From contig CAZVUC010000050.1 of NCBI GenBank assembly GCA_964630405.1, positions 8,948-72,947 on the forward strand: a stretch of 64,000 nucleotides of DNA. The letters run 5' to 3'. This document shows positions 1 to 64,000 of this stretch, in pieces. A program made the translations under genes and the position numbers. Below the pieces are notes generated by a model, which had not been told where the DNA came from, ran no database searches, and saw only the letters and a program-made list of their open reading frames with translations. The stretch comes from an uncultured Syntrophobacterales bacterium. Lineage in GTDB: Bacteria > Desulfobacterota > Binatia > UBA9968 > JAJDTQ01. How positions within the stretch are numbered: position 1 is the first letter of the stretch; every line of letters begins with the position of its first letter.

Positions 1-102
1 CGAGGAGAACCAACCAAAGTAGCTCTCGTCCAACATGAAAAAAACCGCGAGGATCAGCGCACCCAGCAAATACCAAGCAGTGAACGCATCCGGCCGAACC
101 AT
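1..102 (-). CDS. Partial CDS (N-terminal 34 aa only): hydrophobic, probable membrane protein. It continues beyond the window start.
   Basis: ATG at 100-102 (minus strand). AAGAGG Shine-Dalgarno 6 nt upstream. N-terminus MVRPDAFTAWYLLGALILAVFFML is transmembrane-like. Lies directly downstream of the Cys-repeat gene on the same strand. Confidence 0.35.
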   Translation of the reverse strand, partial: MVRPDAFTAWYLLGALILAVFFMLDESYFGWFSS

Positions 103-199
103 GACATACCTCTTTTCCGTGATAGGGGTTGAGGGGTCAGATCATCCATGGGCCTGCCCACGGCGGGTCACCATGGCTGATCTGCCCCTCTAAGGACGT

Positions 200-697
200 T
201 TATTTGCCGTCTCCGTCGGTGTCGATCTGTTCGCAGAGATCGGTGCCCTTGTTGACCGCGACGGCGGCAACACCTGCGCCGACAACCGTGCCAACCGGGC
301 CGGTCGCTACGCCGGCCACGACGGTGGCTGCGGCGCCAGCGTTTACGAGCCCCGTGCATACAGTTTCGGCTACATACTCGACTGCGGTGTCGGCTGCGGT
401 GTGCGTGTACGTAGTCCCTACTTGGGAGTGGTACGCGGGCTCATAGCCAAAGTTCAGGTCGGAACTCGTGCCGGAACCGCTGTCGTCGTCGGCTGACGAC
501 GTGTCTGAGCCGGAATCATCGTCACCGTTGGCGCCGGTGTCGTCGCACGAGCACGAACAACTGCAGCTACATCCGCACCCGCAGCCACATCCGCACCCGC
601 AGCCGTGGACCTCCAGGTCGAGCTCGTCACCGTCCGGGTCCAGCATCCATGAGGTTACGATGGAATCATTGTGGGTGGAAAAGTCAAGAATCTCCAT
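200..697 (-). CDS. Small acidic Cys-Gly/Cys-Ser dipeptide-repeat protein (165 aa). Resembles a metallothionein or a peptide precursor. Function unknown.
   Basis: Strong Shine-Dalgarno AAGGAGG 8 nt upstream of the ATG at 697. Core reads HGCGCGCGCGCGCSCSCSCSCDD and is encoded by a perfect 18-bp tandem duplication at 569-604. C-terminus is Gly/Ala/Val-rich. Confidence 0.6.
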   Translation of the reverse strand: MEILDFSTHNDSIVTSWMLDPDGDELDLEVHGCGCGCGCGCGCSCSCSCSCDDTGANGDDDSGSDTSSADDDSGSGTSSDLNFGYEPAYHSQVGTTYTHTAADTAVEYVAETVCTGLVNAGAAATVVAGVATGPVGTVVGAGVAAVAVNKGTDLCEQIDTDGDGK

Positions 698-730
698 TTT
701 GGTAGTCCTCCTTCTTTGAGTCCAAGTCCT

Positions 731-799
731 CGAACCGGTGTAGGCGCCTACATAAATTAAATCGTCCGGTTCGGAAAGGACTTAAGGCACGGTCGTGCC
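731..799. promoter_or_regulatory. Candidate operator and promoter region upstream of the Cys-repeat gene. Contains nested palindromes.
   Basis: Perfect 12-bp palindrome GTAGGCGCCTAC at 740-751. It is flanked by inverted repeats CGAACCGG (731-738) and CCGGTTCG (766-773). A second palindrome GGCACG-GT-CGTGCC sits at 786-799. Confidence 0.3.
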
Positions 800-835
800 C
801 GGAGGCCGATATTTTTGGAGAGGGTGGCGGAGCCG

Positions 836-2134
836 TCAGTGGTTGCTATCGCCGGCCGGAAGCGGCGCGGGCTTTACCGGCCGCCGGATGAGCAGAGTCA
901 GTCCGGCGCACAGGATCTGCACCGCGATGAAGAGGATCAGCGACAGGTCGTAGCTGCCGGTGTAGTCGTAGGGATAGCCGAAGGCGAGGCCGCCGGTGGC
1001 GGCGCAGAGCAGGAGGATCGGCACGCTGAGGCTCCGGACCGTGCCGAGGGATATGCGGCCGAAGTAGTTGGCCCACATGACCTCCTGGAGGACTTGCGCG
1101 CCGCCGAGTCCGGCCCCGTAGAGGAAGAAGGCTACGTAGAGCCAGCGCAACTCGGTGGTCTGCAGGGCAAGGACGAGTCCCGAGGCCTGTATCACGAACA
1201 TCAGCGCCGTGGCCTTGCGGACGCTGACCCGTTCTCCCACGAACCCCCACAGAAGGCCCGATCCGAGCTGGGTCGCGGCGGTGACCGTCTGCACGGAGCC
1301 GGCCCAGACCGGCGAGTAGCCCATGTCGGATATGAACGGGACCAGGTGGAGGTTGAAACCCGCGACCCCCATGTCGACGGTGCTGAAGATGAAGGTGATG
1401 AGCCAGAAGGTCGACGTGCGCATGGCTTCGCGCCGGGTCCAGCTCACGTCGGCGAGCACCGGAGCGCTGCCGGACCGGTCCGAAGCGCCCGGGTCCGCGG
1501 CGGTATAGGGTTCGGAGGCGCCGTCGGGGTGAAGGCCCATGTCTTCCGGGCTGCGCCTCATCCAGACCGCCGCGGGGATCATGATGAGGAAGATCACCAA
1601 GACTCCGAAAAGGATCCACACGTAACGCCAGCCGATGGCAGTGAGGAGGACCGCGGCGACGAGGGCGATGGCGGTCTTGGAGATTCCCTGTCCCAGGTGC
1701 GCGATGGCCACGGCCCGGCCGCGCTTCTTCACGAACCAGCGGGAGATGGTGACGTTGACCACGAAGTAGCACACCAGGGCGTGGCCGATGGACACCGGCC
1801 CCACCCGTATCAGCGCGAATTCCCAGAAATTGCGGGCGTACCCCAGCAGCAGGAAGCCGACGATGGAGATGGCCGCGCCGATGACCATGAGCCAGCGGGC
1901 GCCGTAGCGGTCCAGCAGGGAGCCGATCCACGGCGCCACGCCGGCGTAGCTCACCAGTTCCATGGCGCGCATGAGCGAGAACCTGCCGCGGGAGACGCCG
2001 AATTCCGCGGTGATGGACTTCATCAGCACGCCGAGGGTGCTGGAGAGGTAGAAGGGGCACGCGAGTTGCACCACGAAGCCGGTGCCGACGATGTACCAGC
2101 CGTAGAACAGCCTGGGTCTGGTGGACTTCTGCAT
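836..2134 (-). CDS. MFS transporter, paralog 1 of 3.
   Basis: 432 aa with multiple transmembrane segments. N-terminal motif FYGWYIVG...LSSTLGV. Paralogous to 2153-3469 and 4893-6239. Confidence 0.85.
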   Translation of the reverse strand: MQKSTRPRLFYGWYIVGTGFVVQLACPFYLSSTLGVLMKSITAEFGVSRGRFSLMRAMELVSYAGVAPWIGSLLDRYGARWLMVIGAAISIVGFLLLGYARNFWEFALIRVGPVSIGHALVCYFVVNVTISRWFVKKRGRAVAIAHLGQGISKTAIALVAAVLLTAIGWRYVWILFGVLVIFLIMIPAAVWMRRSPEDMGLHPDGASEPYTAADPGASDRSGSAPVLADVSWTRREAMRTSTFWLITFIFSTVDMGVAGFNLHLVPFISDMGYSPVWAGSVQTVTAATQLGSGLLWGFVGERVSVRKATALMFVIQASGLVLALQTTELRWLYVAFFLYGAGLGGAQVLQEVMWANYFGRISLGTVRSLSVPILLLCAATGGLAFGYPYDYTGSYDLSLILFIAVQILCAGLTLLIRRPVKPAPLPAGDSNH

Positions 2135-2152
2135 CGTTTCCAGCGGGACGGT

Positions 2153-3469
2153 TTATTGGCGGGCCGCTTCGGGCGTTGCCGGGTGCCGCGGCCTGCGTAT
2201 CGTAAGCGTCAGCGCGGACGAGATCAGCAGCATGGTCATGAACAGGAAGAGGGAGATCCTGTAGGACCCGGTGTAGTCGTACACGAAACCGAAGAACGGC
2301 GGTCCGCAGACGCCGCACAACAGCACGACCTGGAGGGCGGCGCCCCGAACGGTGCCGAGGGAGACCCGGCCGAAATAGTTCGCCCACATGACCTCTTCCA
2401 GCACCTGGGCGCCGCCGAGCCCCAGGCCGTAGAAGAAGAACCCGAGGTAGATGGTCGACAGGTCCTGCGCGTTCGCCGCCACGTACAGCCCGGCGGCTTC
2501 CACCAGGAACAGGAACGAGATGACCTTGCGGACGCTGACGCGCTCGCCGACGAAGCCCCACAACAGCCCCGAGGTCGCTTGCGTCCCGGCGATGACGGTC
2601 ATGGTCAGGGCGGCCGGAAACCCGCCGAACCCAAGGTCCGAAACGTAGGAGACCACGTGGAGGTTGAGGCCGGTGATGCCGATGTCCACCATGCCGAATG
2701 CCAGGATGATCAGCCAGAAGGTGGACGTGCGCCGCACTTCCTTCCGGGTCCAGCGGACATCGGGATCCGGTTGGCCCCCGGTCCCCGCCGTCCGGCCTTG
2801 CCCGTCGACCGTGCCGTCCATGGGCTCGAGGGCGGCGTCGCCGTCCGGATGGAGCCCCATGTCTTCCGGGCTCCGCCGCATGAAGACGGCCACCGGGATG
2901 ACCGCCAGCACCACCACCAGCACGCCGAACAGGGTCCACACCTGGCGCCATGCGATGAACGTCAGCAGCCAGCCCACCACCGCGGAGATGGCCACCTTGG
3001 CGACGCCGTGCCCGAGGTGCGAGAGGGCCAGCGCCCGCCCCCGCATCCGGACGAACCACCGGGCCACGGTGACGTTCACCACGAAGTAGCAAACCAGCGC
3101 ATGGCCCACGGCCATCAGGGTCATGCGCACGGACGCGAACTGCCAGAAGGAGTACACCCAGCCCAGCAACAGGAACCCGACGGCCGAAAGGATCGCGCCC
3201 GTGACCATCATGCCGCGTGGGCCGTACTGGTCCAGCTTGGCCCCCACCCAGGGAGCCATGAGGGCGTACAGGAGATGCTCACCGGACCGAAGCAGCGAGA
3301 AGATGCCCCTGGAAACGCCGAGATCGGCGGTAACGGGCTTCAGAAAGACGCTGAGGGTGCTGGAGAGGAAGAAGGCGCAGGAGATGTTGGCCAGAAAGGC
3401 GGCGCCGACGATGTACCAGCCGTAGAAGATTCCCGGGCTTCCGGAACGGTGGGTGGAATCAGGGGTCAC
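2153..3469 (-). CDS. MFS transporter, paralog 2 of 3.
   Basis: 438 aa. Same FYGWYIVG...FLSSTLSVFLKP architecture. Lies 18 nt upstream of paralog 1. Confidence 0.85.
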   Translation of the reverse strand: MTPDSTHRSGSPGIFYGWYIVGAAFLANISCAFFLSSTLSVFLKPVTADLGVSRGIFSLLRSGEHLLYALMAPWVGAKLDQYGPRGMMVTGAILSAVGFLLLGWVYSFWQFASVRMTLMAVGHALVCYFVVNVTVARWFVRMRGRALALSHLGHGVAKVAISAVVGWLLTFIAWRQVWTLFGVLVVVLAVIPVAVFMRRSPEDMGLHPDGDAALEPMDGTVDGQGRTAGTGGQPDPDVRWTRKEVRRTSTFWLIILAFGMVDIGITGLNLHVVSYVSDLGFGGFPAALTMTVIAGTQATSGLLWGFVGERVSVRKVISFLFLVEAAGLYVAANAQDLSTIYLGFFFYGLGLGGAQVLEEVMWANYFGRVSLGTVRGAALQVVLLCGVCGPPFFGFVYDYTGSYRISLFLFMTMLLISSALTLTIRRPRHPATPEAARQ

Positions 3470-3644
3470 GGCGGTCCCGGGCGTCGAAGACGGGCAGTCG
3501 GTTCATACTTCTCTCCTCCGGCAGCGGGTGCGGTGCGTGCGGGCTCGGTGCGTTCAGGAAGACTACTTAACTAGGCAATCGCTCGGTCCGAGTCAATCGA
3601 GTGTCCGGTGTCCCGTCCGGTCAATGAATCGACCGGACAGGACA

Positions 3645-4877
3645 CTAGTCCGGAGCCGGCCACAGCCGCCGGTCGAACCGGCGCATCCAGTCGAGACCGG
3701 TGACCCACACCGCCAGCACCGAGACCAGCAGCAGCGAGTTGGCCACGGTGAACGACACGTAGTAGCTGCCGGTGAGATCGTGCAGCGCGCCTCCCAGCCA
3801 GGCGCCCAGGCCGCCGCCGACGCCCACGCTCATGACCGAGAAACCGAAGATGGTCCCGAACCCCTTGCCGGCGAAGATGTCGGCGGTGATGGCCGAGAGG
3901 ATGACGGCGCGGGAGCCGAAGGCGATGCCGAAGCCGCCGACGTAGACGTAGAGCAGCCAAGGCTGCGAGGTGTCCGCTGCCAGGGTGAGGGCCAGGACGC
4001 CGACGGCCGCGCAGGCGATGTTGAGGGTGTAGGCCGCGGTCTTGGTGAAGGCGTCGGCGATGTAGCCGAAGGCCACGCGTCCGCCGGCGCTGACGAACGC
4101 CATGACGCCGAAGACCCCGGCGGCCCAGATGTGGCTGTAACCGATGTCCACCACGTGGGCGACCTGATGAGTGACGATCAGCATGGTGCCCACCGAGCCC
4201 AGCATCCGGGAGATGAACAGGCTCCAGAACTGTATGCTCCTTAGCGCCAGCGAAGCCGACCACTCGCCGGCAGCGGCGGCGGCCGCCGTCCCTCCCGCGC
4301 TTTGCGGGCTGGGCCGGTAGGTGCTCCACACCAGGGGTATGATCAGGATGAGGATCGCCGCCGCCAGCGCCTGGAACACCCGCGGCCAGCCCCACAGGGA
4401 GATCAGCCCCTGACTGAGGGGCGAGAGGATCAGGGTGCCCACCCCCACCGCTCCGTAGACGATGCCCAGGACGAGACCCCGGCGGGAGGGGAACCACTCC
4501 GACACCACCACCACGTGGGGAATCACGCCGCCGGCCGCGAACCCCAGCGACACCACGACCCCGAAATAGAAATAGAGCTCCCACGCCGTGCTGACCCGGC
4601 TGCACAGGAGCAGGCCGGCGGCCAGGACCACGCTGCCCGCCATCACGACCCGCCGCGGCCCCAGGCGGTCGGTGAGGCGTCCGATGAAGGGCGAAGCGAG
4701 CGCGTCGGTGACCAGGTTTGCCGTCTGAAGCCCGGCGGTGACCGCGCGGCTCCAGTGAAAAGTGTCGAGGAGCGCCACGAAGAAGACGCCGAAGGAGGTG
4801 TGGAGGCCGCGAATGAAGCCGAACGTGAACGAAGCGGCTCCGGCGATGACCCACGGATGGTTGGTTTGGCGCGTCAT
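3645..4877 (-). CDS. MFS transporter of a distinct subfamily from the three paralogs.
   Basis: 410 aa polytopic membrane protein with MFS-like topology and loop motifs (GRLTDRLGPRRV). Confidence 0.8.
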   Translation of the reverse strand: MTRQTNHPWVIAGAASFTFGFIRGLHTSFGVFFVALLDTFHWSRAVTAGLQTANLVTDALASPFIGRLTDRLGPRRVVMAGSVVLAAGLLLCSRVSTAWELYFYFGVVVSLGFAAGGVIPHVVVVSEWFPSRRGLVLGIVYGAVGVGTLILSPLSQGLISLWGWPRVFQALAAAILILIIPLVWSTYRPSPQSAGGTAAAAAAGEWSASLALRSIQFWSLFISRMLGSVGTMLIVTHQVAHVVDIGYSHIWAAGVFGVMAFVSAGGRVAFGYIADAFTKTAAYTLNIACAAVGVLALTLAADTSQPWLLYVYVGGFGIAFGSRAVILSAITADIFAGKGFGTIFGFSVMSVGVGGGLGAWLGGALHDLTGSYYVSFTVANSLLLVSVLAVWVTGLDWMRRFDRRLWPAPD

Positions 4878-4892
4878 GGCGGTTTCGCGGCC

Positions 4893-6239
4893 TCAGTCGA
4901 TCCCGGCCCGACCCGCCGGTTCGGACTTGCGTGGGGGGCGCACGGCCAGGACCAGGAACGCCGACAGCAGCAGGGCGCCGATGAACACGTTGAACGACAG
5001 GAAATAGCTGCCGGTGTAGTCGTGGAAGAAGCCGAAGAAGGGCGGTCCGACGGTCGTGAATATACGGGTGATCATGATACCCAGATTGCGCACCCGGCCC
5101 AGGGAGACGCGGCCGAAGTAGTTGGCCCACAGCAGCTCGCGAATCACCAGGATCCCGCCCAGGCCGAACCCGTAGATGATGAAACCCAGGTAGACCGAGA
5201 CCGGCCCCAGGGGCGCAAGGGCCAGCCCCAGGCCGCACACCTGCAAGAGGAACTGGGCGGCGGCTGCCTTGCGCACGTCGATATGCTCGCCCACAACTCC
5301 CCAAATGAGGTTTCCGGCCATCTGGGTCAGGGACATCGCCCCCATTACGGTGGCGGCGATCTCGGGCGAATAGCCGATGTCCGTAATGTAGGGGTAGATG
5401 TGCAGGTTCAACCCGATGATCCCGAACGTGACCGTGCCGTAGGTGACCACCAGCAGCCAGAACGTGCCGGTCCGGACGGCCTCCCCTCGCGTCCATGCGA
5501 TATCGACCGCGGGCGCCTGGTGGGCTTCCTGTTTCTGAGTCTTGCCCGGGGAAGGCTGATGGGGCGCCAGCGCGCCGTCCGGTTGAAGGCCCATGTCCTC
5601 CGGGCTTCGCCGGACCACCAGGAACGCCGGCAGCACGACCATGGCCAGGGTCAACAGGCCGAACACCATCCAGGTGTTGCGCCATCCCACCAACGCGAAG
5701 AGTCCCACGGCGAGCAGGGGCATGGTCGCCTTGGCGAGGCCGTTTCCGGTGTTGGCGATGGAGATGGCACGGCCCCGCTTGCGGACGAACCAGCGCGAGA
5801 TCATGACGTTGACGACCATGTAGCTCATCAGCGTGTCGCCCACGGTGACGGGGAGCCATCGTATGACCATGAACTGCCAGAACTCCTGGATCTGGCTGAG
5901 CAGGATGAAACCGGCCCCTCCCACCAGCGCTCCGGTCACGATGAGCCATCGGGCTCCGTAACGGTCGATGAGGGGGCCCACCAGGGCCGCGATCACCGAG
6001 GAGAACATGACCTCGCCGCTGCGGATGAACGAGAAGACTCCCCGGGAAATGCCGAACTCGGCCGTGAGGGGTTTCAGAAAGATGCTGAGGGTGCTGGATA
6101 GCGCGAAGGACGAGCCGAGGTAGCAGATGAAGCCGACGCCGACGATGTACCAGCCGTAGAAGATCTTGCGGGTCACTATATCGAGTTGGTTTACTGGTGC
6201 GTCGCGGGAATGGCAACCGGCGGGACACGAACCTGGCAA
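4893..6239 (-). CDS. MFS transporter, paralog 3 of 3. The start is uncertain and may be the internal GTG giving VTRKIFYGWY.
   Basis: IFYGWYIVGVGF...LSSTLSIFLKPLTAEFGISRG is highly similar to paralogs 1 and 2. Lies 15 nt upstream of the 3645-4877 gene. Confidence 0.8.
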   Translation of the reverse strand: MPGSCPAGCHSRDAPVNQLDIVTRKIFYGWYIVGVGFICYLGSSFALSSTLSIFLKPLTAEFGISRGVFSFIRSGEVMFSSVIAALVGPLIDRYGARWLIVTGALVGGAGFILLSQIQEFWQFMVIRWLPVTVGDTLMSYMVVNVMISRWFVRKRGRAISIANTGNGLAKATMPLLAVGLFALVGWRNTWMVFGLLTLAMVVLPAFLVVRRSPEDMGLQPDGALAPHQPSPGKTQKQEAHQAPAVDIAWTRGEAVRTGTFWLLVVTYGTVTFGIIGLNLHIYPYITDIGYSPEIAATVMGAMSLTQMAGNLIWGVVGEHIDVRKAAAAQFLLQVCGLGLALAPLGPVSVYLGFIIYGFGLGGILVIRELLWANYFGRVSLGRVRNLGIMITRIFTTVGPPFFGFFHDYTGSYFLSFNVFIGALLLSAFLVLAVRPPRKSEPAGRAGID

Positions 6240-6280
6240 ATCATATTCATATCAGAAAAGAGAATATCTATTCGTTAAAA

Positions 6281-6295
6281 ACGAACCATGAACCA
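6281..6295. promoter_or_regulatory. Palindromic candidate operator TTCGTT-AAA-AACGAA in an AT-rich divergent intergenic island.
   Basis: Perfect inverted repeat inside the AT-rich 6240-6398 island, in a genome of about 68% GC. Lies between the divergent MFS array and the 6399 gene. Confidence 0.3.
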
Positions 6296-6313
6296 TTTGA
6301 CCCACTAAATTGC

Positions 6314-6342
6314 TTGACAGTGTAACGTTGGAAGCTTAGATT
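6314..6342 (+). promoter_or_regulatory. Sigma-70-like promoter for the 6399 gene.
   Basis: TTGACA at 6314-6319, a 17-bp spacer, then TAGATT at 6337-6342. Confidence 0.4.
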
Positions 6343-6398
6343 GCATTTAGGAACAAAGGGAAGAGAAAAGGTCGGATAAGGGAACCGGTTTCAGTCTA

Positions 6399-6857
6399 AT
6401 GGAACGGACGGTAGCAGCGATGAAGGAAGACACGAAAGTTACAGCTATTACGGCCCAGGACAAGGAGTCCGGCGACCGCCCGGCTCGGGAGCGCGCAATG
6501 GCCGATGCCTTCGATGCCGTGACGTTGTTCGATGCCGACGGCGTGGACGTGGACCTGTATACCGACACGGTCCAGCGCAAGTCGTCACTGGAACCCGAGA
6601 AGCACCTGCTTCTCGCCATCCTCGAGGACGCCCTCGCCTGTTACCGAAAGAACATCTTTGCCCGGACCGCCAGGAAGCGGACGGTCTATCGGGACGCGGA
6701 GGAATGGATCTTCGCCACCGACGATGACCGTTTCCTCGGCTTCGAGTCCGTTTGCGGAGCGCTGGGTATAGAGCCCAGCTACCTGCGCCGGGGCCTGGTG
6801 GAGTGGAAGAGGCGCAAGGTCAAAGCCAACGCCAACGCTCCCGCAGAAGCGGCGTAG
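6399..6857 (+). CDS. Hypothetical protein of 152 aa with an acidic N-terminus and a basic C-terminus.
   Basis: Clean ORF downstream of a good promoter. Codon usage matches the neighbours. I recognise no domain. Confidence 0.5.
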   Translation: MERTVAAMKEDTKVTAITAQDKESGDRPARERAMADAFDAVTLFDADGVDVDLYTDTVQRKSSLEPEKHLLLAILEDALACYRKNIFARTARKRTVYRDAEEWIFATDDDRFLGFESVCGALGIEPSYLRRGLVEWKRRKVKANANAPAEAA

Positions 6858-6897
6858 GGGCGGCGTTCCGAACCTGCGGCGGCCGCACTTCGCCATT

Positions 6898-6927
6898 GGG
6901 GGGGCGGTTTGAAACCAGCCCCCCGCC
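6898..6927. repeat. GC-rich stem-loop GGGGGGC-GGTTTGAAACCA-GCCCCCC between convergent genes. Member of a REP-like or terminator-like motif family.
   Basis: Shares the GGCGG-TTTCARACC-CCGCC core with the motifs at 39471 and 42892. Confidence 0.4.
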
Positions 6928-6931
6928 GCCG

Positions 6932-8578
6932 CTACCGGCTGGATTTCTTGAACTCCGTCCGGAGTTCGGACGCGAGCCGCCCGAGGCGGTAGGTCTTCCA
7001 GTCGATGAACCTCGCGTAGCCTGCCAGCCGCGGGTGCACCGCGGCAATCTGACGCCACATCTCCTGCGTGATCGAGCGGTAGTCGGGATGCCCTTGCGGC
7101 ATGGTCCGCAGCTCGCCGATGTGCACCGCCTCCCGCAGGTTCATCTTCATGTACCATCGCGTGCGATACGCGAACGGCACCACGTACTGCGCCTCCCGCG
7201 GATGGTCCCCACGGATCCGTTGGTGGAGTTCGGCGGCGCGGTCCATGCAGCGGCGGTACTCGCCGTCGAAGCCCGCCTCGGCGATCTCCGGCGGGGTGTC
7301 GTAGCCGTGGGCGGTGGTGAAGTCCTGCCGCTCCTGGCTCAGCAGGCGATGCCGCTGGAGGTCGCGGTAGGCGCCGAGGTTGCCGATGATGTCGAAGGTG
7401 TAATAGACCTGCTCCAGCGCGCGCCCGGGCTTCTCGCGCCGGTGTCGCCGGCCCTTCATGTAGGCGTCGAGCACCGCCTGCTTCCGTTCATCCGGCAGCC
7501 GCGCCGCCAGCTCCCGCAACTGTGACAAAGTGTGCGTCGCGTGGGGATACAGGATGGCGGCGATGACCCTCTCTTCCGCCTGCCCGTCGTGATCCACCAA
7601 CGTCACGCTCGGACCTTCCCGCGCCCGTCCGGTCACCAGCTCTTCCGCCAGCGCGCGGGCGTGGCTGAACGTCTCCGACAGGTACGGGCTCGGCTGGGCC
7701 CGCTTCACGAACGAGGGGATCAGCGTGTCCAGCTCCCGGCCCATGGCGGCGCCGAGGTCGCGGAGCTCCGCGAGGTCGCTGGAATGGCACTTGGACAACA
7801 GGTATTCGAAGGCCTGTCCCACCCCGAACAGCCCGACGTTGGTGCGGGTCGCCGCGGGCAGATAGCCCCTCAGGATGTCGCAGGCATGGGCCCGTACCGT
7901 GGACCGGTACGCGGTCTCCGCCCAACGGGCGAGCTTCTCGTCCTGGCGGGCTTCGGCGTAGGTGACGGCGTCGCCGGTCCCGGGGTGCCGCAGTTCCGTT
8001 TCCTCCAGCGGAACGGACTTCCGGACGTGCTCGATCATGGGGTCCATCTGCCGCGAGTAGGTGTCGAACAGGAGCTCCATGAGCTCCAGGTAGGCCTCGC
8101 CGTGTCTCGACCGGGCAAGGGTCGGCTCGACGAAGAACAGGTGCCGGCCGGAGGCGTCCTTGCGGTCGAAACGCACGTAACGGGTGGACTTCTCCAGCGG
8201 CGCCATGCCGATCCGCGCGTCCTCGAGAGCCTTGGCGGCCACGTTGGAGATGTCCTCGCAGGCGACGTGGGCGCCGCCGAGCTGGGCCACCGAGTCGTCG
8301 CCGTATCCGATGAGCACCCGCTCGTAGAAGGCCCGTGCCCGGCGCACCGCGGGGTCGTCGCGGCCGGCCGCCGCCGGGGTGTCGAGGGCGGCGGAGAGGT
8401 CCTCGTCACGGAGAAACTCGTCCAGAAACGTGCGCCGGAGGTCCTTGGCCGAGCGGCTGTAGCGCGAGAAGAGCGCTCCGGCCACCTCTTGCGGCAGCCT
8501 GAGGCCGAAGACCGGCCGGTCCACGTTGGTGAAGAACGGCGCGAGTCGCTCGCGTTCCGCCGGAGTGAAGTTTTCCAT
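6932..8578 (-). CDS. thyX: FAD-dependent thymidylate synthase ThyX-like, tandem two-domain form (548 aa).
   Basis: C-terminal domain has the ThyX signature YTFDIIGNLGAYRDLQRHRLLSQERQ, matching the canonical [25 protein letters not shown]. The true start is the ATG at 8578. The 1300-aa ORF in the track is an upstream artefact. Confidence 0.6.
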   Translation of the reverse strand: MENFTPAERERLAPFFTNVDRPVFGLRLPQEVAGALFSRYSRSAKDLRRTFLDEFLRDEDLSAALDTPAAAGRDDPAVRRARAFYERVLIGYGDDSVAQLGGAHVACEDISNVAAKALEDARIGMAPLEKSTRYVRFDRKDASGRHLFFVEPTLARSRHGEAYLELMELLFDTYSRQMDPMIEHVRKSVPLEETELRHPGTGDAVTYAEARQDEKLARWAETAYRSTVRAHACDILRGYLPAATRTNVGLFGVGQAFEYLLSKCHSSDLAELRDLGAAMGRELDTLIPSFVKRAQPSPYLSETFSHARALAEELVTGRAREGPSVTLVDHDGQAEERVIAAILYPHATHTLSQLRELAARLPDERKQAVLDAYMKGRRHRREKPGRALEQVYYTFDIIGNLGAYRDLQRHRLLSQERQDFTTAHGYDTPPEIAEAGFDGEYRRCMDRAAELHQRIRGDHPREAQYVVPFAYRTRWYMKMNLREAVHIGELRTMPQGHPDYRSITQEMWRQIAAVHPRLAGYARFIDWKTYRLGRLASELRTEFKKSSR

Positions 8579-8716
8579 GGGGATTCCGGAGATTATCGGT
8601 TGGCGAGGGAAAAATCCAATCGAAAGCGTTGATACGCGTTGTATGCGGCCTGACTCATCTGGCAAACTTGTTGAAGGAGAGTCGCGAAACCAGGTCTTCA
8701 AAGGAGTCCACCGTCC

Positions 8717-10780
8717 ATGAGCGACGTTAATCTCGACGAGCTGTGCATCAACACGATCCGTACCCTCTCCATCGACGGAGTCCAGCAGGCCAACTCCGGG
8801 CACCCGGGCACGCCCATGGCCATGGCGCCGGTGGCGTATTGCCTGTGGCAGCGTTTCCTGCGGTTCGATCCCGACGATCCCATCTGGCCCAATCGGGACC
8901 GGTTCGTGCTGTCGGCGGGGCACGCGTCCATGCTGCTGTACTCGATGCTCCATCTGACCGGGGTCAAGGGGGTCAGCAAGGACTACGAGACGCTGGGTTC
9001 CCCGTCCGTCCCGCTGGAAGCCCTCAAGCAGTTCCGCCAGCTCGACAGCCGCTGTCCCGGCCACCCCGAGTACCGCTGGACCTCGGGAGTGGAGACCACC
9101 ACCGGCCCGTTGGGGCAGGGGGTCGCCACCAGCGTGGGCATGGCCATCGCCGGGAGCTGGATGGCCAGCCGCTACAACCAGCCCGGCTTTGAGGATCTCA
9201 TCGACTTCGACGTGTACGCGCTGTGCGGCGACGGCTGCATGATGGAAGGAGTGTGCAACGAGGCGGCGTCGCTCGCGGGGCACCTGAAGCTGTCCAGGCT
9301 TTGCTGGATCTACGACAACAACCGCATCACCATCGAGGGCCACACCGCGCTTGCCTTCTCCGACGACGTCGCCACCCGTTTCCTGGGCTACGGATGGAAC
9401 GTGGTCCGGGTCGGCGACGCGAATGACCTGGAGATGCTGGAGCGGGCCTTCCGCACGTTCCACGACACCACGGACCGGCCGACCCTGGTGATCGTGGACA
9501 GCCACATCGGCTACGGCTCGCCCAACAAGCAGGACACCAGCGGCGCCCACGGCGAGCCCTTGGGGGTGGAGGAAGTCAAGCTCACCAAGAAGCGCTACGG
9601 CTGGCCGGAGGACGCCCGGTTCCACGTCCCCGACGGCGTGCGGGAGCATTTCCGGCAAGGTATGGGAGACCGCGGCAAGTCCCTTCGCGACGCGTGGTTC
9701 GACCGCCTCGAAGACTATCGGACACGGTATCCGGCGCTTGCGGACGGGCTCTACCGGATGCAGCACCGCCAGCTTCCCGATGGATGGGACCGGGACCTGC
9801 CCGAGTTCCCCGCGGACCCCAAGGGACTGTCGGGCCGCGACGCTTCCGGCAAGGTGCTGAACGCGCTGGCGGGGAACGTGCCCTGGCTCATGGGCGGCGC
9901 CGCCGACCTGGCGCCGTCCACCAAGACCCGCTTGACCTTCGAGGGGGCCGGCGACTTCTCGGCGGAGACTCCCGCCGGACGCAACCTCCATTTCGGCGTG
10001 CGGGAGCACGCCATGGCCTCGGTCCTGAACGGCATGGCGCTGGTGAAGGTGCGCGCCTACGGGTCGGGCTTCCTGATATTCAGCGACTACGCCCGGGGCG
10101 CCATCCGCCTGAGCGCCCTCATGGAGCTGCCGGTGGTCCATATCTTCACCCATGACTCCATCGGAGTGGGGGAGGACGGGCCGACGCACCAGCCGGTGGA
10201 GCACCTGGCCTCGCTGCGCGCGGTGCCGGGCCTGATGGTGATCCGGCCGGCGGACGCCAACGAGGTCACGGCCGCCTGGAAGGTGGTCATGGAGGCGCAC
10301 CACGAGCCGGCGGTGCTGGTGTTGACGCGCCAGGCGCTGCCGACCCTGGACCGCGGCCGCTACGCCCCGGCGGACGGCGTCGCCCGCGGCGCCTACGTGC
10401 TGGCCGATGCGCCGGACGGCAAGCCCGACGTCCTGCTGCTCGCCACCGGCAGCGAGGTGTCGTTGTGCGTGGAGGCCCACGAGGCGCTGGCGGCGGAGGG
10501 GATCAAGTCGCGGGTGGTGAGCATGCCCTGCTGGGAGCTGTTCGACGATCAGGACGAGAGCTACCGGAACAGCGTGATCCCGCCGGAGGTGACGGCCCGG
10601 GTGTCGGTGGAGCAGGCCTCGGTGTTCGGCTGGACCAAGTACACCGGCATCGGCGGACAACAGATCGGCATGCGGTCCTTCGGCGCATCGGCGCCGCTCA
10701 AGGACCTGCAGAAGAAATTCGGCTTTACCGCGGACGACGTGGTCGCGGCGGCCAGGGAACAGACCGGTCGGGCGCGGTAG
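8717..10780 (+). CDS. tkt: Transketolase.
   Basis: 687 aa. N-terminal TPP-binding motifs ([14 protein letters not shown]) and full-length colinearity with Tkt. Confidence 0.95.
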
Positions 10781-10824
10781 CGGCGGGGCGGCGGACCCGT
10801 CCCGGCAGGCAGCGTGGAGGCAAC

Positions 10825-11967
10825 ATGAACCCATTGAAGGACCTGAACGAGTTCGGGCAGTCGGTGTGGCTGGACTTCATCCAGCGGAAGCTCCTCACCG
10901 GCGGCGAGCTGAAGCGCCTGGTGGAAGAAGACGGACTCAAGGGCGTCACGTCCAATCCGGCCATCTTCGAGAAGGCCATCGCCGACAGCGACGACTACGA
11001 CGACGTCATCGCAAGGATGGGCGGCGGCGGGTCGGCGGACCCCAAGGAGGTGTACGAGGCCATTGCCACCCGCGACATCCAGGACGCGGCGGACGTGTTG
11101 CGGCCGGTGTACGATGAAACCAGACGGCGCGACGGATACGTCAGCCTGGAAGTGTCCCCCTATCTGGCCCACGACACCGAGGGGACGGTGGCGGAGGCCC
11201 GCCGGCTGTGGAACACGGTTTCGCGGGACAACCTGCTGATCAAGGTGCCCGGCACGCCCGAGGGGGTGCCGGCCATCGAGCAGTTGATCGGGGAGGGCAT
11301 CAGCGTCAACGTGACCTTGCTGTTCGCCCGGGAAGCCTACGAGCAGGTGGCCCAGGCCTACATCCGGGGGCTGGCCAAGGCGGCCGCCGACGGACTGGAC
11401 GTGGGCCGCATCGCCAGTGTGGCGAGCTTCTTCATCTCCCGCATCGACAGTTTGGTGGACGGGACCATCGAGAAGCGGCTCGAAACCGCGGACGAGGCGA
11501 AAAAGGAAAGCCTGCGGGCACTCATGGGCAAGGTCGCCATCGCCAACGCCAAGCTTACCTACAAGCGCTACAAGGAGATCATGCAGGGCGAGGGCTGGCA
11601 GGCGCTGGTGGGCAAGGGGGCCCGGCCCCAGCGGCTCCTGTGGGCCAGCACCAGCACCAAGAACCCGGATTATCCCGATGTCCTGTATGTCGATGAGCTC
11701 ATCGGCGAGGATACGGTGAACACCATTCCGCCGGCCACCTTGGACGCGTTCCGCGATCACGGGAAGATTCGCAACAGCCTCGAGGAGGACGTCGAAGGGG
11801 CGGCCGAAACCATGGAGGCGCTGGAGCGGGCGGAAGTTTCAATGGACGAAGTGACCGACAAGCTGCTGGAGGACGGGGTGAGGCTCTTCTCCGAGGCCTT
11901 CGACAAGCTGCTCGCGGCGGTGGAGGAAGAGTGCCGGAAGGCGGCGGACCGTGGCGATGGACGTTAA
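10825..11967 (+). CDS. tal: Transaldolase, long actinobacterial-type form.
   Basis: Reads [21 protein letters not shown]...[10 protein letters not shown]. 380 aa. The ATG at 10825 lies inside a longer track ORF. Confidence 0.9.
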
Positions 11968-12625
11968 CATTCTGCCCTCCATCCTCTCCGCGGACTTCCG
12001 CATTCTCGGGCAGCAGATCGCGGAGGTGGACGAGGCCGGCGCGGGGGGCATCCACGTGGACGTGATGGACGGCCGCTTCGTCCCCAACATCACCATCGGC
12101 CCGCTCCTGGTGGAGGCTGCCCGCCGCAGCACCACGCTGCCGCTGGACGTGCACCTGATGATCGTGGAACCGGAGCGATACCTGGAGGACTTCGTCAAGG
12201 CGGGCGCGGACACGCTCCTGGTCCACCAGGAGGCGTGCCCGCACCTCCATCGCACGGTGCAGCAGATCAAGTCGCTGGGCAGCAAGGCGGGGGTGGTGCT
12301 CAATCCCGCCACGCCGCTGGCGACACTCGAAGACATCCTGCCGGACCTGGACCAGGTCCTCATCATGAGCGTGAACCCCGGGTTCGGGGGCCAGAGCTTC
12401 ATCGAGGGCAGCGTGGACAAGGTGCGCCGCCTCAAGCGGATGCTGGACGAGCGGGGTCTGGAAACCGCCATCGAGATCGACGGCGGGGTGGGTCCGGACA
12501 ATGCCGCCCGGGTCGTCGCGGCGGGCGCCACGCTGCTGGTGGCCGGGTCGTCGGTCTACAAGGCGCCCGGCGGCGCCGCCGAAGGGGTCCGGCGGTTGCA
12601 GGCCAGCATTCCTTCCATGCCGTAA
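11951..12625 (+). CDS. rpe: Ribulose-phosphate 3-epimerase. An alternative start is the ATG at 11957.
   Basis: Reads [10 protein letters not shown]...[12 protein letters not shown]...SVNPGFGGQ. Overlaps the end of tal. Confidence 0.9.
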
Positions 12626-12664
12626 ACCGCGCCACCGACTGACCGGCGGCGTGCTTCCCGGGGC

Positions 12665-13507
12665 TTACCGCACGGGCAGGGTCACGTCGTGCCGTTGCGT
12701 CGTTCCCGGGCTCACCGCCACCCGCCGCGATACCTCGCCCAGCCGTTCGTGCCAGAACCGCATATCGTAGGTTCCCGGCGGGATCCCATCGATGACGTAG
12801 TGGCCGCGGGAGCCGGTCACCGCGAAGAACGGGTTCGACGTCACCACGATGTAGGCGCTCATCCAGGCGTGGTGCAACTCGCAGATGATCCTTACGATGC
12901 CGGGTTGCCGGAGTGTCCTCGTCACCCGCCGCCAGCGGGGGATGCCGTCGTTGAACAGGGTCCGGGGTCCGATCCGGGCGTGGGCATCGTGGAGGATGAC
13001 GTCGCTGTTCAAGAGCAGCAGACTGCTGCCCACCGGGGCGGCCTGGACGTGGGGCGCGAACCGGCAGCCGATGTTGTCGAGCTGGAGGTTCCGGGGTTGC
13101 CCCTTCCGCCGGTCGAGGCCCGCGCCGTGCAGGGTGACGACGACATTTTTCAAGCCGCCGCCGGAAGCCGCCACCAGGCCCTGGTCGGGCACCATGGAGC
13201 CGCAGAAGGCCTGCTCCTTGTGGACCCGCAGGACGCCGGGAGGCGGCGGCGGGCCGGAAAGGCCTACCGTCCCGGCAAGGGCGCCGGTCCTTTCGGAAAG
13301 GGGGCGCGGCGCGGCGAGACGGCCTCCCGGCTGTGCCGCGGCGTCGCCGGCGACGGACCAGAGGGCGGCCAGCACCAGAGCTGCGGCGAGCGCCCGGCGA
13401 GGTTTCGGATCAACCTCGGGCCGGCGCGGCGCCGGTTTCGAACAAACAAAATCGGGAAGGCCCTTGTGGACCTTCCCGATTCGGATGAAGTTGGCTGCCG
13501 TGTTCAT
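12665..13507 (-). CDS. Secreted protein with a cupredoxin-like motif (C-x2-H-x3-M) and a C-terminal carboxypeptidase-regulatory-like beta-sandwich.
   Basis: Signal peptide MNTAANF...AALVLAALWSVAGDAAA. Candidate type-1 copper ligands HDAH...CELHHAWM. C-terminus YVIDGIPPGTYDMRFWHERLG. Start chosen at the internal ATG (13507). Confidence 0.45.
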   Translation of the reverse strand: MNTAANFIRIGKVHKGLPDFVCSKPAPRRPEVDPKPRRALAAALVLAALWSVAGDAAAQPGGRLAAPRPLSERTGALAGTVGLSGPPPPPGVLRVHKEQAFCGSMVPDQGLVAASGGGLKNVVVTLHGAGLDRRKGQPRNLQLDNIGCRFAPHVQAAPVGSSLLLLNSDVILHDAHARIGPRTLFNDGIPRWRRVTRTLRQPGIVRIICELHHAWMSAYIVVTSNPFFAVTGSRGHYVIDGIPPGTYDMRFWHERLGEVSRRVAVSPGTTQRHDVTLPVR

Positions 13508-13563
13508 GTTTCCGGGCAGTCCTCTGGGAGAACCGTCCCGGAGCGAGGCAAGCGTCGGCGGTT

Positions 13564-14481
13564 CTAGTGGGCCGACTCCTGAACGTTCAGGTTCACCAGC
13601 TCCGTGGCCGCCTCGTTCTCCGCCAGCATGCCCCAACTCTTGATCCAGGCGGCCGTGCGTTCCAGCTCGTCGGCCGGGATCGGCGCCGGATCCACCACCA
13701 CGATGCGGCTCTCGCGAAGCTCATCCGCGCGCAGGGCGGCGATCTCCGGATCATCGCTGTGGTAGTCGATGAAATACTGCATGTACTTCTTCTTGTCGGC
13801 GTTGACGCGGCGCACGGCCTCGCGCACGGCGCGGTTGAACATGCCGTAGGTTTCCGCGTCCACGTTCTCGGAGGCCACTTCGGTGCCGTGGAGAGAAGCG
13901 GAGACGACGATGCGGCAACCCTTCTTCTCGGCCAGCGTGAGGTAGGGCTCGGTCAACGGCGTGGACTCGATCTCCCCCTTCATCACCGAGTCCAGGCGGT
14001 AGCGGGAACCGCGGGGTGCCTGGCAGAGATTGATCGCGTCACGGGTGAGGAAGCCCTCGAGCATGTGGAGGGTCAGGTAGTGGGTGCCGAAGTAGAAAGG
14101 CACGCCAACCAGCTTGTGTGCGAGCTGCTGGGCGGTGTAGACCTCCGAGTCGGGCCGCACCACGAGTCCGGCGTAGGCGATGATGGAGCGCCGGCCGATC
14201 TGCCGTCCGGCGTCGACGCTGGAGTCCTGCACCCGGCAGTAGTTGCCCCACTCGCAGGCGTTGTACATGTCGGCCTTGCCCTGCTCGAACAGCATGCCGT
14301 GGCTGGCGTGCGGGTTCGCGTCCTTGGGGTCGGTCACGTCGGTGTGGGTATTCTTGTCGCCGGGGCCGCGGTCGGCAAACTCGATTTCGAGGCCTTCCTT
14401 TTCGAAGAGTCCCTCGTTGTATGCGACCAGCTCGCACAGACCCTGGAACGGCGCGGTGCTCTCAAGAACCAGCTTCTTCAT
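13564..14481 (-). CDS. NMT1/THI5-like periplasmic-binding-fold protein without a signal peptide (305 aa).
   Basis: Starts MKKLVLESTAPFQG. Shine-Dalgarno AAGGAGAG 5 nt upstream of the ATG at 14481. The 839-aa track ORF is an artefact. Confidence 0.7.
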   Translation of the reverse strand: MKKLVLESTAPFQGLCELVAYNEGLFEKEGLEIEFADRGPGDKNTHTDVTDPKDANPHASHGMLFEQGKADMYNACEWGNYCRVQDSSVDAGRQIGRRSIIAYAGLVVRPDSEVYTAQQLAHKLVGVPFYFGTHYLTLHMLEGFLTRDAINLCQAPRGSRYRLDSVMKGEIESTPLTEPYLTLAEKKGCRIVVSASLHGTEVASENVDAETYGMFNRAVREAVRRVNADKKKYMQYFIDYHSDDPEIAALRADELRESRIVVVDPAPIPADELERTAAWIKSWGMLAENEAATELVNLNVQESAH

Positions 14482-14586
14482 CTTGCTCTCCTTGTAGAAT
14501 GTTTTTACGTACCGGAGGGATCGCGGCGAAAGCCGGCCCTGTTGAAACTCCTCTAGCATGAATCCCGACCGGATGGCAATGCCATT

Positions 14587-15963
14587 TTGCTTTCGGTCCC
14601 GCGGGCGCCCGAAACCCCGATCTTGTCTCCCCGCCCGGCTTCGTGCCACACTGCCACCGTGCCGCCATCCTCGTCCACACGCCCCGAGCCCGCTGCCCGC
14701 GACTCCGGGGAGACCCGGTCCCTCAAGGATGTACAACAGTCCAGGGTTTCCTTCGGCGCGCTCCGGCAACCGCACTTCCGCGCCTACTTCTCCTACACCA
14801 TGCTGGCCATGATGGCCGACAACATCGAGCACGTGATCAGCTACTGGGTGATCTACGACCTGTTCAAGTGGGAAGAGCTGCAGGGGTTCGCGGTCATCAG
14901 CCACTGGTCGCCGTTCCTGCTGCTGTCCTGGTACGTCGGCCTCCTGTCGGACCGCTTCGACTGCCGCCGGGTGATCCAGTGGGCGATGATCCTCTATTTC
15001 GTTCTCACCATCGCCTGGGCCTGGTTCATCATCACCGGGACGCTCACGGTCTGGCACGCCTGTGCGTTGCTGGTGGTGCACGGCGTCGCCGGCGTCCTGT
15101 GGAGCCCCGGAGGCCAGCTCATCCTTCACGACATGGTGGGTCCCGAGCACCTGCAGAGCGCTGTCCGCCTCAGCGCCACCAGCCGGCAACTGGGGATCCT
15201 GGCGGGGCCGGCCCTGGGCGGATTCATGATGCGCGGGCTGGGCGCGGCGTGGGGTCTGGTGATAAACGCGCTGTTCTATATTCCACTGACCCTGTGGCTG
15301 TCCCGGGTACCCTATACCGGCCACCGCGCCCAGGAGGTGCAGGCGCGCCGGGTCACCTGGGCGCGGGCCCTGGAAGCGCTCCGGGAGGCCCGGAGCAACC
15401 ACGTCATCGTCTCGATGGTTTGCCTGGTGGGACTCTCCTCGCTGGTGGTCGGCAATGCCTTCCAGGCCCAGATGCCGGGGTTCGCCATCAAACTCGGGGT
15501 GGGGGAGGCTGGCTACAGCGTGCTGCTCGCCGCCAACGGCGCCGGCGCGTTCGTGAGCGGCGTGCTGCTGGAGAGCCGGGGGTTTCTCCAGGCCCGGGCT
15601 CGCACCGCCATCGTCCTGGCGCTCCTCTGGTGCGCCGCGTTGGGCATGTTCGCGTTCACGTCCCACTACTATCTGGCGGTGGCGCTCCTGTTCGCCGCCG
15701 GCTTCCTCAACCTGGCCTACCTGACCATGTCGCAAACCCTGGTGCAGCTTGTCTCGCCGGCCCACCTGCGCGGCCAGTTGATCGGCCTGTTCATCATGTC
15801 CGGCCTCGGGCTCCGCACCTTCAGCGGCGTCACCGTGGGGATCGCGGGCGGCGTCATCGGCATCCAGTGGTCCCTGGGGTTGAGCTGTGCGTTTCTGCTG
15901 GCGGTCATGCTGGTGCTGCTCGCGGTCACCGCCAGGTCTCGGGGCGACGAGGCCGGCCCCTGA
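14587..15963 (+). CDS. MFS transporter. The N-terminal 60 aa are Pro/Ser-rich, so the start is uncertain.
   Basis: About 12 transmembrane segments. Typical MFS motifs from FRAYFSYTMLAMMADNIEHV onward. Confidence 0.75.
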   Translation: MLSVPRAPETPILSPRPASCHTATVPPSSSTRPEPAARDSGETRSLKDVQQSRVSFGALRQPHFRAYFSYTMLAMMADNIEHVISYWVIYDLFKWEELQGFAVISHWSPFLLLSWYVGLLSDRFDCRRVIQWAMILYFVLTIAWAWFIITGTLTVWHACALLVVHGVAGVLWSPGGQLILHDMVGPEHLQSAVRLSATSRQLGILAGPALGGFMMRGLGAAWGLVINALFYIPLTLWLSRVPYTGHRAQEVQARRVTWARALEALREARSNHVIVSMVCLVGLSSLVVGNAFQAQMPGFAIKLGVGEAGYSVLLAANGAGAFVSGVLLESRGFLQARARTAIVLALLWCAALGMFAFTSHYYLAVALLFAAGFLNLAYLTMSQTLVQLVSPAHLRGQLIGLFIMSGLGLRTFSGVTVGIAGGVIGIQWSLGLSCAFLLAVMLVLLAVTARSRGDEAGP

Positions 15964-16073
15964 GGCCGGCCCGAACTGCCGCGTCTTGCCTGTCGTGTCC
16001 GCGTTTCGTAGTGTGTAGTCAGTGCTCCTCGTCACTCTTCCTCTGTCAACCTTCATGATGCTCCGATGAACAA

Positions 16074-16086
16074 GACACGACACTAG
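16074..16086. repeat. Solo copy of the element-A terminal motif GACACGACACTAG.
   Basis: 13/13 identity with the right-arm terminus of element A (48615-48627). It is immediately followed by CCGGACAG, which resembles the element-B terminus. Confidence 0.35.
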
Positions 16087-16177
16087 CCGGACAGCAAGTT
16101 ACGGTCTCGGGACGCGAGAGGGCAAATGCCTGCGCCGTTCGGGTTTCGGGGCGGACGATTCGCGAGGTGTTTCCGGG

Positions 16178-16651
16178 ATGGAAGCAGTTCCCAAAAAGAC
16201 TCTTTATCTTGCCAATCCCTACGGCTTTTCGTTGCAACAGCGAGAGGGCCCGCTGGCGGCGCTGACCGCGGCGTTGGAAGCGCTGGGGGTGGAGGTGTGG
16301 GAGCCGTTCGCGCGCAACAACCAGGTGGATAGGGCCGAGGCCGGCTGGGCGTATCGCATTGGACAGGCCGACCTGCGCGACGTCCGCGAAGCGGACGGCC
16401 TGTTCGCCGTGGTCAACGGATGCCCTCCGGACGAGGGTGTGATGGTCGAGCTGGGCATGGCCATAGCCTGGCGGAAACCGGTCTTTCTCTTCCGGGACGA
16501 CTTTCGCCGCTGCACCGACAGCGAGGCGTATCCCTTGAACCTGATGGTGTTCAGCGGCCTTCCGGAGGTCGGTTGGAAAGCCTGCTGGTATACCTCGGTG
16601 GCGGAGATCGCGGACCCCGAGAAGGCGCTGGCGCGTTGGCTGAACAGTTGA
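16178..16651 (+). CDS. Nucleoside 2-deoxyribosyltransferase-like (DNPH1/Rcl-like) protein.
   Basis: Family hallmarks: N-terminal LYLANPYGF and the conserved acidic DEGVMVELGMAIAWRKPVF segment. Confidence 0.65.
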   Translation: MEAVPKKTLYLANPYGFSLQQREGPLAALTAALEALGVEVWEPFARNNQVDRAEAGWAYRIGQADLRDVREADGLFAVVNGCPPDEGVMVELGMAIAWRKPVFLFRDDFRRCTDSEAYPLNLMVFSGLPEVGWKACWYTSVAEIADPEKALARWLNS

Positions 16652-16805
16652 CACGGCGTCGCTCGATCGACTATCATTTGCGGCGTGTCCCGGGGTGGTG
16701 CGGATGCGGAAAGCGGATGGGCCCGAACCGCCCTGTTGCAAGGGTTTTCCACTGATCGCTCAAACTGATGGCAAGTTCCGGCATGACTGACGCCGTTCGT
16801 TCGAG

Positions 16806-17255
16806 ATGGGCACTATGAGGGCGTCGCTTCCCCGCCTTTCGCTGGACCTCGAACCGGAGCTTTCGTCCGCCCTCAAGGAGTTGGCCGAGGCGGTGGCGCG
16901 CTTCGGAGAGGCGAACGGCCTTTCAAAGGCGCAGATCCACAATTTGAGCCTGGCCTTGGACGAACTGGCCACCAACACCATATCGTACGGTTTCGTCGAG
17001 GTGGACCGACAGGAGCTCCGGGTGGAGTTGCGCATCGAGGAGGACGAAGTCGTCGCGCAACTGGACGACACGGGGATCCCTTTCAATCCGTTCGAGGAAG
17101 CCGCTGCGCCGGACATACATGCGGCGCTCGACGACCGGCCCATCGGCGGTCTCGGGGTTTTCCTGACCAAGACCCTGTTTCCTAATCCCGACTACCAACG
17201 TACCGATGGGTTCAACCGTATTACGCTGCGCGCACCTGTGAAAGGAGACAGTTGA
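16806..17255 (+). CDS. Anti-sigma regulatory factor, a serine kinase of the RsbW/SpoIIAB-like HATPase family.
   Basis: Reads ...LDELATNTISYGF...GGLGVFLTKTLF. 149 aa. Lies immediately upstream of the STAS gene. Confidence 0.7.
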   Translation: MGTMRASLPRLSLDLEPELSSALKELAEAVARFGEANGLSKAQIHNLSLALDELATNTISYGFVEVDRQELRVELRIEEDEVVAQLDDTGIPFNPFEEAAAPDIHAALDDRPIGGLGVFLTKTLFPNPDYQRTDGFNRITLRAPVKGDS

Positions 17256-17594
17256 TGGCAAACGGAAGCGTTTTGGATCTCAGCACGGAGACGGACGGCG
17301 ATACCACGGTCGTCATCCCCTCCGGCCGCATCGACGGCAGTACGGCCAGCCCGTTCCAGGAGGCTCTTCTGAAGCTGATCGAGGAAGGGAAGGGCTCGCT
17401 CGTGGTGGACTTCGAGAACATCGAATACATCAGCAGCGCCGGTCTCCGGGTCCTGCTGCTTGCCGCCAAGCAACTCCAGGCCGGCGGCAGGAAGATCGTG
17501 CTCTGCGCCATGCGAGACCATATTGCCGAGGTGTTCAAGATCAGCGGCTTCAGTGAGATCCTCGCCATTCATCCCACGCGTCAGGACGCGATCG

Positions 17595-17605
<11 letters not shown>
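17252..17605 (+). CDS. STAS-domain anti-sigma-factor antagonist (RsbV/SpoIIAA-like).
   Basis: 117 aa. Reads ...VVDFENIEYISSAGLRVLL..., which carries the conserved phosphorylatable-Ser context. Overlaps both neighbours by 4-11 nt. Confidence 0.8.
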
Positions 17606-18803
<1,198 letters not shown>

Positions 18804-18814
18804 GACCGAAATTC

Positions 18815-20017
18815 GTGCACGTCTTCGCGCGGTTCGCTGTCGTGCCGTTGCTGGTGGCGATGACATCGTTGGCCACCGTCTCGCACTCCACCGCGCAGAC
18901 ACCGCCGCCGGGTTCCGTCACGCCCGGCATCGGTCCGGCCAGCGTCATGTTCGGCCAGTCCTGCGCCCTGAGCGGACCCGCCAAGGCCTTGGGCGAAGGG
19001 ATGCGGCTGGGCATTACGGCCGCTTTCGAGGAGGCGAATCGAGCCGGCGGTATCCACGGCCGGAGGTTGCGTCTCACCACCCTCGACGACCGTTATGAGC
19101 CCGAGGCGGCCATCGCCAACACCGACCGCCTCATCAACCAAGAGCACGTATTCGCCCTGATTGGCGCGGTGGGGACGCCGACCTCAAAGGCGGCTGAGCC
19201 CATCGCGACGGAAGCTGGCGTTCCCTATGTCGGCGCCTTCACCGGGGCGGAGTTCCTGCGCGACGCGCGCAAACGTCCCACCGTCATCAACGTACGCGCC
19301 TCCTATTACCAGGAGACCGAGGAGATGGTGGAGCGGCTCACCCGGGACCTTGGGGTGGAGCGCATCGGCATCCTCTATCAGGACGACTCCTACGGCCGCG
19401 CGGGGCTTTCGGGAACGTTTCAGGCGCTGCACCGGCGCGGCATGACGCTGGCCGCGGAGGCCACCTATCCGCGCAACACCCGGGCCGTCAAGACCGCGGT
19501 GCTGGACCTGAGGTACGGCAACCCCGAGGCGGTCATCATCGTGGGCGCCTACCAGCCGGTGGCTACATTCATCAAGTGGTCCCGGCGCCTCGGTTTCAAT
19601 CCCATCTTCGTGAACATCTCCTTCGTCGGCAGCTCGGCGCTGGCCAAGGCCCTGGGCTCTTCGGGCAAGGACGTCATCGTCACCCAGGTGGTGCCTTTCC
19701 CCCACGACAAATGGATTCCCGTCGTCGCCCGATACCATGAATCCCTTCACGCCGTGGCGCCGGACGCGGAGCCCGGCTTCGTTTCCCTCGAGGGATATCT
19801 GACCGGGCGGGTGGCCGTGGAGGCGCTGCGCCGGGCGGGACCCGGGCTTACCCGGAGGGGGTTCATCGCCGCCCTCCAAAAGGCCGGCACCATGGATCTG
19901 GGCGGCTTCATGCTGCTCTATGGGGAATCCGACAACCAGGGCTCCGATCGGGTCTATCTGACCGTGATCGACGACTCCGAGCGGTTTCGTTCGATCCGGC
20001 GCCTGGAGCGGCCGTGA
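18815..20017 (+). CDS. Periplasmic binding protein of type I (Leu/Ile/Val-binding fold), probably a sensor-associated ligand-binding protein.
   Basis: Signal peptide present. PBP1 fold. Its stop overlaps the start of the histidine kinase gene (ATGA). Confidence 0.8.
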   Translation: MHVFARFAVVPLLVAMTSLATVSHSTAQTPPPGSVTPGIGPASVMFGQSCALSGPAKALGEGMRLGITAAFEEANRAGGIHGRRLRLTTLDDRYEPEAAIANTDRLINQEHVFALIGAVGTPTSKAAEPIATEAGVPYVGAFTGAEFLRDARKRPTVINVRASYYQETEEMVERLTRDLGVERIGILYQDDSYGRAGLSGTFQALHRRGMTLAAEATYPRNTRAVKTAVLDLRYGNPEAVIIVGAYQPVATFIKWSRRLGFNPIFVNISFVGSSALAKALGSSGKDVIVTQVVPFPHDKWIPVVARYHESLHAVAPDAEPGFVSLEGYLTGRVAVEALRRAGPGLTRRGFIAALQKAGTMDLGGFMLLYGESDNQGSDRVYLTVIDDSERFRSIRRLERP

Positions 20018-22167
20018 GTCTCGCAGACCTCTTCAAGCGGGTCGAGGGCTGGCGCATCGGCCTCGGCGCCAAGATGTACACCGCTTTCGGCGCCGGAGTG
20101 CTGCTGATGCTGGCAGCCAGCGTCGTGGCCTTGGTGGCTTTCAGGGTCGTCAGCAATTCACAGCGTTACATTACCGAGCAGAGCGTGCCCAGTCTGGTGG
20201 CGGCCATCCGGGCCGCGCAGACGAGCTCGGCTCTCGTCGACGCGGCGCCTCGCCTCGTTTCCGCCTCCTCCGAAACGGAGCTCGCCGAGGTCAAGGCGGC
20301 CATGGCCAAGGACCGGGAACTGCTCGACAAGCTGATCGACGAGCTCCGAATGGGCGAGTCGCTGGAGAATCAGGAACAGGCGCGCGCCCTCCGCTCCCTT
20401 TCCGACGCCCTTGCCACCACGCTGGAGAAGATCGAGCAGTCGTCGTCGCGACGGCGGGAGACCCAGCGGCGGCTGGATGCCCGCGAGGCCGAGATCCCGG
20501 TCATGACCCGGCAGATCGATCGTATTCTGGTGCCGGAGATCGACGATCAGCAGTTCTTTCTCGCCACCGGGCTCAGGGAGCTCGACGACCGGCCGGTGCC
20601 TCCCGGGGAGCGCACGTCCTACGCGGAACTGGTGCGCTATCGGGATCTGCTGACCCTGCATACCCAGGCCAACCTTGCCGCGAGGCTACTGGCGGAGGCC
20701 GCGGTGCTGAACGACCGGACCCTGATACAGCCTCTCCGGGAGCGCTACAACGCCGCCCTCGGCTCCTTCGAGCGCGCGTTCCGATCCTCCGAGTCCCGTG
20801 CTTCTCCCACCCGGATGCTCGACTTCGAGTTCGAACGGCTCAAGTCGTTGGGAGAGGGCCCCGAGGGGATATTCGGCCTTCAGGAAGGCATCCTGAGAGA
20901 AGCGGAGATGGAGATCCGCTACATCGAGGAGAACAGGGCCACCGCGTCCAGACTGCTGGCGGCCATGGACCGGGTGGTGGCGGTGGCGGACCGCCAGGCG
21001 GACGAAGCCAGCAACGCCTCCACGTCGGCCGTGAACACGAGCATGGTCGTGCTGGTGGTCCTCAACGTGGTGAACGTGATCGGGGCGGTCGCGCTCGGTT
21101 GGATCTTCGTCGGCCGCTACCTGATCCGGCGCCTGACCGGATTGGCCGCGTCCATGCGTTCCATGGCCGAAGGCAACCTCGAGGTGCCGGTGGAGGTCCG
21201 CGGCAACGACGAGGTGAACGACATGGCGGACGCTCTGGAGGTGTTCCGGAAGCACGCCCTGGAAGTGCAGCGGCTCAACCTGGTGGAGAAGCTCGCCGAT
21301 GAGCTGCAGGAGAAGAACGTCGAGCTGGAGCAGACGCTCAAGGACCTGAAGACCGCGCAGCACCAGGTCATCATGCAGGAGAAGCTGGCATCGCTGGGAC
21401 AGCTCACCGCCGGCATCGCCCACGAGATCAAGAACCCTCTCAATTTCGTCAACAATTTCTCCGAGGTCTCCGGCGAGTTGATCGAGGAGGCGCGGGAGGT
21501 CCTGGGGGAGGTCCGCGAGCAGGTCCCCGATGACGCCCGTGACGAGATCGAGGGGATACTCGACGACTTGACCGCCAATCTCGAGAAGATCAACCAGCAC
21601 GGCAAGCGCGCCGACGGCATCGTGCGCAGCATGCTGGACCACTCACGGGCTCAGTCCGGCGAGCGTCGCGCGGTGGATCTGAACGCGCTGCTCAAGCAGT
21701 ACGCCGATCTCGCCTACCATGCCATGCGCGCCAAGGATCAGCAGTTCAACGTGACCTGGGAAGAGGATCTGGACGGCGGGATGGGCGAGATCGAGGTCGT
21801 GCCCCAGGACTTGAGCCGCGTCTTCCTCAACCTCGTGACCAACGCCTGCCACGCGACCTTCGAACGGGCCAAATCGGACGGCGACTACGAGCCGCGGATC
21901 CGGTTGTACAGCAAGCGTGAGGAAAACCAGGTGGAGTTCCGGATCGGGGACAACGGGCCCGGGATTCCCCAGGACATGATCAAGAAGATCTTCGAGCCTT
22001 TCGTCACCACCAAACCCACCGGGGAAGGCACCGGACTCGGACTTTCCCTCTCCCAGGACATCGTCGCCCAGCACGGAGGCCTCATGGGCGTGAAGTCGGA
22101 GCCGGGCGTGTTCACGGAGTTCTGGATCACCATCCCGGCCGACGGCTCGGTATCCGCCGGCGTGTAG
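20014..22167 (+). CDS. Sensor histidine kinase with two transmembrane segments, HAMP, HisKA and HATPase_c domains.
   Basis: H-box LGQLTAGIAHEIKNPL. N, G1 and G2 boxes DNGPGIP...GTGLGLS. Confidence 0.85.
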   Translation: MSLADLFKRVEGWRIGLGAKMYTAFGAGVLLMLAASVVALVAFRVVSNSQRYITEQSVPSLVAAIRAAQTSSALVDAAPRLVSASSETELAEVKAAMAKDRELLDKLIDELRMGESLENQEQARALRSLSDALATTLEKIEQSSSRRRETQRRLDAREAEIPVMTRQIDRILVPEIDDQQFFLATGLRELDDRPVPPGERTSYAELVRYRDLLTLHTQANLAARLLAEAAVLNDRTLIQPLRERYNAALGSFERAFRSSESRASPTRMLDFEFERLKSLGEGPEGIFGLQEGILREAEMEIRYIEENRATASRLLAAMDRVVAVADRQADEASNASTSAVNTSMVVLVVLNVVNVIGAVALGWIFVGRYLIRRLTGLAASMRSMAEGNLEVPVEVRGNDEVNDMADALEVFRKHALEVQRLNLVEKLADELQEKNVELEQTLKDLKTAQHQVIMQEKLASLGQLTAGIAHEIKNPLNFVNNFSEVSGELIEEAREVLGEVREQVPDDARDEIEGILDDLTANLEKINQHGKRADGIVRSMLDHSRAQSGERRAVDLNALLKQYADLAYHAMRAKDQQFNVTWEEDLDGGMGEIEVVPQDLSRVFLNLVTNACHATFERAKSDGDYEPRIRLYSKREENQVEFRIGDNGPGIPQDMIKKIFEPFVTTKPTGEGTGLGLSLSQDIVAQHGGLMGVKSEPGVFTEFWITIPADGSVSAGV

Positions 22168-22222
22168 ACGGCCCGACGCCGGTAGTCCGCCAGGACCCCT
22201 CGGTCCCGGCGGACCACCCGAG

Positions 22223-23656
22223 TCAGCCGCTGTTGCGGATCGCGTCGGCGTCGTCGGGATCGGGCATGACCACGAACTCGGGGTACGCCTCGATGCCGAG
22301 TTCCCCGGCGTCCTGCCCGAGTTCCTCCACGGACAGCGATACCCGCACTCCCATGAGATGCTTCAGCGCCATCCAGAGCAGCCACGACACCGCGAACACG
22401 AAGACGCCGATGGCCACCACTCCGACCAGTTGTACGCCGAAGTGTCCGCCGGCGACGATGCAGGTGGCAAGGGTCCCCCAGATGCCCGCGAACAGGTGGA
22501 CCGGAATCGCGCCGACGACGTCGTCCACCTTGAGCAGTTCCAGCAGCCTCAAGCCGGCCACGCAGATGCCCCCGCCGACCGCGCCGATGATCACCGCCCA
22601 GTAGTGGCCGGCGAAGTCGGGTCCCGCCGTAATGGACACCAGGCCCGCCAGGGCGCCGTTGAGGCCCGCCATCAGGTCGATGCGCCCGAGCAGGGGCCGC
22701 TCGATCACGAGGGCGACCAGAAACCCCGCGGCCCCGGCCAGGTTGGTGTTGACCAGGATGTGGCTGATGGCCACCGCATCGGCGGCGCCGCCCAGGGCAA
22801 GCTGCGAGCCGCCGTTGAAACCGAACCATCCGAGCCACAGGATGAAGACGCCCAGGGTGACGATGGGGATGTTGGAAGGAGGCGTGGCCTTGACGTTGCC
22901 GTCGGCGCGGAACTTGCCGCGCCGGGCCCCCACCACGATGGCCCCCGCCAGCGCCGCCCAGCCTCCGGTGGAATGGACGATGGTGGAGCCCGCGAAGTCC
23001 TTGAAGCCCATGGCGCCCAGCCATCCGCCGCCCCAGGTCCAGGCGCCGACGATGGGATAGAGGATGCCCGTCAGTACGATGATGAACACGAAGAAGGTCC
23101 AGAGCTTCACACGTTCGGCCAGCGTGCCGGAGACGATGGAGGCGGTGGTGGCCACGAATACCATCTGGAAGAACCAGTCCGACATCGTCGCGTAGTCGGA
23201 CTTGATCACCGCCTCGGTCGCCGCCGCCCTGGTCTGGTCCGTAGCCGACAAGAGGGCGACTTCTTCCGCCGTAGGTCCGTAGAAGGGAGTGAAGGTGCCG
23301 ATGAAGCTGCCCACCTCCACGTACATCAGGTTGTAGCCGATGAAGAAGTACATGATCCCGGCGATGGCGTAGAGGCCCATGTTCTTGAGGCAAATCATGG
23401 AGACGTTCTTCGTCCGCACCGAACCCGACTCGAGCATGGTGAAGCCCGCGCACATCCACATCACCAGGGCGCCCCAGATGAGGAAGGAGAACGTGTTCAG
23501 AACGAACTGCGCCTCCTTGTCCAGGGCGGCGTCCGCAGCCGTCGCCAACCAGAAAAAGCCCAGCGCCGCGGCGAGTGCCCCCGCCGCGGCCAAGCGGCCG
23601 AAGTGTCCGCCGAGACCGAATACGTTTGTGAGAATGCCGTATTTTCTCATGTCCAC
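22223..23656 (-). CDS. amt: Ammonium transporter.
   Basis: 477 aa. Amt/MEP family motifs, signal peptide, 11 transmembrane segments. GGAGG Shine-Dalgarno. Confidence 0.95.
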   Translation of the reverse strand: MDMRKYGILTNVFGLGGHFGRLAAAGALAAALGFFWLATAADAALDKEAQFVLNTFSFLIWGALVMWMCAGFTMLESGSVRTKNVSMICLKNMGLYAIAGIMYFFIGYNLMYVEVGSFIGTFTPFYGPTAEEVALLSATDQTRAAATEAVIKSDYATMSDWFFQMVFVATTASIVSGTLAERVKLWTFFVFIIVLTGILYPIVGAWTWGGGWLGAMGFKDFAGSTIVHSTGGWAALAGAIVVGARRGKFRADGNVKATPPSNIPIVTLGVFILWLGWFGFNGGSQLALGGAADAVAISHILVNTNLAGAAGFLVALVIERPLLGRIDLMAGLNGALAGLVSITAGPDFAGHYWAVIIGAVGGGICVAGLRLLELLKVDDVVGAIPVHLFAGIWGTLATCIVAGGHFGVQLVGVVAIGVFVFAVSWLLWMALKHLMGVRVSLSVEELGQDAGELGIEAYPEFVVMPDPDDADAIRNSG

Positions 23657-23747
23657 GGTACCTCCGGTTTCATCGAATTCGCCTGCAAACCTCCAGGTCC
23701 TCCGGCCCGGTCACGGGTCCGCTCATCCTGTCCGGCCGGCCATGCTC

Positions 23748-25163
23748 CTAGATGTGGTAGTAGTGGAAGAACTCCGCCGGGACGGGATGGAGGAACACAT
23801 CCTTCGACTCCTGCTCCTTGAACGCGATGTAGTGGTCGATGACATCCTGCGTGAAGACACCGCCCTCCAGCAGGAAGTCGTGGTCCGCACCGAGGGCCGC
23901 CACCGCTTCCTCCATGGAGGTGGGAACGGAAGGAATACCGGCCGCTTCCTCGGGGCTGAGCTCGTATATGTCCGTGTCGGTGGGGTCGCCGGGGTCGATG
24001 CGGTTGCGTATGCCGTCAAGGCCCGCCATCAACATGGCGGAAAAGGCCAGGTACGTGTTGGCGGAAGGGTCCGGAGGGCGGAACTCGATGCGTTTGCTGG
24101 CAGCCGAGGTCTCGTAGGTGGGGATGCGGACCGCGGCCGAACGGTTGCGCGCCGAGTAGGCCAGGTAGACCGGCGCCTCGAAGCCGGGCACCAGACGCTT
24201 GTAGGAGTTGGTCGTGGGGGCGCAAAAGGCCAGCAATGACGGGCTGTGCTTGAGCAGTCCGCCGATGTAGTGCCGCGCCAACTCCGACAACTCGGCATAG
24301 CCGCCGGCGTCGTAGAAGAGCGGCGTATCGCCGAGCCACAGCGACTGATGCACGTGCATGCCGCTGCCGTTGTCGCCGAACAGGGGCTTGGGCATGAAGG
24401 TCGCGGTCTTGCCGTGGGCCTTGGCCACGTTGCGGACGATGTGCTTGTACCATTGGGTCTCGTCGGCTTTCCGGCGCAGGGTCTGGAAGCGGGTCGCGAT
24501 CTCGCCCTGGCCGCCCGTCGCCACCTCGTGGTGATGGACCTCGAACTCGAGGCCGACCTGCTCCATCTTCTCCGCCATCTCCCAGCGCAGGTCCGCGAGC
24601 TGGTCGAACGGGGGAATGGGCGAATAGCCCTGCTTGGGCGGAATCTTGTAGCCCAGGTTGTGGTCGTCCTCCTCCCGGGCCGAGTTCCAGTCGGCCTCGT
24701 CGGAGTCGACGATGTGGAACGACGAGTTGAGCTTCATGCCGAAGCGCACGTTCTCGAATACGAAGAACTCGAGCTCCGGACCGAAGAACGCCTTATCGGC
24801 GATGCCGGAGGCGTTGAGGTGAGCTTCCGCCTTGGTGGCGACGTAGCGCGGGTCGCGGGTGTAGCGATCACCGTTCACCGGGTCCACGACGTCGCAGATG
24901 AGCTTGAGGGAGGGTTCCGACTCCACCGGATCGATGCGGGCGGTGTCCAGATCCGGAACCAGCAGCATGTCGGACTGGTCGATGGACTGGAAGCCGCGCA
25001 GGCTGGAGCCGTCAAAGCCCTGACCGCGTTCGACGAGGCTTTCCTTCACTCTGGAAGGAGGTATCGAAAAGTGTTGCCAACGGCCGATGAGGTCGGTGAC
25101 CAAGAGGTCGACACGCCGTACGTTGTTGTCCGAAATCAGTTTCTGAACGTCCTCAAGTGTCAT
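23748..25163 (-). CDS. glnA: Glutamine synthetase type I.
   Basis: 471 aa. GS-I colinear, with the adenylylation-site region and NSYKRLVPGFEAP motifs. Confidence 0.95.
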   Translation of the reverse strand: MTLEDVQKLISDNNVRRVDLLVTDLIGRWQHFSIPPSRVKESLVERGQGFDGSSLRGFQSIDQSDMLLVPDLDTARIDPVESEPSLKLICDVVDPVNGDRYTRDPRYVATKAEAHLNASGIADKAFFGPELEFFVFENVRFGMKLNSSFHIVDSDEADWNSAREEDDHNLGYKIPPKQGYSPIPPFDQLADLRWEMAEKMEQVGLEFEVHHHEVATGGQGEIATRFQTLRRKADETQWYKHIVRNVAKAHGKTATFMPKPLFGDNGSGMHVHQSLWLGDTPLFYDAGGYAELSELARHYIGGLLKHSPSLLAFCAPTTNSYKRLVPGFEAPVYLAYSARNRSAAVRIPTYETSAASKRIEFRPPDPSANTYLAFSAMLMAGLDGIRNRIDPGDPTDTDIYELSPEEAAGIPSVPTSMEEAVAALGADHDFLLEGGVFTQDVIDHYIAFKEQESKDVFLHPVPAEFFHYYHI

Positions 25164-25357
25164 AATGGGTCTCCTTCAGCCGGCTTGCTCCGATGATCTT
25201 GTGGTGAGATACCAAATTTGCTTTCTATCGCATAACACATGTCGCATATCGTAACGAGGATCACAGATCGGATCGGTTTCCTGCCGTCGATTTTCGTCAT
25301 GCACGTTCGAACGGCCCGCGGTCGGCAAGGCGGCCGCGAGGCCGTTGGAGGCCCGCC

Positions 25358-27082
25358 ATGGTCATGATGTGGCGTCTCGGGATCGCCGTGTCGTTGTTCG
25401 CGGTTCTGGCCGGGGGCTCGGCCCATGCCGTCGAGTTGAATCTGCCTTATCGGGAAGAGGGGTTGAGCCGCGAACAAGCCGCGGCATATCTCCTGGAGCG
25501 TTTCGCTTTCGGCCCGCGGCCGGGAGAGGTGGAGCAGGTGGCCAGGCTGGGGCCGGCGAAGTGGTTGGCGCGGCAGCTGGCGGGCCAGCTGCCGGATCCC
25601 GGGCTCGACGAGCGGCTGAAGGCGTTCCCAGCCCTGGCCATGACGCAGGCGGAGATACACGAGGTCTACGTGTCCAACGGACGGCTCCGCCGGCGGATGC
25701 AGAGTGAAGGGGTACTGGATCCGGCGGGCACGTCGCGCGCGGAGATGAGGAGGAAGATGGCGCGGTACCGCGAGAAGCACGGCCTGCAACCTTACCACCG
25801 CCTCTTCAACCGGGAGCTTCGCGGGCAGAAGCTCGTGCGGGCCGTCTACGGCGAGGACCAGCTCGCGGAGGTCCTGACGAGTTTCTGGTTCAACCACTTC
25901 AACGTGACCACGCGCAATCGCGGCGCGCGCAGCCGCGTGTTGACCTATGAACGCGACGCCATCCGCCCTCACGTGCTGGGGAAGTTTCGCACGATGCTGG
26001 GGGCGACGGCGAAGCATCCGGCCATGCTCTACTATCTCGACAACGTGCGGTCGCGCATGGCGCCGCCGGGCCGGAACCGGCCGGTGCAGGGCGGCACGGG
26101 CATGGCGGGAGGGATGATGGCCGCCGCCCCTGCCGAGCGGCCGCGCAAGTTCGGTTTGAACGAGAACTACGCCCGGGAGCTGATGGAGTTGCACACGCTG
26201 GGCGTGGACGGCGGCTACACGCAACGGGACGTCACGGAGGTGGCGCGCGTGCTGACCGGATGGGGCGTCATGCCCTACGGCGAGCGGCGAACGAAAATTG
26301 AGCAGCGCATCGCGAGGGGAAACCGGAACCTCGTCCGGCAGGGTGAGTTCCTGTTCCGGAAACGTCGGCACGACACCGGAGCCAAGGTGGCGTTGGGGGT
26401 GAAGTTCCCGCCGGGAGGCGGCGTGGAGGAAGGCGAGCGGACCCTGGACCTGCTCGCGGAGCATCCGTCCACGGCGCGCTTCATCTCGACCAAGCTGGCG
26501 CGCCGGTTCGTGAGCGATCATCCGCCGGAGGCCCTGGTGGCGCGCATGGCCGGAATGTTCGCCCGAACCGGCGGCGACCTGGCCGCGGTGATGGCGACCC
26601 TCGCGCAATCGCGCGCCTTCTGGGCCGAGGCCCGGACGCGCGGCAAGATGAAATCGCCGTTCGAGCTGGTGGCGAGCTCCCTGCGCGCGCTGGACGCGGA
26701 CGTGAGGCGCTCGCGGCCGGTCATGCAGTGGCTGGAACGCATGGGTCAGCCCCTTTACGGCTACACGCCCCCCACGGGCCATCCGGACTATGCCTCGTCG
26801 TGGATGAACTCGGGCGCCCTCATCGCGCGCATCAACTTCGGCGTGCATCTCGCCGGCGGCCGCATCAAGGGGATTTCCCTCAAGCGTTTGCCCAAGCGGC
26901 GGCGGCGCGACGTGATGACGACGGACAAGGCCCTGGCGGTTTACGGCGCGTTGCTGCTGCCCGCGCGGGATACCCGCGAGATCGCGTCGGAGGTCCGGAA
27001 AACGATCCCACGGGATGCCGAGCGCAAGGACATGAAGGTGGCCGGCATGTTGTTGGCTTCGCCGGAGTTTCAATACCGGTAG
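25358..27082 (+). CDS. DUF1800 domain protein, secreted.
   Basis: Signal peptide. DUF1800 colinearity. Paired with the DUF1501 gene downstream. Confidence 0.8.
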   Translation: MVMMWRLGIAVSLFAVLAGGSAHAVELNLPYREEGLSREQAAAYLLERFAFGPRPGEVEQVARLGPAKWLARQLAGQLPDPGLDERLKAFPALAMTQAEIHEVYVSNGRLRRRMQSEGVLDPAGTSRAEMRRKMARYREKHGLQPYHRLFNRELRGQKLVRAVYGEDQLAEVLTSFWFNHFNVTTRNRGARSRVLTYERDAIRPHVLGKFRTMLGATAKHPAMLYYLDNVRSRMAPPGRNRPVQGGTGMAGGMMAAAPAERPRKFGLNENYARELMELHTLGVDGGYTQRDVTEVARVLTGWGVMPYGERRTKIEQRIARGNRNLVRQGEFLFRKRRHDTGAKVALGVKFPPGGGVEEGERTLDLLAEHPSTARFISTKLARRFVSDHPPEALVARMAGMFARTGGDLAAVMATLAQSRAFWAEARTRGKMKSPFELVASSLRALDADVRRSRPVMQWLERMGQPLYGYTPPTGHPDYASSWMNSGALIARINFGVHLAGGRIKGISLKRLPKRRRRDVMTTDKALAVYGALLLPARDTREIASEVRKTIPRDAERKDMKVAGMLLASPEFQYR

Positions 27083-27096
27083 CGGAAGGCACCGTC

Positions 27097-28359
27097 ATGG
27101 GATGGACCCGAAGAGCCTTGATCAAGGGCGGCGGCTTGGCGTTGATCTCGCTTTCGCTGGGGGGCACGCCGCCGTTCCTGCGCCGCGCCGCCGTCGCCGC
27201 CGGCGATCCGTTGCCTTACGGACGCCGGAAAGTGCTGGTGGCGCTCTTTCAGCGAGGCGCCATGGACGGGTTGATGGCGGTGACGCCCATCCACGACCCG
27301 GCGCTGGCCGCCGCGCGCCCCAACCTGTTCATGAGCTTGAGGCGGGGGGACACGGCTCTCGACGGACGTTTCGCCATGCATCCCGCGTTCGCGCCGCTGT
27401 TGCCGCTGTACCGGGAGGGACGCCTGGCGGTGGTGCACGGGGTGGGTTCGGTCCACAAGACGCGCTCGCATTTCGATGCGCAGGACTACATGGAGATGGG
27501 CACGCCGGGCGTGAAGAGCACGCCGTCGGGGTGGCTCAACCGAGCCGCCGGGCTGCTCGGGCGGCCGGCGTCTTCGGCCCGGATGGTGGCGCTCACCGAC
27601 AAGCTGCCGCGGTCGTTCTACGGCGACCGCCCCGCCGTCGCCGTGGACGACCTGCAGTCCTTCGGCATCCGGGTCCCGGACGACCCGGAGGCTTCGGAGA
27701 GGTTTCGGACGGGCTTTGCGTCCATGTACGCCGGAAGCGCGAAACGTCTCGCCCGGCGGGTGGGCAGGGAAAGCTTCGAGGCGGTCGAGGTGTTGAGGAA
27801 GACCGACTGGAGCGGCTACCGCCCCGGAGACGGAGCCGTGTACCCCGATTCGGCGCTGGGCCGGCGCCTGAGACAGGTGGCCATGCTCATCAAGGCGGAG
27901 GTGGGGCTCGAAGTGGCCTTCACCGAGACCGGCGGTTGGGATACGCACGTGAGGCAGGGCACCACGGCCGGTTCCTTCGCGGACCGGGCCGCTGACCTGT
28001 CACGGGCGCTGGCGGCCTTCTGGACCGATCTCGGCCCGTATCAGGACGACGCGGTGCTCCTCACCATGACCGAGTTCGGGCGCACGGTGGAACAGAACGG
28101 TTCGCTGGGCACCGACCACGGCCGCGGGTCCTGTCTGTTCGTCCTCGGCAACGAAGTGGAAGGCGGCAGGGTGCACGGCACGGTGCCGGACCGGCTGGTG
28201 AGGGATGCGCTCGAAGACGGCCGCGATCTGCCCGTGACCACCGATTTCCGTTCCGTGTTCGCCGAGGTGGCCGGCAGACATCTGGGCATCCCGCGTTCCG
28301 ACGACGGCGTGGTGTTCCCTGGTTGGGAGGGCCGGCGGCGCAGGTTGATGAAAAACTAG
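27097..28359 (+). CDS. DUF1501 domain protein with a Tat-type signal (RRALIKGG).
   Basis: Start at the internal ATG 27097, with GGAAGG Shine-Dalgarno. 420 aa. Canonical DUF1800/DUF1501 pair. Confidence 0.8.
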   Translation: MGWTRRALIKGGGLALISLSLGGTPPFLRRAAVAAGDPLPYGRRKVLVALFQRGAMDGLMAVTPIHDPALAAARPNLFMSLRRGDTALDGRFAMHPAFAPLLPLYREGRLAVVHGVGSVHKTRSHFDAQDYMEMGTPGVKSTPSGWLNRAAGLLGRPASSARMVALTDKLPRSFYGDRPAVAVDDLQSFGIRVPDDPEASERFRTGFASMYAGSAKRLARRVGRESFEAVEVLRKTDWSGYRPGDGAVYPDSALGRRLRQVAMLIKAEVGLEVAFTETGGWDTHVRQGTTAGSFADRAADLSRALAAFWTDLGPYQDDAVLLTMTEFGRTVEQNGSLGTDHGRGSCLFVLGNEVEGGRVHGTVPDRLVRDALEDGRDLPVTTDFRSVFAEVAGRHLGIPRSDDGVVFPGWEGRRRRLMKN

Positions 28360-28372
28360 GACAGGCTCCTAG
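28359..28372. repeat. Solo copy of the element-B terminal motif GGACAGGCTCCTAG. It spans the stop codons of two convergent genes.
   Basis: 14/14 identity with the right terminus of element B (62474-62487). The palindromic CTAG supplies TAG stops on both strands. Confidence 0.35.
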
Positions 28373-29223
28373 CCCTCCATTCTCTCGATGAAGACTTCCG
28401 TTTCGAGGGTCGAGCCGGCGGCCCCGCGGAAGACGCCGCGGGTCGGCGGGACATCGGCGTAGTCGCGCCCGACCGCTACCCGGATGTGCCGCTCGTCGCC
28501 TTCGGTGTCGTTGGTGGGGTCGAATCCGACCCACCCGAGTCCGGGGAACCAGCATTCCACCCAGGCGTGGCTCTCGCACCTCGCCACCCCGGCCTCGGGA
28601 GGACCGAGATAACCGGACACGTACCGGCACGGCAGCCCCCAGCCGCGCAGGACGGCGGCCATGACGTGAGCGTAGTCCTGGCATACGCCCCGTCCGGTCT
28701 CGAGAATCCGGTCGATGGGTGAATCCACCCGGGTTTCTCCCGGGACGTACTCGAACACCCCGTGAAGTTTTGCGCAGAGAGCCCGGGCGTCCACCAGAGG
28801 GTCCTCCCCCCGGGTGATGTCGTGGGTTTCCATGAACTTCGCCAGCGCCGGGGTCCAATCGACGAAACGGCTGGGGTGGGCCATCGGCCAGAACTCAACG
28901 GTCGCCGCCGCGCGCCGGATCGCCTCGGCGGCGCCGGCGTCCAGCCGCTCGGGTGTGGGTGCCAACGGGCCCACCTCCACCGTGGATCGGACGGTGACCG
29001 CGAACCGTTCGTGGTCACGGGCCCGGTCGAGGAAATACCCCGTATTGCCGAAGGGGTCGGTGAAATCGAACAGCAAACCGTCCGGATCGGTGGCAATGGA
29101 GAATTCCCGGACAAGCTGGGTGCGGTCGCGGACCGGACACACGTACAGCGTCATCACCGAGTCCCTGGCGGCCGCGGCGTACCTGAAATGCATGCGGTGT
29201 TCGATGGCGTAGGTGACGATCAA
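28369..29223 (-). CDS. Transglutaminase-like protein (N-terminal Bact_transglu_N domain plus transglutaminase core).
   Basis: 284 aa with Cys-His-Asp core motifs (GVCQDYAHV...HAWVECW...GFDPTN). Confidence 0.8.
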   Translation of the reverse strand: MIVTYAIEHRMHFRYAAAARDSVMTLYVCPVRDRTQLVREFSIATDPDGLLFDFTDPFGNTGYFLDRARDHERFAVTVRSTVEVGPLAPTPERLDAGAAEAIRRAAATVEFWPMAHPSRFVDWTPALAKFMETHDITRGEDPLVDARALCAKLHGVFEYVPGETRVDSPIDRILETGRGVCQDYAHVMAAVLRGWGLPCRYVSGYLGPPEAGVARCESHAWVECWFPGLGWVGFDPTNDTEGDERHIRVAVGRDYADVPPTRGVFRGAAGSTLETEVFIERMEG

Positions 29224-30194
29224 GTGGCAAGCCCCTCGGCCGGAGTATGGGTCACGTAGGCGGCCATGGTCAGTTGGTGGAGAGTCCGGGCGTCATTTTC
29301 CACCGAGCGGAAATAGTCGCCGGCGGCGGCCTCCGCCGAGAGGCCCGCGGGCTCCATCTCGACCGTCGCGGTGAGGCGCAACGCCATCCGATGCGGCGGC
29401 GCCAGGGGGTAGCGGGCGCCCACCGGGTCGATGCCCGCCAGCAACTCCTCGATGCGCTGGACCGAGAAGCGTAGCGAGCGAGGGAGCTCCGGGTCCTGGG
29501 TGAGCAGGCTGACGGTTTCCTTCTTCTCCACGTCGGTGGAGTGGCGGCGGCAATAGACCTCGTATGCGCCGCACACCCGCAGAAGCTCGGCCCACGAGAG
29601 GCCGCTGGCCCGTTCCTCGAAATTCAGCTCGACCCAGGAGGCGAGCAGCGCCGCCTGATGCTGGACCCGTTCGATGAACCGGCCCAGCTCGAGGAAACGC
29701 CACGTGTCGTCCCGCGGCATGACGTCTTCCACCACCCCAGCCAACAGCCGCAGCCGGTCGATGGCTTCGGTCACCAGGGCGGCGGGCGCCTTGGACCAGG
29801 CCGCGCTGAAATCGCTCTCCCGTATCCAGAGGTAGCCCTGGTTGAGACACGTCCACACGGGTAACGGCAACTGCGCGCGCACGCGCTGCCCGTTCTCCCG
29901 CCCCAACTCCCAGCATGAAAGCAGCGAGTCCGGATTGGACCGCTCTTCCACCAGTCCGCCGGCCAACGTGTAGGCGTCCGGGATGACGACGGTTTCCGCG
30001 TCATCGCCGCTCGCGGTCGCACCCACCGGCGCCTGTCCGAGGATCCGGTAGACCGCTTGCCAGCCGATGTTCAAATCGTCCGCCGGGCAGTCGGCGAGCC
30101 GAGTGAGCTGGAATCGGAGAAGGCGCGCCGTGTGCTCGATGCGTTCGACGTGACGCCCCAGCCAATAGAACTCGGCGGCTACCCGTGCCAGCAT
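29220..30194 (-). CDS. Alpha-E domain protein (DUF403).
   Basis: Starts MLARVAAEFYWLGRHVERIEHTARLL. Conserved partner of the circularly permuted ATP-grasp gene. Confidence 0.75.
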   Translation of the reverse strand: MLARVAAEFYWLGRHVERIEHTARLLRFQLTRLADCPADDLNIGWQAVYRILGQAPVGATASGDDAETVVIPDAYTLAGGLVEERSNPDSLLSCWELGRENGQRVRAQLPLPVWTCLNQGYLWIRESDFSAAWSKAPAALVTEAIDRLRLLAGVVEDVMPRDDTWRFLELGRFIERVQHQAALLASWVELNFEERASGLSWAELLRVCGAYEVYCRRHSTDVEKKETVSLLTQDPELPRSLRFSVQRIEELLAGIDPVGARYPLAPPHRMALRLTATVEMEPAGLSAEAAAGDYFRSVENDARTLHQLTMAAYVTHTPAEGLAT

Positions 30195-30200
30195 GATGCC

Positions 30201-31661
30201 TCAGTCCTCAAGTATCCACAGATCCTTGCAGCCGCCGCCCTGGCTGGAGTTGACCACCAGGCTGCCGCGCCGGAGCGCCACCCGGCACAGCCCGCCCGGC
30301 ACCACGTGCTGCTCGTCGCGTCCCTGCAGCACGAACGGCCGAAGGTCCACGTGGCGCGGCTCGATGGCGCCGCCGATGAAGCAGGGCGCGCGGGACAGGG
30401 CCAGCACCGGCTGCGAGATGAAGTTGGCCGGGTCGGCGCGCAGCCGTTCGGCGTAACGGGCCCGCTCGTCCGCGGAAGCGTGGGGTCCCACCAGCATTCC
30501 GTAGCCGCCCGCTCCGCCGACCTCCTTGACCACCAACTCGTCCAGATGCTCCAGGGTATAGGCCAAACCGTCCGGCTCGCGGCAAAGATGGGTTTCGACG
30601 TTGGCCAGGATCGGCTCTTCATCGAGAAAATAGCGGATGATGCGGGGCACGTAAGAATAGAGGCTCTTGTCGTCGGCCACGCCGGTGCCCGGCGCATTGG
30701 CCAGCACGACGTTGCCCGATCGGTAGGCGTGGAACAGCCCCGCCGTCCCCAGGATCGATTCGCTTCGGAACAGCACCGGATCGAGGAAGTCATCGTCGAT
30801 GCGCCGGTACAGCACGTCGACCCGGCGGAGTCCCGCCGTGGTGCGCGAGTGCAACGCGCCGTCGCGCAGGACCAGGTCCTGTCCTTCCACCAAGTCGATG
30901 CCCATTTCCCCGGCGAGAAAGGCGTGCTCGTAGTATGCGGAGTTATGGTGCCCGGGGGTCAGGATCGCCACTTGCGGATCCTGCAACGACGGGCGCAGAG
31001 ACGCGAGCGTGGCGTAGAGGCGTTCGGCATAGTCCGCCACCTCGCGGACCCGGTGCGTGCGGTACAGCCTCGGGAACGCATCCTTGATGGCGTTGCGGCA
31101 GGCCAGCATGTAGGACACCCCGGAGGGAACCCGCAGATTGTCCTCGAGGACGGCGAAACCGTCGTGGGTGCGCACGATGTCGGTGCCGCAAACGGCCACG
31201 TAGACGTCGTGCGGGACCTTCAGCCCCCGCATTTCCATGCGGTACTGGGGGCAGCCCAGCACCAGGTCGATGGGTACGACCCCGTCCCGCAGGCACCGCC
31301 CGTCGTGGTAGACGTCCTTCAGGAACAGGTTGAGCGCCGCCAGCCGTTGCTTGAGGCCGCGCTCGATGTGATCCCACTCGGCCGCCGTCAGCAGGCGGGG
31401 TACACAGTCGATGGGAATGATCTGCTCGGTGGCCTTGTCGGCGTCGAGGACGGTGAAGGTGATGCCTTCATGGAGGAAATGGCGATAGACGCCTTCCTGG
31501 AGCTTCGTCAGATCATCGGGCGCGAGATCGGCCAGGGCCGCTTTGAGGCGGCTGGACGCCTCTCGCGGGTCCCCGTCCGGACCGAACATCTCGTCGTAAT
31601 AGGCGGGGTCCAGGTCGTAGTCCGCGAAAACTCCCCCATCCGCTGCTGCAACTTGAGACAC
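30201..31661 (-). CDS. Circularly permuted ATP-grasp type 2 protein (DUF404/DUF407).
   Basis: 486 aa. Lies upstream of the alpha-E and transglutaminase genes, which is the triad defined by Iyer and colleagues. Confidence 0.8.
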   Translation of the reverse strand: MSQVAAADGGVFADYDLDPAYYDEMFGPDGDPREASSRLKAALADLAPDDLTKLQEGVYRHFLHEGITFTVLDADKATEQIIPIDCVPRLLTAAEWDHIERGLKQRLAALNLFLKDVYHDGRCLRDGVVPIDLVLGCPQYRMEMRGLKVPHDVYVAVCGTDIVRTHDGFAVLEDNLRVPSGVSYMLACRNAIKDAFPRLYRTHRVREVADYAERLYATLASLRPSLQDPQVAILTPGHHNSAYYEHAFLAGEMGIDLVEGQDLVLRDGALHSRTTAGLRRVDVLYRRIDDDFLDPVLFRSESILGTAGLFHAYRSGNVVLANAPGTGVADDKSLYSYVPRIIRYFLDEEPILANVETHLCREPDGLAYTLEHLDELVVKEVGGAGGYGMLVGPHASADERARYAERLRADPANFISQPVLALSRAPCFIGGAIEPRHVDLRPFVLQGRDEQHVVPGGLCRVALRRGSLVVNSSQGGGCKDLWILED

Positions 31662-31686
31662 ACGGCCTCCGGATGATCTCGACTCG

Positions 31687-31762
<76 letters not shown>

Positions 31763-31848
31763 ACGCTCACGAATCGAAAGCGGCGGCAGAACCGCCCGAT
31801 GGAGTTCAAGCATACCGGATCGAACCGCCGGGAGGCAAGCGCGGAACG

Positions 31849-33555
31849 CTACCGGCCGGCGCCATGGGTCCTGAGCATTTCGGCCGCGTGGCGTTCCGCC
31901 TGCGCGGTGATCTCGGCGCCCCCGAGCATGCGCGCCAGTTCCCGGACACGCTCCGGCTCATCGAGCCGGCGCACGGTGGTGAAGGTCCGGCCGCCCCGCA
32001 CCTGTTTCTCCACCACATGGTGGGAGTCCGCCAGGGCGGCGATGGGGGCCAGGTGCGTGACGCACAGCACCTGATGGGCCTCGGCCACCGCGGCCAGCTT
32101 CTTGCCCACCATCTCGGCCACCCTGCCGCCGATGCCGGCGTCGACCTCGTCGAACAGCAGGGTGGGAATCCCGCTCCCGGTCAGGACCAAGGACTTGATG
32201 GCCAGCATGAGCCGCGACAGCTCGCCGCCGGAGGCGATCCGGGCCAGCGGCCTCACCGATTCTCCCGGGTTGGGAGAGAAGTAGAACTCGGGGTCGTCGA
32301 TGCCTTCTTCGCCGATCCGGACCCCTCCCATGACGAAAGGGGGAGCGTCCCGGGCCGGGTCGCCCTCGTGGAACCGCACCTCGAAGGTGGTGTCGGAGAG
32401 GCCGATATCGCGGACTTCGCGCTCCATCCGGCTCTTGAGGGTCTTGGCGGCGCGTTTCCGCGCCCGGGAAAGCTCCTCCGCCATCTTCCACGCCGCATCC
32501 CGCGCGGCCTCGAATCGTTCCGTGAGGACGGCAAGCTCTTCCTCGCCGGTGGCGAGCACGGCCAGCTCCTGTCTCGCCGTCTCCGCCAGGGCCAGGATTT
32601 CATCCACCGGCATCCGGTATTTTCGCTTCAGCCGGTGGATCTCGGCCAGGCGATCCTCGATGTGTTCCAGATCCCCCGGGTCGAACTGCAACCGGTCCGA
32701 GTGCTGGCGGATCAGGGCGATGGCTTCGTCCAGTTGCGCGGCCGACCCTTCCAGCAGCGTCAGGGCTTCGGCCAGGGCCGGGTCGATGGCCGCCATGTCC
32801 CGAAGGCGCGGGATGTACCGGCCCAACTCGCCGGCGACGGCATTGTCGCTTTCATAGAGGATCGATTCGCCTTCCTTGCAGGTCTGGTAGAGCTTCTCGG
32901 AATGGGAGAAGATCTCGCGCCTGTGGAGCAGCGTGTCTTCCTCCTGGGGATCGAGCGCGGCATCGTCGATCTCCTCGAGCTGCGCGCGCAGAAGGGCTTC
33001 TTCACGGGCCTTGTCCGCCAGCTTCTCCCTGAGGTCGCACATCCGCTTCCACGCCGCCGCGAACTCACCGAACCGCTGCTTCATGGCCGCGGCCTTCTCG
33101 TCAAGATCGCCATGCGCGTCCAGCAGTCCCAGGTGGCTCTCGGTGCGGAGCAGGGTGTGCTGCTCGTGCTGCCCGTAGATGTGGATGAGGCCGGTTGCCA
33201 CCCTGGACAGAACGGACCGGGGGCTCAGGCTGCCGTTGAGGTAGATCCGGTTCCGGCCGCCGCGGGTGACCACCCGCTTCAGCACCAGCTCATCGTCGAC
33301 GTTGCAGCCGGCCGCCGCCAGGGCGTCGCGTGTAACCGCGGGCAGGTCCGAGAACAAGGCCTCCGCGACGGCCTCGTCCTCTCCTTCGCGAATGAGGTCA
33401 GACGAACCGCGGGCTCCGAGGATGAGACCCAGGGCTGACAGGACGATGGTCTTCCCGGCGCCGGTCTCCCCCGTGAGGACGTTCAGTCCCGGCCCCAGCT
33501 CCAGCTCGGCGCTATCGATGACGGCGACGTTGCTGATCCGGAGTTGCTGCAGCAT
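31849..33555 (-). CDS. recN: DNA repair protein RecN.
   Basis: 568 aa. Walker A GETGAGKT. SMC-like coiled coil. Confidence 0.9.
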   Translation of the reverse strand: MLQQLRISNVAVIDSAELELGPGLNVLTGETGAGKTIVLSALGLILGARGSSDLIREGEDEAVAEALFSDLPAVTRDALAAAGCNVDDELVLKRVVTRGGRNRIYLNGSLSPRSVLSRVATGLIHIYGQHEQHTLLRTESHLGLLDAHGDLDEKAAAMKQRFGEFAAAWKRMCDLREKLADKAREEALLRAQLEEIDDAALDPQEEDTLLHRREIFSHSEKLYQTCKEGESILYESDNAVAGELGRYIPRLRDMAAIDPALAEALTLLEGSAAQLDEAIALIRQHSDRLQFDPGDLEHIEDRLAEIHRLKRKYRMPVDEILALAETARQELAVLATGEEELAVLTERFEAARDAAWKMAEELSRARKRAAKTLKSRMEREVRDIGLSDTTFEVRFHEGDPARDAPPFVMGGVRIGEEGIDDPEFYFSPNPGESVRPLARIASGGELSRLMLAIKSLVLTGSGIPTLLFDEVDAGIGGRVAEMVGKKLAAVAEAHQVLCVTHLAPIAALADSHHVVEKQVRGGRTFTTVRRLDEPERVRELARMLGGAEITAQAERHAAEMLRTHGAGR

Positions 33556-33562
33556 CGGCGTC

Positions 33563-34429
33563 CTACCGCTCGCCCCACTTGAGCTTGTTGCGGAGCACGT
33601 CGAAGTAGGATCGGGTGGGTATCCTCACCAGTGAAACCGGCGACTTGTGGCGACGCACCTCCACGCGGTCGCCGTTGTGCAGGAGGATGCCCTCCTGACC
33701 GTCCGGGATCAGGACCACCGTGTCGCCGGCGGACGTCAGCGTGGACCGGATCCTGGCGTCGCTGGCGATGACGATGGGCCGGTTGGTGGTAAGGGTATGA
33801 GGGCAGATGGGGCAAAGGATGATGGCTCCCATGGCGGGATGGAGAATCGGGCCGCCGGCCGCGAGCGAGTAGGCGGTGGATCCGGTGGGCGTGGAGATGA
33901 TCAGGCCGTCGGCCCTGTAGGTGCACAGATAGTCGCTGCCGACGTAGGTCTCCAGGTCGATGATCTTCGAACGGGCGCCCTTGGTGATGACCGCGTCGTT
34001 GAGTATCCTCAGGTGCCGCGAGCCGGCCTTGCCCGAGATGCTCACGTTCAGGGTCATGCGTTTCTCGATGGTGTAGTTTCCGGAGATGGTGCTGTCGAGG
34101 ACCTGTTCGAGCTCGTCGAGCGCGATCTCGGTGATGAAGCCGAGCCCCCCCAGGTTCACGCCGACGATGGGCACCTCGGGCCGTTCCACCAGACGGGCGA
34201 TGCTCAGCAGCGTGCCGTCTCCCCCCAGCACGACGATGAGATCGGCCCGCGTCGCCATCTCCGCCTTGAGCGCCACCCGGCCTCCGGTGGTGCCGAACTC
34301 GGCTTCCACCAGCACCTCCATGCCGCGGCCCTCAAGCCACGGAATGGTGGTTCTCATGATCTGCTCGGCCTTTTCCTCCCCGTACTTGGCGACGATTCCG
34401 ACGGTCTTGACCATGATCCTGCGGGACAA
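33563..34429 (-). CDS. nadK: NAD kinase.
   Basis: GGDGTLL motif. 288 aa. Conserved nadK-recN adjacency. Confidence 0.9.
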   Translation of the reverse strand: MSRRIMVKTVGIVAKYGEEKAEQIMRTTIPWLEGRGMEVLVEAEFGTTGGRVALKAEMATRADLIVVLGGDGTLLSIARLVERPEVPIVGVNLGGLGFITEIALDELEQVLDSTISGNYTIEKRMTLNVSISGKAGSRHLRILNDAVITKGARSKIIDLETYVGSDYLCTYRADGLIISTPTGSTAYSLAAGGPILHPAMGAIILCPICPHTLTTNRPIVIASDARIRSTLTSAGDTVVLIPDGQEGILLHNGDRVEVRRHKSPVSLVRIPTRSYFDVLRNKLKWGER

Positions 34430-34509
34430 CTACCACAGGGTGGCGAAGGATGCCATCTTGCGCGTGGCCGCCGGCATGGGATAGGACAGGGACCGCAAGG
34501 GGGGAACGC

Positions 34510-35157
34510 ATGGACGCAGGGGAACTGTTGGAGGTGATGGCGACGCGGCGCAGCGTGCGCGTGTACAGGAGCGGGCAGATTACCGACGGGCAGCTCCAGC
34601 TCATGTTCGAGGCGGCCCGGCTCGCGCCCTCCGGCGCCAACAGCCAGCCTTGGGAATTCGTCGTGACGCGCGACCGGGCGAAGATGAAGCGGGTCCGGCA
34701 GATCTATTCCGACGAGTGGAATCAGCGCAAGCTCGAAGACCCGGTGCACTACAAGGGGCTCAAGAAGGACTACGTAGGCGACGTGAGCGCGCTCGTCCTC
34801 GTCTGCGGCGACGCCCGCACCAAGCGGGTCTACCTCACCACGCGGCAGCCCGCGGACCGGGAGAAGCTGTTTCAGGCCAACGTGGCCAACGCGGTGGAGC
34901 ACATGATGCTGGCGGCGGCGAGCATGGGCTTCGGCACGGTGTGGGTCTCGGTGCGCAAGGAGGTGGAGCCGGAGTTGCGCACCCTGTTCAAGGTGCCGCG
35001 GTCGCTACGCCTGCTCTGGGTGATGCCCGTGGGGCGCCCGCGCGCCTGGCCCAAGCCCAAGCCGCGCCGCAGGGTGGACGATTTCGTCCACTGGGAAACC
35101 TACGACAAGAGCAAGCTGCGCCCCGAGTCCCGGATCAGGTCCTGGCCCAAGTCGTAG
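34510..35157 (+). CDS. Nitroreductase family protein.
   Basis: Reads RRSVRVY...APSGANSQPWEF. Shine-Dalgarno AAGGGGGG. Start at the internal ATG 34510. Confidence 0.8.
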   Translation: MDAGELLEVMATRRSVRVYRSGQITDGQLQLMFEAARLAPSGANSQPWEFVVTRDRAKMKRVRQIYSDEWNQRKLEDPVHYKGLKKDYVGDVSALVLVCGDARTKRVYLTTRQPADREKLFQANVANAVEHMMLAAASMGFGTVWVSVRKEVEPELRTLFKVPRSLRLLWVMPVGRPRAWPKPKPRRRVDDFVHWETYDKSKLRPESRIRSWPKS

Positions 35158-35163
35158 GACGGT

Positions 35164-37458
35164 TCACCCCTCCTGCAAGGCGTTGAACACCTTCTCGGCG
35201 GTAATGGGCAGGTCCAGGATGCGCACGCCCACCGCGGCTTCCACCGCGTTGGCGATGGCCGGGGCCGTGGGCACAATGCTCATTTCCCCGATGGCCTTGG
35301 CGTTGTAGGGGCCGGGTCCGGTCTGGTCCTCCACCAGCACGGTCTCCAGCGGCGGCAGGTCCTTCACGCAGGGCACGCAGTAGTCGCCGAGATTGAGGGT
35401 GGTGACCCGCGGCCCGTCCTTGACCATCTCCTCCATTACCGCGTAGCCCAGGCCCTGCACGAAGCCGCCGTCGATCTGGCCCTGGTGGCCCAACGGGTTG
35501 ATGATGGTGCCGACGTCGTGGGCGGTCACCACCTTCTTCACGTTCACGGTGCCGGTCTCCCGATCCACCTCGACCTCCGCCACCTGGACGAAGAAGGCCG
35601 GCACCGGGGAGCGCTCGGGCCGGTAGGACTTGCGCACCGACAGCGCCTGCTCCTCGGCGATGAGCTTCCCGGCCACGTCGGCGAACGCCAGGGCCGCGCC
35701 GTCGGCGCTGAAGCGGCCGTCCGCCAGGGTCACCGCGTCGGGCTTGCAGCCGAGGGCAAGGGCCGCGGCTTCCGTCATCCTGTCGCGCAGTTCCTCCACC
35801 GCTTCCACCAGGCCGCGCCCCACCATGGCGGTGATCTTGCTGCCGCCGGGCTCCGCGTCGGTGTCGAAGGTGTCGGTGTCGCCGCGCGCCACCTGCACCC
35901 GTTCCGCCGGCAGGCTCAGCAGCTCCGCGGTGATCTGGCGCAACAGCGTGTGCGTGCCCGTGCCGATGTCGGGAATGGCGGTGAGCACCGTAACCTCGCC
36001 GCCGGCGTCGCAGGTGATCTCCAGATTGACCGTGCCGCTGCCGCCGGTGTGGCGGAAGGAGAGGGCCATGCCCCTGCCGGTGTCGGGCCCGGCCGGCTCG
36101 TCGTTCCATCCCGCCGCGGCCAGGGCGGCCTCGACGGTCTCGCGGCAGCGGATCTTCTGCATGGCGCGCTTGTTGGGCAGCTCGTCGCCGTCCTGCATCA
36201 GGTTCTTCAGGCGCAGCGCCACCGGGTCCATCCCGAGCTTCCGCGCCAGCATGTCCAGGAGCGACTCGATGGCGAACACGGTCTGCGGTTGCCCCGGCGA
36301 CTTCATGTAACCGCCGGGCACACCGTTGGTGTAGACGTTGTAGGTGCGGATGGCGTAGTGGGCGATGCGGTAGGCGTTGACGATGAAGGTGCCGTCGATC
36401 TCGGACGGCTTGAAGCCCGAGTAGGCGCCGCTGTCGAAGTAGATGTCGCTGTCCAGGGCCACCAGGGTGCCGTCCCGCCTGGCTCCGAGCTTGACGCGCA
36501 TGACCGAGGGGTGGCGCGGGTCGCCGGCCATGAACTCCTCGGTATAGTCCATCACCATCTTCACCGGGCGGCCCGCGGCCTTGGAGAGGTAGTAGCAGAC
36601 CGGCACGTCCATCTGGGAGCCCTTGCCGCCGAAGTCGCCGCCCAGGGCGACGCTGTGGACGTGGATGTTCTCCTCTTCGAGACCGAGCTGCGCGGCCAGC
36701 ATCTGCTTGAGCCGGAACGGCGCCTTGCACGACGCCCACACGTCGATGCGGGCCGGGTCGCCGCCCGAAACCACGGTGGCGTGGGGCTCGAGGTAGACCT
36801 GGTGCACCCCGGGCGTGCGGAAGGTGTGCTCGACCACCACCTCGGCGTCCGCCATTCCCCGGGCGACGTCGCCGGCCGTGTGCTCCTTGAGGGACAGGGC
36901 GTTGGGCTGGTGCTCCGGGCGGCCGGGTACGCCGGCATAGCCGGCGAGTTGCTCGTGGATCGCCGGGGCGCCGTCCGCCAGGGCTTCTTCGATGCCGGCC
37001 ACGGCGGGCAGCTCCTCGTACTCCACCTCGATGAGCGCCAGCGCCTGCTCGGCCGCCTCCGGCGTCTCCGCCGCCACCGCCGCGATCTTGTCGCCGATGA
37101 AACGCACCTTGTCGCGGGCCAGCACCGGCAGGTCCTGAAGGCTGATGCCCACGCGCAGATCGGGGACGTCCGCCCCCGTCAGCACCGCGCGGACCCCCGG
37201 AACCTCCCGGGCCCGGGACGCGTCCACGCGCGCCAGCCGGGCGTGGGCCACGGTGCTGCGCAGGCACTTGCCCCACAGCGCCTCCGGCGCCGCCACGTCG
37301 GCCGTGTAAACCATCGCGCCCGAAACCTTGTCCGGACCCTCCACGCGTCCTACCGGTTGTCCTACGACCTTGAGATCCGTGGTTGCTCCTGTTGGTTGTG
37401 TCGCATCGGATCGGCGCCCCCGGCTGGAAAGTTTGGCTGATTGATCCGAAAAGGGCAA
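35164..37458 (-). CDS. Xanthine dehydrogenase family (aldehyde oxidase / CoxL-like) molybdopterin-binding subunit. The start is uncertain.
   Basis: 764 aa. Mo-binding large-subunit fold. No adjacent FAD-binding or 2Fe-2S subunit genes. Confidence 0.8.
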   Translation of the reverse strand: MPFSDQSAKLSSRGRRSDATQPTGATTDLKVVGQPVGRVEGPDKVSGAMVYTADVAAPEALWGKCLRSTVAHARLARVDASRAREVPGVRAVLTGADVPDLRVGISLQDLPVLARDKVRFIGDKIAAVAAETPEAAEQALALIEVEYEELPAVAGIEEALADGAPAIHEQLAGYAGVPGRPEHQPNALSLKEHTAGDVARGMADAEVVVEHTFRTPGVHQVYLEPHATVVSGGDPARIDVWASCKAPFRLKQMLAAQLGLEEENIHVHSVALGGDFGGKGSQMDVPVCYYLSKAAGRPVKMVMDYTEEFMAGDPRHPSVMRVKLGARRDGTLVALDSDIYFDSGAYSGFKPSEIDGTFIVNAYRIAHYAIRTYNVYTNGVPGGYMKSPGQPQTVFAIESLLDMLARKLGMDPVALRLKNLMQDGDELPNKRAMQKIRCRETVEAALAAAGWNDEPAGPDTGRGMALSFRHTGGSGTVNLEITCDAGGEVTVLTAIPDIGTGTHTLLRQITAELLSLPAERVQVARGDTDTFDTDAEPGGSKITAMVGRGLVEAVEELRDRMTEAAALALGCKPDAVTLADGRFSADGAALAFADVAGKLIAEEQALSVRKSYRPERSPVPAFFVQVAEVEVDRETGTVNVKKVVTAHDVGTIINPLGHQGQIDGGFVQGLGYAVMEEMVKDGPRVTTLNLGDYCVPCVKDLPPLETVLVEDQTGPGPYNAKAIGEMSIVPTAPAIANAVEAAVGVRILDLPITAEKVFNALQEG

Positions 37459-37616
37459 TTAGGGTGATCCGGAACCCAGGCACTTCTTCCTCGTCATCCC
37501 GGGGTGACGGGAGGTGGAGCTTGGCGGGAGATGGGCCTGGAGTCGGGGATCCGAACGGAGGGCGGCGTGGAGGCGGTCCGGAAGGGCGGGAAGCCGACTG
37601 GACGGGGATTCGCATG

Positions 37617-37645
37617 TTGCACAACCGCGCGCGATTCAATATGCT
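37617..37645 (+). promoter_or_regulatory. Possible sigma-70 promoter for the amidohydrolase gene.
   Basis: TTGCAC, a 17-bp spacer, then TATGCT. Confidence 0.3.
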
Positions 37646-37725
37646 GCTTTCCGCAAAGAAAGGTCGCGGCGGCCGCCCGGTCCGCCCGCTCCCTTCCAGG
37701 CGTTTCGACGAAGGAGGACTTGTCC

Positions 37726-39426
37726 ATGGAATATGATCTGCTGATACGCGGCGGCCGCGTGGCCGACGGTTCCGGACTGCCGTCCCACACGGCGGACGTG
37801 GCCGTGAAGGACGGCAAGATCGCCGAGGTGGGCCGTCTCAAGGGCTCGGCGAGCCGCACCATCGACGCCGCCGGGCTGGTGGTGTCCCCGGGATTCATCG
37901 ACCACCATACCCACATGGATGCGCAGATCCTCTGGGATCCCTACGGCACCTCCGAGCCGCAGCACGGCATCACCTCCATCGTCATGGGCAACTGCGGCCT
38001 GGCGCTGGCGCCCGTGAGCGACGGCGGCGAGGACGCCCTGGTCAAGAGCTTCGTGCGAGTGGAGGCGATTCCGCGCTTCGCGCTGGAAAAGGGCGTCAAC
38101 TGGCGTTGGCATTCCTACGGCGAGTACCTCGATGCCCTGGAGGGCAAGCTCGGCATCAACGCCGGCGGCCTGGTGGGCCACATCGCGGTGCGGCAGAACG
38201 TCATGGGCGAGGAGTCGGTGGAGCGCACGGCCACCGCCGGCGAGATTCAGAAGATGAAGGGTCTGGTGCGGGACGCCATGGATGCGGGCGCCCTGGGCTT
38301 CTCCACCAACCGCAACGAGCGGCACATGCGGGAGGACGGCAAGCCCGTGGCCAGCCGGCTGGCGGACGACAACGAGCTCTACGCCCTTTGCGACGTGCTC
38401 GGCGAGCTCAACAGCGGCATCATCGAGACCATTCTCGGCCGCAACAAGATGGAGCACTTCGACGCCTACTACGACCTGGCCAGCCGGACGCAGCGGCCGA
38501 TCATCTGGCAGAGCGTGCACCATCGTTGGGCCGAGCCCACGCTTTGGCAGCAACAGTTGGATGCGGTGTCGCGCATTTTCCGTGACGGCTACCGTGCCTA
38601 CGGTCTCACCCAGACGGTACCCCTGGTCCGTCACTTCAACCTGCAGAACGCACAGCTCTTCGACGAGTTTCCCAACTGGAAGAACATCATGTTCCTGCCC
38701 GTGGAAGTGCGCCAGCAGGCTTTTGCCGACCCGGCCACGCGTGTGAAGCTGCGCGAGGACCTGGCGACGGAGCGCATGACCAATTTCCACCGGCGCTGGG
38801 ACATCGTGCAGGTGGAAAAGGTCGTCAAGGAAGAGAACAAGCGCTACGAAGGCAAGAGCGTGGCGGAGATGGCGGCCATGCGGAACCAGCATCCCGTTGA
38901 CGCCCTCCTCGACCTGTCGCTGGACGAGGGCCTGTTGACCACCTTCCAGAACGCCAACACCGGCGGAGACGCGCAGGCCATGGGAGAGATCCTGCGCAGC
39001 CCCTATGTCCTGGTGGGCACTTCGGATGCCGGCGCCCACGTGTTGTACGGCGCCGACTTCGGTTACGGCACGACGTTGTTGGGACTGTGGGTGCGGGAGC
39101 GGGGGCTGATGACGCTGGAAGAAGCGGTTCACAAGCTCACCTTCCACGTCGCCTCCGTGTACGGACTCGAGGGCAGGGGCCTGATCCGGCCCGGCTACGC
39201 GGCGGACCTGACCCTGTTCGATCCCGACACCGTGCGCGCCTACGAGCCCGAGTGGGCGGAGGACTACCCGGCCGGCACCAAGCGCCTGATCCAGCGCTCC
39301 GACGGCATCCACTACACGATCGTCAACGGCGGTGTGATCTACGAGGACGGCCGTCTCAGCGGCGAGCTCCCGGGCCAGGTGCTGCGAGGCTCGGCCTATA
39401 CTCCGAGCCGCGCGGCGGCCGCGTAG
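37726..39426 (+). CDS. Amidohydrolase of the N-acyl-D-amino-acid deacylase (D-aminoacylase) family.
   Basis: Starts MEYDLLIRGGRVADG...SPGFIDHHTHMD. Shine-Dalgarno AAGGAGGA 7 nt upstream. 566 aa. Confidence 0.8.
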   Translation: MEYDLLIRGGRVADGSGLPSHTADVAVKDGKIAEVGRLKGSASRTIDAAGLVVSPGFIDHHTHMDAQILWDPYGTSEPQHGITSIVMGNCGLALAPVSDGGEDALVKSFVRVEAIPRFALEKGVNWRWHSYGEYLDALEGKLGINAGGLVGHIAVRQNVMGEESVERTATAGEIQKMKGLVRDAMDAGALGFSTNRNERHMREDGKPVASRLADDNELYALCDVLGELNSGIIETILGRNKMEHFDAYYDLASRTQRPIIWQSVHHRWAEPTLWQQQLDAVSRIFRDGYRAYGLTQTVPLVRHFNLQNAQLFDEFPNWKNIMFLPVEVRQQAFADPATRVKLREDLATERMTNFHRRWDIVQVEKVVKEENKRYEGKSVAEMAAMRNQHPVDALLDLSLDEGLLTTFQNANTGGDAQAMGEILRSPYVLVGTSDAGAHVLYGADFGYGTTLLGLWVRERGLMTLEEAVHKLTFHVASVYGLEGRGLIRPGYAADLTLFDPDTVRAYEPEWAEDYPAGTKRLIQRSDGIHYTIVNGGVIYEDGRLSGELPGQVLRGSAYTPSRAAAA

Positions 39427-39470
39427 CGCCGGCTCGGACAGACTCCCGGGAGCTTTATCGTTCGATACGG

Positions 39471-39500
39471 GCAGGGGCGGGTTTCAAACCCCGCCCCTGC
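39471..39500. repeat. REP-like GC-rich hairpin GCAGGGGCGGG-TTTCAAAC-CCCGCCCCTGC.
   Basis: 11-bp perfect stem. Same core as the motifs at 6898 and 42892. Sits just after the amidohydrolase stop. No U-tract follows. Confidence 0.5.
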
Positions 39501-39534
39501 GTGGTTGAGGGCTGGAAACAAGGGGGGAGACCCG

Positions 39535-39852
39535 GTGGGATTGACGTACATTCCGGTGGCCCGCGCCGGCGAGCTGGAGCCCGGAGAGCGGAAGGCGGTG
39601 GACCTCAACGGGCGGGCGCTCGTCCTGACGCGCATGGAGGACGGCTACTTCGTGTTCTCGCGCTATTGTCCGCACGAGAGCGCGGACCTCATGGGCGGAG
39701 TCATCGCGGCGGGGAAAGTCCGCTGCGACAATCACGGCTACTGTTTCGATCTCGGCACCGGAGACTGCGTGCTGCCCAAGGGCGGCGACCCGCTGACCGT
39801 TCTGCCCGTGGAGGAAAGAGGGGACGAGGTGTGCGTCCGTATCGAGTGGTAG
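39535..39852 (+). CDS. Rieske [2Fe-2S] domain protein. Probable GTG start at 39535; the track ORF begins at 39505.
   Basis: CPH...CDNHGY Rieske ligands. Shine-Dalgarno AAGGGGGGAG before the GTG. Confidence 0.7.
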   Translation: MGLTYIPVARAGELEPGERKAVDLNGRALVLTRMEDGYFVFSRYCPHESADLMGGVIAAGKVRCDNHGYCFDLGTGDCVLPKGGDPLTVLPVEERGDEVCVRIEW

Positions 39853-39877
39853 CCCGGCGTCCCTGACCGGGCCCGCC

Positions 39878-40816
39878 TCAGCCGCCGCCGTTGCGGCTGA
39901 TCTCCTGCAGCAACTGCTGCGCCTTCCGCTTGTGTATCGCGTCGTCGGAGAATTTGATCGGTAGCTCGGCGACCGTCTCCAGGTGTCGGCGGGCCAGTTC
40001 AGGCTTGCCGAGCGCCTGATAGGTCCTTGCCAGCTCCAGGTGGTGGTTGATGACGTCGGGGTTGTAGCCGATCGCCTTCTTCAGGTAGCGGACCGAGTCG
40101 TCCATGCGCCCGGGCGGGACCGAACCGAGAAGGAACAACTTCGCCAGCAGGCGTTCGGCCTGGTTGATCTCCGCCATGCGCCGGTGCCATACGCCCAGGA
40201 CGTGATAGGCAAAGCCGTTGTCGGGGTCGAGGGCGATGGCCGTGTCGGTGGCCTCGCGGATGTCACCGGCCAGCGCAATCTGCTTCTTGACGCCGGAGAA
40301 CTCGGCCACCTTCCCCAATGACACGGCCAGGAAGAAGTGAGGCCACGTCGACTTCGGATCGACCTTGACCGCCGCGCGCGCGTAGCGCTCGGCGGTGCGG
40401 TACTGCTCCTGGCGTTTCTTCTCCCAGTCGGGGACCGTCTCGGGGATCATGTCGCCCACGTCGATGTAGGTCCGCGCGGTCCAGACGAGGACTTCGGGGT
40501 CGTCGGGCGACAGCGCCAGCGCCTTCTTGAGCTCGACCAGGGCTTCCGAGGATTTGAACTGTCCGTAAAGGGCGGCCGCGCGCGCAACGGCCTTGGCCGC
40601 GTCGCCGCCGTCGTCCCGAACGGTTCCGTTCTCGTCGGGGACCGGCGGCGGGCCGTCGGCGGCGGATGCGTGGCGGACGGGGCCGCCGCCCGCGACGAGG
40701 AACAGGGCCAGCAACAGAACGGCGACTTGGGGCAACGGTCCGAGGATCAGGGGCAGGGAGCGGGTGCTGCCGCAGTCTTGGAAAGCTCGACGAAACGGCA
40801 TGTGGGTGGTAACCAC
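39878..40816 (-). CDS. TPR-repeat protein, secreted.
   Basis: Signal peptide. Repeated TPR-like helices (ALVELKKALALSPDDPE...). Confidence 0.65.
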   Translation of the reverse strand: MVTTHMPFRRAFQDCGSTRSLPLILGPLPQVAVLLLALFLVAGGGPVRHASAADGPPPVPDENGTVRDDGGDAAKAVARAAALYGQFKSSEALVELKKALALSPDDPEVLVWTARTYIDVGDMIPETVPDWEKKRQEQYRTAERYARAAVKVDPKSTWPHFFLAVSLGKVAEFSGVKKQIALAGDIREATDTAIALDPDNGFAYHVLGVWHRRMAEINQAERLLAKLFLLGSVPPGRMDDSVRYLKKAIGYNPDVINHHLELARTYQALGKPELARRHLETVAELPIKFSDDAIHKRKAQQLLQEISRNGGG

Positions 40817-40836
40817 AAGTCCAGTGTATCAACTCC

Positions 40837-41796
40837 ATGGCCCATAATCCATCACCCCGGGAAAAAAGGCAGGCGCCCGGGCGCGCGAGGGACGTGGCCG
40901 ACGCGGTCCTCCTGATCGCGTTCGGCGGGCCCGAGAAACCTGACGAGATCCGGCCGTTCCTCGAGCGCGTCACCGCCGGACGGCGGATACCGCCGTCCCG
41001 TCTTGACGAGGTGGCGCACCACTATGAGATCATCGGCGGCCGCTCGCCGCTGAACGAGATCACGCGCAGGCAGGCGGCGGCGCTGCGGGAGAGGCTCGCG
41101 CGGGACGGCGTCGTCGTCCCCGTCCACGTCGGCATGCGCAACTGGCACCCCTTTCTGGACCAGGCCCTGGCGGCGCTCCGGGCGGACGGTTGCCGCCGGG
41201 TGTCGGGGATCATCCTCTCCGCGTTCCGGACGGAGGCCTCATGGGACCGTTACGTCGGTAGCGTGGAGGCAGCCCGGACCGCCGCGGGCGAGCCGGCGGT
41301 GGAGTACGCGGGCGCCTGGTCCGACCACCCTCTCTACGTTCAGGCGGTGGCCGACCGGGTGGCTGCCACCATCGACCGGATTCCGCCGGCCCGGCGGGAT
41401 GCTCCTCTCGTGTTCACCGCCCACAGCATTCCACGTTCCATGGCCGATGACTCCCCATACGCCGCGCAGTTCAGGAAGGCCTCCCAAGGGGTGGCGGAGA
41501 GACTGGGACGGCCCCGGTGGACGCTTGCCTACCAGAGCCGTAGCGGCAACCCCAGCGACCCGTGGCTCGAGCCCGACGTGTGCGACGTCATCGAGACCCT
41601 GGCGGGAGAAGGGGAGCGGGCGGTGGTGGTGGTGCCCATCGGTTTCGTCTGCGACCACGTCGAGGTGCTCTACGACCTGGACGTGGAGGCGCGGCAACGG
41701 GCCGAGGCGGTGGGAATGGGGTTCTATCGGGCCCCCGCCGTCAACGACCATCCGCTGTTCGTGGACCTGCTCGCCACGCTCGTTTCAGGTACATAG
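40837..41796 (+). CDS. hemH: Ferrochelatase.
   Basis: Reads VLLIAFGGPEKPDEIRPFLERV... with ferrochelatase colinearity. 319 aa. Confidence 0.85.
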   Translation: MAHNPSPREKRQAPGRARDVADAVLLIAFGGPEKPDEIRPFLERVTAGRRIPPSRLDEVAHHYEIIGGRSPLNEITRRQAAALRERLARDGVVVPVHVGMRNWHPFLDQALAALRADGCRRVSGIILSAFRTEASWDRYVGSVEAARTAAGEPAVEYAGAWSDHPLYVQAVADRVAATIDRIPPARRDAPLVFTAHSIPRSMADDSPYAAQFRKASQGVAERLGRPRWTLAYQSRSGNPSDPWLEPDVCDVIETLAGEGERAVVVVPIGFVCDHVEVLYDLDVEARQRAEAVGMGFYRAPAVNDHPLFVDLLATLVSGT

Positions 41797-41858
41797 CCTG
41801 TATTGACCCGGGGGCGGCCTGCCGATAGGATTCTGGTGCGGTCGGGTGCTTCCTACTC

Positions 41859-42890
41859 ATGTCCAAGGCGCGGGAGGGGATCATGTCCTCGAGATTCCTG
41901 AGTTCGCTTGCGGCGGCAACCGTTGCGGCGGTGACGGTCGTCTCCGTCGCCCTCGGATCCGAAGCCAGGGCGCCGGTTCGGGTGGGCTTGACGGGCTTCG
42001 GGGTAGGCACCGTCGTCACCTGGGTCGCCGACGACACGGACCTGTTCGCCAAGTACGGCATCGACGTCGAGGCCGTCTACATCGAGGGAGCCGCGGGCGG
42101 CGGCGTGCAGTCGCTGCTCGGGATCGACATCCTGGTGTCGTCCCGGGACGTGCTGCCCCCCCTGGAGGCCGTGAGCAACGGCGCCGACCTGGTTTTCTTC
42201 GGCGGACACGGGAGCGCGGAGAACTATCGTTTCGGGGTGGCTTCGTACGTCGATCACCTGGCGCAGCTCAAGGGCAAGAAGGTGGGGGTGTCGGGCTTGG
42301 GCAGGAAGTCCGACCTCATCGCGCGGGTGGCTTTGCGGCGGGCCGGGCTCGATCCGGTGGAGGACGTGGAGATGGTTCCCATCGGCTACTCGCCCCAGCG
42401 AGCCGCGGCCATCTTTCGCAACGTCGTCCAGGGGGCGCCCCTTGTCCCTCAGGTGGCGGCGCAGGCGCAGCGGGCGGGCATCAAGGTGCTCGACGTCGGG
42501 GAGGTCCATCTCGTCACGGACCTGCTGGTCACCACCCGGTCTTTCGCCGAACGGAACCCCAGTGCGCTCCGGCGTTTCCTGATGGCCTATCTCAACGGCG
42601 TCCAACACTTTCTGACCGATCGCGCGGACAGCATGCGCATCATGAAGAAATACGGGACCCTGGCGGAGGGGACCTCCCTCTCAGGCGCCTACACGTTCCT
42701 GGCCAACCAGCTGGAACCGCTGCCGGTGCCGCGCGCCGAGGGGGTGCAGGCGCTCATCGATGCGGTCTCGGTCACGGACTCGCGCGCCCGGAAGCTCATG
42801 CCGCACCAGCTCCTGGAGCTGGAGGCCTTGAAGCGGCTTCAGCAGGCCGGTTTCGTCAAGGGACTGTACTCCGAGAAGATCGAGCTGTAA
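41859..42890 (+). CDS. ABC-type substrate-binding protein of the NitT/TauT (NMT1-like) family. Orphan: no permease or ATPase gene is adjacent.
   Basis: Signal peptide. NMT1-like fold. Confidence 0.75.
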   Translation: MSKAREGIMSSRFLSSLAAATVAAVTVVSVALGSEARAPVRVGLTGFGVGTVVTWVADDTDLFAKYGIDVEAVYIEGAAGGGVQSLLGIDILVSSRDVLPPLEAVSNGADLVFFGGHGSAENYRFGVASYVDHLAQLKGKKVGVSGLGRKSDLIARVALRRAGLDPVEDVEMVPIGYSPQRAAAIFRNVVQGAPLVPQVAAQAQRAGIKVLDVGEVHLVTDLLVTTRSFAERNPSALRRFLMAYLNGVQHFLTDRADSMRIMKKYGTLAEGTSLSGAYTFLANQLEPLPVPRAEGVQALIDAVSVTDSRARKLMPHQLLELEALKRLQQAGFVKGLYSEKIEL

Positions 42891-42891
42891 G

Positions 42892-42915
42892 GGCGGTTTC
42901 AGACCCGCCCCTGCA
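42892..42915. repeat. REP-like hairpin GGGCGG-TTTCAGAC-CCGCCCCTGC directly after the stop codon.
   Basis: Shares CCCGCCCCTGC and GGCGGTTTCA with the 39471 copy. Confidence 0.45.
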
Positions 42916-42958
42916 TGTCGTTCTCCTTCCTTCGGCGGCTTGCCGGCGCGGTCAAAAT

Positions 42959-42987
42959 TGCATTCGCCGCGCATATCCCCTAGAATG
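42959..42987 (+). promoter_or_regulatory. Sigma-70-like promoter for plsC.
   Basis: TTGCAT, a 17-bp spacer, then TAGAAT. Confidence 0.45.
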
Positions 42988-43043
42988 AAACGGCCCGTAC
43001 GCTCAGGTCGCCGACAAGTCCGGGCACACACGCCTTCACCCGC

Positions 43044-43814
43044 ATGTACACGCTAAAGCTGGCGCTGATCGTTCTTTCAAGCATACTCCAGAGCATTCCC
43101 ATCATTGCACTCGGGCTCGTGGACCCCTACGGCAAGCGGGTCTATCCGATGTTCCGGTTCTGGTCGTGGTGCGTTCTCAAGACCGGCGGGGTGGAGCTGA
43201 GGGTGCGTGAGACCGGGCAGCTGGATCCCCGGCGGGCCTACATCTTCATGGCCAATCACCAGAGCAACATCGACATCCCCGTGCTGGTGCGGGCACTGGG
43301 GCCGTTCCAGTTGCGCTGGATGGCCAAGCGCGAGCTCCTTCGAGTACCGTTCTTCGGCTGGGCGCTGTGGGCATCCAAGCACATCATCGTCAAGCGCACC
43401 CGGTCGAAGGACGTGGCGGCCGCCATGGCCGCCTCGTGCGACAGGCTGGCCCGGGGCATCTCCGTGGTGGTGTTTCCGGAGGGGACGCGAAGCACGGACG
43501 GAGGGCTGTTGCCGTTCAAGCGTGGAGGATTTCGCCTGGCGGAGAAGGCGGGGGTTCCCATCGTGCCCATCACCCTCAACGGGTCGGGGGCCCTCATGCG
43601 GCGCGGAGACTGGCGCCTCAGGCCCGGCGAAGTGGAAGTCGTCGTCGGCGATGCGATCCCGCCGGACGACGGCGACGACCGTTCCCGCCGGCAGATGCGC
43701 CGTGTGCGGGAGGCCATCGGCTCACACCTGGCGCGGCCGGCCGCAGCCCCGGGCGGCAGCGGCGGCGCCTGGCACGCCGAGGGGTTTCCGCCGGCGACGG
43801 GTCGAGAGGTCTAG
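43044..43814 (+). CDS. plsC: 1-acyl-sn-glycerol-3-phosphate acyltransferase.
   Basis: HXXXXD motif (FMANHQSNIDIPV). PEGTRS motif. Confidence 0.85.
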   Translation: MYTLKLALIVLSSILQSIPIIALGLVDPYGKRVYPMFRFWSWCVLKTGGVELRVRETGQLDPRRAYIFMANHQSNIDIPVLVRALGPFQLRWMAKRELLRVPFFGWALWASKHIIVKRTRSKDVAAAMAASCDRLARGISVVVFPEGTRSTDGGLLPFKRGGFRLAEKAGVPIVPITLNGSGALMRRGDWRLRPGEVEVVVGDAIPPDDGDDRSRRQMRRVREAIGSHLARPAAAPGGSGGAWHAEGFPPATGREV

Positions 43815-43819
43815 TCCGG

Positions 43820-45475
43820 ATGGAGTCCGTGAGGATCGTCCCCCTGGGAGGGCTGGGAGAGTTCGGCTCCAACATGCTGGCGGTGGAGTGGGGCGACTCC
43901 GTCATCGCCCTGGACTGCGGCGTGATGTTCCCCGGCCCCGAGCTGCTGGGCATCGACCTGGTCATCCCGGACATCAGCTACCTGGAGGAGCGGGGGAAGG
44001 CTCCCCGGGCCATCATCCTGACCCATGCCCACGAGGACCACATCGGCGCCTTGCCCTACGTCCTGCGGCGTTTCCAGGTGCCGGTCTACGGCACGCGGCT
44101 GACCTTGGGGTTCCTGCGCCACAAGTTGCGGGAGCACCGGCTCGAAGACTCCACCGAGTTGGTGGAGATCGTCCCCGGACAGCGGTTTTCCGTGGGCCCC
44201 TTCACCATCGAAGGAATTCCCGTAACCCACAGCCTGGTCAACTGCATCGCCCTCGCCATCGAAACGCCCGTGGGGGTCATCGTCCACACCGGCGACTTCA
44301 AGATCGACAACACGCCCATGGCGGGGGAGAGCTTCGACTTCCACCGCTTCGCGGCCTACGGCGACAAGGGGGTTCTGCTGCTGCTGTCGGACTCCACCAA
44401 CGTCGAGCACGCCGGCAGCACGCCCTCCGAACGCACCGTCGGAGAGGGGCTCCGGGGCATCTTCAGCGCGAGCCCGGGCCGGGTTTTCGTGTCGACGTTC
44501 GCCTCCCATATCCCGCGCATCCAGCAGGTGGCGGAGCTGGCGGCCGACTTCGGGCGCAAGCTGGTGCTCAGCGGGCGGAGCATCGTCAACAACACGGCCA
44601 TCGCCGCCGACCTGGGCTATCTGCGCCTGCCGCCCGACGTCATGACGGACAGCCAGAGCTGGCAGGACGTAGCCGACGACCGGCTTTGTTTCCTCACCAC
44701 CGGAAGCCAGGGGGAGCCCCTTTCCGTGCTCCACCGCGTGGCCTTCGACGAGCACCGCTCCATCAAGGTCCGGCCCGGAGACGCCGTGGTGCTGTCGGCC
44801 AGGTTCATCCCGGGAAACGAGAAGATCATCAGCAACCTCATCAACCACCTCTACCGGCGGGGCGCCCGGGTCCACTACGAGCGCACGTCGGAGATCCACG
44901 TGTCGGGACACGCCAGCCAGGAAGAGTTGAAGACCATGCTTCAGCTCACCCGGCCGCGATACTTCGTGCCGGTTCACGGAGAGTTCCGCCAGCTCTGCAA
45001 GCACATCGAGCTGGCGCGCTCCGTGGGCGTGCCCGCCGGCAACTGCTTTCTCATGGAAAACGGCGACGTGCTGGAGATCACCGGGCACGACGCCTGGCGC
45101 GGGGAGCCGGTGGCCACCGGCAAGGTCTTCGTGGACGGGAACGGCATCGGCGACGTGGAGGACGTGGTCATACGGGACCGCAAGCATCTGAGCGAGGATG
45201 GGTTGGTGGTGGTGGCCATGGCGGTTCACCAGCGGACCGGCGAGGTCACGGCGGGCCCGGACCTGATGGCCCGGGGGTTCATGCGGCTGGAGGAAGAGGA
45301 CGACGTCCTCGGCACCGCCCGGGAGTCGTTGCGCGAGTACGTGGACGGCTGCGGCGTCGAGATGCGTACGGATTCGGCCGAGCTCAAGGAAGGCATACGC
45401 CGGTCGTTGCGCAAGTTCTTCGAGAAGAGGCTGCGGCGCCGGCCGGTGATCGTGCCGTATATCATGGAGATGTAG
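43820..45475 (+). CDS. rnj: Ribonuclease J.
   Basis: Starts MESVRIVPLGGLGEFGSNM. Beta-lactamase fold HAHEDH plus beta-CASP. 551 aa. Confidence 0.9.
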   Translation: MESVRIVPLGGLGEFGSNMLAVEWGDSVIALDCGVMFPGPELLGIDLVIPDISYLEERGKAPRAIILTHAHEDHIGALPYVLRRFQVPVYGTRLTLGFLRHKLREHRLEDSTELVEIVPGQRFSVGPFTIEGIPVTHSLVNCIALAIETPVGVIVHTGDFKIDNTPMAGESFDFHRFAAYGDKGVLLLLSDSTNVEHAGSTPSERTVGEGLRGIFSASPGRVFVSTFASHIPRIQQVAELAADFGRKLVLSGRSIVNNTAIAADLGYLRLPPDVMTDSQSWQDVADDRLCFLTTGSQGEPLSVLHRVAFDEHRSIKVRPGDAVVLSARFIPGNEKIISNLINHLYRRGARVHYERTSEIHVSGHASQEELKTMLQLTRPRYFVPVHGEFRQLCKHIELARSVGVPAGNCFLMENGDVLEITGHDAWRGEPVATGKVFVDGNGIGDVEDVVIRDRKHLSEDGLVVVAMAVHQRTGEVTAGPDLMARGFMRLEEEDDVLGTARESLREYVDGCGVEMRTDSAELKEGIRRSLRKFFEKRLRRRPVIVPYIMEM

Positions 45476-45485
45476 GCGGGCGCCC

Positions 45486-47753
45486 ATGCACAACGGCTCG
45501 CGGCTCAATCGTGAACTCTGGGGCTCGGTGGCTCTCGTGGCGGCCTGTTTCGCCGTGCTCAGCCTGGTCTCCTACAGCCCCCTGGACCAGTCCGTCAACG
45601 TCCCGTCCGGGGCCCGGGACCCGGCGAACCTCGGGGGAGTGGTGGGCGCCCATCTGGCGGACGTGTTGTTGCAGGGCCTGGGTCTCACGGCCTGGCTGCT
45701 GCCCGTCTTCCTGGTTCTGTTCGCGGTCCGGCTCTTTCGCCGGGAGCCGCGGAAGCTCGGGCTCCTCAAGGTCCTGGGATATGCGATGTCGCTGTGGGGC
45801 CTGGCCATCCTGGTCAGTCTCGTGCACGAGGTGGACGTGGCGCGGGAGAGCGGCGGTGTCCTGGGCGGGTTTTCCAAAGAGTTCCTGACGGAGATGTTCG
45901 GCTATGCCGGAACCTGCGCCATCACGCTGTTCCTGTTGCTGGCGGCGGTCATGCTGATGTCCCAGATGTCCATGCTGAGCTGGTGGAATCACCTCGCGGA
46001 CGCCCCCGGACAGCTCCGTTCCAGGATGGGCGCGACCACGGCGTCGGCGTGGCGCAAGACGGTGGAGGGCAAGCCGCCCGCCAACGTCAAGAAGGACCGC
46101 CGGGAATTCCGGGCGCCTCCCATCGTCGTCGAGGAGGAACCTCCGGCTCCGGAGGAAACCGCCAAGGGGCGCAGGAAGAAGGCCAAGGGCAAGAGCAAGG
46201 CGAAGTCCAGGCCCGAAACCGAGCAGTTCGTGTTCCCGGAGCTCACCGACGGCTACACGTTGCCGTCGACGGCCTTTCTCGATGCACCTCCGGAAGAAAA
46301 GGCCAGCATCGACAAGGGTACGCTGGAAGCCAATTCACTGATGCTTCAGCGGAAACTCCAGGACTTCGGCATCGAGGGCGAGGTGCTGGCGGTGAGGCCC
46401 GGGCCGGTCATCACCGTGTACGAGTTCCGGCCCGCCCCCGGCGTCATGGTGCGCCGCATCGTGGGGGTGGCGGACGACCTCGCCATGGCCCTCAGCGCCG
46501 TCAGCATCCGTATCCTGGCGCCGATTCCCGGAGAGTCCGTGGTGGGCATCGAAGTGCCCAATGCCCGGCGCGAAACCGTCTACCTGAGAGAGATCCTGGA
46601 AGACCCGGTGTACGCGGACTCCGACGCGATGTTGTCGCTGGCCCTGGGGAAGGACATCTCCGGGGCGCCGTTCGCCACGGACCTCTCCCGGATGCCGCAC
46701 CTGCTGGTGGCGGGCGCCACAGGCACGGGCAAGTCCGTCTCGCTCAACTCGATGATTCTCAGCGTCCTGTACAAGGCCACGCCGGACGACGTGCGCTTCA
46801 TCATGATCGACCCGAAGATGCTCGAGCTGACGCCCTATGAAGGGTTGCCGCATCTGTTGACGCCGGTGGTGACCGACCCGAAGGAGGCGCGGGCGGCCCT
46901 GTTCTGGGCGGTGGAGGAAATGGACCGCCGCTACCGGCTCATGCGCGACAAGCGCGCCCGCAATCTCGACAACTACAACCGCATCCTGGAACGGGAGCCG
47001 CCGCCGGAGAAGCCGGCCGCGGAGGACGCCGGCGACGGTTCCTCCGGGGGCGCGGAGGCGGGCGGCCGGCTGGACGGGCGCGAGGAGCTGGAGCACGGAC
47101 GGCTGCCCCGGATCGTCATCCTCATCGACGAGTTGGCGGATCTGATGATGTCCGTGGGACGTGACATCGAGGAACACATCACGCGGTTGGCGCAGAAGGC
47201 GCGAGCGGCCGGGATACACATGGTGCTGGCGACCCAGCGGCCGTCCGTGGACGTGATCACCGGTCTCATCAAGGCCAACTTTCCGGCGCGCATCTCGTTC
47301 CAGGTGACGTCGCGGGTGGATTCACGCACGATCCTGGACGGGCAGGGGGCGGAGCAGCTCCTGGGCAACGGGGACCTGCTCTTCCTGCCGCCGGGAACGG
47401 CGCGGTTGATCCGGCTTCACGGTCCCTTCGTGTCGGACAGAGAGGTCCGCAAGGTCACCGAGTTCATCAAGCAGCAAGGCCGGCCCCAGTACCGCCCGGA
47501 GATCCTGGAGGCCCGGGACGACGCCAACGGCGACTTCCTGAACGCCGACGACGACTACGACGAGATGTACGATCAGGCCGTGGCGGTGGTGACCGAGACC
47601 CGCCAGGCGTCCATATCCATGGTCCAGCGGCGCCTCCGGGTGGGATACAACCGCGCGGCGCGCATGATCGAGAAGATGGAGCGGGACGGAGTGGTAGGAC
47701 CCGCGGACGGCGCCAAGCCGCGCGAGGTCCTGGCGCAGAAGATCGAAGAGTAA
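45486..47753 (+). CDS. ftsK: DNA translocase FtsK.
   Basis: N-terminal transmembrane segments. Walker A AGATGTGKS. C-terminal gamma domain. Confidence 0.95.
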   Translation: MHNGSRLNRELWGSVALVAACFAVLSLVSYSPLDQSVNVPSGARDPANLGGVVGAHLADVLLQGLGLTAWLLPVFLVLFAVRLFRREPRKLGLLKVLGYAMSLWGLAILVSLVHEVDVARESGGVLGGFSKEFLTEMFGYAGTCAITLFLLLAAVMLMSQMSMLSWWNHLADAPGQLRSRMGATTASAWRKTVEGKPPANVKKDRREFRAPPIVVEEEPPAPEETAKGRRKKAKGKSKAKSRPETEQFVFPELTDGYTLPSTAFLDAPPEEKASIDKGTLEANSLMLQRKLQDFGIEGEVLAVRPGPVITVYEFRPAPGVMVRRIVGVADDLAMALSAVSIRILAPIPGESVVGIEVPNARRETVYLREILEDPVYADSDAMLSLALGKDISGAPFATDLSRMPHLLVAGATGTGKSVSLNSMILSVLYKATPDDVRFIMIDPKMLELTPYEGLPHLLTPVVTDPKEARAALFWAVEEMDRRYRLMRDKRARNLDNYNRILEREPPPEKPAAEDAGDGSSGGAEAGGRLDGREELEHGRLPRIVILIDELADLMMSVGRDIEEHITRLAQKARAAGIHMVLATQRPSVDVITGLIKANFPARISFQVTSRVDSRTILDGQGAEQLLGNGDLLFLPPGTARLIRLHGPFVSDREVRKVTEFIKQQGRPQYRPEILEARDDANGDFLNADDDYDEMYDQAVAVVTETRQASISMVQRRLRVGYNRAARMIEKMERDGVVGPADGAKPREVLAQKIEE

Positions 47754-47756
47754 CCC

Positions 47757-48467
47757 ATGATGACGATCGCATTGGACGCGGCGGCGGGCGCCCTCCCCGC
47801 GAGCCGCGGCGTGTCACGCTTCCCTGGTTGGATTGCGGCGGTCTTCTGCGCCGCCCTGTTGCTGCCGTTGCCGGGTCCCCGCGCGCAGGAAGCCGCGAAC
47901 ATCGTCCGGGAAGTGCAGCGTCGCTACGACGCCACGCGGGACTACAGCGCCGACTTCCGGCAGACCACCGAGTACCGCACCCTCAACCGGCGCATCGAAG
48001 GCAAGGGCCGGGTCTACTTCAGCAAACCGGCGAAGATGCTGTGGCGCTACGAGGACGCTGACGGACAGTTCGTCTTGTCCGACGGGCGCGCCCTCTACTT
48101 CTATCAGCCGGCCGAACGGCAGGTGATCAAGACCGCCCTCGGGTCGGTGTTCCGCTCGGACCTTCCGCTTTCCTTCCTGCTGGGCGTCGGCGATCTCGAC
48201 CGGGATTTCCGGGCAGAGTTGACGGCCTCCACTCCCGACGCCCACGTGCTGAAGCTCTTTCCCCGAAAAGCCAATACGGGCGTGACCGAGATCCAGCTCT
48301 CCGTGGACCCGGACAGCCACGACATCCGACAGGTCCTCATCGAGGATGCCGCGGGCAACGGTTGGACCTTCCGCTTCGACAACGTCCGCCACGGGGCAGG
48401 GCTGGATCCGGCGTTGTTCGAGCTGAAAGCGCCGCAAGGTGTCGATATCGTTGAGTTTGGGTCTTAG
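47757..48467 (+). CDS. lolA: Outer-membrane lipoprotein carrier protein LolA.
   Basis: Signal peptide. LolA fold motifs. Conserved ftsK-lolA synteny. Confidence 0.8.
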   Translation: MMTIALDAAAGALPASRGVSRFPGWIAAVFCAALLLPLPGPRAQEAANIVREVQRRYDATRDYSADFRQTTEYRTLNRRIEGKGRVYFSKPAKMLWRYEDADGQFVLSDGRALYFYQPAERQVIKTALGSVFRSDLPLSFLLGVGDLDRDFRAELTASTPDAHVLKLFPRKANTGVTEIQLSVDPDSHDIRQVLIEDAAGNGWTFRFDNVRHGAGLDPALFELKAPQGVDIVEFGS

Positions 48468-48627
48468 TGTCGTGTCCCACACAATGCTTTACCGATCTGC
48501 TTGTCTTTCTTGTCGTCGGCTGCGTTGCTCTTCCTCGCGTGGTGCCCGCCACTGCTCGTCATCGCGCCTTGCCGACAACAAGAAATCCTGCGCATCCCGG
48601 TAAAGCATTGTGTGGGACACGACACTA
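48465..48627 (-). ncRNA. Nested-hairpin repeat element, copy A. Candidate structured RNA on the minus strand.
   Basis: Perfect 30-bp outer inverted repeat (48465-48494 with 48598-48627). It encloses a ~100-nt core with an inner 15-bp stem (48506-48520 with 48571-85). The single inner-stem mismatch is C/A on the plus strand, which is G-U on the minus strand. The core is about 90% identical to copy B. The element starts at the TAG stop of lolA. Confidence 0.65.
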
Positions 48628-48731
48628 GGGCCGCGTCTCCTTCGGCAAGCCCCCACGGTGGTGGCCGCGTCTCTCGTATTGACTCCGTCTCGAAATAGTG
48701 GTGAATTGTGTCTCTTCCAGGAGACACGACC

Positions 48732-49157
48732 ATGAGGAAAGACGTTCTGAAGAAATTCCGGGAGACCCTCCTCGGCATGAAGGGTCAACTGCTGGAGGAT
48801 ATCCCGGACCGGCTCAAGCACGAGGTGGAGAGCTCCAAGGACGAGGGACGCGACACCTACGATTTGGCCAGCGACGAGCGGGATCGTGAGATCAACATGA
48901 TACTGAACGATCGCGAACGGGCGAAGCTGATGGCCATCGAGGATGCGCTGCTCCGGCTCGGCGAGGGTTCCTACGGCATCTGCGACGAGTGCGGGGAAGA
49001 TATCGGCGTCGGCCGGCTCAAGGTGATGCCGTTCACGCGGTTGTGCGTGCGCTGCCAGGAGGAGCTGGAGAAGGAATCCCGCATGACGAAGAACTTCGAC
49101 GACGATCGAACCTTCCGCCGGCTCACGACGACGGACACGGAAGAGGAAAGCTATTAA
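48732..49157 (+). CDS. DksA/TraR-family C4 zinc-finger protein.
   Basis: CxxC-x17-CxxC (CDECGEDIG...CVRCQ). Shine-Dalgarno AGGAGA before the ATG at 48732. Confidence 0.75.
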   Translation: MRKDVLKKFRETLLGMKGQLLEDIPDRLKHEVESSKDEGRDTYDLASDERDREINMILNDRERAKLMAIEDALLRLGEGSYGICDECGEDIGVGRLKVMPFTRLCVRCQEELEKESRMTKNFDDDRTFRRLTTTDTEEESY

Positions 49158-49228
49158 GGCTGTCCGGGTCGAATATTTCCACGCCTTGAGACGCGGCACC
49201 CCGCCGGCGGAAACCCGAGGAGGACGCC

Positions 49229-49627
49229 ATGAAGTACTTCTTTTCCAAGGATGAAGCCGAGGTCGTGCGTATCGAGGGCGAGGCGCCGCGCACCCTTTAC
49301 CCGTGCGTCGAGCCGGGCACGACCGGGACCCGCCAGTTCTCCATGGGCTTGCAGCAAGTCGATCCTCACAGCAAGATCCCCCTGCATTCCCACGACGAGG
49401 CCGAAGAGATCCTCTTCGTGATCGGCGGCCGCGCCATCGCCACGGTCGGAGACGAAACCGCGGAGATCGTGCCGGGTTCCGTCGTGTTCATACCCCCCAA
49501 GACCAACCACGGTTTCGTCAACGACGAAGACGAGCCCTTGTGGCTGACCTGGACCTTCTCGCCCCAGGGGTTCGAGGGCTACATCCGCGGCGTGGCGCAA
49601 GGCACCGTACAACTGAAGACCGTGTAG
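49229..49627 (+). CDS. Cupin-domain protein.
   Basis: Cupin motifs HSHDEAEEILFVIGG...PPKTNHGF. Shine-Dalgarno GAGGAGGA. Confidence 0.7.
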   Translation: MKYFFSKDEAEVVRIEGEAPRTLYPCVEPGTTGTRQFSMGLQQVDPHSKIPLHSHDEAEEILFVIGGRAIATVGDETAEIVPGSVVFIPPKTNHGFVNDEDEPLWLTWTFSPQGFEGYIRGVAQGTVQLKTV

Positions 49628-49734
49628 GCGGGTCACGCCGGTCGGCCCGCGTCCCCCGCCCACGGGCGCGTCCGGCGTTGCCGTGAAGACGTTCGAACGG
49701 CGACGGTCCGTGCATGGCCCGCAAGGAGGCTCGT

Positions 49735-50553
49735 ATGCTCGACGACAAGATTGGCTTCATCGGCGCCGGCAAGATGGGCAGCGCCATCATCAAGGGGATC
49801 CTGAGGGCCGGGCTGGTGGACCGGAGCCATCTGACCGCCAGCGATCCCGTCGAGGCGCTGGGGAAGGTCCTTGTCGAGGAAACCGGCGTCCGTTTCATGA
49901 AAGACAACATCGGTCTGGTGGAATCGTCGGACATCGTGGTGTTGGCGGTGAAGCCCCAGGTCATGGACGGCGTTCTGAAGGAGATCGCCGCGGCGCCGCT
50001 GGACGGGAGGCTCTTGGTCTCCATCGCGGCCGGGGTGCCGTTGAGCCGCATCGAGGGGTTGTTGCCGGATGGTGCGCGGGTCGTCCGGGTCATGCCCAAC
50101 ACGCCGTGCCTCGTGGGTCAGGCCGCGTCCGCGTATGCGGGAGGCCGGTGGGCCCTGGACGAGGATCTCGAGAGGGTGGGCAGGATTCTTTCGAGCGTCG
50201 GGGTCGCGGTTGCCGTGGAAGAGCATCATCTCGACGCCGTCACGGCGTTGAGCGGCAGCGGACCGGCGTACGTCTTCCTCTTCATCGAATCCCTCGCCGC
50301 CGGCGGCGTCCAGATGGGGCTCAGCCGGGACGTCGCGCTGAAGCTGGCGCTTCAGACGGTGTACGGTTCCGCCGCCATGGCCCAGGTCGCCGACGAGCAC
50401 CTGGCGGAATTGAGGGACGCCGTGACGTCCCCGGCCGGAACTACCGCCGCGGGGCTTTTCGCCCTGGAGCAGGGGGCTTTTCGCGCGACGGTCATCGACG
50501 CGGTGGTGCAGGCCACGGAACGTTCGGAAGCCCTGGGGCGAGGGGAACACTAG
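49735..50553 (+). CDS. proC: Pyrroline-5-carboxylate reductase.
   Basis: Starts MLDDKIGFIGAGKMG. Shine-Dalgarno AGGAGG 6 nt upstream. 272 aa. Confidence 0.9.
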   Translation: MLDDKIGFIGAGKMGSAIIKGILRAGLVDRSHLTASDPVEALGKVLVEETGVRFMKDNIGLVESSDIVVLAVKPQVMDGVLKEIAAAPLDGRLLVSIAAGVPLSRIEGLLPDGARVVRVMPNTPCLVGQAASAYAGGRWALDEDLERVGRILSSVGVAVAVEEHHLDAVTALSGSGPAYVFLFIESLAAGGVQMGLSRDVALKLALQTVYGSAAMAQVADEHLAELRDAVTSPAGTTAAGLFALEQGAFRATVIDAVVQATERSEALGRGEH

Positions 50554-50584
50554 TACGCGTGCTCGACGAACGGATAGCAGGGGT

Positions 50585-51616
50585 ATGATCCGGCACCATC
50601 CGATCCCATGGCGTCACTTCATGCGCGCCGCGCTGTTGCTGGCGCTCGCCGTCGGCGTCGCGGCCGGCCGCGCCCGGGCCAACCTGGAAGCTTTGCCCGC
50701 CGCCGAGCTGGAGAAGCAGGCCTACGCCAAGATCGTGGAGGCCCGTGGCAGCGCACGGGCGGAGCGTTACCCCGACGCGCTGACTCGGTTGGATGATGCA
50801 GTGACGCTGGCGGAGCAACTGGACGACAAGCTGCCGCTGGCGTTGGCGCTTCACAACAAGGGTGAAGTGGAGCTGCTCCGGGGCCGGCCGCTGGATGCCC
50901 TGAAAGCCTACTACAGGGTCTTGGGGGTCTACAGGCGGCTGGGGCACCAAGCCGGCGCCGCGCTGGTTCAGAAGCGGATCGGAATGCTGACGCGGCTGGT
51001 CAAGAAGCCCGAGAAGCCGGCCGCCGCCCCGCCTCAAGAGGCGCCCGCGGCGAAAGCCCCGGACCGCCTTTCGCTCGTCGACCAGGCGGTGGAGCGGATC
51101 CGCGCGCGGATCAGGTCCGCCGGTCAGAAAGCGCCCGAGAAGCCGGCGCTGGTCGAAACACGCCGGACGGTGGAACCGCCGGTACCCGTCGAGGCACGAG
51201 GAACCGGGGAGCCGCCGCCGCCCGTCCCGACAACCCCGCCCGAGGAGCCGCCGCAGCCGTCGGTCCAGGTGGCGCGAGCCGAGCCCCGATCCGGGGCGGA
51301 CAATCCACGGGAGTGGGCCTACGTGGAATCCCTCAAGAGGAAGATCAGCGCCCGGTCGCGGTATCCCGCCTACGCCAGGCGAACGGGTCAGCAGGGGACT
51401 GTGGCCGTTGTCGTCGCGGTGCGCGAGAACGGCGAGCTCGCCGGCGTCGAACTGTCCGAGTCGTCCGGCTTCATCGTGCTGGATGTGGAGGCCCTCCGCA
51501 ACGTCCGGGAGTCCGCCCCTTTCGGTCCCGTGCCCACCCGCGCGGTTCCGGGCCCCCTGACCGTCCGCATGACCGTCAGCTACACGCTGCCGGCCGCGTC
51601 CGGCCCTGCGCCCTAG
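50585..51616 (+). CDS. TonB C-terminal-domain protein with a Pro-rich linker and a TPR-like N-terminal region.
   Basis: Signal or transmembrane N-terminus. PEKPAAAPP and PPPPVPTTPPEEPP linker. C-terminus YPAYARRTGQQGTVAVVVAV...GPLTVRMTVSY. Confidence 0.65.
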   Translation: MIRHHPIPWRHFMRAALLLALAVGVAAGRARANLEALPAAELEKQAYAKIVEARGSARAERYPDALTRLDDAVTLAEQLDDKLPLALALHNKGEVELLRGRPLDALKAYYRVLGVYRRLGHQAGAALVQKRIGMLTRLVKKPEKPAAAPPQEAPAAKAPDRLSLVDQAVERIRARIRSAGQKAPEKPALVETRRTVEPPVPVEARGTGEPPPPVPTTPPEEPPQPSVQVARAEPRSGADNPREWAYVESLKRKISARSRYPAYARRTGQQGTVAVVVAVRENGELAGVELSESSGFIVLDVEALRNVRESAPFGPVPTRAVPGPLTVRMTVSYTLPAASGPAP

Positions 51617-51663
51617 GCGTATTCCCGACCAGCGCGCTTTCACCCGGGTCCAATGCGAGGACA

Positions 51664-52443
51664 CTAACGGACTGCGCCGGGCTGCGGGCCAGCCGATGGC
51701 GGGGTTCCGAGCGTGGTGATCTGGGCGAGAGCGAACGCGTGGCGCGGATGGAGCGCGAGGGCGCGGATGTAGTTGACGTCTGCCTGTCCGTGGAAGCCCA
51801 GGGCGGTGGCGTTGCGCGCCCGCAGCACATGGATCTCCGCCAGCCAGCGGTCGTCGGCCGCCAGTCTCGACTCCGCCACATCGAGAAAGCTCAGGGATTC
51901 GCGGTAGTTCTTCAGGAGGTAGTGTGCCCGGGCCACGAAATAGTGGCTGTAGGGGTTGGTGGCGTCCACGCCGATGGCGCGTTCGAAGCGGGCCAGCGCG
52001 GCCCTGTAGTCTCCGGTCCTGAGAAGATCCCGGCCCTGTTGCACCAGCTTCACGGAAGCCCTTCGCCGCGGCATGGTCGTGCCGTCGAAAGCCGCCAGGG
52101 AGGGCAACTCGTACGATCCGTCGGGGACGGGAGCGTCGATCGGGTCACGTCCCCGCTCGATGTTCACCGCGGCCTCCGGAACCCCCGGCGCCGCGACCGC
52201 GCCGGGGAGCGGCTCACGCACCGCCGGCGCTGGAGCCGGTACGGTTACCGACAGGTCCTCTTCATGGATCGTGCCCTGACGGAGGGCCGGAGACGGAGCC
52301 TCCTGGCCGGTAGGAGCGTTTTGCGGAAAGGCGATCCCGCACGCAAGGATTGCCGTCAGGAACACCGCCCCCGACGCCGCCCGTGCGAAGGGGAACGTCC
52401 TTTCTCCCGGCGTATCCGCTTTCGCGCTCACCGTTGTTCCCAC
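51664..52443 (-). CDS. TPR-repeat lipoprotein.
   Basis: Lipobox ILAC. TPR helices (AALARFERAIGVD...YHYFVARAHY). Confidence 0.5.
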   Translation of the reverse strand: MGTTVSAKADTPGERTFPFARAASGAVFLTAILACGIAFPQNAPTGQEAPSPALRQGTIHEEDLSVTVPAPAPAVREPLPGAVAAPGVPEAAVNIERGRDPIDAPVPDGSYELPSLAAFDGTTMPRRRASVKLVQQGRDLLRTGDYRAALARFERAIGVDATNPYSHYFVARAHYLLKNYRESLSFLDVAESRLAADDRWLAEIHVLRARNATALGFHGQADVNYIRALALHPRHAFALAQITTLGTPPSAGPQPGAVR

Positions 52444-52450
52444 GAGGCTG

Positions 52451-52597
52451 TCACAGCAATATCACCGCCAGCACCGTACCCAAGGCAAACGGGACCAGCG
52501 CCGCCGGAGGCAGGTTCCCGCTCACCGTGTCGAGAACCACCAGCAGCGACAGCCCGATGAAGACGAGACCCGGATAGGTCACCAGCAATTCGATCAT
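52451..52597 (-). CDS. Possible small hydrophobic membrane peptide of about 48 aa.
   Basis: Reads MIELLVTYPGLVFIGLSLLVVLDTVSGNLPPAALVPFALGTVLAVILL. Lies 8 nt upstream of the TPR lipoprotein gene. No clear Shine-Dalgarno. Confidence 0.3.
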   Translation of the reverse strand: MIELLVTYPGLVFIGLSLLVVLDTVSGNLPPAALVPFALGTVLAVILL

Positions 52598-52764
52598 GGT
52601 TCGAGTCCGGTCGCCCGGATGCGGTCCGGGCGGGGTTGCGCCGTAGCCCATTGTGGGCCCCGGCCTCCGGGGTGTCAAGGAGAGTGAGCCCCGGCTGCCT
52701 TGCCGCCCCCCTGGCCGAGTGTTAGTCTCCTTCCCTGACAACCGCCGAAACGGAGGAACCCTTC

Positions 52765-53862
52765 ATGATCATCGATCTCGATTCCCATTTGCGCGAAGGC
52801 TATTTCATGGACGAGGTGTACAAGCTCGGCGAGCCGTTCGCGCAGTTCACGCCGAGGAAGGCCAACGACGAGGGCCGGAGCCACGGGACGCGCTTTATCC
52901 ATTCCCTCGAGCCGCTCAATCCCCAGGGGCTCGCGACCCACAAACACCCTTACATCTACGACCCGAAGGTGAACTGGCGCGCGGGCGAGATCGCCGAGCG
53001 GCAGGTGGGCGGCTACGACATGGCGCGCCGGCTGGAGGACATTCGCAGGGAACGGATCGACAAGGAGATCATCTTCCCCACCGGCATCAGCATCGCCACG
53101 CAGAACCAGGGCCGGCTCGGCGCCGCGGTGGCTCGGGCGTTCAACGACTGGGTGGCGAAACTCGTCAACGGCTACGAGGACACGTTCCTGCCGTGCGCCA
53201 TGGCCCCGGCCGGCTGCCCGGAAGCCATGCCGGACGAGGTGACGCGCTGTGTCAGGGAGCTGGGTTTCAAGGCCACCCATCTGGTCCCGTACGTGGGTTC
53301 GAGGAACGTGGACGATCCGATCTTCTATCCGTATTACGAAACGGTCCAGGACCTGGGCGTACCGCTCTTCTGCCATCCCAACAGCAACGGCGACCTGACG
53401 GACCGCTTCGACAACTTCTACAAGACCCACGTGATGGGACGGGTGATGAACTGCACGGCGGCGCTCATCGCGCTGGTGTTGGGCGGAGTGTTCGAGAAGT
53501 TCCCGCGCCTGAAAGTGGTCTTCTTCGAGTGCAGCGCGGAATGGATCCTCTTCTGGATGCACCGGATGGACGACGACTACGAATGGGCCAAGGACTTCTC
53601 CCAGCTCACGGGCCACCTGAGCATGGCGCCGTCGGAGTACATCAAGCGCAACTGCTACGTGACCTGCGAGGCCGACGAGCGCGACCTGGCGACCCCCATC
53701 AAGGAGTTGGGCGAGGACCGCATCTTCCTGGCCACGGACTACCCGCACTTCGACTCGGAATATCCCCACACGGTCTCGGGCATCGAGGAAAGGACCGACA
53801 TCACCGACGGCCAGAAGGCGAAGATCCTGGGCGGGAACGCCGAGCAGTTGTTGAATCTGTAG
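52765..53862 (+). CDS. Amidohydrolase-2 family (ACMSD/LigW-like) metal-dependent hydrolase or decarboxylase.
   Basis: 365 aa TIM-barrel amidohydrolase_2 motifs (MIIDLDSHLRE...HPN...FFECSAEW...DYPHFD). Confidence 0.8.
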   Translation: MIIDLDSHLREGYFMDEVYKLGEPFAQFTPRKANDEGRSHGTRFIHSLEPLNPQGLATHKHPYIYDPKVNWRAGEIAERQVGGYDMARRLEDIRRERIDKEIIFPTGISIATQNQGRLGAAVARAFNDWVAKLVNGYEDTFLPCAMAPAGCPEAMPDEVTRCVRELGFKATHLVPYVGSRNVDDPIFYPYYETVQDLGVPLFCHPNSNGDLTDRFDNFYKTHVMGRVMNCTAALIALVLGGVFEKFPRLKVVFFECSAEWILFWMHRMDDDYEWAKDFSQLTGHLSMAPSEYIKRNCYVTCEADERDLATPIKELGEDRIFLATDYPHFDSEYPHTVSGIEERTDITDGQKAKILGGNAEQLLNL

Positions 53863-53949
53863 GGCCTGCGTGTTACGAGCGGTTCGAGGGCCACGGGCTC
53901 ACGCCACGCGCAATCCCCTGACGGATACTCGCAGATCGGAGGAGCGGCC

Positions 53950-54126
53950 GTGAAGGATCGAATTCGAGAGATCGACAAGGAGTACGGGTTCAATCTCAGC
54001 GAGGATGAGATCGAGTCCATCGCAAAGCAGGCGGAGGAGACCCACCGGCTGCTCCAGGACCTCTACAAGGTCGACGTCGGCGGGGTCATGCCCATCATGA
54101 AGATCGACAAGCAGCGGAAGAGCTGA
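53950..54126 (+). CDS. Unlisted small ORF of 58 aa with a GTG start. GatC-like (AtzG-like).
   Basis: Shine-Dalgarno GGAGGAG 5 nt before the GTG. Sequence VKDRIREIDKEYGFNLSEDEIESIAKQAEETHRLLQDLYKVDVGGVMPIMKIDKQRKS aligns with the GatC helix-loop pattern. High-GC codon usage. Fills the 53863-54141 gap. Confidence 0.5.
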   Translation: MKDRIREIDKEYGFNLSEDEIESIAKQAEETHRLLQDLYKVDVGGVMPIMKIDKQRKS

Positions 54127-54141
54127 ACCACCCTCCACACC

Positions 54142-55416
54142 ATGGACGACCGCACCAAGGAACAGATTCTCCAGCACATCGACGGCCAGGAGCTGGCCGA
54201 GCTCACCCGTGATCTGGTGGACATCCTGAGCCCCACCGGCTCGGAGAAAGAGATCGGCGAGTTCATCCTCGACTGGTACGGACGCAACGGCCTCAAGCCC
54301 GTCCGCCAGGAGATCGACCCCAACCGGGTGAACGCGGTGGGCGTGCTCCAGGGCACCGGCGGGGGCGTGTCGCTGATGATCAACGGCCACATGGACACGA
54401 GCTTCACCGGGCAGGAGGACGACCTCATGCTGTGCCGGGAGCTCGAGCCCCAGAGCGAGCTCCGCGGCGCCATCCGGGACGGCAAGGTGTTCGGCCTGGC
54501 GGCGTCCAACATGAAGTCGGGGCTGGCGGCCTTCATGGTGGCCGGCAAGGCGCTCAAGAAGAGCGGCGTGGCCATCAAGGGAGACCTGATCCTGGCGGCG
54601 GTGGCGGGCGAGATCTCCCGCACCCCCATCGGGCCGTACCAGTCCGGACTCTACCGCGGCGAGGGCACCGGCACCCGGCACCTGCTCACTTACGGCGTCC
54701 AGTCCGACTACGCCATCGTCGCGGACCGTTCGGCCCTGTCCATCATCTGGACCCAGTCCGGCGTGGCCCAGTTCAAGATCGACACCTTCGGCAATCCCCA
54801 TGCAGCCTGGGGCGTCACCCGGAAGCAGGAGCCGCCCGAGGAGCACAACGCGGTGCTGAAGATGTCCAGGGTGGTGCAGGCGGTGGACGCCTGGGCCGAG
54901 GAGTTCGAGGCCAACCACGTCTACCAGTCGGCCAACGGCCCGATCATTCCAAAGGTCAACCTCGGCTCGGTGCAGGGCGGCGCGCCCTACCGGCCCAACT
55001 ACCACCCGGGCATCTGCTCGCTGTACGTGGACGTGCGCATCCCGCCGGAGTTGCGGCCCCTCGAGGTGCAGCGGCAGTTGCGCGCGGTGATGGACGCCAC
55101 CGGCTACGAGTACGACATCGGCATGTACACGTCGAAGATGGGCTACGAGGCCAAGGGTATCGAGCCCGTGGTGGAGGTCATCGAGGAGACCCACCAGGAG
55201 CTGTTCGGCGAGAAGACCACGCCGGCCAACACCTTCCGCTCCAGCATCTGGACCGACACCAACATCTACAACGAGATGGGCATTCCCGCCTGCAAGTTCG
55301 GCCTCGGCGGCGGCCGGTTCACCACCCGGTCGGAGCAGATCGACATCGACGAGATCGTCCGGGCGGCGAAGATCTACGCGCTGTCGGCGGCCACCATCTG
55401 CAACTGGGCGCGATAG
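54142..55416 (+). CDS. M20-family peptidase (ArgE/DapE/ACY1-like amidohydrolase).
   Basis: 424 aa. M20 metal-ligand motifs (INGHMDT...GEGTGTRH...). Confidence 0.85.
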   Translation: MDDRTKEQILQHIDGQELAELTRDLVDILSPTGSEKEIGEFILDWYGRNGLKPVRQEIDPNRVNAVGVLQGTGGGVSLMINGHMDTSFTGQEDDLMLCRELEPQSELRGAIRDGKVFGLAASNMKSGLAAFMVAGKALKKSGVAIKGDLILAAVAGEISRTPIGPYQSGLYRGEGTGTRHLLTYGVQSDYAIVADRSALSIIWTQSGVAQFKIDTFGNPHAAWGVTRKQEPPEEHNAVLKMSRVVQAVDAWAEEFEANHVYQSANGPIIPKVNLGSVQGGAPYRPNYHPGICSLYVDVRIPPELRPLEVQRQLRAVMDATGYEYDIGMYTSKMGYEAKGIEPVVEVIEETHQELFGEKTTPANTFRSSIWTDTNIYNEMGIPACKFGLGGGRFTTRSEQIDIDEIVRAAKIYALSAATICNWAR

Positions 55417-55437
55417 CCATCGGAGCAGGGACGACGC

Positions 55438-55944
55438 ATGGAACCGGTACTGGCTGAGAAGATCGTCCACGGTTTGAAGGCGGCCGGCATCGATTTCCTG
55501 ACCTACCTGCCGGAGAGCCGCCTGAGCCAGATCCTGCCGCTCCTGCGCGAGGACGGCACCGTGCAGATGGTGGCGGCCGCCAGCGAGCAGGAGGCCATCA
55601 CCATGGCGGCGGGCGCGGCCCTCGGCGGCAAGCGGGTGGCCTGCTACATGGAAAGCACGGGGCCCTACGTCTCCGCCTACTCCCTGCTCACCGTGGGCAA
55701 GCAGATGGGCGTGCCGATTCTGCTGCTGATCGGTTTTCTGGGCAGTTTCGCCGATCAACGGAACAGCTTCCTGTACGTGACCATCGGCATGCGGATGATC
55801 CCCACCCTCGAAGGGCTGGGGCTCGAATACCGCGTCATCGAGAACGCCGACAATCTCGAGCGGCACATCCGGGACGCTCAGCGGGTCAGCGACTCCATGC
55901 GGGCTCCGGCCGCCCTGATCTTCTCCGGGGAGTTCGCCCGATGA
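55438..55944 (+). CDS. TPP-dependent decarboxylase, N-terminal subunit (sulfopyruvate/phosphonopyruvate decarboxylase ComD-like).
   Basis: TPP_enzyme_N-like, 168 aa. ATGA overlap with the beta-subunit gene. Confidence 0.75.
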   Translation: MEPVLAEKIVHGLKAAGIDFLTYLPESRLSQILPLLREDGTVQMVAAASEQEAITMAAGAALGGKRVACYMESTGPYVSAYSLLTVGKQMGVPILLLIGFLGSFADQRNSFLYVTIGMRMIPTLEGLGLEYRVIENADNLERHIRDAQRVSDSMRAPAALIFSGEFAR

Positions 55945-56546
55945 TCCGGCGCGACTGTCTTGACCTCATGGCCCCGTTGATGACCGATCAACTGGTGCTC
56001 TCCTCGCAGAGCGGCCAGCGCATCGAATGGTTCCACCTGGCGCCGGAGCACGAGGGCAACCTGCTGGTGGGCATGATGGGGTGCGCCACCGGCGTGGGCA
56101 TGGGACTGGCGCTGGCGCTGCCCCGCCGCCGCGTCATCGTGCTGGAGTCGGACGGCAGCGTGCTGCTGTCGCTGTTCAATCTTCCGACCCTGGGCAACCT
56201 CAACCTCGCCAACCTGACGGTGTTCGTGTTCGACAACGAGGTCTACAGCGGCAGCACCATGAGCGAGCCCACGGCAACGGCCGGGAAGACCGACCTCGCC
56301 GCCATCGCCCGGGCGTCGGGGATCGAAAACGCCGTGACCGTGGACGACATCGACGGCTTCAAGGAGCACGGCCTGCCGGGCGTGACCGGGGAGGGGCTCC
56401 ACTACGTGGTGTGCAAGGTGGAGGAGAGCCTCATCCACCGCGAGATCTCGCGCCCCAACGTCGACCTGGCGGAGTACAAGTACCGGTTCGTTCGCTATAT
56501 CGAGCGCACCGAGGGCATAACCATTCCTTTCGTCGGCCTGGGATAG
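55941..56546 (+). CDS. TPP-dependent decarboxylase, C-terminal subunit (ComE-like).
   Basis: TPP-binding GDG...N motif (LESDGSVLLSL...NLTVFVFDNEVY). 201 aa. Confidence 0.75.
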   Translation: MIRRDCLDLMAPLMTDQLVLSSQSGQRIEWFHLAPEHEGNLLVGMMGCATGVGMGLALALPRRRVIVLESDGSVLLSLFNLPTLGNLNLANLTVFVFDNEVYSGSTMSEPTATAGKTDLAAIARASGIENAVTVDDIDGFKEHGLPGVTGEGLHYVVCKVEESLIHREISRPNVDLAEYKYRFVRYIERTEGITIPFVGLG

Positions 56547-56612
56547 GGCTCCGCCGCATCCCGGGTCCGCAAATCCGAAGTATCAACTCAAACCACAAGG
56601 AGGCGATTCACG

Positions 56613-57122
56613 ATGGCAACCAACGATGAAGCGGTCAAACGGCAAGAAGCCGAGAAAACCGAGTACGACTGGGGCACGCTGTGGCCGCACTATCACAAGG
56701 AGAGGATGAACTGGGCCACGGGTTTTCGCACCCGGGGTGACGTGGACATCCTGTTCCTGTCCGGTTCCACCGGACGCGATCCGTTCGAGGACGCGCCCTG
56801 CCGGGAGCCCAACGAGGAGCGGGCCGGCCGCGGCAAGGTGGTCGGCGGCATCAAGGAGCAGACCCGTCAGGCCTGGCAGGACATCAAGGACAACCTCGAA
56901 ATGATGGGCGGCGAGTTGAAGCACATCGTCATGATCCGCTATTTTCTCACGCGCCGCGAGGACGTGTTCGACATGCGCGACGAGATGTATGCGTTCTTCG
57001 AGGAGCACGAGCCCGACCTGCGGGCCCATCCCCGTCCCGCCACCCTGCTGCGCGGCGTCGGCATCGATCTGCAGGACATGCTCATCGAGATCGAGGCCTG
57101 GGCTGCAGTACCGCGCAAGTAG
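56613..57122 (+). CDS. RidA/YjgF/TdcF family protein.
   Basis: Shine-Dalgarno AAGGAGG. RidA fold, 169 aa. Confidence 0.85.
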   Translation: MATNDEAVKRQEAEKTEYDWGTLWPHYHKERMNWATGFRTRGDVDILFLSGSTGRDPFEDAPCREPNEERAGRGKVVGGIKEQTRQAWQDIKDNLEMMGGELKHIVMIRYFLTRREDVFDMRDEMYAFFEEHEPDLRAHPRPATLLRGVGIDLQDMLIEIEAWAAVPRK

Positions 57123-57198
57123 CCGGCGCCTGAAAACATGATGCGGGGGTCCCCGGCAAGCCGGCGGACCCCCGCGTCGTTCCATACCCGCCTTTCCC

Positions 57199-57972
57199 CT
57201 ACGGCCAGTCCAGCTCTGCCATCACCGGCGCGTGGTCCGACGGCTTCGAGCCCTTGCGCTCGTCCCGGTCGACACCGGCCGACGTCGAGCGCGACGCCAG
57301 TTCCGGGGTGGCGAGAATGTGGTCGATGCGGAGCCCCTTGTTGCGCGGAAACGCGAGCTGGCGGTAGTCCCACCACGAATAGAGCCCGGGCTCCGGATTG
57401 TGTTTCCGGACCACGTCCTCGAGCCCCCAATGCGAAAGCCGCGTCATCACGTCCGTCATGTCGGGATTGAAGAGCACGGTGCCGCGCCACACGTCCGGCT
57501 CGGCCACGTCCGCCAGGTCGGGCGCGATGTTGAAGTCGCCGGAAATCAGGAGCGGGGTGTCCGGGTCACGGGTCTTCTCCAGGTACGTGAACAGCCGCTC
57601 CAGCCACTCCCGCTTGTAGACGTACTTGTCGGACTCGACCTTGTTCCCGTTGGGAACGTACACGGATATGAAACGGACCCCCTGGATCATTCCGCAGATG
57701 CAGCGCGCCTGGAGGTCGTCGACGCCGTCGCCGAACCCCATCCGGACGTCGTCGATGGGCTTGCGGGAAAGGATCGCCACGCCGTTGTAGGTCTTCTGTC
57801 CGTGTGCCGCGACGTGATAGCCCTGCTCCTTCACGGCCTCGTAGGGGAACTGCTCGTCGGTGACCTTGGTCTCCTGAAGACAGACCACGTCCGGGGCTTG
57901 GCGCGACAGCCAGCTCAGGAAGCGTTCTTCCCGCGCGCGGATCGAGTTCAGATTCCACGTTACGACCTTCAA
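57199..57972 (-). CDS. xth: Exodeoxyribonuclease III, with a TTG start.
   Basis: Starts (L)KVVTWNLNSIRAR...CLQETK...SDHAPV. Shine-Dalgarno GAGAGGAG 6 nt upstream of the TTG at 57970-72. The 544-aa track ORF is an artefact. Confidence 0.9.
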   Translation of the reverse strand: MKVVTWNLNSIRAREERFLSWLSRQAPDVVCLQETKVTDEQFPYEAVKEQGYHVAAHGQKTYNGVAILSRKPIDDVRMGFGDGVDDLQARCICGMIQGVRFISVYVPNGNKVESDKYVYKREWLERLFTYLEKTRDPDTPLLISGDFNIAPDLADVAEPDVWRGTVLFNPDMTDVMTRLSHWGLEDVVRKHNPEPGLYSWWDYRQLAFPRNKGLRIDHILATPELASRSTSAGVDRDERKGSKPSDHAPVMAELDWP

Positions 57973-58007
57973 GGGTTTCTCCTCTCTCTCCGTCGGAACG
58001 ACTCTGT

Positions 58008-58802
58008 TCAGGCTCCCACCGTCCAGTACCGCCCGTTGTTCCGTCTCAGGGCGAGCGGGGTCTCGTAGAGCTCCTGCAGCAGCGTCTCGGTGATGACCTT
58101 GCCGGTGTCGCCGGACCGCAGGACGCGGCCGCCCTTCAACACCAGCGTCTTCTCGAAGGCGGGCAGGATCTCCTCGATGTGATGGGTGACGAACACCAAC
58201 GCGGTGGTGTCGCTGGTGCGCCCCAACTCCTGCAGCGCCGCGAGCAGGCTCTCCCTGGCGCCCGGATCCAGTCCCGCGCACGGCTCGTCCAGGAACATCA
58301 CGTAGGGGCGGGTCATCAGCGCCCGGCTGATGAGGACCTTCTGCTGCTCTCCCTGGGACAGCGTGCCGAATCCCTGGTCCTTCAGGCCCAGGCACCCCAT
58401 GCGCTCCATGACGGCCTCGGCCTGGACGAAGTCCTCTTCCACCGGACGGACCATGGACATTTCCAGCAGGCCGATCTGCGCGAACTTGCCCGACACCACC
58501 GTCCGCAAGGCCGGCTCCCGGCCCGGGATCTGGGAGGTGAGGGACGCCGTGACCCAGCCGATACCCTTGCGCAGCTCCCGAAGGTCCACCCGCCGGCTGC
58601 CGTTGCGGTAGACGACGCCCCCCTGGTTGGGCCAGAGATAACCGCAGGCCATCTTCAGCAGGGTGGTCTTGCCCGAGCCGTTGGGTCCCAGGATCACCCA
58701 GTGCTCCCCCCGGCCCACGGTCCAGTCGACGGAGTCGAGAATCGTACGGTGTCCCGCCGAGTATGAGACGTTCCGGATGTCGAGCGGGACGGTTGCGTTC
58801 AT
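58008..58802 (-). CDS. ABC transporter ATP-binding protein. Orphan: no permease gene is adjacent.
   Basis: Walker A GPNGSGKTTL. Signature LSQGEQQ. Walker B FLDEP. 264 aa, starting at the internal ATG 58802. Confidence 0.85.
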   Translation of the reverse strand: MNATVPLDIRNVSYSAGHRTILDSVDWTVGRGEHWVILGPNGSGKTTLLKMACGYLWPNQGGVVYRNGSRRVDLRELRKGIGWVTASLTSQIPGREPALRTVVSGKFAQIGLLEMSMVRPVEEDFVQAEAVMERMGCLGLKDQGFGTLSQGEQQKVLISRALMTRPYVMFLDEPCAGLDPGARESLLAALQELGRTSDTTALVFVTHHIEEILPAFEKTLVLKGGRVLRSGDTGKVITETLLQELYETPLALRRNNGRYWTVGA

Positions 58803-58863
58803 GTTTTTCGTTTCTCCCGGGCCGTGTTGCCAACGCAGGGCGAAGGTTCTAAATAGCATTCCT

Positions 58864-59613
58864 ATGCGCAGACTCGAAGGCCGGACGGCCATCGTAACCG
58901 GAAGCGGCCAGGGGATCGGCGAGGCCATCGCCATGGCCATGGCGGAAGAGGGCGCCGGCGTGGTGGTGGCGGAATTGCGGGAAGAGACCGCCAACGCCGT
59001 GCGGCGGAAGATCGAGGAGAGCGGCGGCGCCGCCCTCGCCCACGCCACGGACGTATCGAGGGAAGACTCCGTGGACGCCATGGTGCGGGCCTGCCTCGAA
59101 CGCTTCGGCAAGGTGGACATCCTCGTCAACAACGCCGGCATCTATCCCACCAGCACGGTGGAGGACATGGCCGAGGATGAATGGGAGCGGGTCATCGGCA
59201 CCAACCTGTTCGGGACGTTCCTGTGCAGCCGCGCCGTAACGCCGCACATGCTGCAACAGCAAAGCGGACGCATCATCAGCATCACCTCCGGGCGGGGGCT
59301 CCAGGGCGCCGACAACGGTGCCCACTACGCCTCGTCCAAGGGCGGCATCATCGGCTTCACCAAGAGCCTCGCGCGGGAGCTGGCGCCCGCCGGCGTCGCC
59401 GTGAACTGCATCTGTCCGGGGGTTTCCGATACCGCGCAGCCCCGGGGCCACCGGACGGAAGAGGAACTTTACGCCAGCGCCGCCAGGATCCCGCTGGGGC
59501 GCATCGGACAGCCCCGGGACATGGCCAGGGCGGCCGTGTTCCTCGCCAGCGACCGCGCGAAGTTCGTCACCGGGCAGACCCTGGTGGTCAACGGCGGCGC
59601 GATCATGCAATAG
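58864..59613 (+). CDS. SDR-family oxidoreductase.
   Basis: TGSGQGIG...NNAG...YASSKGG. Confidence 0.85.
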   Translation: MRRLEGRTAIVTGSGQGIGEAIAMAMAEEGAGVVVAELREETANAVRRKIEESGGAALAHATDVSREDSVDAMVRACLERFGKVDILVNNAGIYPTSTVEDMAEDEWERVIGTNLFGTFLCSRAVTPHMLQQQSGRIISITSGRGLQGADNGAHYASSKGGIIGFTKSLARELAPAGVAVNCICPGVSDTAQPRGHRTEEELYASAARIPLGRIGQPRDMARAAVFLASDRAKFVTGQTLVVNGGAIMQ

Positions 59614-59644
59614 CACGCGCGGCCCGAGCGCGCATGAAGGACTC

Positions 59645-60391
59645 GTGATGGATACCAAGGTGGTTGTCGTGACCGGCGGCGCCAGCGGCATCGGCCGCGC
59701 CACGGCGTTGCGTTTCAGTGAAGAGGGCTACGCCCCCGTCATCCTGGACCGGGACGCCGAGGCAGGCGCCGCGACCCTGTCCTTGCTCGGGGCAGGGAAG
59801 GTGGAAGGCCGCTTCATCCAGGCGGATCTCACCAACAAGCCGGAGGTCACGGCCGCGTTCGAGAAGATCCTGTCCGCCTGCGGCCGCGTCGACGTCCTGG
59901 TGAACCTCGCCGGGGGGACTTTCCACAAAGGCGCGATCCAGGACGTGACCCCGGCCGAGTGGAAGGAGTGCCTCGATCTCAACCTCAAGACCACGTTTCT
60001 GTGCGCCCAGGCGGTCATCGCGCCCATGAAGCAGGCGGGCCGGGGGACCATCGTCAACACGGCTTCCAACTTCGGCATCACGGGAGGCGCCGAGCGCACC
60101 CACTATGCCGCCTCCAAGGCCGCCATCATCGCCTTCTCCAAGTCCCTGGCCACCGAGCTGGCCCCCCACGGCATCCGCGTCAACACCATCGCCCCCGGAC
60201 TCACCGGCACCGAGCGGGTGCGGGGCAAGTACGACGCGGACGAATGGTCCGCGTTGTCAGGGACCCTGCCCATGGGACGGGCCGCCATGCCCGAGGAAAT
60301 CGCCGACGGCATCTTCTTCCTCGCCGGCGACGAGAGCGACTACGTCACCGGCGCCACCTTGCACGTCAACGGCGGCATGGTCATGCCGTAG
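59645..60391 (+). CDS. SDR-family oxidoreductase, second copy.
   Basis: TGGASGIG...YAASKAA. 248 aa. Confidence 0.85.
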   Translation: MMDTKVVVVTGGASGIGRATALRFSEEGYAPVILDRDAEAGAATLSLLGAGKVEGRFIQADLTNKPEVTAAFEKILSACGRVDVLVNLAGGTFHKGAIQDVTPAEWKECLDLNLKTTFLCAQAVIAPMKQAGRGTIVNTASNFGITGGAERTHYAASKAAIIAFSKSLATELAPHGIRVNTIAPGLTGTERVRGKYDADEWSALSGTLPMGRAAMPEEIADGIFFLAGDESDYVTGATLHVNGGMVMP

Positions 60392-60428
60392 CGGGCCATT
60401 GGTCCGGGTGGCAGTCCCGCGACGCGAC

Positions 60429-60457
60429 TTGCGCCAAACTTATGGTAGCATCATAAT
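60429..60457 (+). promoter_or_regulatory. Sigma-70-like promoter for vapBC. Probably gives a leaderless transcript.
   Basis: TTGCGC, a 17-bp spacer, then CATAAT. The -10 element ends 6 nt before the vapB ATG. Confidence 0.4.
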
Positions 60458-60463
60458 ACCGGT

Positions 60464-60694
60464 ATGAGTTCGCTACACATTCGAGCGATAGACCCCGCAA
60501 TACTCGACGCGCTGAAACGTTTGGCACGCAGTCATCACCGATCTCTCCAAGGGGAGTTGCACGCGATTCTCGAACGAGCTGCACGTTTGGCTCCCCCCGA
60601 ACAGGGAGGTCGGCCGTTGCGCCTGGTGACGGTCGCGTCCGACCATGCAGCATCGTGGCGCAGGGAAGAGATCTATGACGCCGACGGCCGGTGA
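60464..60694 (+). CDS. vapB: Ribbon-helix-helix antitoxin (VapB/FitA-like).
   Basis: Reads IRAIDPAILDALKRLARSHHRSLQGELHAILERA. 76 aa. Overlaps the PIN gene. Confidence 0.7.
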   Translation: MSSLHIRAIDPAILDALKRLARSHHRSLQGELHAILERAARLAPPEQGGRPLRLVTVASDHAASWRREEIYDADGR

Positions 60695-61151
60695 TGTCCT
60701 GTTCGTCGACACGAGCGTGTTGTTGATCGCGACCGACGCCTCGCGGAGGTGGCACGAGGAAGCGATGCGGCTGTTCACCGATGCTGACTCCCGTGGAGTT
60801 CACCTTGCGGTGAGCGGCCAGGTCTTCCGGGAGTATCTGGTGGTGGCAACCCGCCCGGGGGAAGCAAACGGCCTCGGCATGAAGGTAGAGGATGCGATCG
60901 CCAACGTAAACGAGTTCGTGCGCCTTACGCATTCCTACGACGAAACGGAAAAGGTGGCGCGCCGACTGCGGCAACTTGCACTGACCTACGGCCTGCACGG
61001 CAAGGTGCTCCATGACGCCAATATCGTCGCCACAATGACGGTCAACGATATTTCCGTCCTGGTGACGCAGAACCTGGACGACTTTGCCCGGTTCGATGAG
61101 ATAGAGGGCGTCGCGCTGGACGAGGTTTCGCTGGATGGGGGTGGGCCATGA
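60675..61151 (+). CDS. vapC: PIN-domain toxin VapC.
   Basis: Reads VLFVDTSVLL...D...NLDDF, which gives the acidic PIN residues. 158 aa from the ATG at 60675. Confidence 0.75.
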   Translation: MTPTAGDVLFVDTSVLLIATDASRRWHEEAMRLFTDADSRGVHLAVSGQVFREYLVVATRPGEANGLGMKVEDAIANVNEFVRLTHSYDETEKVARRLRQLALTYGLHGKVLHDANIVATMTVNDISVLVTQNLDDFARFDEIEGVALDEVSLDGGGP

Positions 61152-62326
61152 CACGTTCGGAGTTGGTCCGTCGCCGGCTGCAGTCGGGCCGTCCATCGCG
61201 CCGCCTCGCGGCCGCGGCTCTCGCCCTGGCCCTCGGCTGGTCCGGGATTGCTGCCGCGGACACGGTGGAACAGACCGAGCGACATGCGGTGCGCGTGCGC
61301 ATCCTGACCCGCGGGCTCGAACGCCCGTGGTCGCTGGCCTTCCTTCCGGACGGACGGATGCTGGTCACCGAGCGGGCCGGCCGGCTGCGCTACGTCGCAG
61401 CCGACGGCACGCTGGATCCGACTCCCATCACCGGGCTCCCCGAAGCGGTGGCGGAGAGGCGGCAGGGCGGCCTGCACGACGTCGTGTTGCACCCCCGGTT
61501 CTCGCGGAACCGCCTCGTCTATCTCGCCTATGCCGGCAAGGGCGCGGGGGGCTACGGCACCGAGCTCGCCCGGGGGCGGCTTGACGGCCACCGCCTCACC
61601 GACGTGCAGGTCCTGTTCCGGGCCTTGCCCAAGTCGTGGGGCGGCCGCCACTTCGGCGGCCGGGTGGTGTTCGACGGCAAGGGGCACGTGTTCCTGACCC
61701 TGGGGGACCGGGGCAACCGTCCGAGCGCGCAGGACCTGGGCGACCACGCGGGTTCGATGATCCGCCTCACCGAGGACGGCGGCGTGCCGAAGGACAACCC
61801 CTACCTGTCCGTGGTCGGCGCGAGGCCGGAGATCTACACCCTCGGCAACCGCAACGTGCAGGGCGCGGCCATCCATCCGCGGACCGGCGAGCTCTGGACC
61901 CACGAGCACGGGCCGCAGGGCGGCGACGAGATCAACATCATCCGGGCCGGCGTCAACTACGGGTGGCCGGTGATCACCTACGGCAGGAACTACGGGATCG
62001 GCACGCGCATCGGCGAGGGGACCCACGGGGAAGGCATGGCCCAGCCCCTGCACCAGTGGACGCCGTCCATCGCGCCCTCGGGCATGGCGTTCTATGACGG
62101 CGACAAGTTCCCCCGCTGGCGCGGCAACCTGCTGGTAGGCGCGCTCGCGTTCCGCCTGCTCGCGCGGATCGAGCTTGACGGAGAGCGGGTCGTCCGCGAA
62201 GAGCGGATTCTGAAGGGGGTCATCGGCCGCATCCGCGATGTCCGGGTGGGCCCCGACGGATACGTCTACCTTCTGAGCGACGAGCAACCGGGCGTGCTCG
62301 CGCGCCTCGAGCCCGCCGGCGGCTAG
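61148..62326 (+). CDS. PQQ-dependent soluble sugar (aldose) dehydrogenase, YliI/Asd-like.
   Basis: Signal peptide. Beta-propeller motifs (PWSLAFLPDG...TLGDRG...NYGWP). Confidence 0.85.
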   Translation: MTRSELVRRRLQSGRPSRRLAAAALALALGWSGIAAADTVEQTERHAVRVRILTRGLERPWSLAFLPDGRMLVTERAGRLRYVAADGTLDPTPITGLPEAVAERRQGGLHDVVLHPRFSRNRLVYLAYAGKGAGGYGTELARGRLDGHRLTDVQVLFRALPKSWGGRHFGGRVVFDGKGHVFLTLGDRGNRPSAQDLGDHAGSMIRLTEDGGVPKDNPYLSVVGARPEIYTLGNRNVQGAAIHPRTGELWTHEHGPQGGDEINIIRAGVNYGWPVITYGRNYGIGTRIGEGTHGEGMAQPLHQWTPSIAPSGMAFYDGDKFPRWRGNLLVGALAFRLLARIELDGERVVREERILKGVIGRIRDVRVGPDGYVYLLSDEQPGVLARLEPAGG

Positions 62327-62487
62327 GAGCCTGTCCGGGTAATACGTCGGCGAATCTGCTGGTCCTTCTTGCCGTCGGCCGCGTTGCTCCTCCTCGCGTG
62401 GGGGTGGCCACTGCTCGTCGTCGCGCCTTGCCGACAACAAGAAGTCCTGCGCATCTTCACCAACGTATTACCCGGACAGGCTCCTAG
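62323..62487 (-). ncRNA. Nested-hairpin repeat element, copy B. Candidate structured RNA on the minus strand.
   Basis: 31-bp outer inverted repeat (62323-62353 with 62457-62487). Its two mismatches are both C/A on the plus strand, which is G-U on the minus strand. Inner 15-bp stem 62365-79 with 62430-44 has two C/A mismatches on the plus strand. Relative to copy A it carries a compensatory T:A to C:G change at the stem base. The CTAG ends supply the TAG stops of both flanking convergent genes. Confidence 0.65.
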
Positions 62488-63770
62488 TCCGCACCCCCCT
62501 CGGCTCTCAGCGAATCCAGCGCCTCCTCCACGAGTTTGCGCCGCAACGCCTTCTCCTCGTCGGGCGGCAGGCTGGCGTCTCCGGCCACGTGGATGATGCC
62601 GGTTCCCAACACGACACGGTTGGAGCCCACCATCTTGGCGATGGGCAGGGCGGAGGTCAGTTGCACGACCGGGACGCCGGCCTTTTCGAGCTCGGTGGTG
62701 ATCGCAGCGCCGCTGCGAGTGCTGGTGCCTCACGTGGAGGTGAGGATGACGGCGTCGACCCCCTCGCGCTTGACTTTCTCGGCCATCTCCCGGCCCAGCC
62801 GGCGGGTGTTGGAGAGGGGGTTGGACAGGCCGGACGTGGACAGGAACTCTCCGTGTATCTTGCCCACGGCGCCCTCTTTCTCCAGTTGCCTGAGGGCGTC
62901 GAGGGGGACGAGGCGGTCGGGGTCGGCCTGCACGAAGCGCGGGTCGTAGCCGCCGTGGGAGATCTCGTAGTCATCGCCCGCGAGGTCGTCGTCGCCGGAG
63001 ATGTCGTAGGCGCCCCAGCGCGTGGCGGCCATGCCTTCGATATTGTCCGGATTGCCCTTGGGCACCAAGCCTCCGTCGGTGATGAGCATCACCGTGGCCT
63101 TGGAGATGTCGTCCACGCCCCTGGGCTTGGCCACCGGCTGGAACGAGGTGACGGGCATCTCGGTGTCGAACGGCTGGTCCTGGGCCTTGGCCAGGACCAT
63201 GTCCACCAGGCGCTCGGCCGAGGACTTGTCGACGAACCGGTCCCGTATCAGCCCCCGGGTCAGGTATCCCTCTTCTTCGGGCAGGCCGACGGCCTCTCCC
63301 GCCGCCAGCTTCCGGGCCAGTCCGGCCATGCGCTCCACCACCTCCTTCATCTTCGCCGCGTTCTTTCCGGAGTCGATGATGTAGAGGCCTTCCCGGTAGA
63401 GGTCCACGCCCGGGTTCTCCTCGTGCATGGCGGTGACGGCCGGAATGCCGAGCTCCGTCTGCACCGCGCTGCACAAGGCGCCCGCGGCCATGCCGTAGCG
63501 GCCGGCGTCGAAGCACGGGCCGGCCACGAACAGGTCCGCCTCCACGCCCCGGACATGTTCGAGGACCGCGGCTGTCAGCTCCTCCTGATGCTCGACAGCG
63601 TAGTTGTCGCCGCAGACCAGGGCCTTGACGACGGTGGCCCCGTCGCCGAGGCTCCGTTCCAGCAGGCGGCCGGGGCCGACGGCGCCCTCGACCTCCCGCA
63701 GCGGGCTCCCGGCCTGTTCCTCGCCGCCGATTCCTCCGAAAAACTGGTTGAGGTAGTGGACGATCCTCAT
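62484..63770 (-). CDS. GrdB-family protein (glycine/sarcosine/betaine reductase selenoprotein B-like). About 428 aa if the in-frame TGA at 62730-62732 is read as selenocysteine.
   Basis: N-terminus MRIVHYLNQFFGGIGGEE matches the GrdB N-terminus. Shine-Dalgarno AAGGAGG 8 nt upstream. The 346-aa ORF ends at a TGA. The next 81 codons continue in frame with no stop, and they include the track's 62484..62666 ORF. Context reads ILTST-U-GTSTRSGA, which I compare to UxxCxxC from recalled GrdB literature. Confidence 0.6.
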
Positions 63771-63782
63771 GGTTACGGCCTC

Positions 63783-64000
63783 CTTAGTAGACTACCGCCC
63801 GCAGCCGCGACGCGCCTTGCTGGTTGGTGACGCCGGCGATGTTCATGGCGCCCAGCTCCCGGACTCCCGCCAGCAGCTCGCCCACGGCCGGCGTCGCCGC
63901 GATCACCCGCCCGGCCGGCGGAACCTGCCACCGGGTGTCGTTGCCGCCGCCGTAGACGATGGCGTTCAGCTCGGGGAAGTTGAACAGCAGGGCGGATTCC
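63783..64000 (-). CDS. Partial CDS (C-terminal end). Function unknown. Lies upstream of the GrdB-like gene and may be co-transcribed with it.
   Basis: Open frame ...ESALLFNFPELNAIVYGGGNDTRWQVPPAGRVIAATPAVGELLAGVRELGAMNIAGVTNQQGASRLRAVVY stop. Confidence 0.3.

Follow-up and report, generated by a model that had tools for sequence, protein, structure and literature searches.

Near the start of the window, by which we mean the whole 64-kb stretch of DNA analysed here, lies a small gene whose predicted product carries a run of cysteines alternating with glycine or serine, which raises the question of what such a protein does and with which partners it acts. The open reading frame (200–697, minus strand, stop codon included) starts with ATG and encodes 165 amino acids, and a Shine–Dalgarno sequence, AAGGAGG (707–713, minus strand), lies 9 nt 5′ of the start and is kept in nearly all loci of the family described below. 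An earlier note had called this a well-expressed-looking gene; the ORF is indeed real, it has homologues, and it looks expressible. The protein contains 28 Asp and Glu versus 2 Lys and Arg. The ORF list, the homologue alignment and the profile search divide it, along the minus strand, into a leader (aa 1–32, MEILDFSTHNDSIVTSWMLDPDGDELDLEVHG; 602–697), a Cys-X repeat (aa 33–51; 545–601), an Asp/Ser/Gly-rich acidic linker with a DDTGAN motif that is kept in the lineage with the MFS island (aa 52–85; 443–544), and a variable C-terminal domain (aa 86–165; 203–442). Leader, linker and C-terminal domain recover the acidic N-terminus, the Asp/Ser/Gly spacer and the Gly/Ala/Val-rich C-terminus that had been described from the letters. 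The repeat reads in full HG-CGCGCGCGCG-CSCSCSCS-C, i.e. G(CG)5(CS)4C, with (CG)5(CS)4C at aa 33–51. The alternation reported earlier is thus right, but the count, (CG)6(CS)4C, is not, as there are 10 Cys and not 11. At the DNA level, the 18-mers at 569–586 and 587–604 are identical (GGC TGC GGG TGC GGA TGT twice on the coding strand), as had been noticed, and Tandem Repeats Finder agrees, reporting 563–604 with a period of 18, 2.3 copies and 95% matches.

Pfam and NCBIfam scans of the window protein and nine other family members returned nothing significant. An exhaustive profile search among 1.84 billion representatives placed ∼34 clusters in the family (25 by word-indexed search), and a scan of metagenome contigs added only five further loci, all of known types. 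The family is rare, previously undescribed and from sponge-associated Binatia. Homologues with conserved cysteines, on which the earlier note had made its reading depend, do exist: C33 and C35 are invariant in the 34 clusters, as are W17, L19, D27, L28, G32 and G34, giving the leader pattern W..L..DLE[IV]HGCGCGC, and the leader is the best-conserved part of the protein. Because the homologues share these invariant leader residues, the gene is more than a chance ORF. Members are 110–309 aa long and have a common architecture, in which a leader resembling a recognition sequence and ending in HG or DG, together with HGCGCGC, precedes 7–16 alternating Cys, followed by an acidic linker and an interchangeable C-terminal domain. 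The number of cysteines is 10 in the window, 10 in a different CG/CS mix in locus L011, and 15 in L026. The variable copy number that the earlier note had expected is therefore found among relatives. It is not found in the sole near-identical strain (L001), whose contig is 99.1% identical to the window in DNA and encodes an identical protein from an intact ORF: here the repeat is the same, giving no evidence of slippage within the population. The exact window protein was found on one Logan contig, and the cluster table does not contain it. An AlphaFold2 model built from a 26-sequence alignment is essentially disordered (pLDDT 50, pTM 0.18), and its sole stretch with a pLDDT of ∼70 lies within the leader.

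The gene neighbourhoods of relatives point to what may act on the repeat. The class of RiPP maturases known as MNIO (DUF692) enzymes is growing fast, and their known Cys-directed products are metal-binding peptides for copper homeostasis. In L029, the gene order is precursor, MNIO (DUF692, PF05114, E = 3.4e-70), partner, ABC transporter, HlyD and TauD, and in L040 it is precursor, two small transmembrane proteins, MNIO, partner, ABC, HlyD, TauD and SDR. L037, in the genome nearest that of the window, comprises a membrane protein of ∼150 aa, MNIO, partner, ABC, HlyD, TauD and SDR, and the same genome also holds L011, a cassette of the same C-terminal class (class C) as the window, and another cassette, L016. 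L037 and L011 are both carried by the complete chromosome OZ244617.1. An MNIO gene is adjacent to a family cassette in L029, L040 and L039, and an MNIO locus lies on the same chromosome as L011, L016 and L019; at least seven cassette-bearing chromosomes carry an MNIO 77–92% identical to that of L029. Remnants of the MNIO 5′ end were found 3′ of the orphan cassettes L011 and L009, and fragments of MNIO, ABC and HlyD genes occur among the loci of relatives. The earlier proposal of a Cys-modified peptide precursor thus gains indirect support from relatives that stand directly upstream of MNIO, partner and type I secretion genes and from these remnants, but no MNIO lies beside this copy. The radical-SAM, YcaO or LanB maturases that had been suggested to lie nearby are absent from every locus for which Pfam annotation was returned, and the maturase in relatives is of a different kind. 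Genes for MNIO, partner, HlyB and HlyD are all absent from the 64-kb window, and modification and export of this copy may never take place. Several type-2 loci likewise keep HlyD and TauD with no MNIO or ABC beside the cassette, and L038 has no HlyD, suggesting that the machinery is often split or decayed.

We then compared the MNIO with characterized families. Against the NCBI models it scores 193 bits for BufB (cut-off 310), 170 for HvfB (cut-off 360) and 41 for MbnB (cut-off 325). BufB and HvfB are the nearest families, and by these thresholds the enzyme is a member of neither; with scores below both equivalog cut-offs, its chemistry is not assured. On repeated Cys motifs, MNIOs of the BufB/HvfB type produce 5-thiooxazoles that bind Cu (PMC13097082, PMC11626156), and the Cys-X repeat is the presumed site of modification here, with the leader as the presumed recognition element for a complex of MNIO and partner. 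The partner, an ORF of 253–262 aa, is always 3′ of MNIO and matches DUF2063 weakly (E = 0.0019 and 0.03, below cut-off), which would be consistent with the ‘PME-type 2’ partner of PMC12452194. Similar to the captophorin, bufferin and oxazolin systems (BufABC, HvfABC, FonABC), in which an MNIO and a DUF2063-type partner make 5-thiooxazoles, the related loci encode an MNIO that scores best against BufB/HvfB, then a partner of ∼255 aa that matches DUF2063 weakly, and a repetitive Cys-rich substrate in which Cys stands beside Gly as in EGKCG; some substrates of those systems are also protein-sized (PMC12452194, PMC13097082). The differences are nonetheless substantial. The family has an acidic leader instead of a Sec signal peptide, and the N-terminus of the window protein is acidic, without a hydrophobic Sec signal peptide. 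Its repeat is a C-G/C-S dipeptide and not EGKCG or DUF2282, and the bufferin and captophorin signatures (DUF2282, BUF_6/12Cys, EGKCG) were absent from the window protein in the Pfam and NCBIfam scans. Its export genes encode an HlyB-type ABC transporter and HlyD, not Sec; its loci have no DoxX gene or metal regulator; its hosts are Binatia, not Pseudomonadota; and its substrate continues into polymorphic C-terminal domains that come with immunity-like neighbours. Methanobactin (MbnA/MbnB/MbnC) is similar in having a leader, a core whose Cys precedes Gly or Ser, and an MNIO that acts on Cys to give a copper ligand. However, the family MNIO falls far short of the MbnB cut-off, no MbnC, MbnT or MATE exporter accompanies it, and the substrate is many times longer. 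A further similar description is that of adjamnio-I, whose putative precursors have 122–293 aa, 8–21 Cys and no signature and are followed by MNIO and a PME-type 2 partner (PMC12452194, Table 2). The arrangement in L029 and L040 and the weak-DUF2063 partner fit this account, a comparison made by description only (PMC12452194). Binatia, type I secretion, variable C-termini and immunity genes all go unmentioned in that paper, and its supplements have no Binatia entry (PMC12452194).

The export genes of the relatives suggest a type I route. The type_I_sec_HlyB model recognises the ABC transporter, E. coli HlyB can be aligned with it over the full length, the C39-like domain included, and HlyD scores over the TIGR01843 cut-off. 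A double-glycine/C39 route was considered and rejected: the transporter has no Peptidase_C39 match and, by eye, no Cys at the catalytic position, for its N-domain the single match is the HlyB C39-like domain (E = 0.0046), of which it resembles the non-proteolytic form, and the leader ends in HG or DG. HlyB substrates normally have C-terminal signals, and the N-terminal conservation of this family counts against the reading we favour below. Class II microcins, above all the siderophore-microcins (MccE492, H47), and colicin V are ribosomal products exported by an ABC transporter with an HlyD-type adaptor, and a small membrane protein for immunity is encoded alongside; a Gly/Ala-rich, membrane-active region is common to them, and colicin V also has a Cys pair. 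The family is similar to them in the ABC and HlyD genes of its relatives' core operons and in its immunity-like neighbour, with the action of these on the window protein being putative. It differs in lacking a double-glycine leader, in the non-catalytic HlyB-like character of the transporter N-domain, and in its size, with some tails being putative enzymes. In class IIb microcins, the metal-chelating moiety is a C-terminal glycosylated enterobactin added post-translationally, whereas the putative chelator of this family would be made in situ from the N-terminal Cys repeat by MNIO.

The C-terminal half is where family members diverge. Behind a single N-terminal module we found at least five C-terminal classes. 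The tail of six members is a hedgehog/LAS-type zinc-peptidase domain, with a profile match to the Sonic hedgehog N-domain (E = 1.5e-5) and the zinc motif H..HY.G.A.D; in L039 this LAS-type domain follows a different N-terminus, and orphan ORFs consisting of the C-terminus only also exist (P0038, P0040). Class C, common only to the window and L011, is presumed from its sequence to be a membrane-active toxin part: two extra cysteines, C114 and C155, flank a Gly/Ala/Val-rich hydrophobic stretch (nt 233–358), and hydropathy exceeds the transmembrane threshold at aa 113–148. Neither the Pfam/NCBIfam scans nor the AlphaFold2 model (pLDDT 50) revealed a recognised toxin fold in this domain. Which gene stands next door depends on the C-terminal class, the pattern of toxin/immunity pairs. 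Downstream of class B there is always a Sel1-repeat protein that carries a signal peptide (L005, L007, L009, L026, L030), the classes with a hydrophobic C..C loop have a divergent ∼150-aa membrane protein alongside in at least 17 loci, and class C has a 125-aa membrane protein with 3–4 transmembrane segments. In the window, this is the membrane-protein gene that had been seen to follow on the same strand and run off the end (1–102, minus strand): its first 34 aa lie inside (tblastn, aa 1–34 at 102..1), the remainder was recovered from L001, and an 82% identical copy stands beside the same toxin class in L011. Such co-variation, as in polymorphic toxin systems, is a correlation, and protection by the neighbour is putative. 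The family resembles polymorphic toxins (CDI, Rhs, MafB; Zhang/Aravind classification) in combining a conserved N-terminal module with swappable C-termini and an immunity gene alongside, in its tandem and orphan modules, in the reuse of a toxin domain behind another N-terminus (L039), and in its atypical composition. It differs in that its proteins are very small and that the N-terminal module is a RiPP-like leader with a Cys repeat tied to a maturase, and not a T5/T6/T7 trafficking domain. The scans of family members revealed no known pre-toxin domain.

Taking these observations together, we consider the gene to be probably the precursor of an MNIO-modifiable, type I secretion-linked polymorphic bacteriocin which, with its immunity gene, forms an orphan cassette in Candidatus Binatia. 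The same Cys chemistry could instead serve a secreted metallophore that is no toxin, in which the modified repeat, in the manner of bufferins and captophorins, buffers or scavenges copper or a different metal, the C-termini act as carriers or anchors, and the membrane neighbours handle or anchor the product. Such a role agrees with the copper-binding products of BufB/HvfB, the nearest relatives of the MNIO (PMC13097082, PMC11626156), with the fact that MNIO substrates can be long proteins with additional domains (PMC12452194), and with conservation being concentrated in the leader and the Cys repeat; a further hint is that the hydrophobic C..C stretch might anchor the protein in a membrane. 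The Sec signal peptide, DoxX gene and metal-responsive regulator typical of bufferin and captophorin clusters (PMC12452194) are missing, however, and the C-termini are polymorphic, one class being a LAS-type peptidase domain. A neighbour that switches with the C-terminal class, periplasmic Sel1 proteins included, also argues against a metallophore, as do tandem and orphan cassettes, atypical composition and low synonymous divergence, which are typical of toxin/immunity modules and unexpected for metal homeostasis. We therefore regard a metallophore as unlikely.

The bacteriocin reading is further consistent with how the locus has evolved. The window holds an orphan cassette only, placed after four tandem MFS transporter genes, the last of which (836–2134, minus strand; Pfam MFS_1) forms the upstream border of the variable island and lies outside the system. 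The four MFS genes were also considered as the exporter; this was rejected, as the core and type-2 loci have no MFS genes and a duplicated MFS 3′ fragment marks cassette insertion. Such a fragment lies between two toxin/immunity pairs arranged in tandem (L007 and L013). The putative immunity gene has a GC content of 46–50% versus 66% for the window and genome, and the toxin gene has a GC3 of 0.72 versus 0.85–0.92 in its neighbours. Between the window and L011, dS is 0.19–0.22 in the cassette versus 0.40–0.67 in the flanking genes. In the same comparison, dN/dS of the Cys-repeat gene is 0.56 and that of the leader alone 0.33; a value of about 0.5 is compatible with relaxed constraint. Another explanation is that the cassette is a decaying relic left by recombination, which has lost its modification, export and use and whose reading frame survives only owing to the recency of the event. 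The lack of machinery in the window, the dN/dS of the gene and its GC3 below the genome norm would all fit a relic, as would degraded relatives, which include copies truncated at 43 aa (L014, L017) or 69 aa (L027), a frameshifted one (L010), and the MNIO, ABC and HlyD fragments. Against this, the ORF is intact and its protein unchanged in the second strain, the invariant leader residues, the Shine–Dalgarno sequence and the conserved upstream block have all been kept, the leader has the lower dN/dS, and the genome of the closest relative provides an intact machinery operon in trans. A relic is thus quite improbable in our judgement. The earlier note had missed three things: that the C-terminal domains vary, that an immunity-like neighbour co-varies with them, and that the locus is a cassette.

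Under the bacteriocin reading, the following mechanism can be proposed. The leader would dock the precursor to an iron enzyme, the MNIO (DUF692), and to a DUF2063-like partner, with the genes of both lying elsewhere in the genome. The MNIO would then oxidise the cysteines of the repeat; by analogy with BufB/HvfB, its nearest relatives, 5-thiooxazoles are the likeliest product, and the modified repeat would form a dense metal-binding (copper) module. After export by the HlyB-type ABC transporter and HlyD, the C-terminal domain, here a Gly/Ala/Val-rich hydrophobic hairpin bracketed by two Cys, would damage competitor cells, and the adjacent small membrane protein would shield the producer. The cassette may have been inserted by recombination 3′ of the unrelated four-MFS array, bringing its own promoter-like region and 5′ hairpin/palindrome. 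More speculatively, the family may represent a new type of weapon, a protein toxin with an MNIO-made poly-thiooxazole (chalkophore-like) metal-binding module secreted by HlyB/HlyD. Its head might serve as a Trojan-horse ligand for the metallophore receptors of the target or might deliver copper, making it a copper counterpart of siderophore-microcins, with swappable tails and matching immunity genes circulating as cassettes among sponge symbionts; we hold this to be doubtful, though conceivable.

To our knowledge, all large MNIO families so far have Sec signal peptides or short leaders. We found nothing in the open-access literature searched that connects MNIO with type I secretion, immunity, polymorphic toxins or Binatia. 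If our reading is true, it would extend MNIO substrates to dipeptide (Cys-X)n repeats and to proteins with polymorphic-toxin-like C-terminal halves and immunity partners, and MNIO products to HlyB/HlyD type I export. It would also join metallophore RiPP chemistry with inter-bacterial toxin cassettes, two fields previously unconnected, in the little-known uncultured Binatia symbionts of sponges. If only its conservative part is true, the window gene is still a clear example of an orphan precursor/immunity cassette, one in which the adjoining genes do not reveal the function. The hypothesis lends itself to a direct test, since the sequences of precursor, maturase, partner and putative immunity protein are in hand.

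The upstream region bears on the remaining alternative, an unmodified cytoplasmic metallothionein-like sponge controlled by a metal-responsive repressor bound to upstream palindromes, which the earlier note had also put forward. Alternating Cys (CxC) do resemble those of metallothioneins, and inverted repeats are present upstream. The palindrome is perfect and spans 14 bp (TGTAGGCGCCTACA, 739–752), not the 12 bp given before, at a position that could be 5′ UTR, transcription start or operator; the outer inverted repeat that encloses it (724–783, arms 724–738/766–783) is longer than the 8 bp described, imperfect, and found only in the subgroup of the window, L011 and L026. The other element, GGCACG-GT-CGTGCC, is present as reported (786–799), forming a hairpin just 3′ of the MFS stop codon that may be the terminator of the MFS gene; other loci do not have it. 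In an alignment of 30 upstream regions, the supposed operators proved to belong to promoter-like sequence kept across the family, with a block (756–785, minus strand) composed of TTAAGT (780–785), an 18-nt spacer with CCG..CGG, and TTTAAT (756–761). TGTnnGGCG is kept across loci, and perfect palindromy is confined to the window's subgroup. Palindromy is thus not kept across the family as the promoter-like block is, and no regulator was found, so that repressor operators find no support. ArsR/SmtB, CsoR or MerR regulators and metal-efflux genes, which had been expected nearby, were not found within ±10 kb of the loci with precomputed Pfam annotation, and the window has no maturase, metal regulator or efflux gene. 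The lack of a match to bacterial metallothioneins (SmtA/BmtA) or any other family in Pfam and NCBIfam, the link of the family to a maturase and a secretion system, and the polymorphic C-termini and immunity-like neighbours, for which such a sponge offers no place, also weigh against it; this idea is already largely refuted by context and is very improbable. A scan for sigma-70 and terminator consensus sequences found no promoter upstream of the Cys-repeat gene, and the promoter function of 756–785 is accordingly an inference. The lone ‘terminator’ from that scan sits inside the Cys repeat and was discarded as a repeat artefact. A Rfam scan of positions 1–1200 of the window returned no RNA family, and folding of the intergenic RNA was better than that of all 200 of 200 shuffled sequences (z = −3.9).

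The open reading frame that an earlier note had placed at positions 200-697 of the window does exist, but on the minus strand. It starts with ATG, 9 nt after an AAGGAGG sequence, and encodes a 165-aa protein with 28 acidic and 2 basic residues. Its Cys repeat was also found, with one Cys fewer than had been counted: the peptide reads HG-(CG)5-(CS)4-C and contains ten Cys. The identical 18-mers at 569-586 and 587-604 were confirmed; in Tandem Repeats Finder they form an array of 2.3 copies with a period of 18, the unit on the coding strand being GGC TGC GGG TGC GGA TGT. This perfect duplication indicates a recent event. The size and composition of the repeat vary among relatives: locus L011 also has ten Cys in another mix of CG and CS, L026 has 15, L023 has 16, and others have 7-14. 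In the sole near-identical strain for such a comparison, represented by the 3.7-kb Logan contig L001 (99.1% identical to the window), the encoded Cys protein, including its repeat, is the same. The proposed copy-number slippage is thus supported on evolutionary time scales and not as a behaviour like phase variation. Further along the protein, C114 and C155 flank a Gly/Ala/Val-rich stretch that lies above a simple transmembrane hydropathy threshold. Scans of the protein against Pfam and NCBIfam gave no match, and the AlphaFold2 model predicts an essentially disordered chain (pLDDT 50). The GC3 of the gene is 0.72, compared with 0.85-0.92 for the other genes of the window, whose overall GC content is 66%.

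A word-indexed search of 5.8 billion proteins returned 25 homologues, and only 34 of 1.84 billion cluster representatives matched in an exhaustive profile search (E ≤ 1e-3), showing that the family is real but rare. In a scan of one genome per GTDB species, 21 loci were found. The hosts are nearly all 'Candidatus Binatia bacterium' MAGs, with a few labelled Deltaproteobacteria, Thermodesulfobacteriota or Syntrophobacterales, and isolate names such as RHO1_bin_74 suggest that several loci come from sponge-microbiome bins. All members share an N-terminal module with the consensus '[PR]W.L....[DE]LDLE[IV]HGCGCGC' (W17, L19, D27, L28, G32, C33, G34 and C35 being invariant), a Cys-X repeat of 7-16 Cys in which X is mostly Gly, Ser, Ala, Thr or Asp, and an acidic linker. 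Immediately behind the repeat, the motif DDTGAN, or D[DNS]TGA[NH] (window aa 52-57, nt 527-544), is near-invariant in the lineage whose islands lie beside MFS genes and is missing from members at the type-2 and core loci described below; cleavage, binding of a metal or Ca2+, and recognition are possible roles.

Beyond the linker, the members fall into unrelated sequence classes. One class has a hydrophobic segment rich in Gly and Ala that is enclosed by two Cys and leads into '...ETLLVVH' or '...TYFAVGN'. The others are a class ending in '...DSIRDSLRN', helical classes, a '...KKF' class, and the window's own class, common to L011 only. In six members the C-terminal domain carries the motif TSGT[DE]G.H...S.HYSG.A.D...H.H.E.D, and its profile matches the N-terminal domains of Sonic, Indian and Desert hedgehog, zinc-ligand segment included, with E-values from 1.5e-5 to 1e-4. 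The hedgehog N-terminal domain has the LAS zinc-peptidase fold, as found in bacterial cell-wall DD-peptidases. The LAS-type domain also occurs at L039, where the N-terminus before it is entirely different and a signal-peptide protein comes next. Modules also occur singly, as ORFs consisting of the C-terminal domain only (P0038 and P0040) and as truncated N-terminal stubs at L014, L017 and L027. The stubs, of 43 aa at L014 10013-10144 and L017 10013-10144 and of 69 aa at L027 10001-10210, are decayed members that keep the leader and a few Cys. A frameshifted member lies at L010 8584-9155, on a 5x-coverage long-read contig where a sequencing error is possible.

The neighbouring gene varies together with the C-terminal class. 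Downstream of the Cys gene, a membrane-protein gene on the same strand starts at position 102 and runs out of the window, as had been noted; L001 supplies its full sequence of 125 aa with 3-4 transmembrane segments, and over this gene the GC content of that strain falls to 46-50%. The same protein (82% identity) follows the only other member of this class, at L011, and a third, orphan copy is found at L014 (15128-15484), where a Sel1 gene has been retained as well. Behind members of the '...DSIRDSLRN' class, the next gene always encodes a Sel1-repeat protein (E = 4.6e-83) with a signal peptide (L005/L030, L007/L013, L009 and L026). Alongside the classes with a hydrophobic loop between two Cys, at least 17 loci encode membrane proteins of about 150 aa from one divergent family (25-35% identity), just upstream or just downstream of the family member. 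The combination of one conserved head with exchangeable tails, small neighbours that vary along with them, orphans and tandems is the signature of a polymorphic toxin/immunity system, in which toxicity and protection are putative functions.

In the main lineage, where the gene order around it is conserved, this cassette of Cys gene and neighbour lies in an island after transketolase, ThyX, a 144-152-aa protein, two MFS genes, sometimes an Amidohydro_2 gene, and two further MFS genes; an ornithine cyclodeaminase-like protein, a molybdopterin oxidoreductase and further genes follow. Island content varies by genome, and L007 and L013 hold two family members in tandem. There, the last MFS gene has its 3' end duplicated between the two cassettes, over 109-124 aa (L007 10182-10511, L013 6350-6724), as a recombination scar that is the footprint of cassette insertion by homologous recombination. 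Between the window and L011, the closest relative of its lineage, dS is 0.19-0.22 for the cassette genes but reaches 0.67 in the MFS gene and 0.40 in the cyclodeaminase gene on the flanks, indicating that the cassette was moved or exchanged more recently than its surroundings. The dN/dS values are 0.56 and 0.48 for the cassette genes and 0.22 and 0.08 for the flanks. Since other family loci are without any MFS genes, we conclude that the MFS genes are a landing site only and that the cassette sits in a variable island rather than in an operon of MFS genes.

Other loci link the family to a maturase and a secretion system. At L029, a family member is directly followed by an MNIO, an iron enzyme of the MbnB/TglH/ChrH family, formerly DUF692 (PF05114, E = 3.4e-70), then by a 260-aa partner protein that matches DUF2063 weakly (E = 0.0019), a 761-aa ABC transporter, HlyD and a TauD-family gene. 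L040, from a more distant 5.96-Mb genome, has the order precursor, two small transmembrane proteins, MNIO, partner, ABC, HlyD, TauD-family dioxygenase and SDR. In the L037 operon, the gene for a membrane protein of about 150 aa overlaps the start of MNIO and is followed by partner, ABC, HlyD, TauD and SDR, with no precursor adjoining; its chromosome, OZ244617.1, also carries the L016 cassette and L011, whose cassette is most like the window's. Type-2 loci consist of a cassette, HlyD and TauD, the latter two about 70% identical to those behind MNIO, partner and ABC at L029. Short MNIO 5' remnants closely follow the cassettes at L011 (25 aa, 80% identity) and L009 (47 aa, 74% identity), and seven or more closed cassette-bearing chromosomes have an MNIO that shares 77-92% identity with that of L029. 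The core operons, remnants, type-2 loci and shared chromosomes suggest that the ancestral unit probably comprised precursor, immunity, MNIO, partner, ABC, HlyD, TauD and SDR genes, and that precursor/immunity cassettes were since copied elsewhere. The 64-kb window itself has no MNIO, partner or HlyD gene, and its sole ABC match is weak and generic (25% identity).

An alignment of 30 upstream regions revealed a conserved block in both locus types. Read on the minus strand of the window, it consists of an A-tract (811-816), [CT]TAA[AG]GT (780-785), an 18-nt spacer with CCG..CGG, CGATT/TTnTAn (756-764), TGTnnGGCG in the palindrome region and finally the Shine-Dalgarno sequence. It looks like a promoter travelling with the cassette, although a sigma-70 consensus scan did not call it as one. 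The region folds better than 200 of 200 shuffles and matched no family in an Rfam scan. The palindromes described upstream of the gene are present, as a perfect 14-bp palindrome (739-752) inside an imperfect inverted repeat (724-738/766-783) and a second small hairpin, GGCACG..CGTGCC (786-799). The former arrangement occurs only in the subgroup of the window, L011 and L026, other groups having different short hairpins at this position; the latter is not conserved in other loci and may be the terminator of the MFS gene. As no regulator gene was identified for them, an operator role is a possibility and not a finding. The reading of the protein as a metallothionein under a metal-responsive repressor is not supported.

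The suggestion of a Cys-modified precursor draws strong support from genetic linkage in relatives, but not directly from this copy. Against NCBIfam, the MNIO scores highest with BufB (193 bits) and HvfB (170 bits), below the equivalog cut-off of both, and far lower with ApyH, ChrH and MbnB (41 bits for MbnB); among solved structures, its best relative is 3bww, a DUF692 protein from Haemophilus somnus. With DUF2063 partners, BufB-, HvfB- and FonB-type MNIOs convert Cys in repeated motifs to copper-binding 5-thiooxazoles (PMC13097082, PMC11626156). The ABC transporter fits the type I secretion subfamily of HlyB (558 bits), and its alignment with E. coli HlyB spans residues 49-725; its N-terminal domain matches the HlyB C39-like domain (E = 0.0046) and not a catalytic C39 peptidase; HlyD is above the TIGR01843 cut-off. 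Building on the observed architecture, linkage, co-variation and cassette evolution, we infer that the partner/MNIO complex would bind the leader and oxidise the alternating Cys. The most likely products are thiooxazoles, of which up to ten would make a chain of metal-binding heterocycles. More speculatively, the TauD-family enzyme and SDR might add a further modification, e.g. of the Asp-rich linker. The product would be exported by the HlyB/HlyD system, the C-terminal domain would harm competitors (membrane-active in the window, elsewhere a cell-wall peptidase or another type), and the neighbouring membrane or periplasmic protein would shield the producer. By analogy with siderophore-microcins, the metal-binding head could possibly serve receptor hijacking.

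This family shares its enzyme neighbourhood and repeated Cys with the captophorin-bufferin-oxazolin (MNIO/DUF2063) group, which differs in its use of Sec signal peptides and other motifs, in its metal-stress gene context and in the lack of toxin tails. ABC/HlyD export, membrane immunity proteins and a chelator-toxin logic recall class II and siderophore-microcins, yet those have double-glycine leaders, C39 processing and different chemistry. The modular logic is that of polymorphic toxin systems, whose trafficking modules differ. Compared by description alone, the family may be the 'adjamnio-I' group of Antoine et al. (PMC12452194), which comprises 100 uncharacterised proteins, 122-293 aa long and containing 8-21 Cys, encoded in the order precursor, MNIO, PME-type 2; that paper does not mention secretion genes, variable tails or Binatia. 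The open-access literature searched yielded no report of MNIOs linked to type I secretion, immunity genes or polymorphic toxins. On balance, we favour the view that the window locus is an orphan precursor/toxin and immunity cassette from a polymorphic family that is linked to MNIO and type I secretion. That the family forms a new class of metallophore-tagged toxins seems rather unlikely.

Several features of the surroundings were also observed. HlyD is in every case followed by a TauD/TfdA-family Fe(II)/2-oxoglutarate dioxygenase with weak similarity to amino-acid beta-hydroxylases, and the SDR usually comes next (L037 15276-17053, L040 13295-15141, L024 12556-13539). Chromosome OZ243984.1 encodes three MNIO paralogues (P0050, P0057 and P0073) and has an MNIO operon in a rearranged hot spot (L039 286-7845, 11146-12943). 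Within this hot spot lie two unannotated ORFs of very large size (1300 and 640 aa) and a LAS-peptidase toxin whose N-terminus is of a non-Cys type, with its signal-peptide neighbour. Fragments of ABC and HlyD, a DruA-family gene and a DDE transposase are also present, as are another Cys-repeat precursor, a peptidase S9 and a second MNIO. Type-2 loci adjoin duplicated GPP34-family genes flanking a STAS-domain gene, downstream of UbiD and IleRS (L010 6373-8204, where the copies are 71% identical to each other; L024 9021-9710; L031 7149-7802). GPP34 (GOLPH3-like) proteins are, to our knowledge, unusual in bacteria. NCBIfam places the four paralogous MFS genes of the window (836-6239, minus strand; 432, 438, 410 and 448 aa) in the oxalate/formate-antiporter or L-lactate-transporter type. 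All related Binatia genomes keep this array, some with an Amidohydro_2 gene in the middle, and it probably serves nutrient uptake unrelated to the cassette. The 144-152-aa protein, with the motif ...ADAFDAVTLFDADGVD...KTPLEPEKHLLLAILED... and no Pfam match, always lies between ThyX and this array on the opposite strand (window 6399-6857, plus; L002 1896-2336; L003 3274-3708; L004 2700-3140) and might regulate the MFS genes. Related genomes also encode small, highly charged repetitive proteins, e.g. with 'RHGEAVKAAEM' or 'ERESEKRHAESV' repeats, between the FAD oxidoreductase and RadC genes (L002 16289-16822, L003 15881-16231, L007 17229-17558).

Follow-up and report, generated by a model that had tools for sequence, protein, structure and literature searches.

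Several well-described families of small repeats are close to the elements considered here. MITEs of the IS630 family, such as RUP of Streptococcus pneumoniae, and the eukaryotic Stowaway elements, which belong to the Tc1/mariner group, are 100-250 bp long, non-coding and multi-copy; their TIRs match those of an IS630 or mariner transposon, and TA is duplicated at the insertion site. The Correia elements of Neisseria (CREE/NEMIS) are MITEs of ~100-155 bp, also with TA duplication and often located at gene ends, and they form long hairpins when transcribed; we know of no documented CTAG preference for them. For Tn10 and Tn5, the process called 'nearly precise excision' is a deletion, aided by a hairpin, whose endpoints are short direct repeats within the inverted ends; what stays behind at the former insertion site is a small stereotyped remnant. 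According to PMC2170065 and the Tenzen & Ohtsubo papers cited there, IS630 prefers a TA within 5'-CTAG-3'.

The window (the whole stretch of 64,000 nucleotides analysed here) carries two intact elements of this kind:

48464-48628, plus strand: element A, an intact MITE; 159-bp body at 48467-48625, flanked by TA at 48465-66 and 48626-27.
62323-62487, plus strand: element B, an intact MITE; 159-bp body at 62326-62484, flanked by TA at 62324-25 and 62485-86.

Junctions included, A and B are 165 bp each. They have a conserved core in common and differ in their inverted ends of ~30 bp, and after the TA they start with G(T/G)(G/A). Their junctions contribute to stop codons of flanking reading frames. 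In the left junction of A, the LolA stop TAG (48465-67) is made of the TA and the first base of the element, while the two junction CTAGs of B hold the stops of a plus-strand GSDH (glucose/sorbosone dehydrogenase) gene, at the left junction, and of a small minus-strand ORF. The genes neighbouring the elements, and those neighbouring the scar described below, are supported by Pfam.

In a scan that used one genome per species, the core 19-mer was found in 89 loci, ~65-75 of them on chromosomes of Candidatus Binatia or similarly labelled MAGs, with several copies per genome. Forty-one uninterrupted copies of the family align over the full length, and 35 of 56 copies are 165 bp long with their junctions. 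The A/B family is thus small, non-coding and multi-copy, as MITEs are. A plasmid BLAST with element A gave no match, and the literature contained no link of Binatia to MITEs and showed the terminus sequence only in unrelated primer lists. A and B are new family members, in a new host (Candidatus Binatia), of a well-known kind of element. A coding reading of the two elements was considered and rejected. Minus-strand ORFs (48464-48778, 104 codons; 62323-62733, 136 codons) traverse all of A and B and terminate at the left-junction stop codon, but the start codon varies (ATG, GTG, CTG or TTG), the substitutions have no codon pattern, many copies are interrupted by REPs, and an insertion lengthens the site by 161 bp, a number not divisible by 3. 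These ORFs look like high-GC artefacts, and they could be miscalled as genes.

The target of the family was deduced from the junctions and from a comparison of sites. CTAG is ~12-fold depleted in the window (15 observed vs 198 expected); the sites that survive mostly belong to stop codons or to element junctions, with junctions of elements or remnants making up 7 of the 15. As for other tetranucleotides, TTAA is ~7-fold under-represented in the window (7 vs 50 expected), and GATC and TCGA are ~2-fold over-represented. The elements sit between stop codons because CTAG is depleted and survives mainly as C+TAG at gene ends, and roughly one in two copies provides a neighbouring gene with its stop codon, whichever way the element is oriented. 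Three core-carrying loci are syntenic with segments of the window at 80-89% identity, so that sites could be compared directly. One such site is empty in the window:

51613-51616: empty target CTAG, at the stop codon of a TonB-like gene, in the context GCC-CTAG-GCGT.

With the same flanks, locus L043 (OY761465.1) has a full element between two CTAGs. Over the 41 aligned copies the junctions read xTAG...CTAy, and their outermost bases vary in 13 of 82 cases, compared with 3 of 82 for the inner G/C (Fisher p=0.016) and 7 of 164 for the TA (p=0.003). The left outer base is C in 34 of the 41 copies and the right outer base is G in 35, in line with a preferred CTAG. These observations fit duplication of TA in targets of the form NTAN, among which CTAG is strongly preferred, and element ends G...C. 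A 4-bp duplication of CTAG is excluded only statistically, since CTAG is a palindrome. Both the empty/filled pair and the base variation show the insertion into TA, with TA duplication, that is expected of an IS630/Tc1-mariner MITE.

The sequence-only reading had noted that the terminal motifs of A and B occur again elsewhere in the window, with 13/13 bases of the A right terminus at 16074-16086 and 14/14 bases of the B right terminus at 28359-28372, and both exact matches are present. The A motif, GACACGACACTAG, is found exactly at the right end of A (48616-48628) and at 16074-16086, and with one mismatch at the left end of A (48464-48476, minus strand) and at 3636-3648; the B motif, GGACAGGCTCCTAG, is found exactly at both ends of B (62323-62336 on the minus strand and 62474-62487) and at 28359-28372. 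That such matches are improbable by chance was borne out: a base-composition model (64 kb, both strands) predicts 0.0014 and 0.0009 exact hits, and given the 15 CTAGs only, the expectation is ~1e-4 for the A motif and 7e-5 for the B motif. Neither are these simply frequent oligomers, as 641 kb of Binatia DNA contain 116 terminus motifs, 109 of which adjoin an element core, and we therefore take them to be element ends. The further suggestion that the termini are independently mobile or recombining modules was not supported. In the window and the Binatia loci no terminus is multi-copy by itself, and all B-type ends are accompanied by B-type core variants. This co-divergence of termini and cores indicates tree-like descent and gives no evidence of module shuffling. 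The finding of solo motifs is real but largely ordinary.

The clearer of the two sites is that of the B motif:

28356-28372, plus strand: 17-bp scar CTAG-GACAGGCTC-CTAG; the orthologous loci L091-L095 have a single CTAG.

The scar is composed of TA (28357-58), the 11-nt B-type terminus GGACAGGCTCC (28359-28369) and TA (28370-71), so that the flanking direct repeat which the earlier reading had proposed to look for is present on both sides; at 16074 a TA stands on the right only. The motif had also been described as bridging two convergent stop codons, and these indeed belong to two real genes, a plus-strand DUF1501 gene with its stop TAG at 28357-28359 and a minus-strand transglutaminase-like gene with its stop CTA at 28369-28371. 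Homologues of the window's transglutaminase-like protein are 90-92% identical. In L091-L095 (OX638375.1 and four independent metagenome contigs) the convergent genes overlap in a single CTAG, and the window has the flanks of these loci with 13 extra bases, GACAGGCTCCTAG, that is, TA plus the 11-nt B terminus. Judged from this comparison of orthologues, the interpretation of 28359 as a putative B-type scar, left by insertion at CTAG and subsequent near-total loss of the element, is well supported. For this site, then, the earlier idea that solo motifs are remnants of core loss was upheld by orthologues with a bare CTAG.

The order of events could be reversed, with the 28359 motif as a pre-insertion docking site recognised by B-type elements rather than a remnant. 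The two CTAG targets inside the motif would agree with such a role, but the orthologous position in five loci is a single CTAG, and the empty site at 51613 is a bare CTAG without terminus-like sequence; we regard a docking site as extremely unlikely. None of the orthologous 28359 sites compared has a full B element, and the orthologue in L023 has a REP in place of the scar. OZ244070.1, which by the transglutaminase protein (92%) is the nearest relative, lacks the DUF1800-DUF1501 genes (~3856-4150), and its deletion junction falls exactly on the CTAG orthologous to window positions 28369-28372 (...GCGCAACA-CTAG-TCTGCG...).

As to how the remnant arose, a B-type element would have entered the CTAG common to the two convergent stops, and a later internal deletion would have spared its last 11 nt and both TAs. 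The terminal 11-mer has GGA at its start and TCC at its end. A deletion running from the GGA of the left junction to the GGA with which the right 11-mer begins on its inner side would always produce the identical 17-mer, and in end variants with CTAG at positions 12-15 the direct repeat grows to CTAGGA. Replication slippage across the hairpin or interrupted gap repair may have been the route of this deletion. The canonical excision footprint of Tc1/mariner/IS630 elements (TA, 2-3 nt of each end, TA, which here would be CTAGGCCTAG or CTAGGATCCTAG) was not observed; the scar keeps 11 nt of one end, vs 2 nt of each end in the canonical footprint.

Remnants of other sizes are found in the window as well:

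3598-3648, plus strand: collapsed element with both termini and a 7-nt loop but no core, bounded by CGAG and CTAG.
23727-23751, plus strand: B-type remnant in degenerate form, CCTGTCCGG-CC-GGCCATGCTCC-TAG, at the glnA stop (minus strand).

The CTAG at the right edge of the collapsed element (3645-48) holds the stop codon of a minus-strand MFS gene, and the orthologue in L044 consists of half an element and a REP. This element lies between the second and the third of four tandem MFS transporter genes, all on the minus strand (836-2152, 2153-3502, 3645-4892 and 4893-6251). Further remnants are present in L022 (4504-4530) and, as collapsed elements of 54-56 bp, in L132 and L223. The varied sizes indicate that deletion in the palindrome is common and that 28359 is its minimal recurrent outcome. 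At 39433-39446, CTCGGACAGACTCC matches the B-type right end at 13/14 (cf. L087); it starts 7 nt past a TAG stop (39424-26) and has no TAG of its own, and either further decay of an element or chance may account for it. Solo or partial termini also adjoin full elements with a common junction CTAG (L026 at 1537, L052 at ~380, L087 at ~3261, L022 at ~5560, L023 at ~1700), which is consistent with repeated insertion into CTAGs made by the elements themselves, followed by decay.

Metagenomes were scanned for the scar with an 8-variant pattern, consisting of eight CTAGGACAGGNNNCTAG variants. Among 121 matches, the exact 17-mer accounted for 73 and each of the other variants for 3-20. The exact 17-mer occurs in 70 unique contexts, of which 9 are MITE ends; in 54 of the 70 no left end lies within 2.5 kb upstream, on contigs with 32-73% GC. 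An ORF of at least 100 codons ends in one TAG in 35 of these 54 bodyless contexts, and 10 have one ending in each. In the two cases inspected the neighbours were housekeeping genes (RNase Y-like and phosphohexomutase-like). That one exact 17-bp scar recurs so broadly is the sole mildly surprising result. In many unrelated metagenomes, B-type ends (GGAGCCTGTCC...) also head MITEs of ~160 bp whose cores are quite different, always in the form C-TA-[...]-TA-G.

This recurrence might be taken to mean that the 11-bp terminus with its TA flanks is a minimal mobile unit, cut and pasted by IS630-type transposases, in which case the solo motifs would be insertions. The unit is flanked by TA on either side, it begins and ends with the same 3 nt as the full element, and the exact 17-mer lies between genes at CTAG-type sites in at least 54 unrelated contexts. 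However, the 17-mer occurs once in the window and is absent from 641 kb of other Binatia DNA, and there is therefore no sign of its amplification. Remnants of many other sizes occur, as expected under deletion, and ISY100 requires 24-bp inverted repeats, its only cis requirement (PMC2170065). A minimal mobile unit is, in our judgement, very improbable. We also find it quite improbable that the 17-mer is a specific product of this IS630 clade, either an 11-bp 'nano-element' still movable by the transposase or a programmed excision product that restores convergent stops, with the core and stem exapted in parallel as a gene-end structured RNA. Internal deletion is retained as the likely explanation of 28359.

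The metagenome scan, with the scar pattern CTAGGACAGGMYMCTAG, also provided a link to a transposase. One of the matching loci, L172, carries a 1144-bp IS flanked by TA within CTAG, with inverted ends that are identical at 24 of 28 positions and a single 363-aa ORF. Against the NCBIfam IS630 transposase model NF033545 (cut-off 100) the ORF product scores 247.9 bits, and it has Pfam DDE_3 and HTH domains. The ends of this IS, GTCTCCTGTCTTAGATAATTCTTTAC and GTGTCCTGTCCTAGATAATTATTTAC, have 22/28 identity to the commonest Binatia TIR (GTGTCCTGTCCCACGTAATTCTTTAC) and 19/28 to the TIR of A, but only 12/28 to that of B. TIRs of the family are thus homologous to those of an autonomous IS with an IS630-family (DDE_3) transposase. 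From these end sequences the IS630 link is direct for the main-type and A-type ends, and for B it runs only via the shared TA/CTAG behaviour and the TGTCC motif.

Because the elements insert at TA within CTAG, have IS630-like ends and match the published behaviour of IS630 and ISY100, we assign A and B to the IS630-type MITEs, and consider it likely that this assignment is right and that 28359 is the remnant of a B-type insertion after internal deletion. By homology, an IS630-family transposase from elsewhere would bind the ~30-bp TIRs and excise the element, which would then be pasted into the TA of a CTAG with duplication of the TA. Insertions would land at gene ends, where every junction would restore a TAG stop. 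A cognate transposase was not found in the window, in which all ORFs tested are housekeeping genes, or in ~640 kb of Binatia loci (8-kb loci), and these loci contain no long-range terminus pair. A search for transposase homologues gave more than 8000 close soil homologues among the matches listed and was uninformative on Binatia. Five loci with a second terminus 0.7-1.2 kb away (L108, L187, L161, L119 and L134) were considered as full-length B-type ISs and rejected as ordinary genes with chance matches.

The elements are also notable as hairpins. In the 31-bp outer stem, each of the pairs 15-31 occurs as 3-5 Watson-Crick pair types, in contrast to a nearly invariant core. Of the 41 copies, 36 fold more stably as the minus strand, since the C.A mismatches of the plus strand become G.U there. 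Compensatory pair types in the stem, G.U pairs on the minus strand and a core more conserved than the stem are what one would expect if A and B were structured RNA genes or ssDNA hairpin sites (attC/REP-like), with the termini as the base of the stem and the solo motifs as half-sites. Yet the only match in the window at the Rfam gathering score is a tRNA, and the best Rfam match to element A has an E-value of 0.14 and falls far short of the gathering score; neither A nor B matched a curated Rfam family. The orientation relative to the stop-using gene has no clear bias (8 left, 12 right). Moreover, the empty and filled sites with TA duplication mean transposition, the stem is homologous to the ends of an IS630-family IS, and the REPs of these genomes are a separate, shorter repeat class. 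The L027 copy (~2000-2050; element core position 2051) has, in place of its left internal-loop region, a sequence exactly complementary to the right arm (CGAGGTGCGCAGGATTTCTTGTCGTCGGC), which shows conversion between the arms of the palindrome, and conversion of this type can maintain complementarity without selection. We thus consider RNA genes or hairpin sites a decidedly unlikely identity for A and B, and keep to IS630-type MITEs. Inner repeats that vary while complementarity is kept are nevertheless unusual for repeats bound by a transposase and are not fully explained, and the hairpin may have a role as RNA or as single-stranded DNA. The varying stem with a conserved core raises a small question on the co-evolution of MITE ends.

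Genuine REP-like units (GTAGGGGCG...CGCCCCTAC) occur in these Binatia genomes, even nested in the MITE cores. Copies in L009, L017, L018, L030, L031, L037, L041, L071, L075, L083 and other loci carry such nested palindromes at one fixed core position, after ...GCCAC (e.g. GGGGCGACCGCCGGTCGCCCCTACA and CGGGCGGGTTTGAAACCCGCCCCTACA; a third unit ends ...GCGAAGTCGAAGGACG). This suggests that the nested REPs are a second, site-specific mobile repeat class, perhaps RAYT-type, that targets the MITE. In the window, REP-like palindromes of the class seen in L023 lie just past gene ends at 39471-39500 (GCAGGGGCGGGTTTCAAACCCCGCCCCTGC) and 42887-42914 (GTAAGGGCGGTTTCAGACCCGCCCCTGC). A second MITE family was also encountered:

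L052 ~1880-1961, L061 ~2640-2790 and L085 ~2740-2806, also L110, L127, L132, L147 and L169: second MITE family, with GGAGCCTG(T/A)CC ends as in the B type and another core (...CGTAGCGAG...CTCGCAGTAG...).

This family is present in Binatia, and a related form was found in low-GC metagenome organisms; some copies make up tandem arrays with one common TA.

The A motif at 16074 is the more difficult case, and it has a partner on the opposite strand:

16074-16086, plus strand: 13/13 match to the A right terminus (GACACGACAC + TAG), 4 nt past the vestigial TGA of a deleted AAA_14/DUF4143 gene.
15990-16000, minus strand: inverted copy of the A terminus matching at 10/11 (CTGTCGTGTCC on the plus strand), without an adjoining TA.

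Given the inverted copy, the description of the 16074 motif as solo is not strictly correct. On one side of the site an MFS gene ends at 15963, and on the other a nucleoside 2-deoxyribosyltransferase gene starts at 16178. In L097 and L098, whose MFS proteins are 91-93% identical, the equivalent gap contains a 500-aa AAA_14/DUF4143 gene, and in L097 and L100 a Pyr_redox_2 gene follows the region. What is left of the AAA_14 gene region in the window is 40 nt from upstream of the gene (15981-16020, 92% identical to L097), which include the partner at 15990-16000, and the last 29 nt (16042-16070, 97%). With one 1-nt gap, the 13-mer aligns in register to GAATCCACGGCCCTGG in L097, GAGTCCCCGGCCCTGG in L100 and GAAACGACGCCCTG in L098, the context being ...CCACGGCCCTGG in L097 and ...ACGACGCCCTG in L098; the partner aligns to CTGCCGCGTCC (L097) and CTGTCATTCCC (L100). 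Around the 13-mer, homology is 97% upstream and ~65% downstream, through CCGGACAG. As the 13-mer is in register with the DNA of relatives, and homology on both sides speaks against any insertion, 16074 is not a clean insertion, and the idea of a core-loss remnant is unproven for this site. The earlier reading had also seen a B-like sequence immediately after the motif. CCGGACAG does adjoin it, but this is ancestral flank and not a B terminus, because the orthologues read CCGGGCAA or CCGGCGCC there.

The orthologous loci (L097-L103 and L224-L226) form a variable hotspot in which the 13-mer is not polarised. Across L097-L100, L102, L103 and L224-L226, the gap corresponding to window positions 15964-16177 is either empty or occupied, depending on the relative, by an AAA_14/DUF4143 gene (complete or truncated), an Eco57I-like restriction-modification gene or a Pyr_redox_2 operon. 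The identity of the AAA_14 remnants (92-97%), compared with ~65% in the neighbouring DNA, suggests that they may come from a recently exchanged cassette. AAA_14/DUF4143 was considered as cargo or transposase between 15990 and 16074 and was rejected, as L097, L098, L100 and L225 have no matching inverted ends or TA flanks; the interior of 15990-16086, searched against all loci, gave no related sequence. The A-type scar predicted by analogy with B (CTAGTGGGACACGACACTAG) does not match the 16074 sequence either.

Both the 16074 motif and its 15990 partner could be coincidences, produced by ordinary substitutions in decaying remains of AAA_14/DUF4143 and of the start of Pyr_redox_2; the motif could possibly have been reached from ...CGACGCCCTG... 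by stepwise point mutations. Such an origin accords with the register that both sequences keep with the homologous DNA of relatives, with the absence at 16074 of a left TA and of an element body, and with the folding of the 121-nt region around the site, which is no better than that of shuffles (z=0.24). In addition, the motif carries less information than its length suggests, being a tandem 5-mer (GACAC GACAC). On the other hand, only ~1e-3 exact hits are expected per window, and ~1e-4 given the 15 CTAGs alone; the 10/11 inverted copy is 73 nt away and in the correct orientation; CTAG is strongly avoided, with 6 of the other 14 CTAGs being element or remnant junctions; and other remnants are abundant in the window. 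If the motif were a relic, a microhomology deletion after the insertion would by chance have brought the sequence back into register. We give a relic of an A-type end roughly an even chance, regard coincidence in decaying DNA as possible though the less probable of these two, and leave to a short conversion patch an outside chance.

One MITE family explains the stop-flanked palindromic 165-bp elements, the "solo" termini and the short hairpins at gene ends. For annotation, the elements and their scars mark gene ends and supply stops, and they should be masked as repeats and not called as ORFs or RNAs. The recurrent 13-bp scar is a possible marker of past IS630-clade activity in genomes that now lack the element.

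The comparison with known systems separates A and B from several of them. REP/BIME sequences, mobilised by RAYT, are likewise intergenic palindromes at gene ends, but they are 20-40 bp long with a GTAG/CTAC head and no target duplication, whereas A and B are five times longer, have no GTAG head and have TA duplication. The sequences of the Correia elements are unrelated to A and B, and Correia elements have size classes formed by internal deletion. Compared with the nearly precise excision of Tn10/Tn5, the repeat at 28359 is only 3 nt (GGA), or 6 nt (CTAGGA), and the remnant comprises 11 nt and both TAs, presumably by a related type of deletion. IS630 (Shigella sonnei) and ISY100 (Synechocystis) are autonomous elements of ~1.1 kb, while A and B are non-autonomous, with bodies of 159 bp, and the footprint expected of IS630/ISY100 would keep 2 nt of each end, vs 11 nt of one end in the 28359 scar. 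RUP and Stowaway resemble A and B in their insertion at TA, here within CTAG, and in having repeats like those of an autonomous relative, here 22/28 identical to an IS630-family IS. Unlike RUP and Stowaway, A and B have Candidatus Binatia as their host, and they combine a core that is conserved across genomes with inner repeats that vary in a compensatory manner.

Follow-up and report, generated by a model that had tools for sequence, protein, structure and literature searches.

In Bacillus cereus, a dedicated histidine kinase acts through a REC-PP2C phosphatase on a STAS antagonist, which is opposed by the RsbW kinase. This RsbK-RsbY-RsbV-RsbW-SigB system has been described in the literature (e.g. 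PMC4574943) and contains sigB inside its gene cluster. The Gram-negative switches HptB-HsbR-HsbA of Pseudomonas and CrsR-CrsA of Shewanella also use a receiver-bearing phosphatase and a STAS partner, and their targets are encoded apart (PMC6482189). TMAO sensing by TorT-TorS (Vibrio parahaemolyticus and Escherichia coli; PDB 3O1H, 3O1I, 3O1J, 3I9Y, and 3I9W) is based on a transporter-less periplasmic binding protein and, encoded beside it, a membrane kinase with a sensor of two stacked four-helix bundles. The locus analysed here is part of a 64,000-nucleotide stretch of bacterial DNA (the window) and contains a unit of five genes, encoding an RsbW-like kinase, a STAS protein, a REC-PP2C phosphatase, a LivJ-family binding protein, and a HAMP histidine kinase (Table 1).

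Table 1. Features of the module and its neighbourhood, in window coordinates.
Feature	Position	Strand	Evidence
Nucleoside 2'-deoxyribosyltransferase (NDT), 157 aa, adjacent to but outside the module	16178..16651	+	PF05014 Nuc_deoxyrib_tr, 1.6e-27
Sigma-70-like promoter match, TTGACA-18-TATCAT	16648..16677	+	11/12 consensus match, NDT/RsbW gap
RsbW-like GHKL serine kinase/anti-sigma-type protein, 149 aa	16806..17255	+	PF13581 HATPase_c_2, 7e-18
STAS-domain antagonist, 116 aa	17255..17605	+	PF01740, 8.9e-20
Receiver fused to PP2C (SpoIIE-type) phosphatase, 402 aa	17595..18803	+	PF00072, 1e-21; PF07228, 2.9e-52
Periplasmic solute-binding protein, LivJ/amide/urea family, 400 aa	18815..20017	+	PF13458 Peripla_BP_6, 4.7e-58
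Membrane histidine kinase, non-hybrid, 717 aa	20014..22167	+	HAMP, HisKA, HATPase_c (Pfam)
Ammonium transporter (Amt), convergent with the module	22223..23656	-	PF00909, 1.1e-97
Glutamine synthetase type I (glnA), upstream of amt	23748..25163	-	L002/L003 orthologues with Gln-synt_N and Gln-synt_C
Transglutaminase-like protein, part of the recurrent neighbouring cluster	28369..29223	-	Bact_transglu_N, Transglut_core
Alpha-E domain protein	29220..30194	-	PF04168, 7.6e-61
Circularly permuted (CP) ATP-grasp amidoligase-type protein	30201..31661	-	PF14403, 8e-154; PF04174, 4e-137

The original prediction was a cassette of six genes with overlapping or tightly spaced ends, starting with the NDT gene. 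All six plus-strand reading frames were found with their claimed domains by Pfam searches. Four of the five junctions are indeed tight (1-nt, 11-nt, and 4-nt overlaps and one 11-nt gap), and from their sequence the ends of the five module genes are predicted to be translationally coupled. The exception is the junction of the NDT and RsbW-like genes, which are 154 nt apart. The unit comprises five genes, not six, and the NDT gene lies outside. The domains and catalytic motifs of the module proteins are all present. The set for partner switching is complete as claimed, because the STAS protein, the RsbW-like serine kinase, and the PP2C phosphatase are all encoded, and the phosphatase, which was supposed to provide the input, indeed carries a receiver domain in the same protein.

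The RsbW-like protein, whose gene has an alternative start at 16815, matches the RsbW, RsbA, and SpoIIAB models weakly and far below their cut-offs, and in the PDB it hits RsbW alone (6M36, E=1e-4). This weak matching of anti-sigma models is a point against the mechanism proposed below. Essentially all 29 aligned sequences (the window protein and 28 orthologues) have the N-box (ELxxN), G1 (DxG), and G2 (GGLG) motifs, with the truncated tblastn fragment from locus L014 stopping before the G2 motif. The STAS protein scores 84 bits against TIGR00377 (cut-off 53.45) and has TM1442, SpoIIAA, and RsbV as PDB relatives. Its motif YISSAGLR, with a serine at the position equivalent to SpoIIAA Ser58, is found in 26 of 28 aligned sequences. 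The listed reading frame starts with a TTG at 17252. The likely start is the ATG at 17255, which is preceded by the ribosome-binding site AAAGGAG and has 1 nt in common with the upstream TGA. The REC-PP2C reading frame opens at 17460 and is likely translated from the ATG at 17595, resulting in an 11-nt overlap with the STAS gene and in a 402-residue product that has been called identically in another assembly. In 21 sequences of 57-94% identity, the receiver residues D27/D28, D76, S104, and K126 do not vary, and neither do the PP2C aspartates D200, D218, D338, and D390/D391. Among solved structures a REC-PP2C of Pseudomonas aeruginosa is closest (3EQ2, E=4e-24), and the receiver domain is the sole one in the operon.

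The binding protein starts with a signal peptide and is most closely related to 4KV7 among solved structures (1.8e-72). Its gene is coupled to the kinase gene by a GTGA overlap. The kinase consists of a first transmembrane segment, a TorS-like double four-helix-bundle sensor, a second transmembrane segment (centred at residues 34 and 353, respectively), and the HAMP, HisKA, and HATPase_c domains, with the H-box HEIKNP at 470 and the N, G1, and G2 boxes present. Its N-terminal 419 residues match the TorS model TIGR02956 (4e-28), and a homologue bears the Pfam domain TorS_sensor (PF21689). When the AlphaFold2 model (pLDDT 83.8) was compared with PDB structures by Foldseek, ranks 1-6 were TorS sensor domains throughout (target-normalised TM-scores 0.60-0.84). 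The matches include the TorS-TorT complexes 3O1H, 3O1I, and 3O1J, and five Vibrio parahaemolyticus TorS chains reach 0.79-0.84. According to the model the periplasmic domain is TorS-like, and that the top matches are exclusively TorS supports sensing that depends on the binding protein. In related metagenome loci, the REC-PP2C gene is upstream of the kinase gene in 60 of 60 cases and the binding-protein gene directly upstream in 58 of 60. Because of the TorS-type sensor and this adjacency, the coupling of binding protein and kinase is firmer than could be told originally.

The five-gene unit was fetched from more than 100 loci in at least nine phyla. The REC-PP2C, binding-protein, and kinase genes occur together in 33 genome loci, 30 of which contain all five genes, and the hosts include Nitrospirales, Dehalococcoidia, Gemmatimonadota, Gamma- and Alphaproteobacteria, Latescibacterota, Acidimicrobiia, Acidobacteria, and Bacteriovoracaceae. 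Marine sponges are the source of most metagenome loci. The usual gene order is STAS, REC-PP2C, RsbW-like. The unit is a conserved signalling module that has probably spread horizontally.

The NDT/DNPH1-like enzyme had been suggested to belong to the cassette and to make or degrade a nucleotide-derived signal, or to be the effector of the switch. The gene is co-directional with and directly upstream of the module, relatives within the window's lineage (L002, L003, and L094-L096) preserve this order down to about 80% protein identity, and the third-position G+C of the NDT gene (0.75) is low like that of the module (flanking genes 0.87-0.91). However, it is missing from every module locus outside this lineage, namely from all 37 remaining metagenome loci with a length of 15 kb or more and from all other genome loci. 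The gap between NDT and module contains a strong promoter-like site, the sole such site in 15500-23000, which is identical in L002 and retains the TTGACA in L003. Orthologues with 82-89% identity are found in four unrelated neighbourhoods, none with partner-switch genes, and orthologues standing alone amount to thousands. The proposed check of neighbourhood conservation thus revealed no co-conservation with the module outside this lineage, an outcome that the original prediction itself had named as refuting it. Anti-phage defence models do not match the NDT. Along its full length the enzyme shares about 70% identity with the Chroococcidiopsis thermalis CtNDT (PDB 8PQP-8PQT, 8QC0, and 8RH3; 151-152 aligned residues, E=3e-69), a biochemically characterised nucleoside transferase (PMC10913048). 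The nucleophilic Glu and the Tyr/Asp/Asp set are common to both, Y7, D62, E88, and D111 of CtNDT corresponding to Y10, D65, E91, and D114. CtNDT Ser10 is Asn13 in the window NDT, whose activity and sugar specificity are predictions. We regard it as very improbable that the enzyme takes part in the switch. Judged by sequence, the NDT is an ordinary nucleoside-salvage enzyme, and in this lineage its gene is an unrelated neighbour of the module.

What does recur beside the module is the Amt gene together with the CP-ATP-grasp/Alpha-E/transglutaminase cluster, found at about one third of the module loci. Amt or amidoligase genes are present within 10 kb in 11 of 29 dereplicated module loci but in none of 51 control loci, which are REC-PP2C relatives outside the module (Fisher p=3e-6), and the link was replicated in 13 of 37 independent metagenome loci. 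The module has an Amt orthologue (63-75% identity) as its neighbour in L009, L011, L014, L025, and L037, as it does in 12 of the 39 long loci from metagenomes, and CP-ATP-grasp orthologues (61-76% identity) adjoin it in many loci. The synteny of glnA is restricted to the window's lineage. In several loci the companion cluster appears, from the gene arrangement, to be in a common operon with the genes for the RsbW-like and STAS proteins: the Alpha-E and RsbW-like genes overlap by 4 nt in L004-L006, the order RsbW-STAS-Amt-CP_ATPgrasp-AlphaE-TGase is found on one strand in L014, L147, L161, and L163, and the whole gene set is co-directional in L032 and L143. When nitrogen is limiting, the amidoligase cluster of Burkholderia cenocepacia depends on NtrC and sigma-54 (PMC5491218), and in marine metagenomes the cluster co-varies with domains of urea metabolism (PMC3597751). 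Sigma-54 promoter-like sites were not found near the amt, glnA, and ATP-grasp genes. About two thirds of the module loci do not have an Amt/amidoligase gene within 10 kb, and therefore the link is not obligatory. Its cause may be joint transfer on one island and not regulation.

The analysis established gene content, motifs, sensor fold, and the conservation of the unit and its neighbours. All phosphotransfer steps, whether regulation is positive or negative, and both ligand and target are inferred. The secreted binding protein would bind a small periplasmic ligand, which we guess from family and context to be a nitrogen-containing solute, and would dock on the double four-helix bundle of the kinase like TorT on TorS; because its family differs from that of TorT, the docking is proposed by analogy only. 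The histidine kinase would then pass phosphate to the REC-PP2C receiver, and the PP2C domain, opposing the RsbW-like kinase, would set the phosphorylation of the conserved STAS serine. The STAS protein would swap partners with the RsbW-like protein, by which a target would be freed or captured. Given the recurrent and sometimes operon-like linkage to the Amt and CP-ATP-grasp/Alpha-E/transglutaminase genes, the output would govern these nitrogen-linked genes or their products, either directly, by protein-protein contact, or via an unlinked sigma factor. We consider such a nitrogen-linked module, with this pathway and output, the most likely explanation, with about an even chance of being correct.

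Alternatively, the RsbW-like protein could hold a sigma factor encoded elsewhere in a classical anti-sigma switch, with the Amt/amidoligase genes being island passengers without functional tie. RsbW with SigB and the CrsR kinase domain with RpoS are precedents for such sequestering. The families to which the three core proteins match are those of anti-sigma factors, antagonists, and PP2C phosphatases, and the absence of nitrogen-related neighbours from two thirds of the loci is in accordance with this possibility. Unlinked targets are also common in Gram-negative partner switches, e.g. the HsbR-HsbA/RpoS connection in Pseudomonas (PMC6482189). However, a module crossing phyla would require a compatible sigma factor in each recipient, and the Amt/amidoligase enrichment, including the apparent shared operons, is far above the control set. 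In agreement with the original prediction, no sigma-factor Pfam was found among the window proteins scanned (those predicted between 836 and 50553, apart from the glnA reading frame and a few short or gap-region reading frames). Within 10 kb of the module no sigma-factor family recurs in 31 loci; no gene family other than Amt/amidoligase recurs beside it, and thus also no ABC permease or ATPase family beside the binding-protein gene. A classical anti-sigma switch is possible but rather unlikely.

The output could also be the STAS protein instead of the kinase, binding a non-sigma effector (a diguanylate cyclase, or FlgM as for HsbA) and controlling biofilm formation or motility but not nitrogen metabolism. 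HsbA and SiaC of Pseudomonas and SypA of Vibrio are precedents in the literature, and the usual order STAS, REC-PP2C, RsbW-like resembles hsbA followed by hsbR, if HsbR, compared here by its domain architecture, were split into two genes. Against this, GGDEF, EAL, and flagellar families do not recur beside the module, where Amt and the amidoligase cluster are the only recurrent neighbours, and we regard it as improbable.

The window kinase model matches TorS sensor domains best, and as in TorT-TorS the binding protein is encoded beside its kinase. However, the binding protein is of the Peripla_BP_6 (LivJ) and not of the TorT family, the kinase is non-hybrid without receiver or Hpt domain, and the regulator is a REC-PP2C phosphatase instead of the OmpR-type TorR. 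With 174 bits against the TorS cut-off of 676 bits, the kinase is not a TorS orthologue. Among the binding-protein-stimulated sensors given in a review, there is no pair of a Peripla_BP_6 protein and a sensor kinase (PMC8050422). The window REC-PP2C has the two-domain architecture of the Pseudomonas aeruginosa RssB-type protein (3EQ2/3F7A), which has other genomic partners, and the RssB-type model NF045505 is its best NCBIfam match (1.2e-35), but with 123 bits against a cut-off of 700 bits it is not an RssB orthologue. With the Bacillus cereus system the window module has in common that a two-component pair feeds a partner switch, at a sequence similarity of superfamily level only. RsbK, unlike the window kinase, is a hybrid with other sensor domains and without a binding-protein partner, and the window module does not include a sigma gene. 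In HsbR and CrsR, receiver, PP2C, and kinase are fused and the input comes from an Hpt relay, whereas the window has separate REC-PP2C and kinase genes and, unlike HptB-HsbR-HsbA and CrsR-CrsA, a binding-protein/kinase pair built into the operon.

All six open reading frames and the domains that the original prediction named for them were found on the plus strand between 16178 and 22167. The overlapping or tightly spaced gene ends that it described, however, hold for the five genes of the module but not for the nucleoside 2'-deoxyribosyltransferase gene (NDT) upstream of it. The ATG of the STAS gene shares one base with the TGA of the RsbW-like gene and is preceded by a ribosome-binding site (AAAGGAG), and the gene of the receiver-phosphatase protein (REC-PP2C) starts at an ATG at 17595, overlapping the STAS gene by 11 nt. 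The 402-aa REC-PP2C product has the same call in another assembly. The gene of the LivJ-family binding protein begins 11 nt past the PP2C stop, and the GTG of the histidine kinase gene overlaps the binding-protein stop by 4 nt (GTGA). From these junctions the five genes are predicted to be translationally coupled or nearly so. NDT differs in that 154 nt separate its stop from the RsbW-like gene. Within the 7.5 kb scanned, the sole strong sigma-70-like match (TTGACA-18-TATCAT, 11/12) is located in this gap, and it is identical in a relative of 94% identity. An Rfam scan of 13000-26000 gave no matches at E<=1, so that a riboswitch or leader RNA offers no explanation for the gap. Terminator-like sites are fewer than expected by chance; none was found between the module genes, and the single plus-strand site sits within the PP2C gene.

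Genes of the module and its neighbours in the window
Feature	Coordinates	Strand	Remark
NDT, nucleoside 2-deoxyribosyltransferase	16178-16651	+	Pfam domain
RsbW-like, HATPase_c_2	16806-17255	+	Pfam domain
STAS gene	17255-17605	+	Pfam domain
REC-PP2C, Response_reg and SpoIIE/PP2C	17595-18803	+	Pfam domains
Peripla_BP_6 binding protein	18815-20017	+	Pfam domain
Histidine kinase, HAMP, HisKA and HATPase_c	20014-22167	+	Pfam domains
amt	22223-23656	-	downstream of module, opposite strand
glnA	23748-25163	-	downstream of module, opposite strand
DUF1800 gene	25358-27082		within 25358-28359 insertion; splits glnA from transglutaminase gene
Transglutaminase-like gene	28369-29223	-	after inserted DUF1800 gene
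Alpha-E gene	29220-30194	-	amidoligase cluster
Circularly permuted ATP-grasp gene	30201-31661	-	amidoligase cluster

At third codon positions, G+C amounts to 0.75-0.83 in NDT and each of the five genes of the module, and to 0.87-0.91 in the MFS, amt and glnA genes beside them; the lower value of the block (16070-22167) hints at acquired DNA and would be compatible with a foreign origin. A tandem row of four MFS_1 transporter paralogues, each of 410-448 aa, is found at 836-6239 on the minus strand. The relative of 94% identity (locus L002) has an extra AAA_14/DUF4143 ATPase gene (6951-8522) between MFS and NDT that is missing in the window, which points to a recent rearrangement just upstream of NDT.

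Homologues of REC-PP2C are numerous. A genome scan with one genome per species yielded at least 80 loci, which were compared with the window proteins by tblastn. REC-PP2C, binding protein and kinase occur together in 33 genome loci, and all five genes in 30 of them. The 33 loci belong to Nitrospirales, Dehalococcoidia, Gemmatimonadota, Gamma- and Alphaproteobacteria, Latescibacterota, Acidimicrobiia, Acidobacteria, and Bacteriovoracaceae. The commonest order is STAS, REC-PP2C, RsbW-like, binding protein, and kinase, and the window's lineage places the RsbW-like gene first. An independent metagenome scan queried with the sensor region of the kinase gave a further set of loci, of which the best 80 were taken. 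REC-PP2C is present in all 60 of those with at least 3 kb upstream and the binding-protein gene in 58. In an all-vs-all comparison of the open reading frames of 31 module loci (10-kb flanks) no further family recurs except for an ammonium transporter (Amt) and the genes of an ATP-grasp/Alpha-E/transglutaminase cluster (amidoligase cluster); in particular, there is no recurrent sigma factor, ABC transporter, or GGDEF protein. The module family is small and rare overall: of 1.84 billion cluster representatives, only 275 match its periplasmic sensor domain at E<=1e-3. In one lineage, a restriction-modification gene of the MmeI family lies directly 3' of the module (L004, 15465-18326; L006, 8425-11259).

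NDT does not share this conservation. The original prediction had counted it as a companion of the cassette, to be given up if the two were not co-conserved in related genomes, and beyond the window's own lineage this is what was found. NDT adjoins the module only in the loci of that lineage (L002, L003, and L094-L096), in none of the 37 long metagenome loci outside it, and in no other genome locus. Its neighbourhood is not conserved either, given that four orthologues of 82-89% identity reside in four unrelated contexts devoid of partner-switch genes. The protein shares about 70% identity along its entire length with CtNDT of the cyanobacterium Chroococcidiopsis thermalis (E=3e-69), for which structures and kinetics have been published, scores 96 bits against PF05014 (cut-off 28.8), and retains the catalytic set Y10, D65, E91 (the Glu nucleophile), and D114. 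It is therefore classified by homology as a CtNDT-like nucleoside 2'-deoxyribosyltransferase, most probably an ordinary, very conserved salvage enzyme and a false lead for the module. The idea of a defence effector was dropped, as the PADLOC defence models gave no matches to the six proteins at E<=0.001. There are more than 4,000 homologous NDT clusters, over 100 of them at 81-100% identity (P0205-P0324) and from metagenome-assembled genomes (MAGs) labelled at NCBI as Deltaproteobacteria, Nitrospira, Rhodospirillales, and Gammaproteobacteria. Such unusual conservation across labelled groups, together with the identity to the cyanobacterial enzyme, would mean either that the protein is very strongly constrained or that it has recently spread from phylum to phylum. 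In sponge-associated Nitrospira contigs (loci L090-L092; 4762-5361 / 1209-1808) the NDT orthologue is located in divergent orientation beside a small gene with a RelA_SpoT domain (alarmone synthetase-like), with a sodium:solute symporter and an MFS/acyltransferase/AMP-binding fusion downstream.

The proteins of the switch form a complete partner-switching set as predicted, the families and motifs of STAS antagonist, GHKL-type serine kinase, and PP2C phosphatase all being present. The STAS protein (PF01740, 8.9e-20; TIGR00377, 84 bits with a cut-off of 53.45) is a single-domain antagonist whose YISSAGLR motif, the equivalent of DSSG, is kept in 26 of 28 aligned sequences. We take the serine of this motif to lie opposite Ser58 of SpoIIAA, at the position of phosphorylation in SpoIIAA and RsbV. 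The RsbW-like protein scores 65 bits against PF13581 (HATPase_c_2; cut-off 27.4), and its N, G1, and G2 ATP-binding boxes are kept in essentially all 29 aligned sequences, the truncated fragment of L014 stopping before G2. The partner-switch proteins stay well short of the NCBIfam equivalog cut-offs, and because the RsbW and SpoIIAB models score far under theirs, the RsbW-like protein is assigned as a partner-switch kinase at the superfamily level only. The closest solved relatives, RsbW 6M36 for the RsbW-like protein, SpoIIAA/TM1442/RsbV for STAS, and the Pseudomonas aeruginosa REC-PP2C 3EQ2, are likewise superfamily-level matches. In 21 REC-PP2C sequences of 57-94% identity, the metal-binding aspartates of the PP2C domain (PF07228, 178 bits; D200, D218, D338, D390, and D391) are invariant, as are the acidic pocket, the acceptor Asp76, Ser104, and Lys126 of the receiver.

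The histidine kinase spans the membrane twice, with segments centred on residues 34 and 353, and carries an H-box (HEIKNP) at residue 470 as well as N, G1, and G2 boxes. It ends with its ATPase domain (HATPase_c) and is thus non-hybrid. The NCBIfam TorS model TIGR02956 matches its N-terminal 419 residues with 4e-28 over model positions 1-402, but the periplasmic part alone with just 8e-7, and a distant homologue carries the Pfam TorS_sensor domain. A sequence search against the PDB returned only matches to the kinase core and none to TorS, and the relationship emerged only from the NCBIfam profile together with a fold search. The AlphaFold2 model of residues 1-419 is all helical (pLDDT 83.8), and in a Foldseek search of the PDB each of its ranks 1-6 is a TorS sensor domain (E=5e-7 to 8e-4), three of them in TorS-TorT complexes. 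The target-normalised TM-scores are 0.60-0.84, with 0.79-0.84 for five Vibrio parahaemolyticus chains. According to this model, the periplasmic sensor is a TorS-type bimodular four-helix-bundle domain. TorT docks on the sensor domain of TorS and relays ligand binding (PMC8050422). The coupling of binding protein and kinase proposed earlier holds, with the 4-nt overlap in the window and adjacency in the 58 metagenome loci. Because a secreted LivJ-family binding protein is encoded directly upstream of a kinase with a TorS-type sensor, and ABC transporter genes neither lie nearby nor recur among the 31 module loci, binding-protein-dependent sensing by a TorT-TorS logic is the best reading of the pair. 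The best solved relative of the binding protein, 4KV7, is named a probable leucine/isoleucine/valine-binding protein, a generic name that we did not accept as evidence for the ligand. With the H-box histidine and D76 kept and the REC-PP2C gene upstream of the kinase gene in 60 of 60 loci, kinase and REC-PP2C have the His, the Asp acceptor, and the genomic pairing of a two-component pair and are predicted to be one.

Downstream of the module lie amt, glnA, and the amidoligase cluster. The insertion between glnA and the transglutaminase gene contains, after the DUF1800 gene, another plus-strand ORF, possibly DUF1501, the usual partner of DUF1800. The close relatives L002 and L003 are without this insertion. 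In other phyla amt and the cluster also adjoin the module, in varied arrangements. Such neighbours lie directly 5' of the RsbW-like gene with a 4-nt overlap in L004-L006, are contiguous and co-directional with the module in L008, L009, L021, L032, L132, L139, and L143, and in L014, L147, L161, and L163 appear to belong to a single operon RsbW-STAS-Amt-CP_ATPgrasp-AlphaE-TGase, from which the genes of REC-PP2C, binding protein, and kinase diverge. Such genes occur within 10 kb in 11 of 29 module loci (near-duplicates removed) compared with none of 51 control loci, which are more distant REC-PP2C relatives without the pair of binding protein and kinase (Fisher p=3e-6), and in 13 of the 37 metagenome loci outside the window's lineage. 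To our knowledge, no biochemical function has been assigned to the cluster since its description by comparative genomics. In several Dehalococcoidia-type loci amt sits between the CP-ATP-grasp and Alpha-E genes (L009, 15206-19082; L011, 15578-19280; L132, 2335-6300), which would tie the cluster to ammonium independently of the signalling module. In marine metagenomes its domains co-vary with domains of urea metabolism (PMC3597751), and in Burkholderia cenocepacia it is strongly NtrC/sigma-54-dependent under nitrogen limitation (PMC5491218). NtrC-type control finds no support at the window, where a search for sigma-54 promoters (TGGCAC-N5-TTGC, up to 2 mismatches) gave 41 matches with 61 expected, all of them outside the relevant intergenic regions.

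Domain content, motifs, fold, and strict co-conservation suggest the following as the best-supported mechanism. The binding protein, either loaded with ligand or free of it, would modulate the TorS-type kinase, which would set the phosphorylation of REC-PP2C. The PP2C domain would remove the phosphate from STAS-P and so oppose the RsbW-like kinase, and free STAS would then capture the RsbW-like protein, or vice versa, which would alter the state of a target. This target is the weak point of the mechanism. In the classical model it would be a sigma factor, which would have to be encoded elsewhere: as predicted, no sigma-factor Pfam family turned up in the proteins of the window that were scanned from 836 to 50553, and none recurs in the 31 module loci with their 10-kb flanks. 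Such an unlinked sigma factor is a serious rival, and so is a STAS-bound effector of another kind. We favour a target tied to the Amt/amidoligase gene set because this linkage is recurrent and sometimes apparently operonic.

The close homologues of the window proteins are from MAGs labelled 'Deltaproteobacteria bacterium' at NCBI, and contigs of 93-97% identity come from the metagenomes of the sponges Petrosia ficiformis (LXNJ) and Aplysina aerophoba (MKWU). By our own count, 56 of the best 80 metagenome loci derive from the Mediterranean sponges Petrosia, Sarcotragus foetidus (LXNI), and Aplysina and none from the seawater assembly belonging to that study (PMC5099237). The sponge origin was confirmed by the accession prefixes of the metagenomes. 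Many of the genome matches (L007-L038) bear names of sponge symbionts. The module is thus concentrated in marine-sponge microbiomes (L094-L173; L007-L038), with dozens of distinct variants inside one sponge metagenome, and is a candidate marker for the sensing of environmental nitrogen by sponge symbionts. Identities of 50-76% between module proteins from different phyla suggest that sponge symbionts have acquired the module horizontally from one another. It could even be imagined, and we consider this rather unlikely, that the module is a sponge-symbiosis sensor shared horizontally across many phyla, whose binding protein detects a nitrogen compound derived from the host or the community and whose STAS/RsbW-like switch contacts Amt and/or the amidoligase system directly, without a sigma factor. 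Direct contact would provide the first regulatory handle on the CP-ATP-grasp/Alpha-E/transglutaminase system and would gate ammonium assimilation by a non-PII route.

Precedents exist for both halves of the module: TorT-TorS for binding-protein-dependent sensing, and RsbK-RsbY-RsbV-RsbW of B. cereus and HptB-HsbR-HsbA of Pseudomonas for a partner switch that receives two-component input. The module seems to be orthologous to none of them. Its kinase is not a TorS orthologue (174 bits with a cut-off of 676.5 bits), and whereas TorS is a hybrid with receiver and Hpt domains, has a TorT-family partner, and signals to TorR, the module kinase ends with HATPase_c, its binding protein is of the Peripla_BP_6 type, and its regulator is a REC-PP2C phosphatase. 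A review of binding-protein-stimulated sensors lists no pair of Peripla_BP_6 protein and sensor kinase (PMC8050422). What is new is that five genes occur in a fixed combination, that a TorS-type sensor is paired with a binding protein of the LivJ family, that more than 100 loci lack a sigma gene, and that the module is linked to Amt and the amidoligase cluster. Many partner switches have no sigma factor, and for most of these no target is known. For such a sigma-less switch the module offers a defined input, the LivJ-family binding protein and the TorS-type kinase. It also offers a candidate neighbourhood for the output that has statistical support, namely Amt and the CP-ATP-grasp/Alpha-E/transglutaminase cluster.
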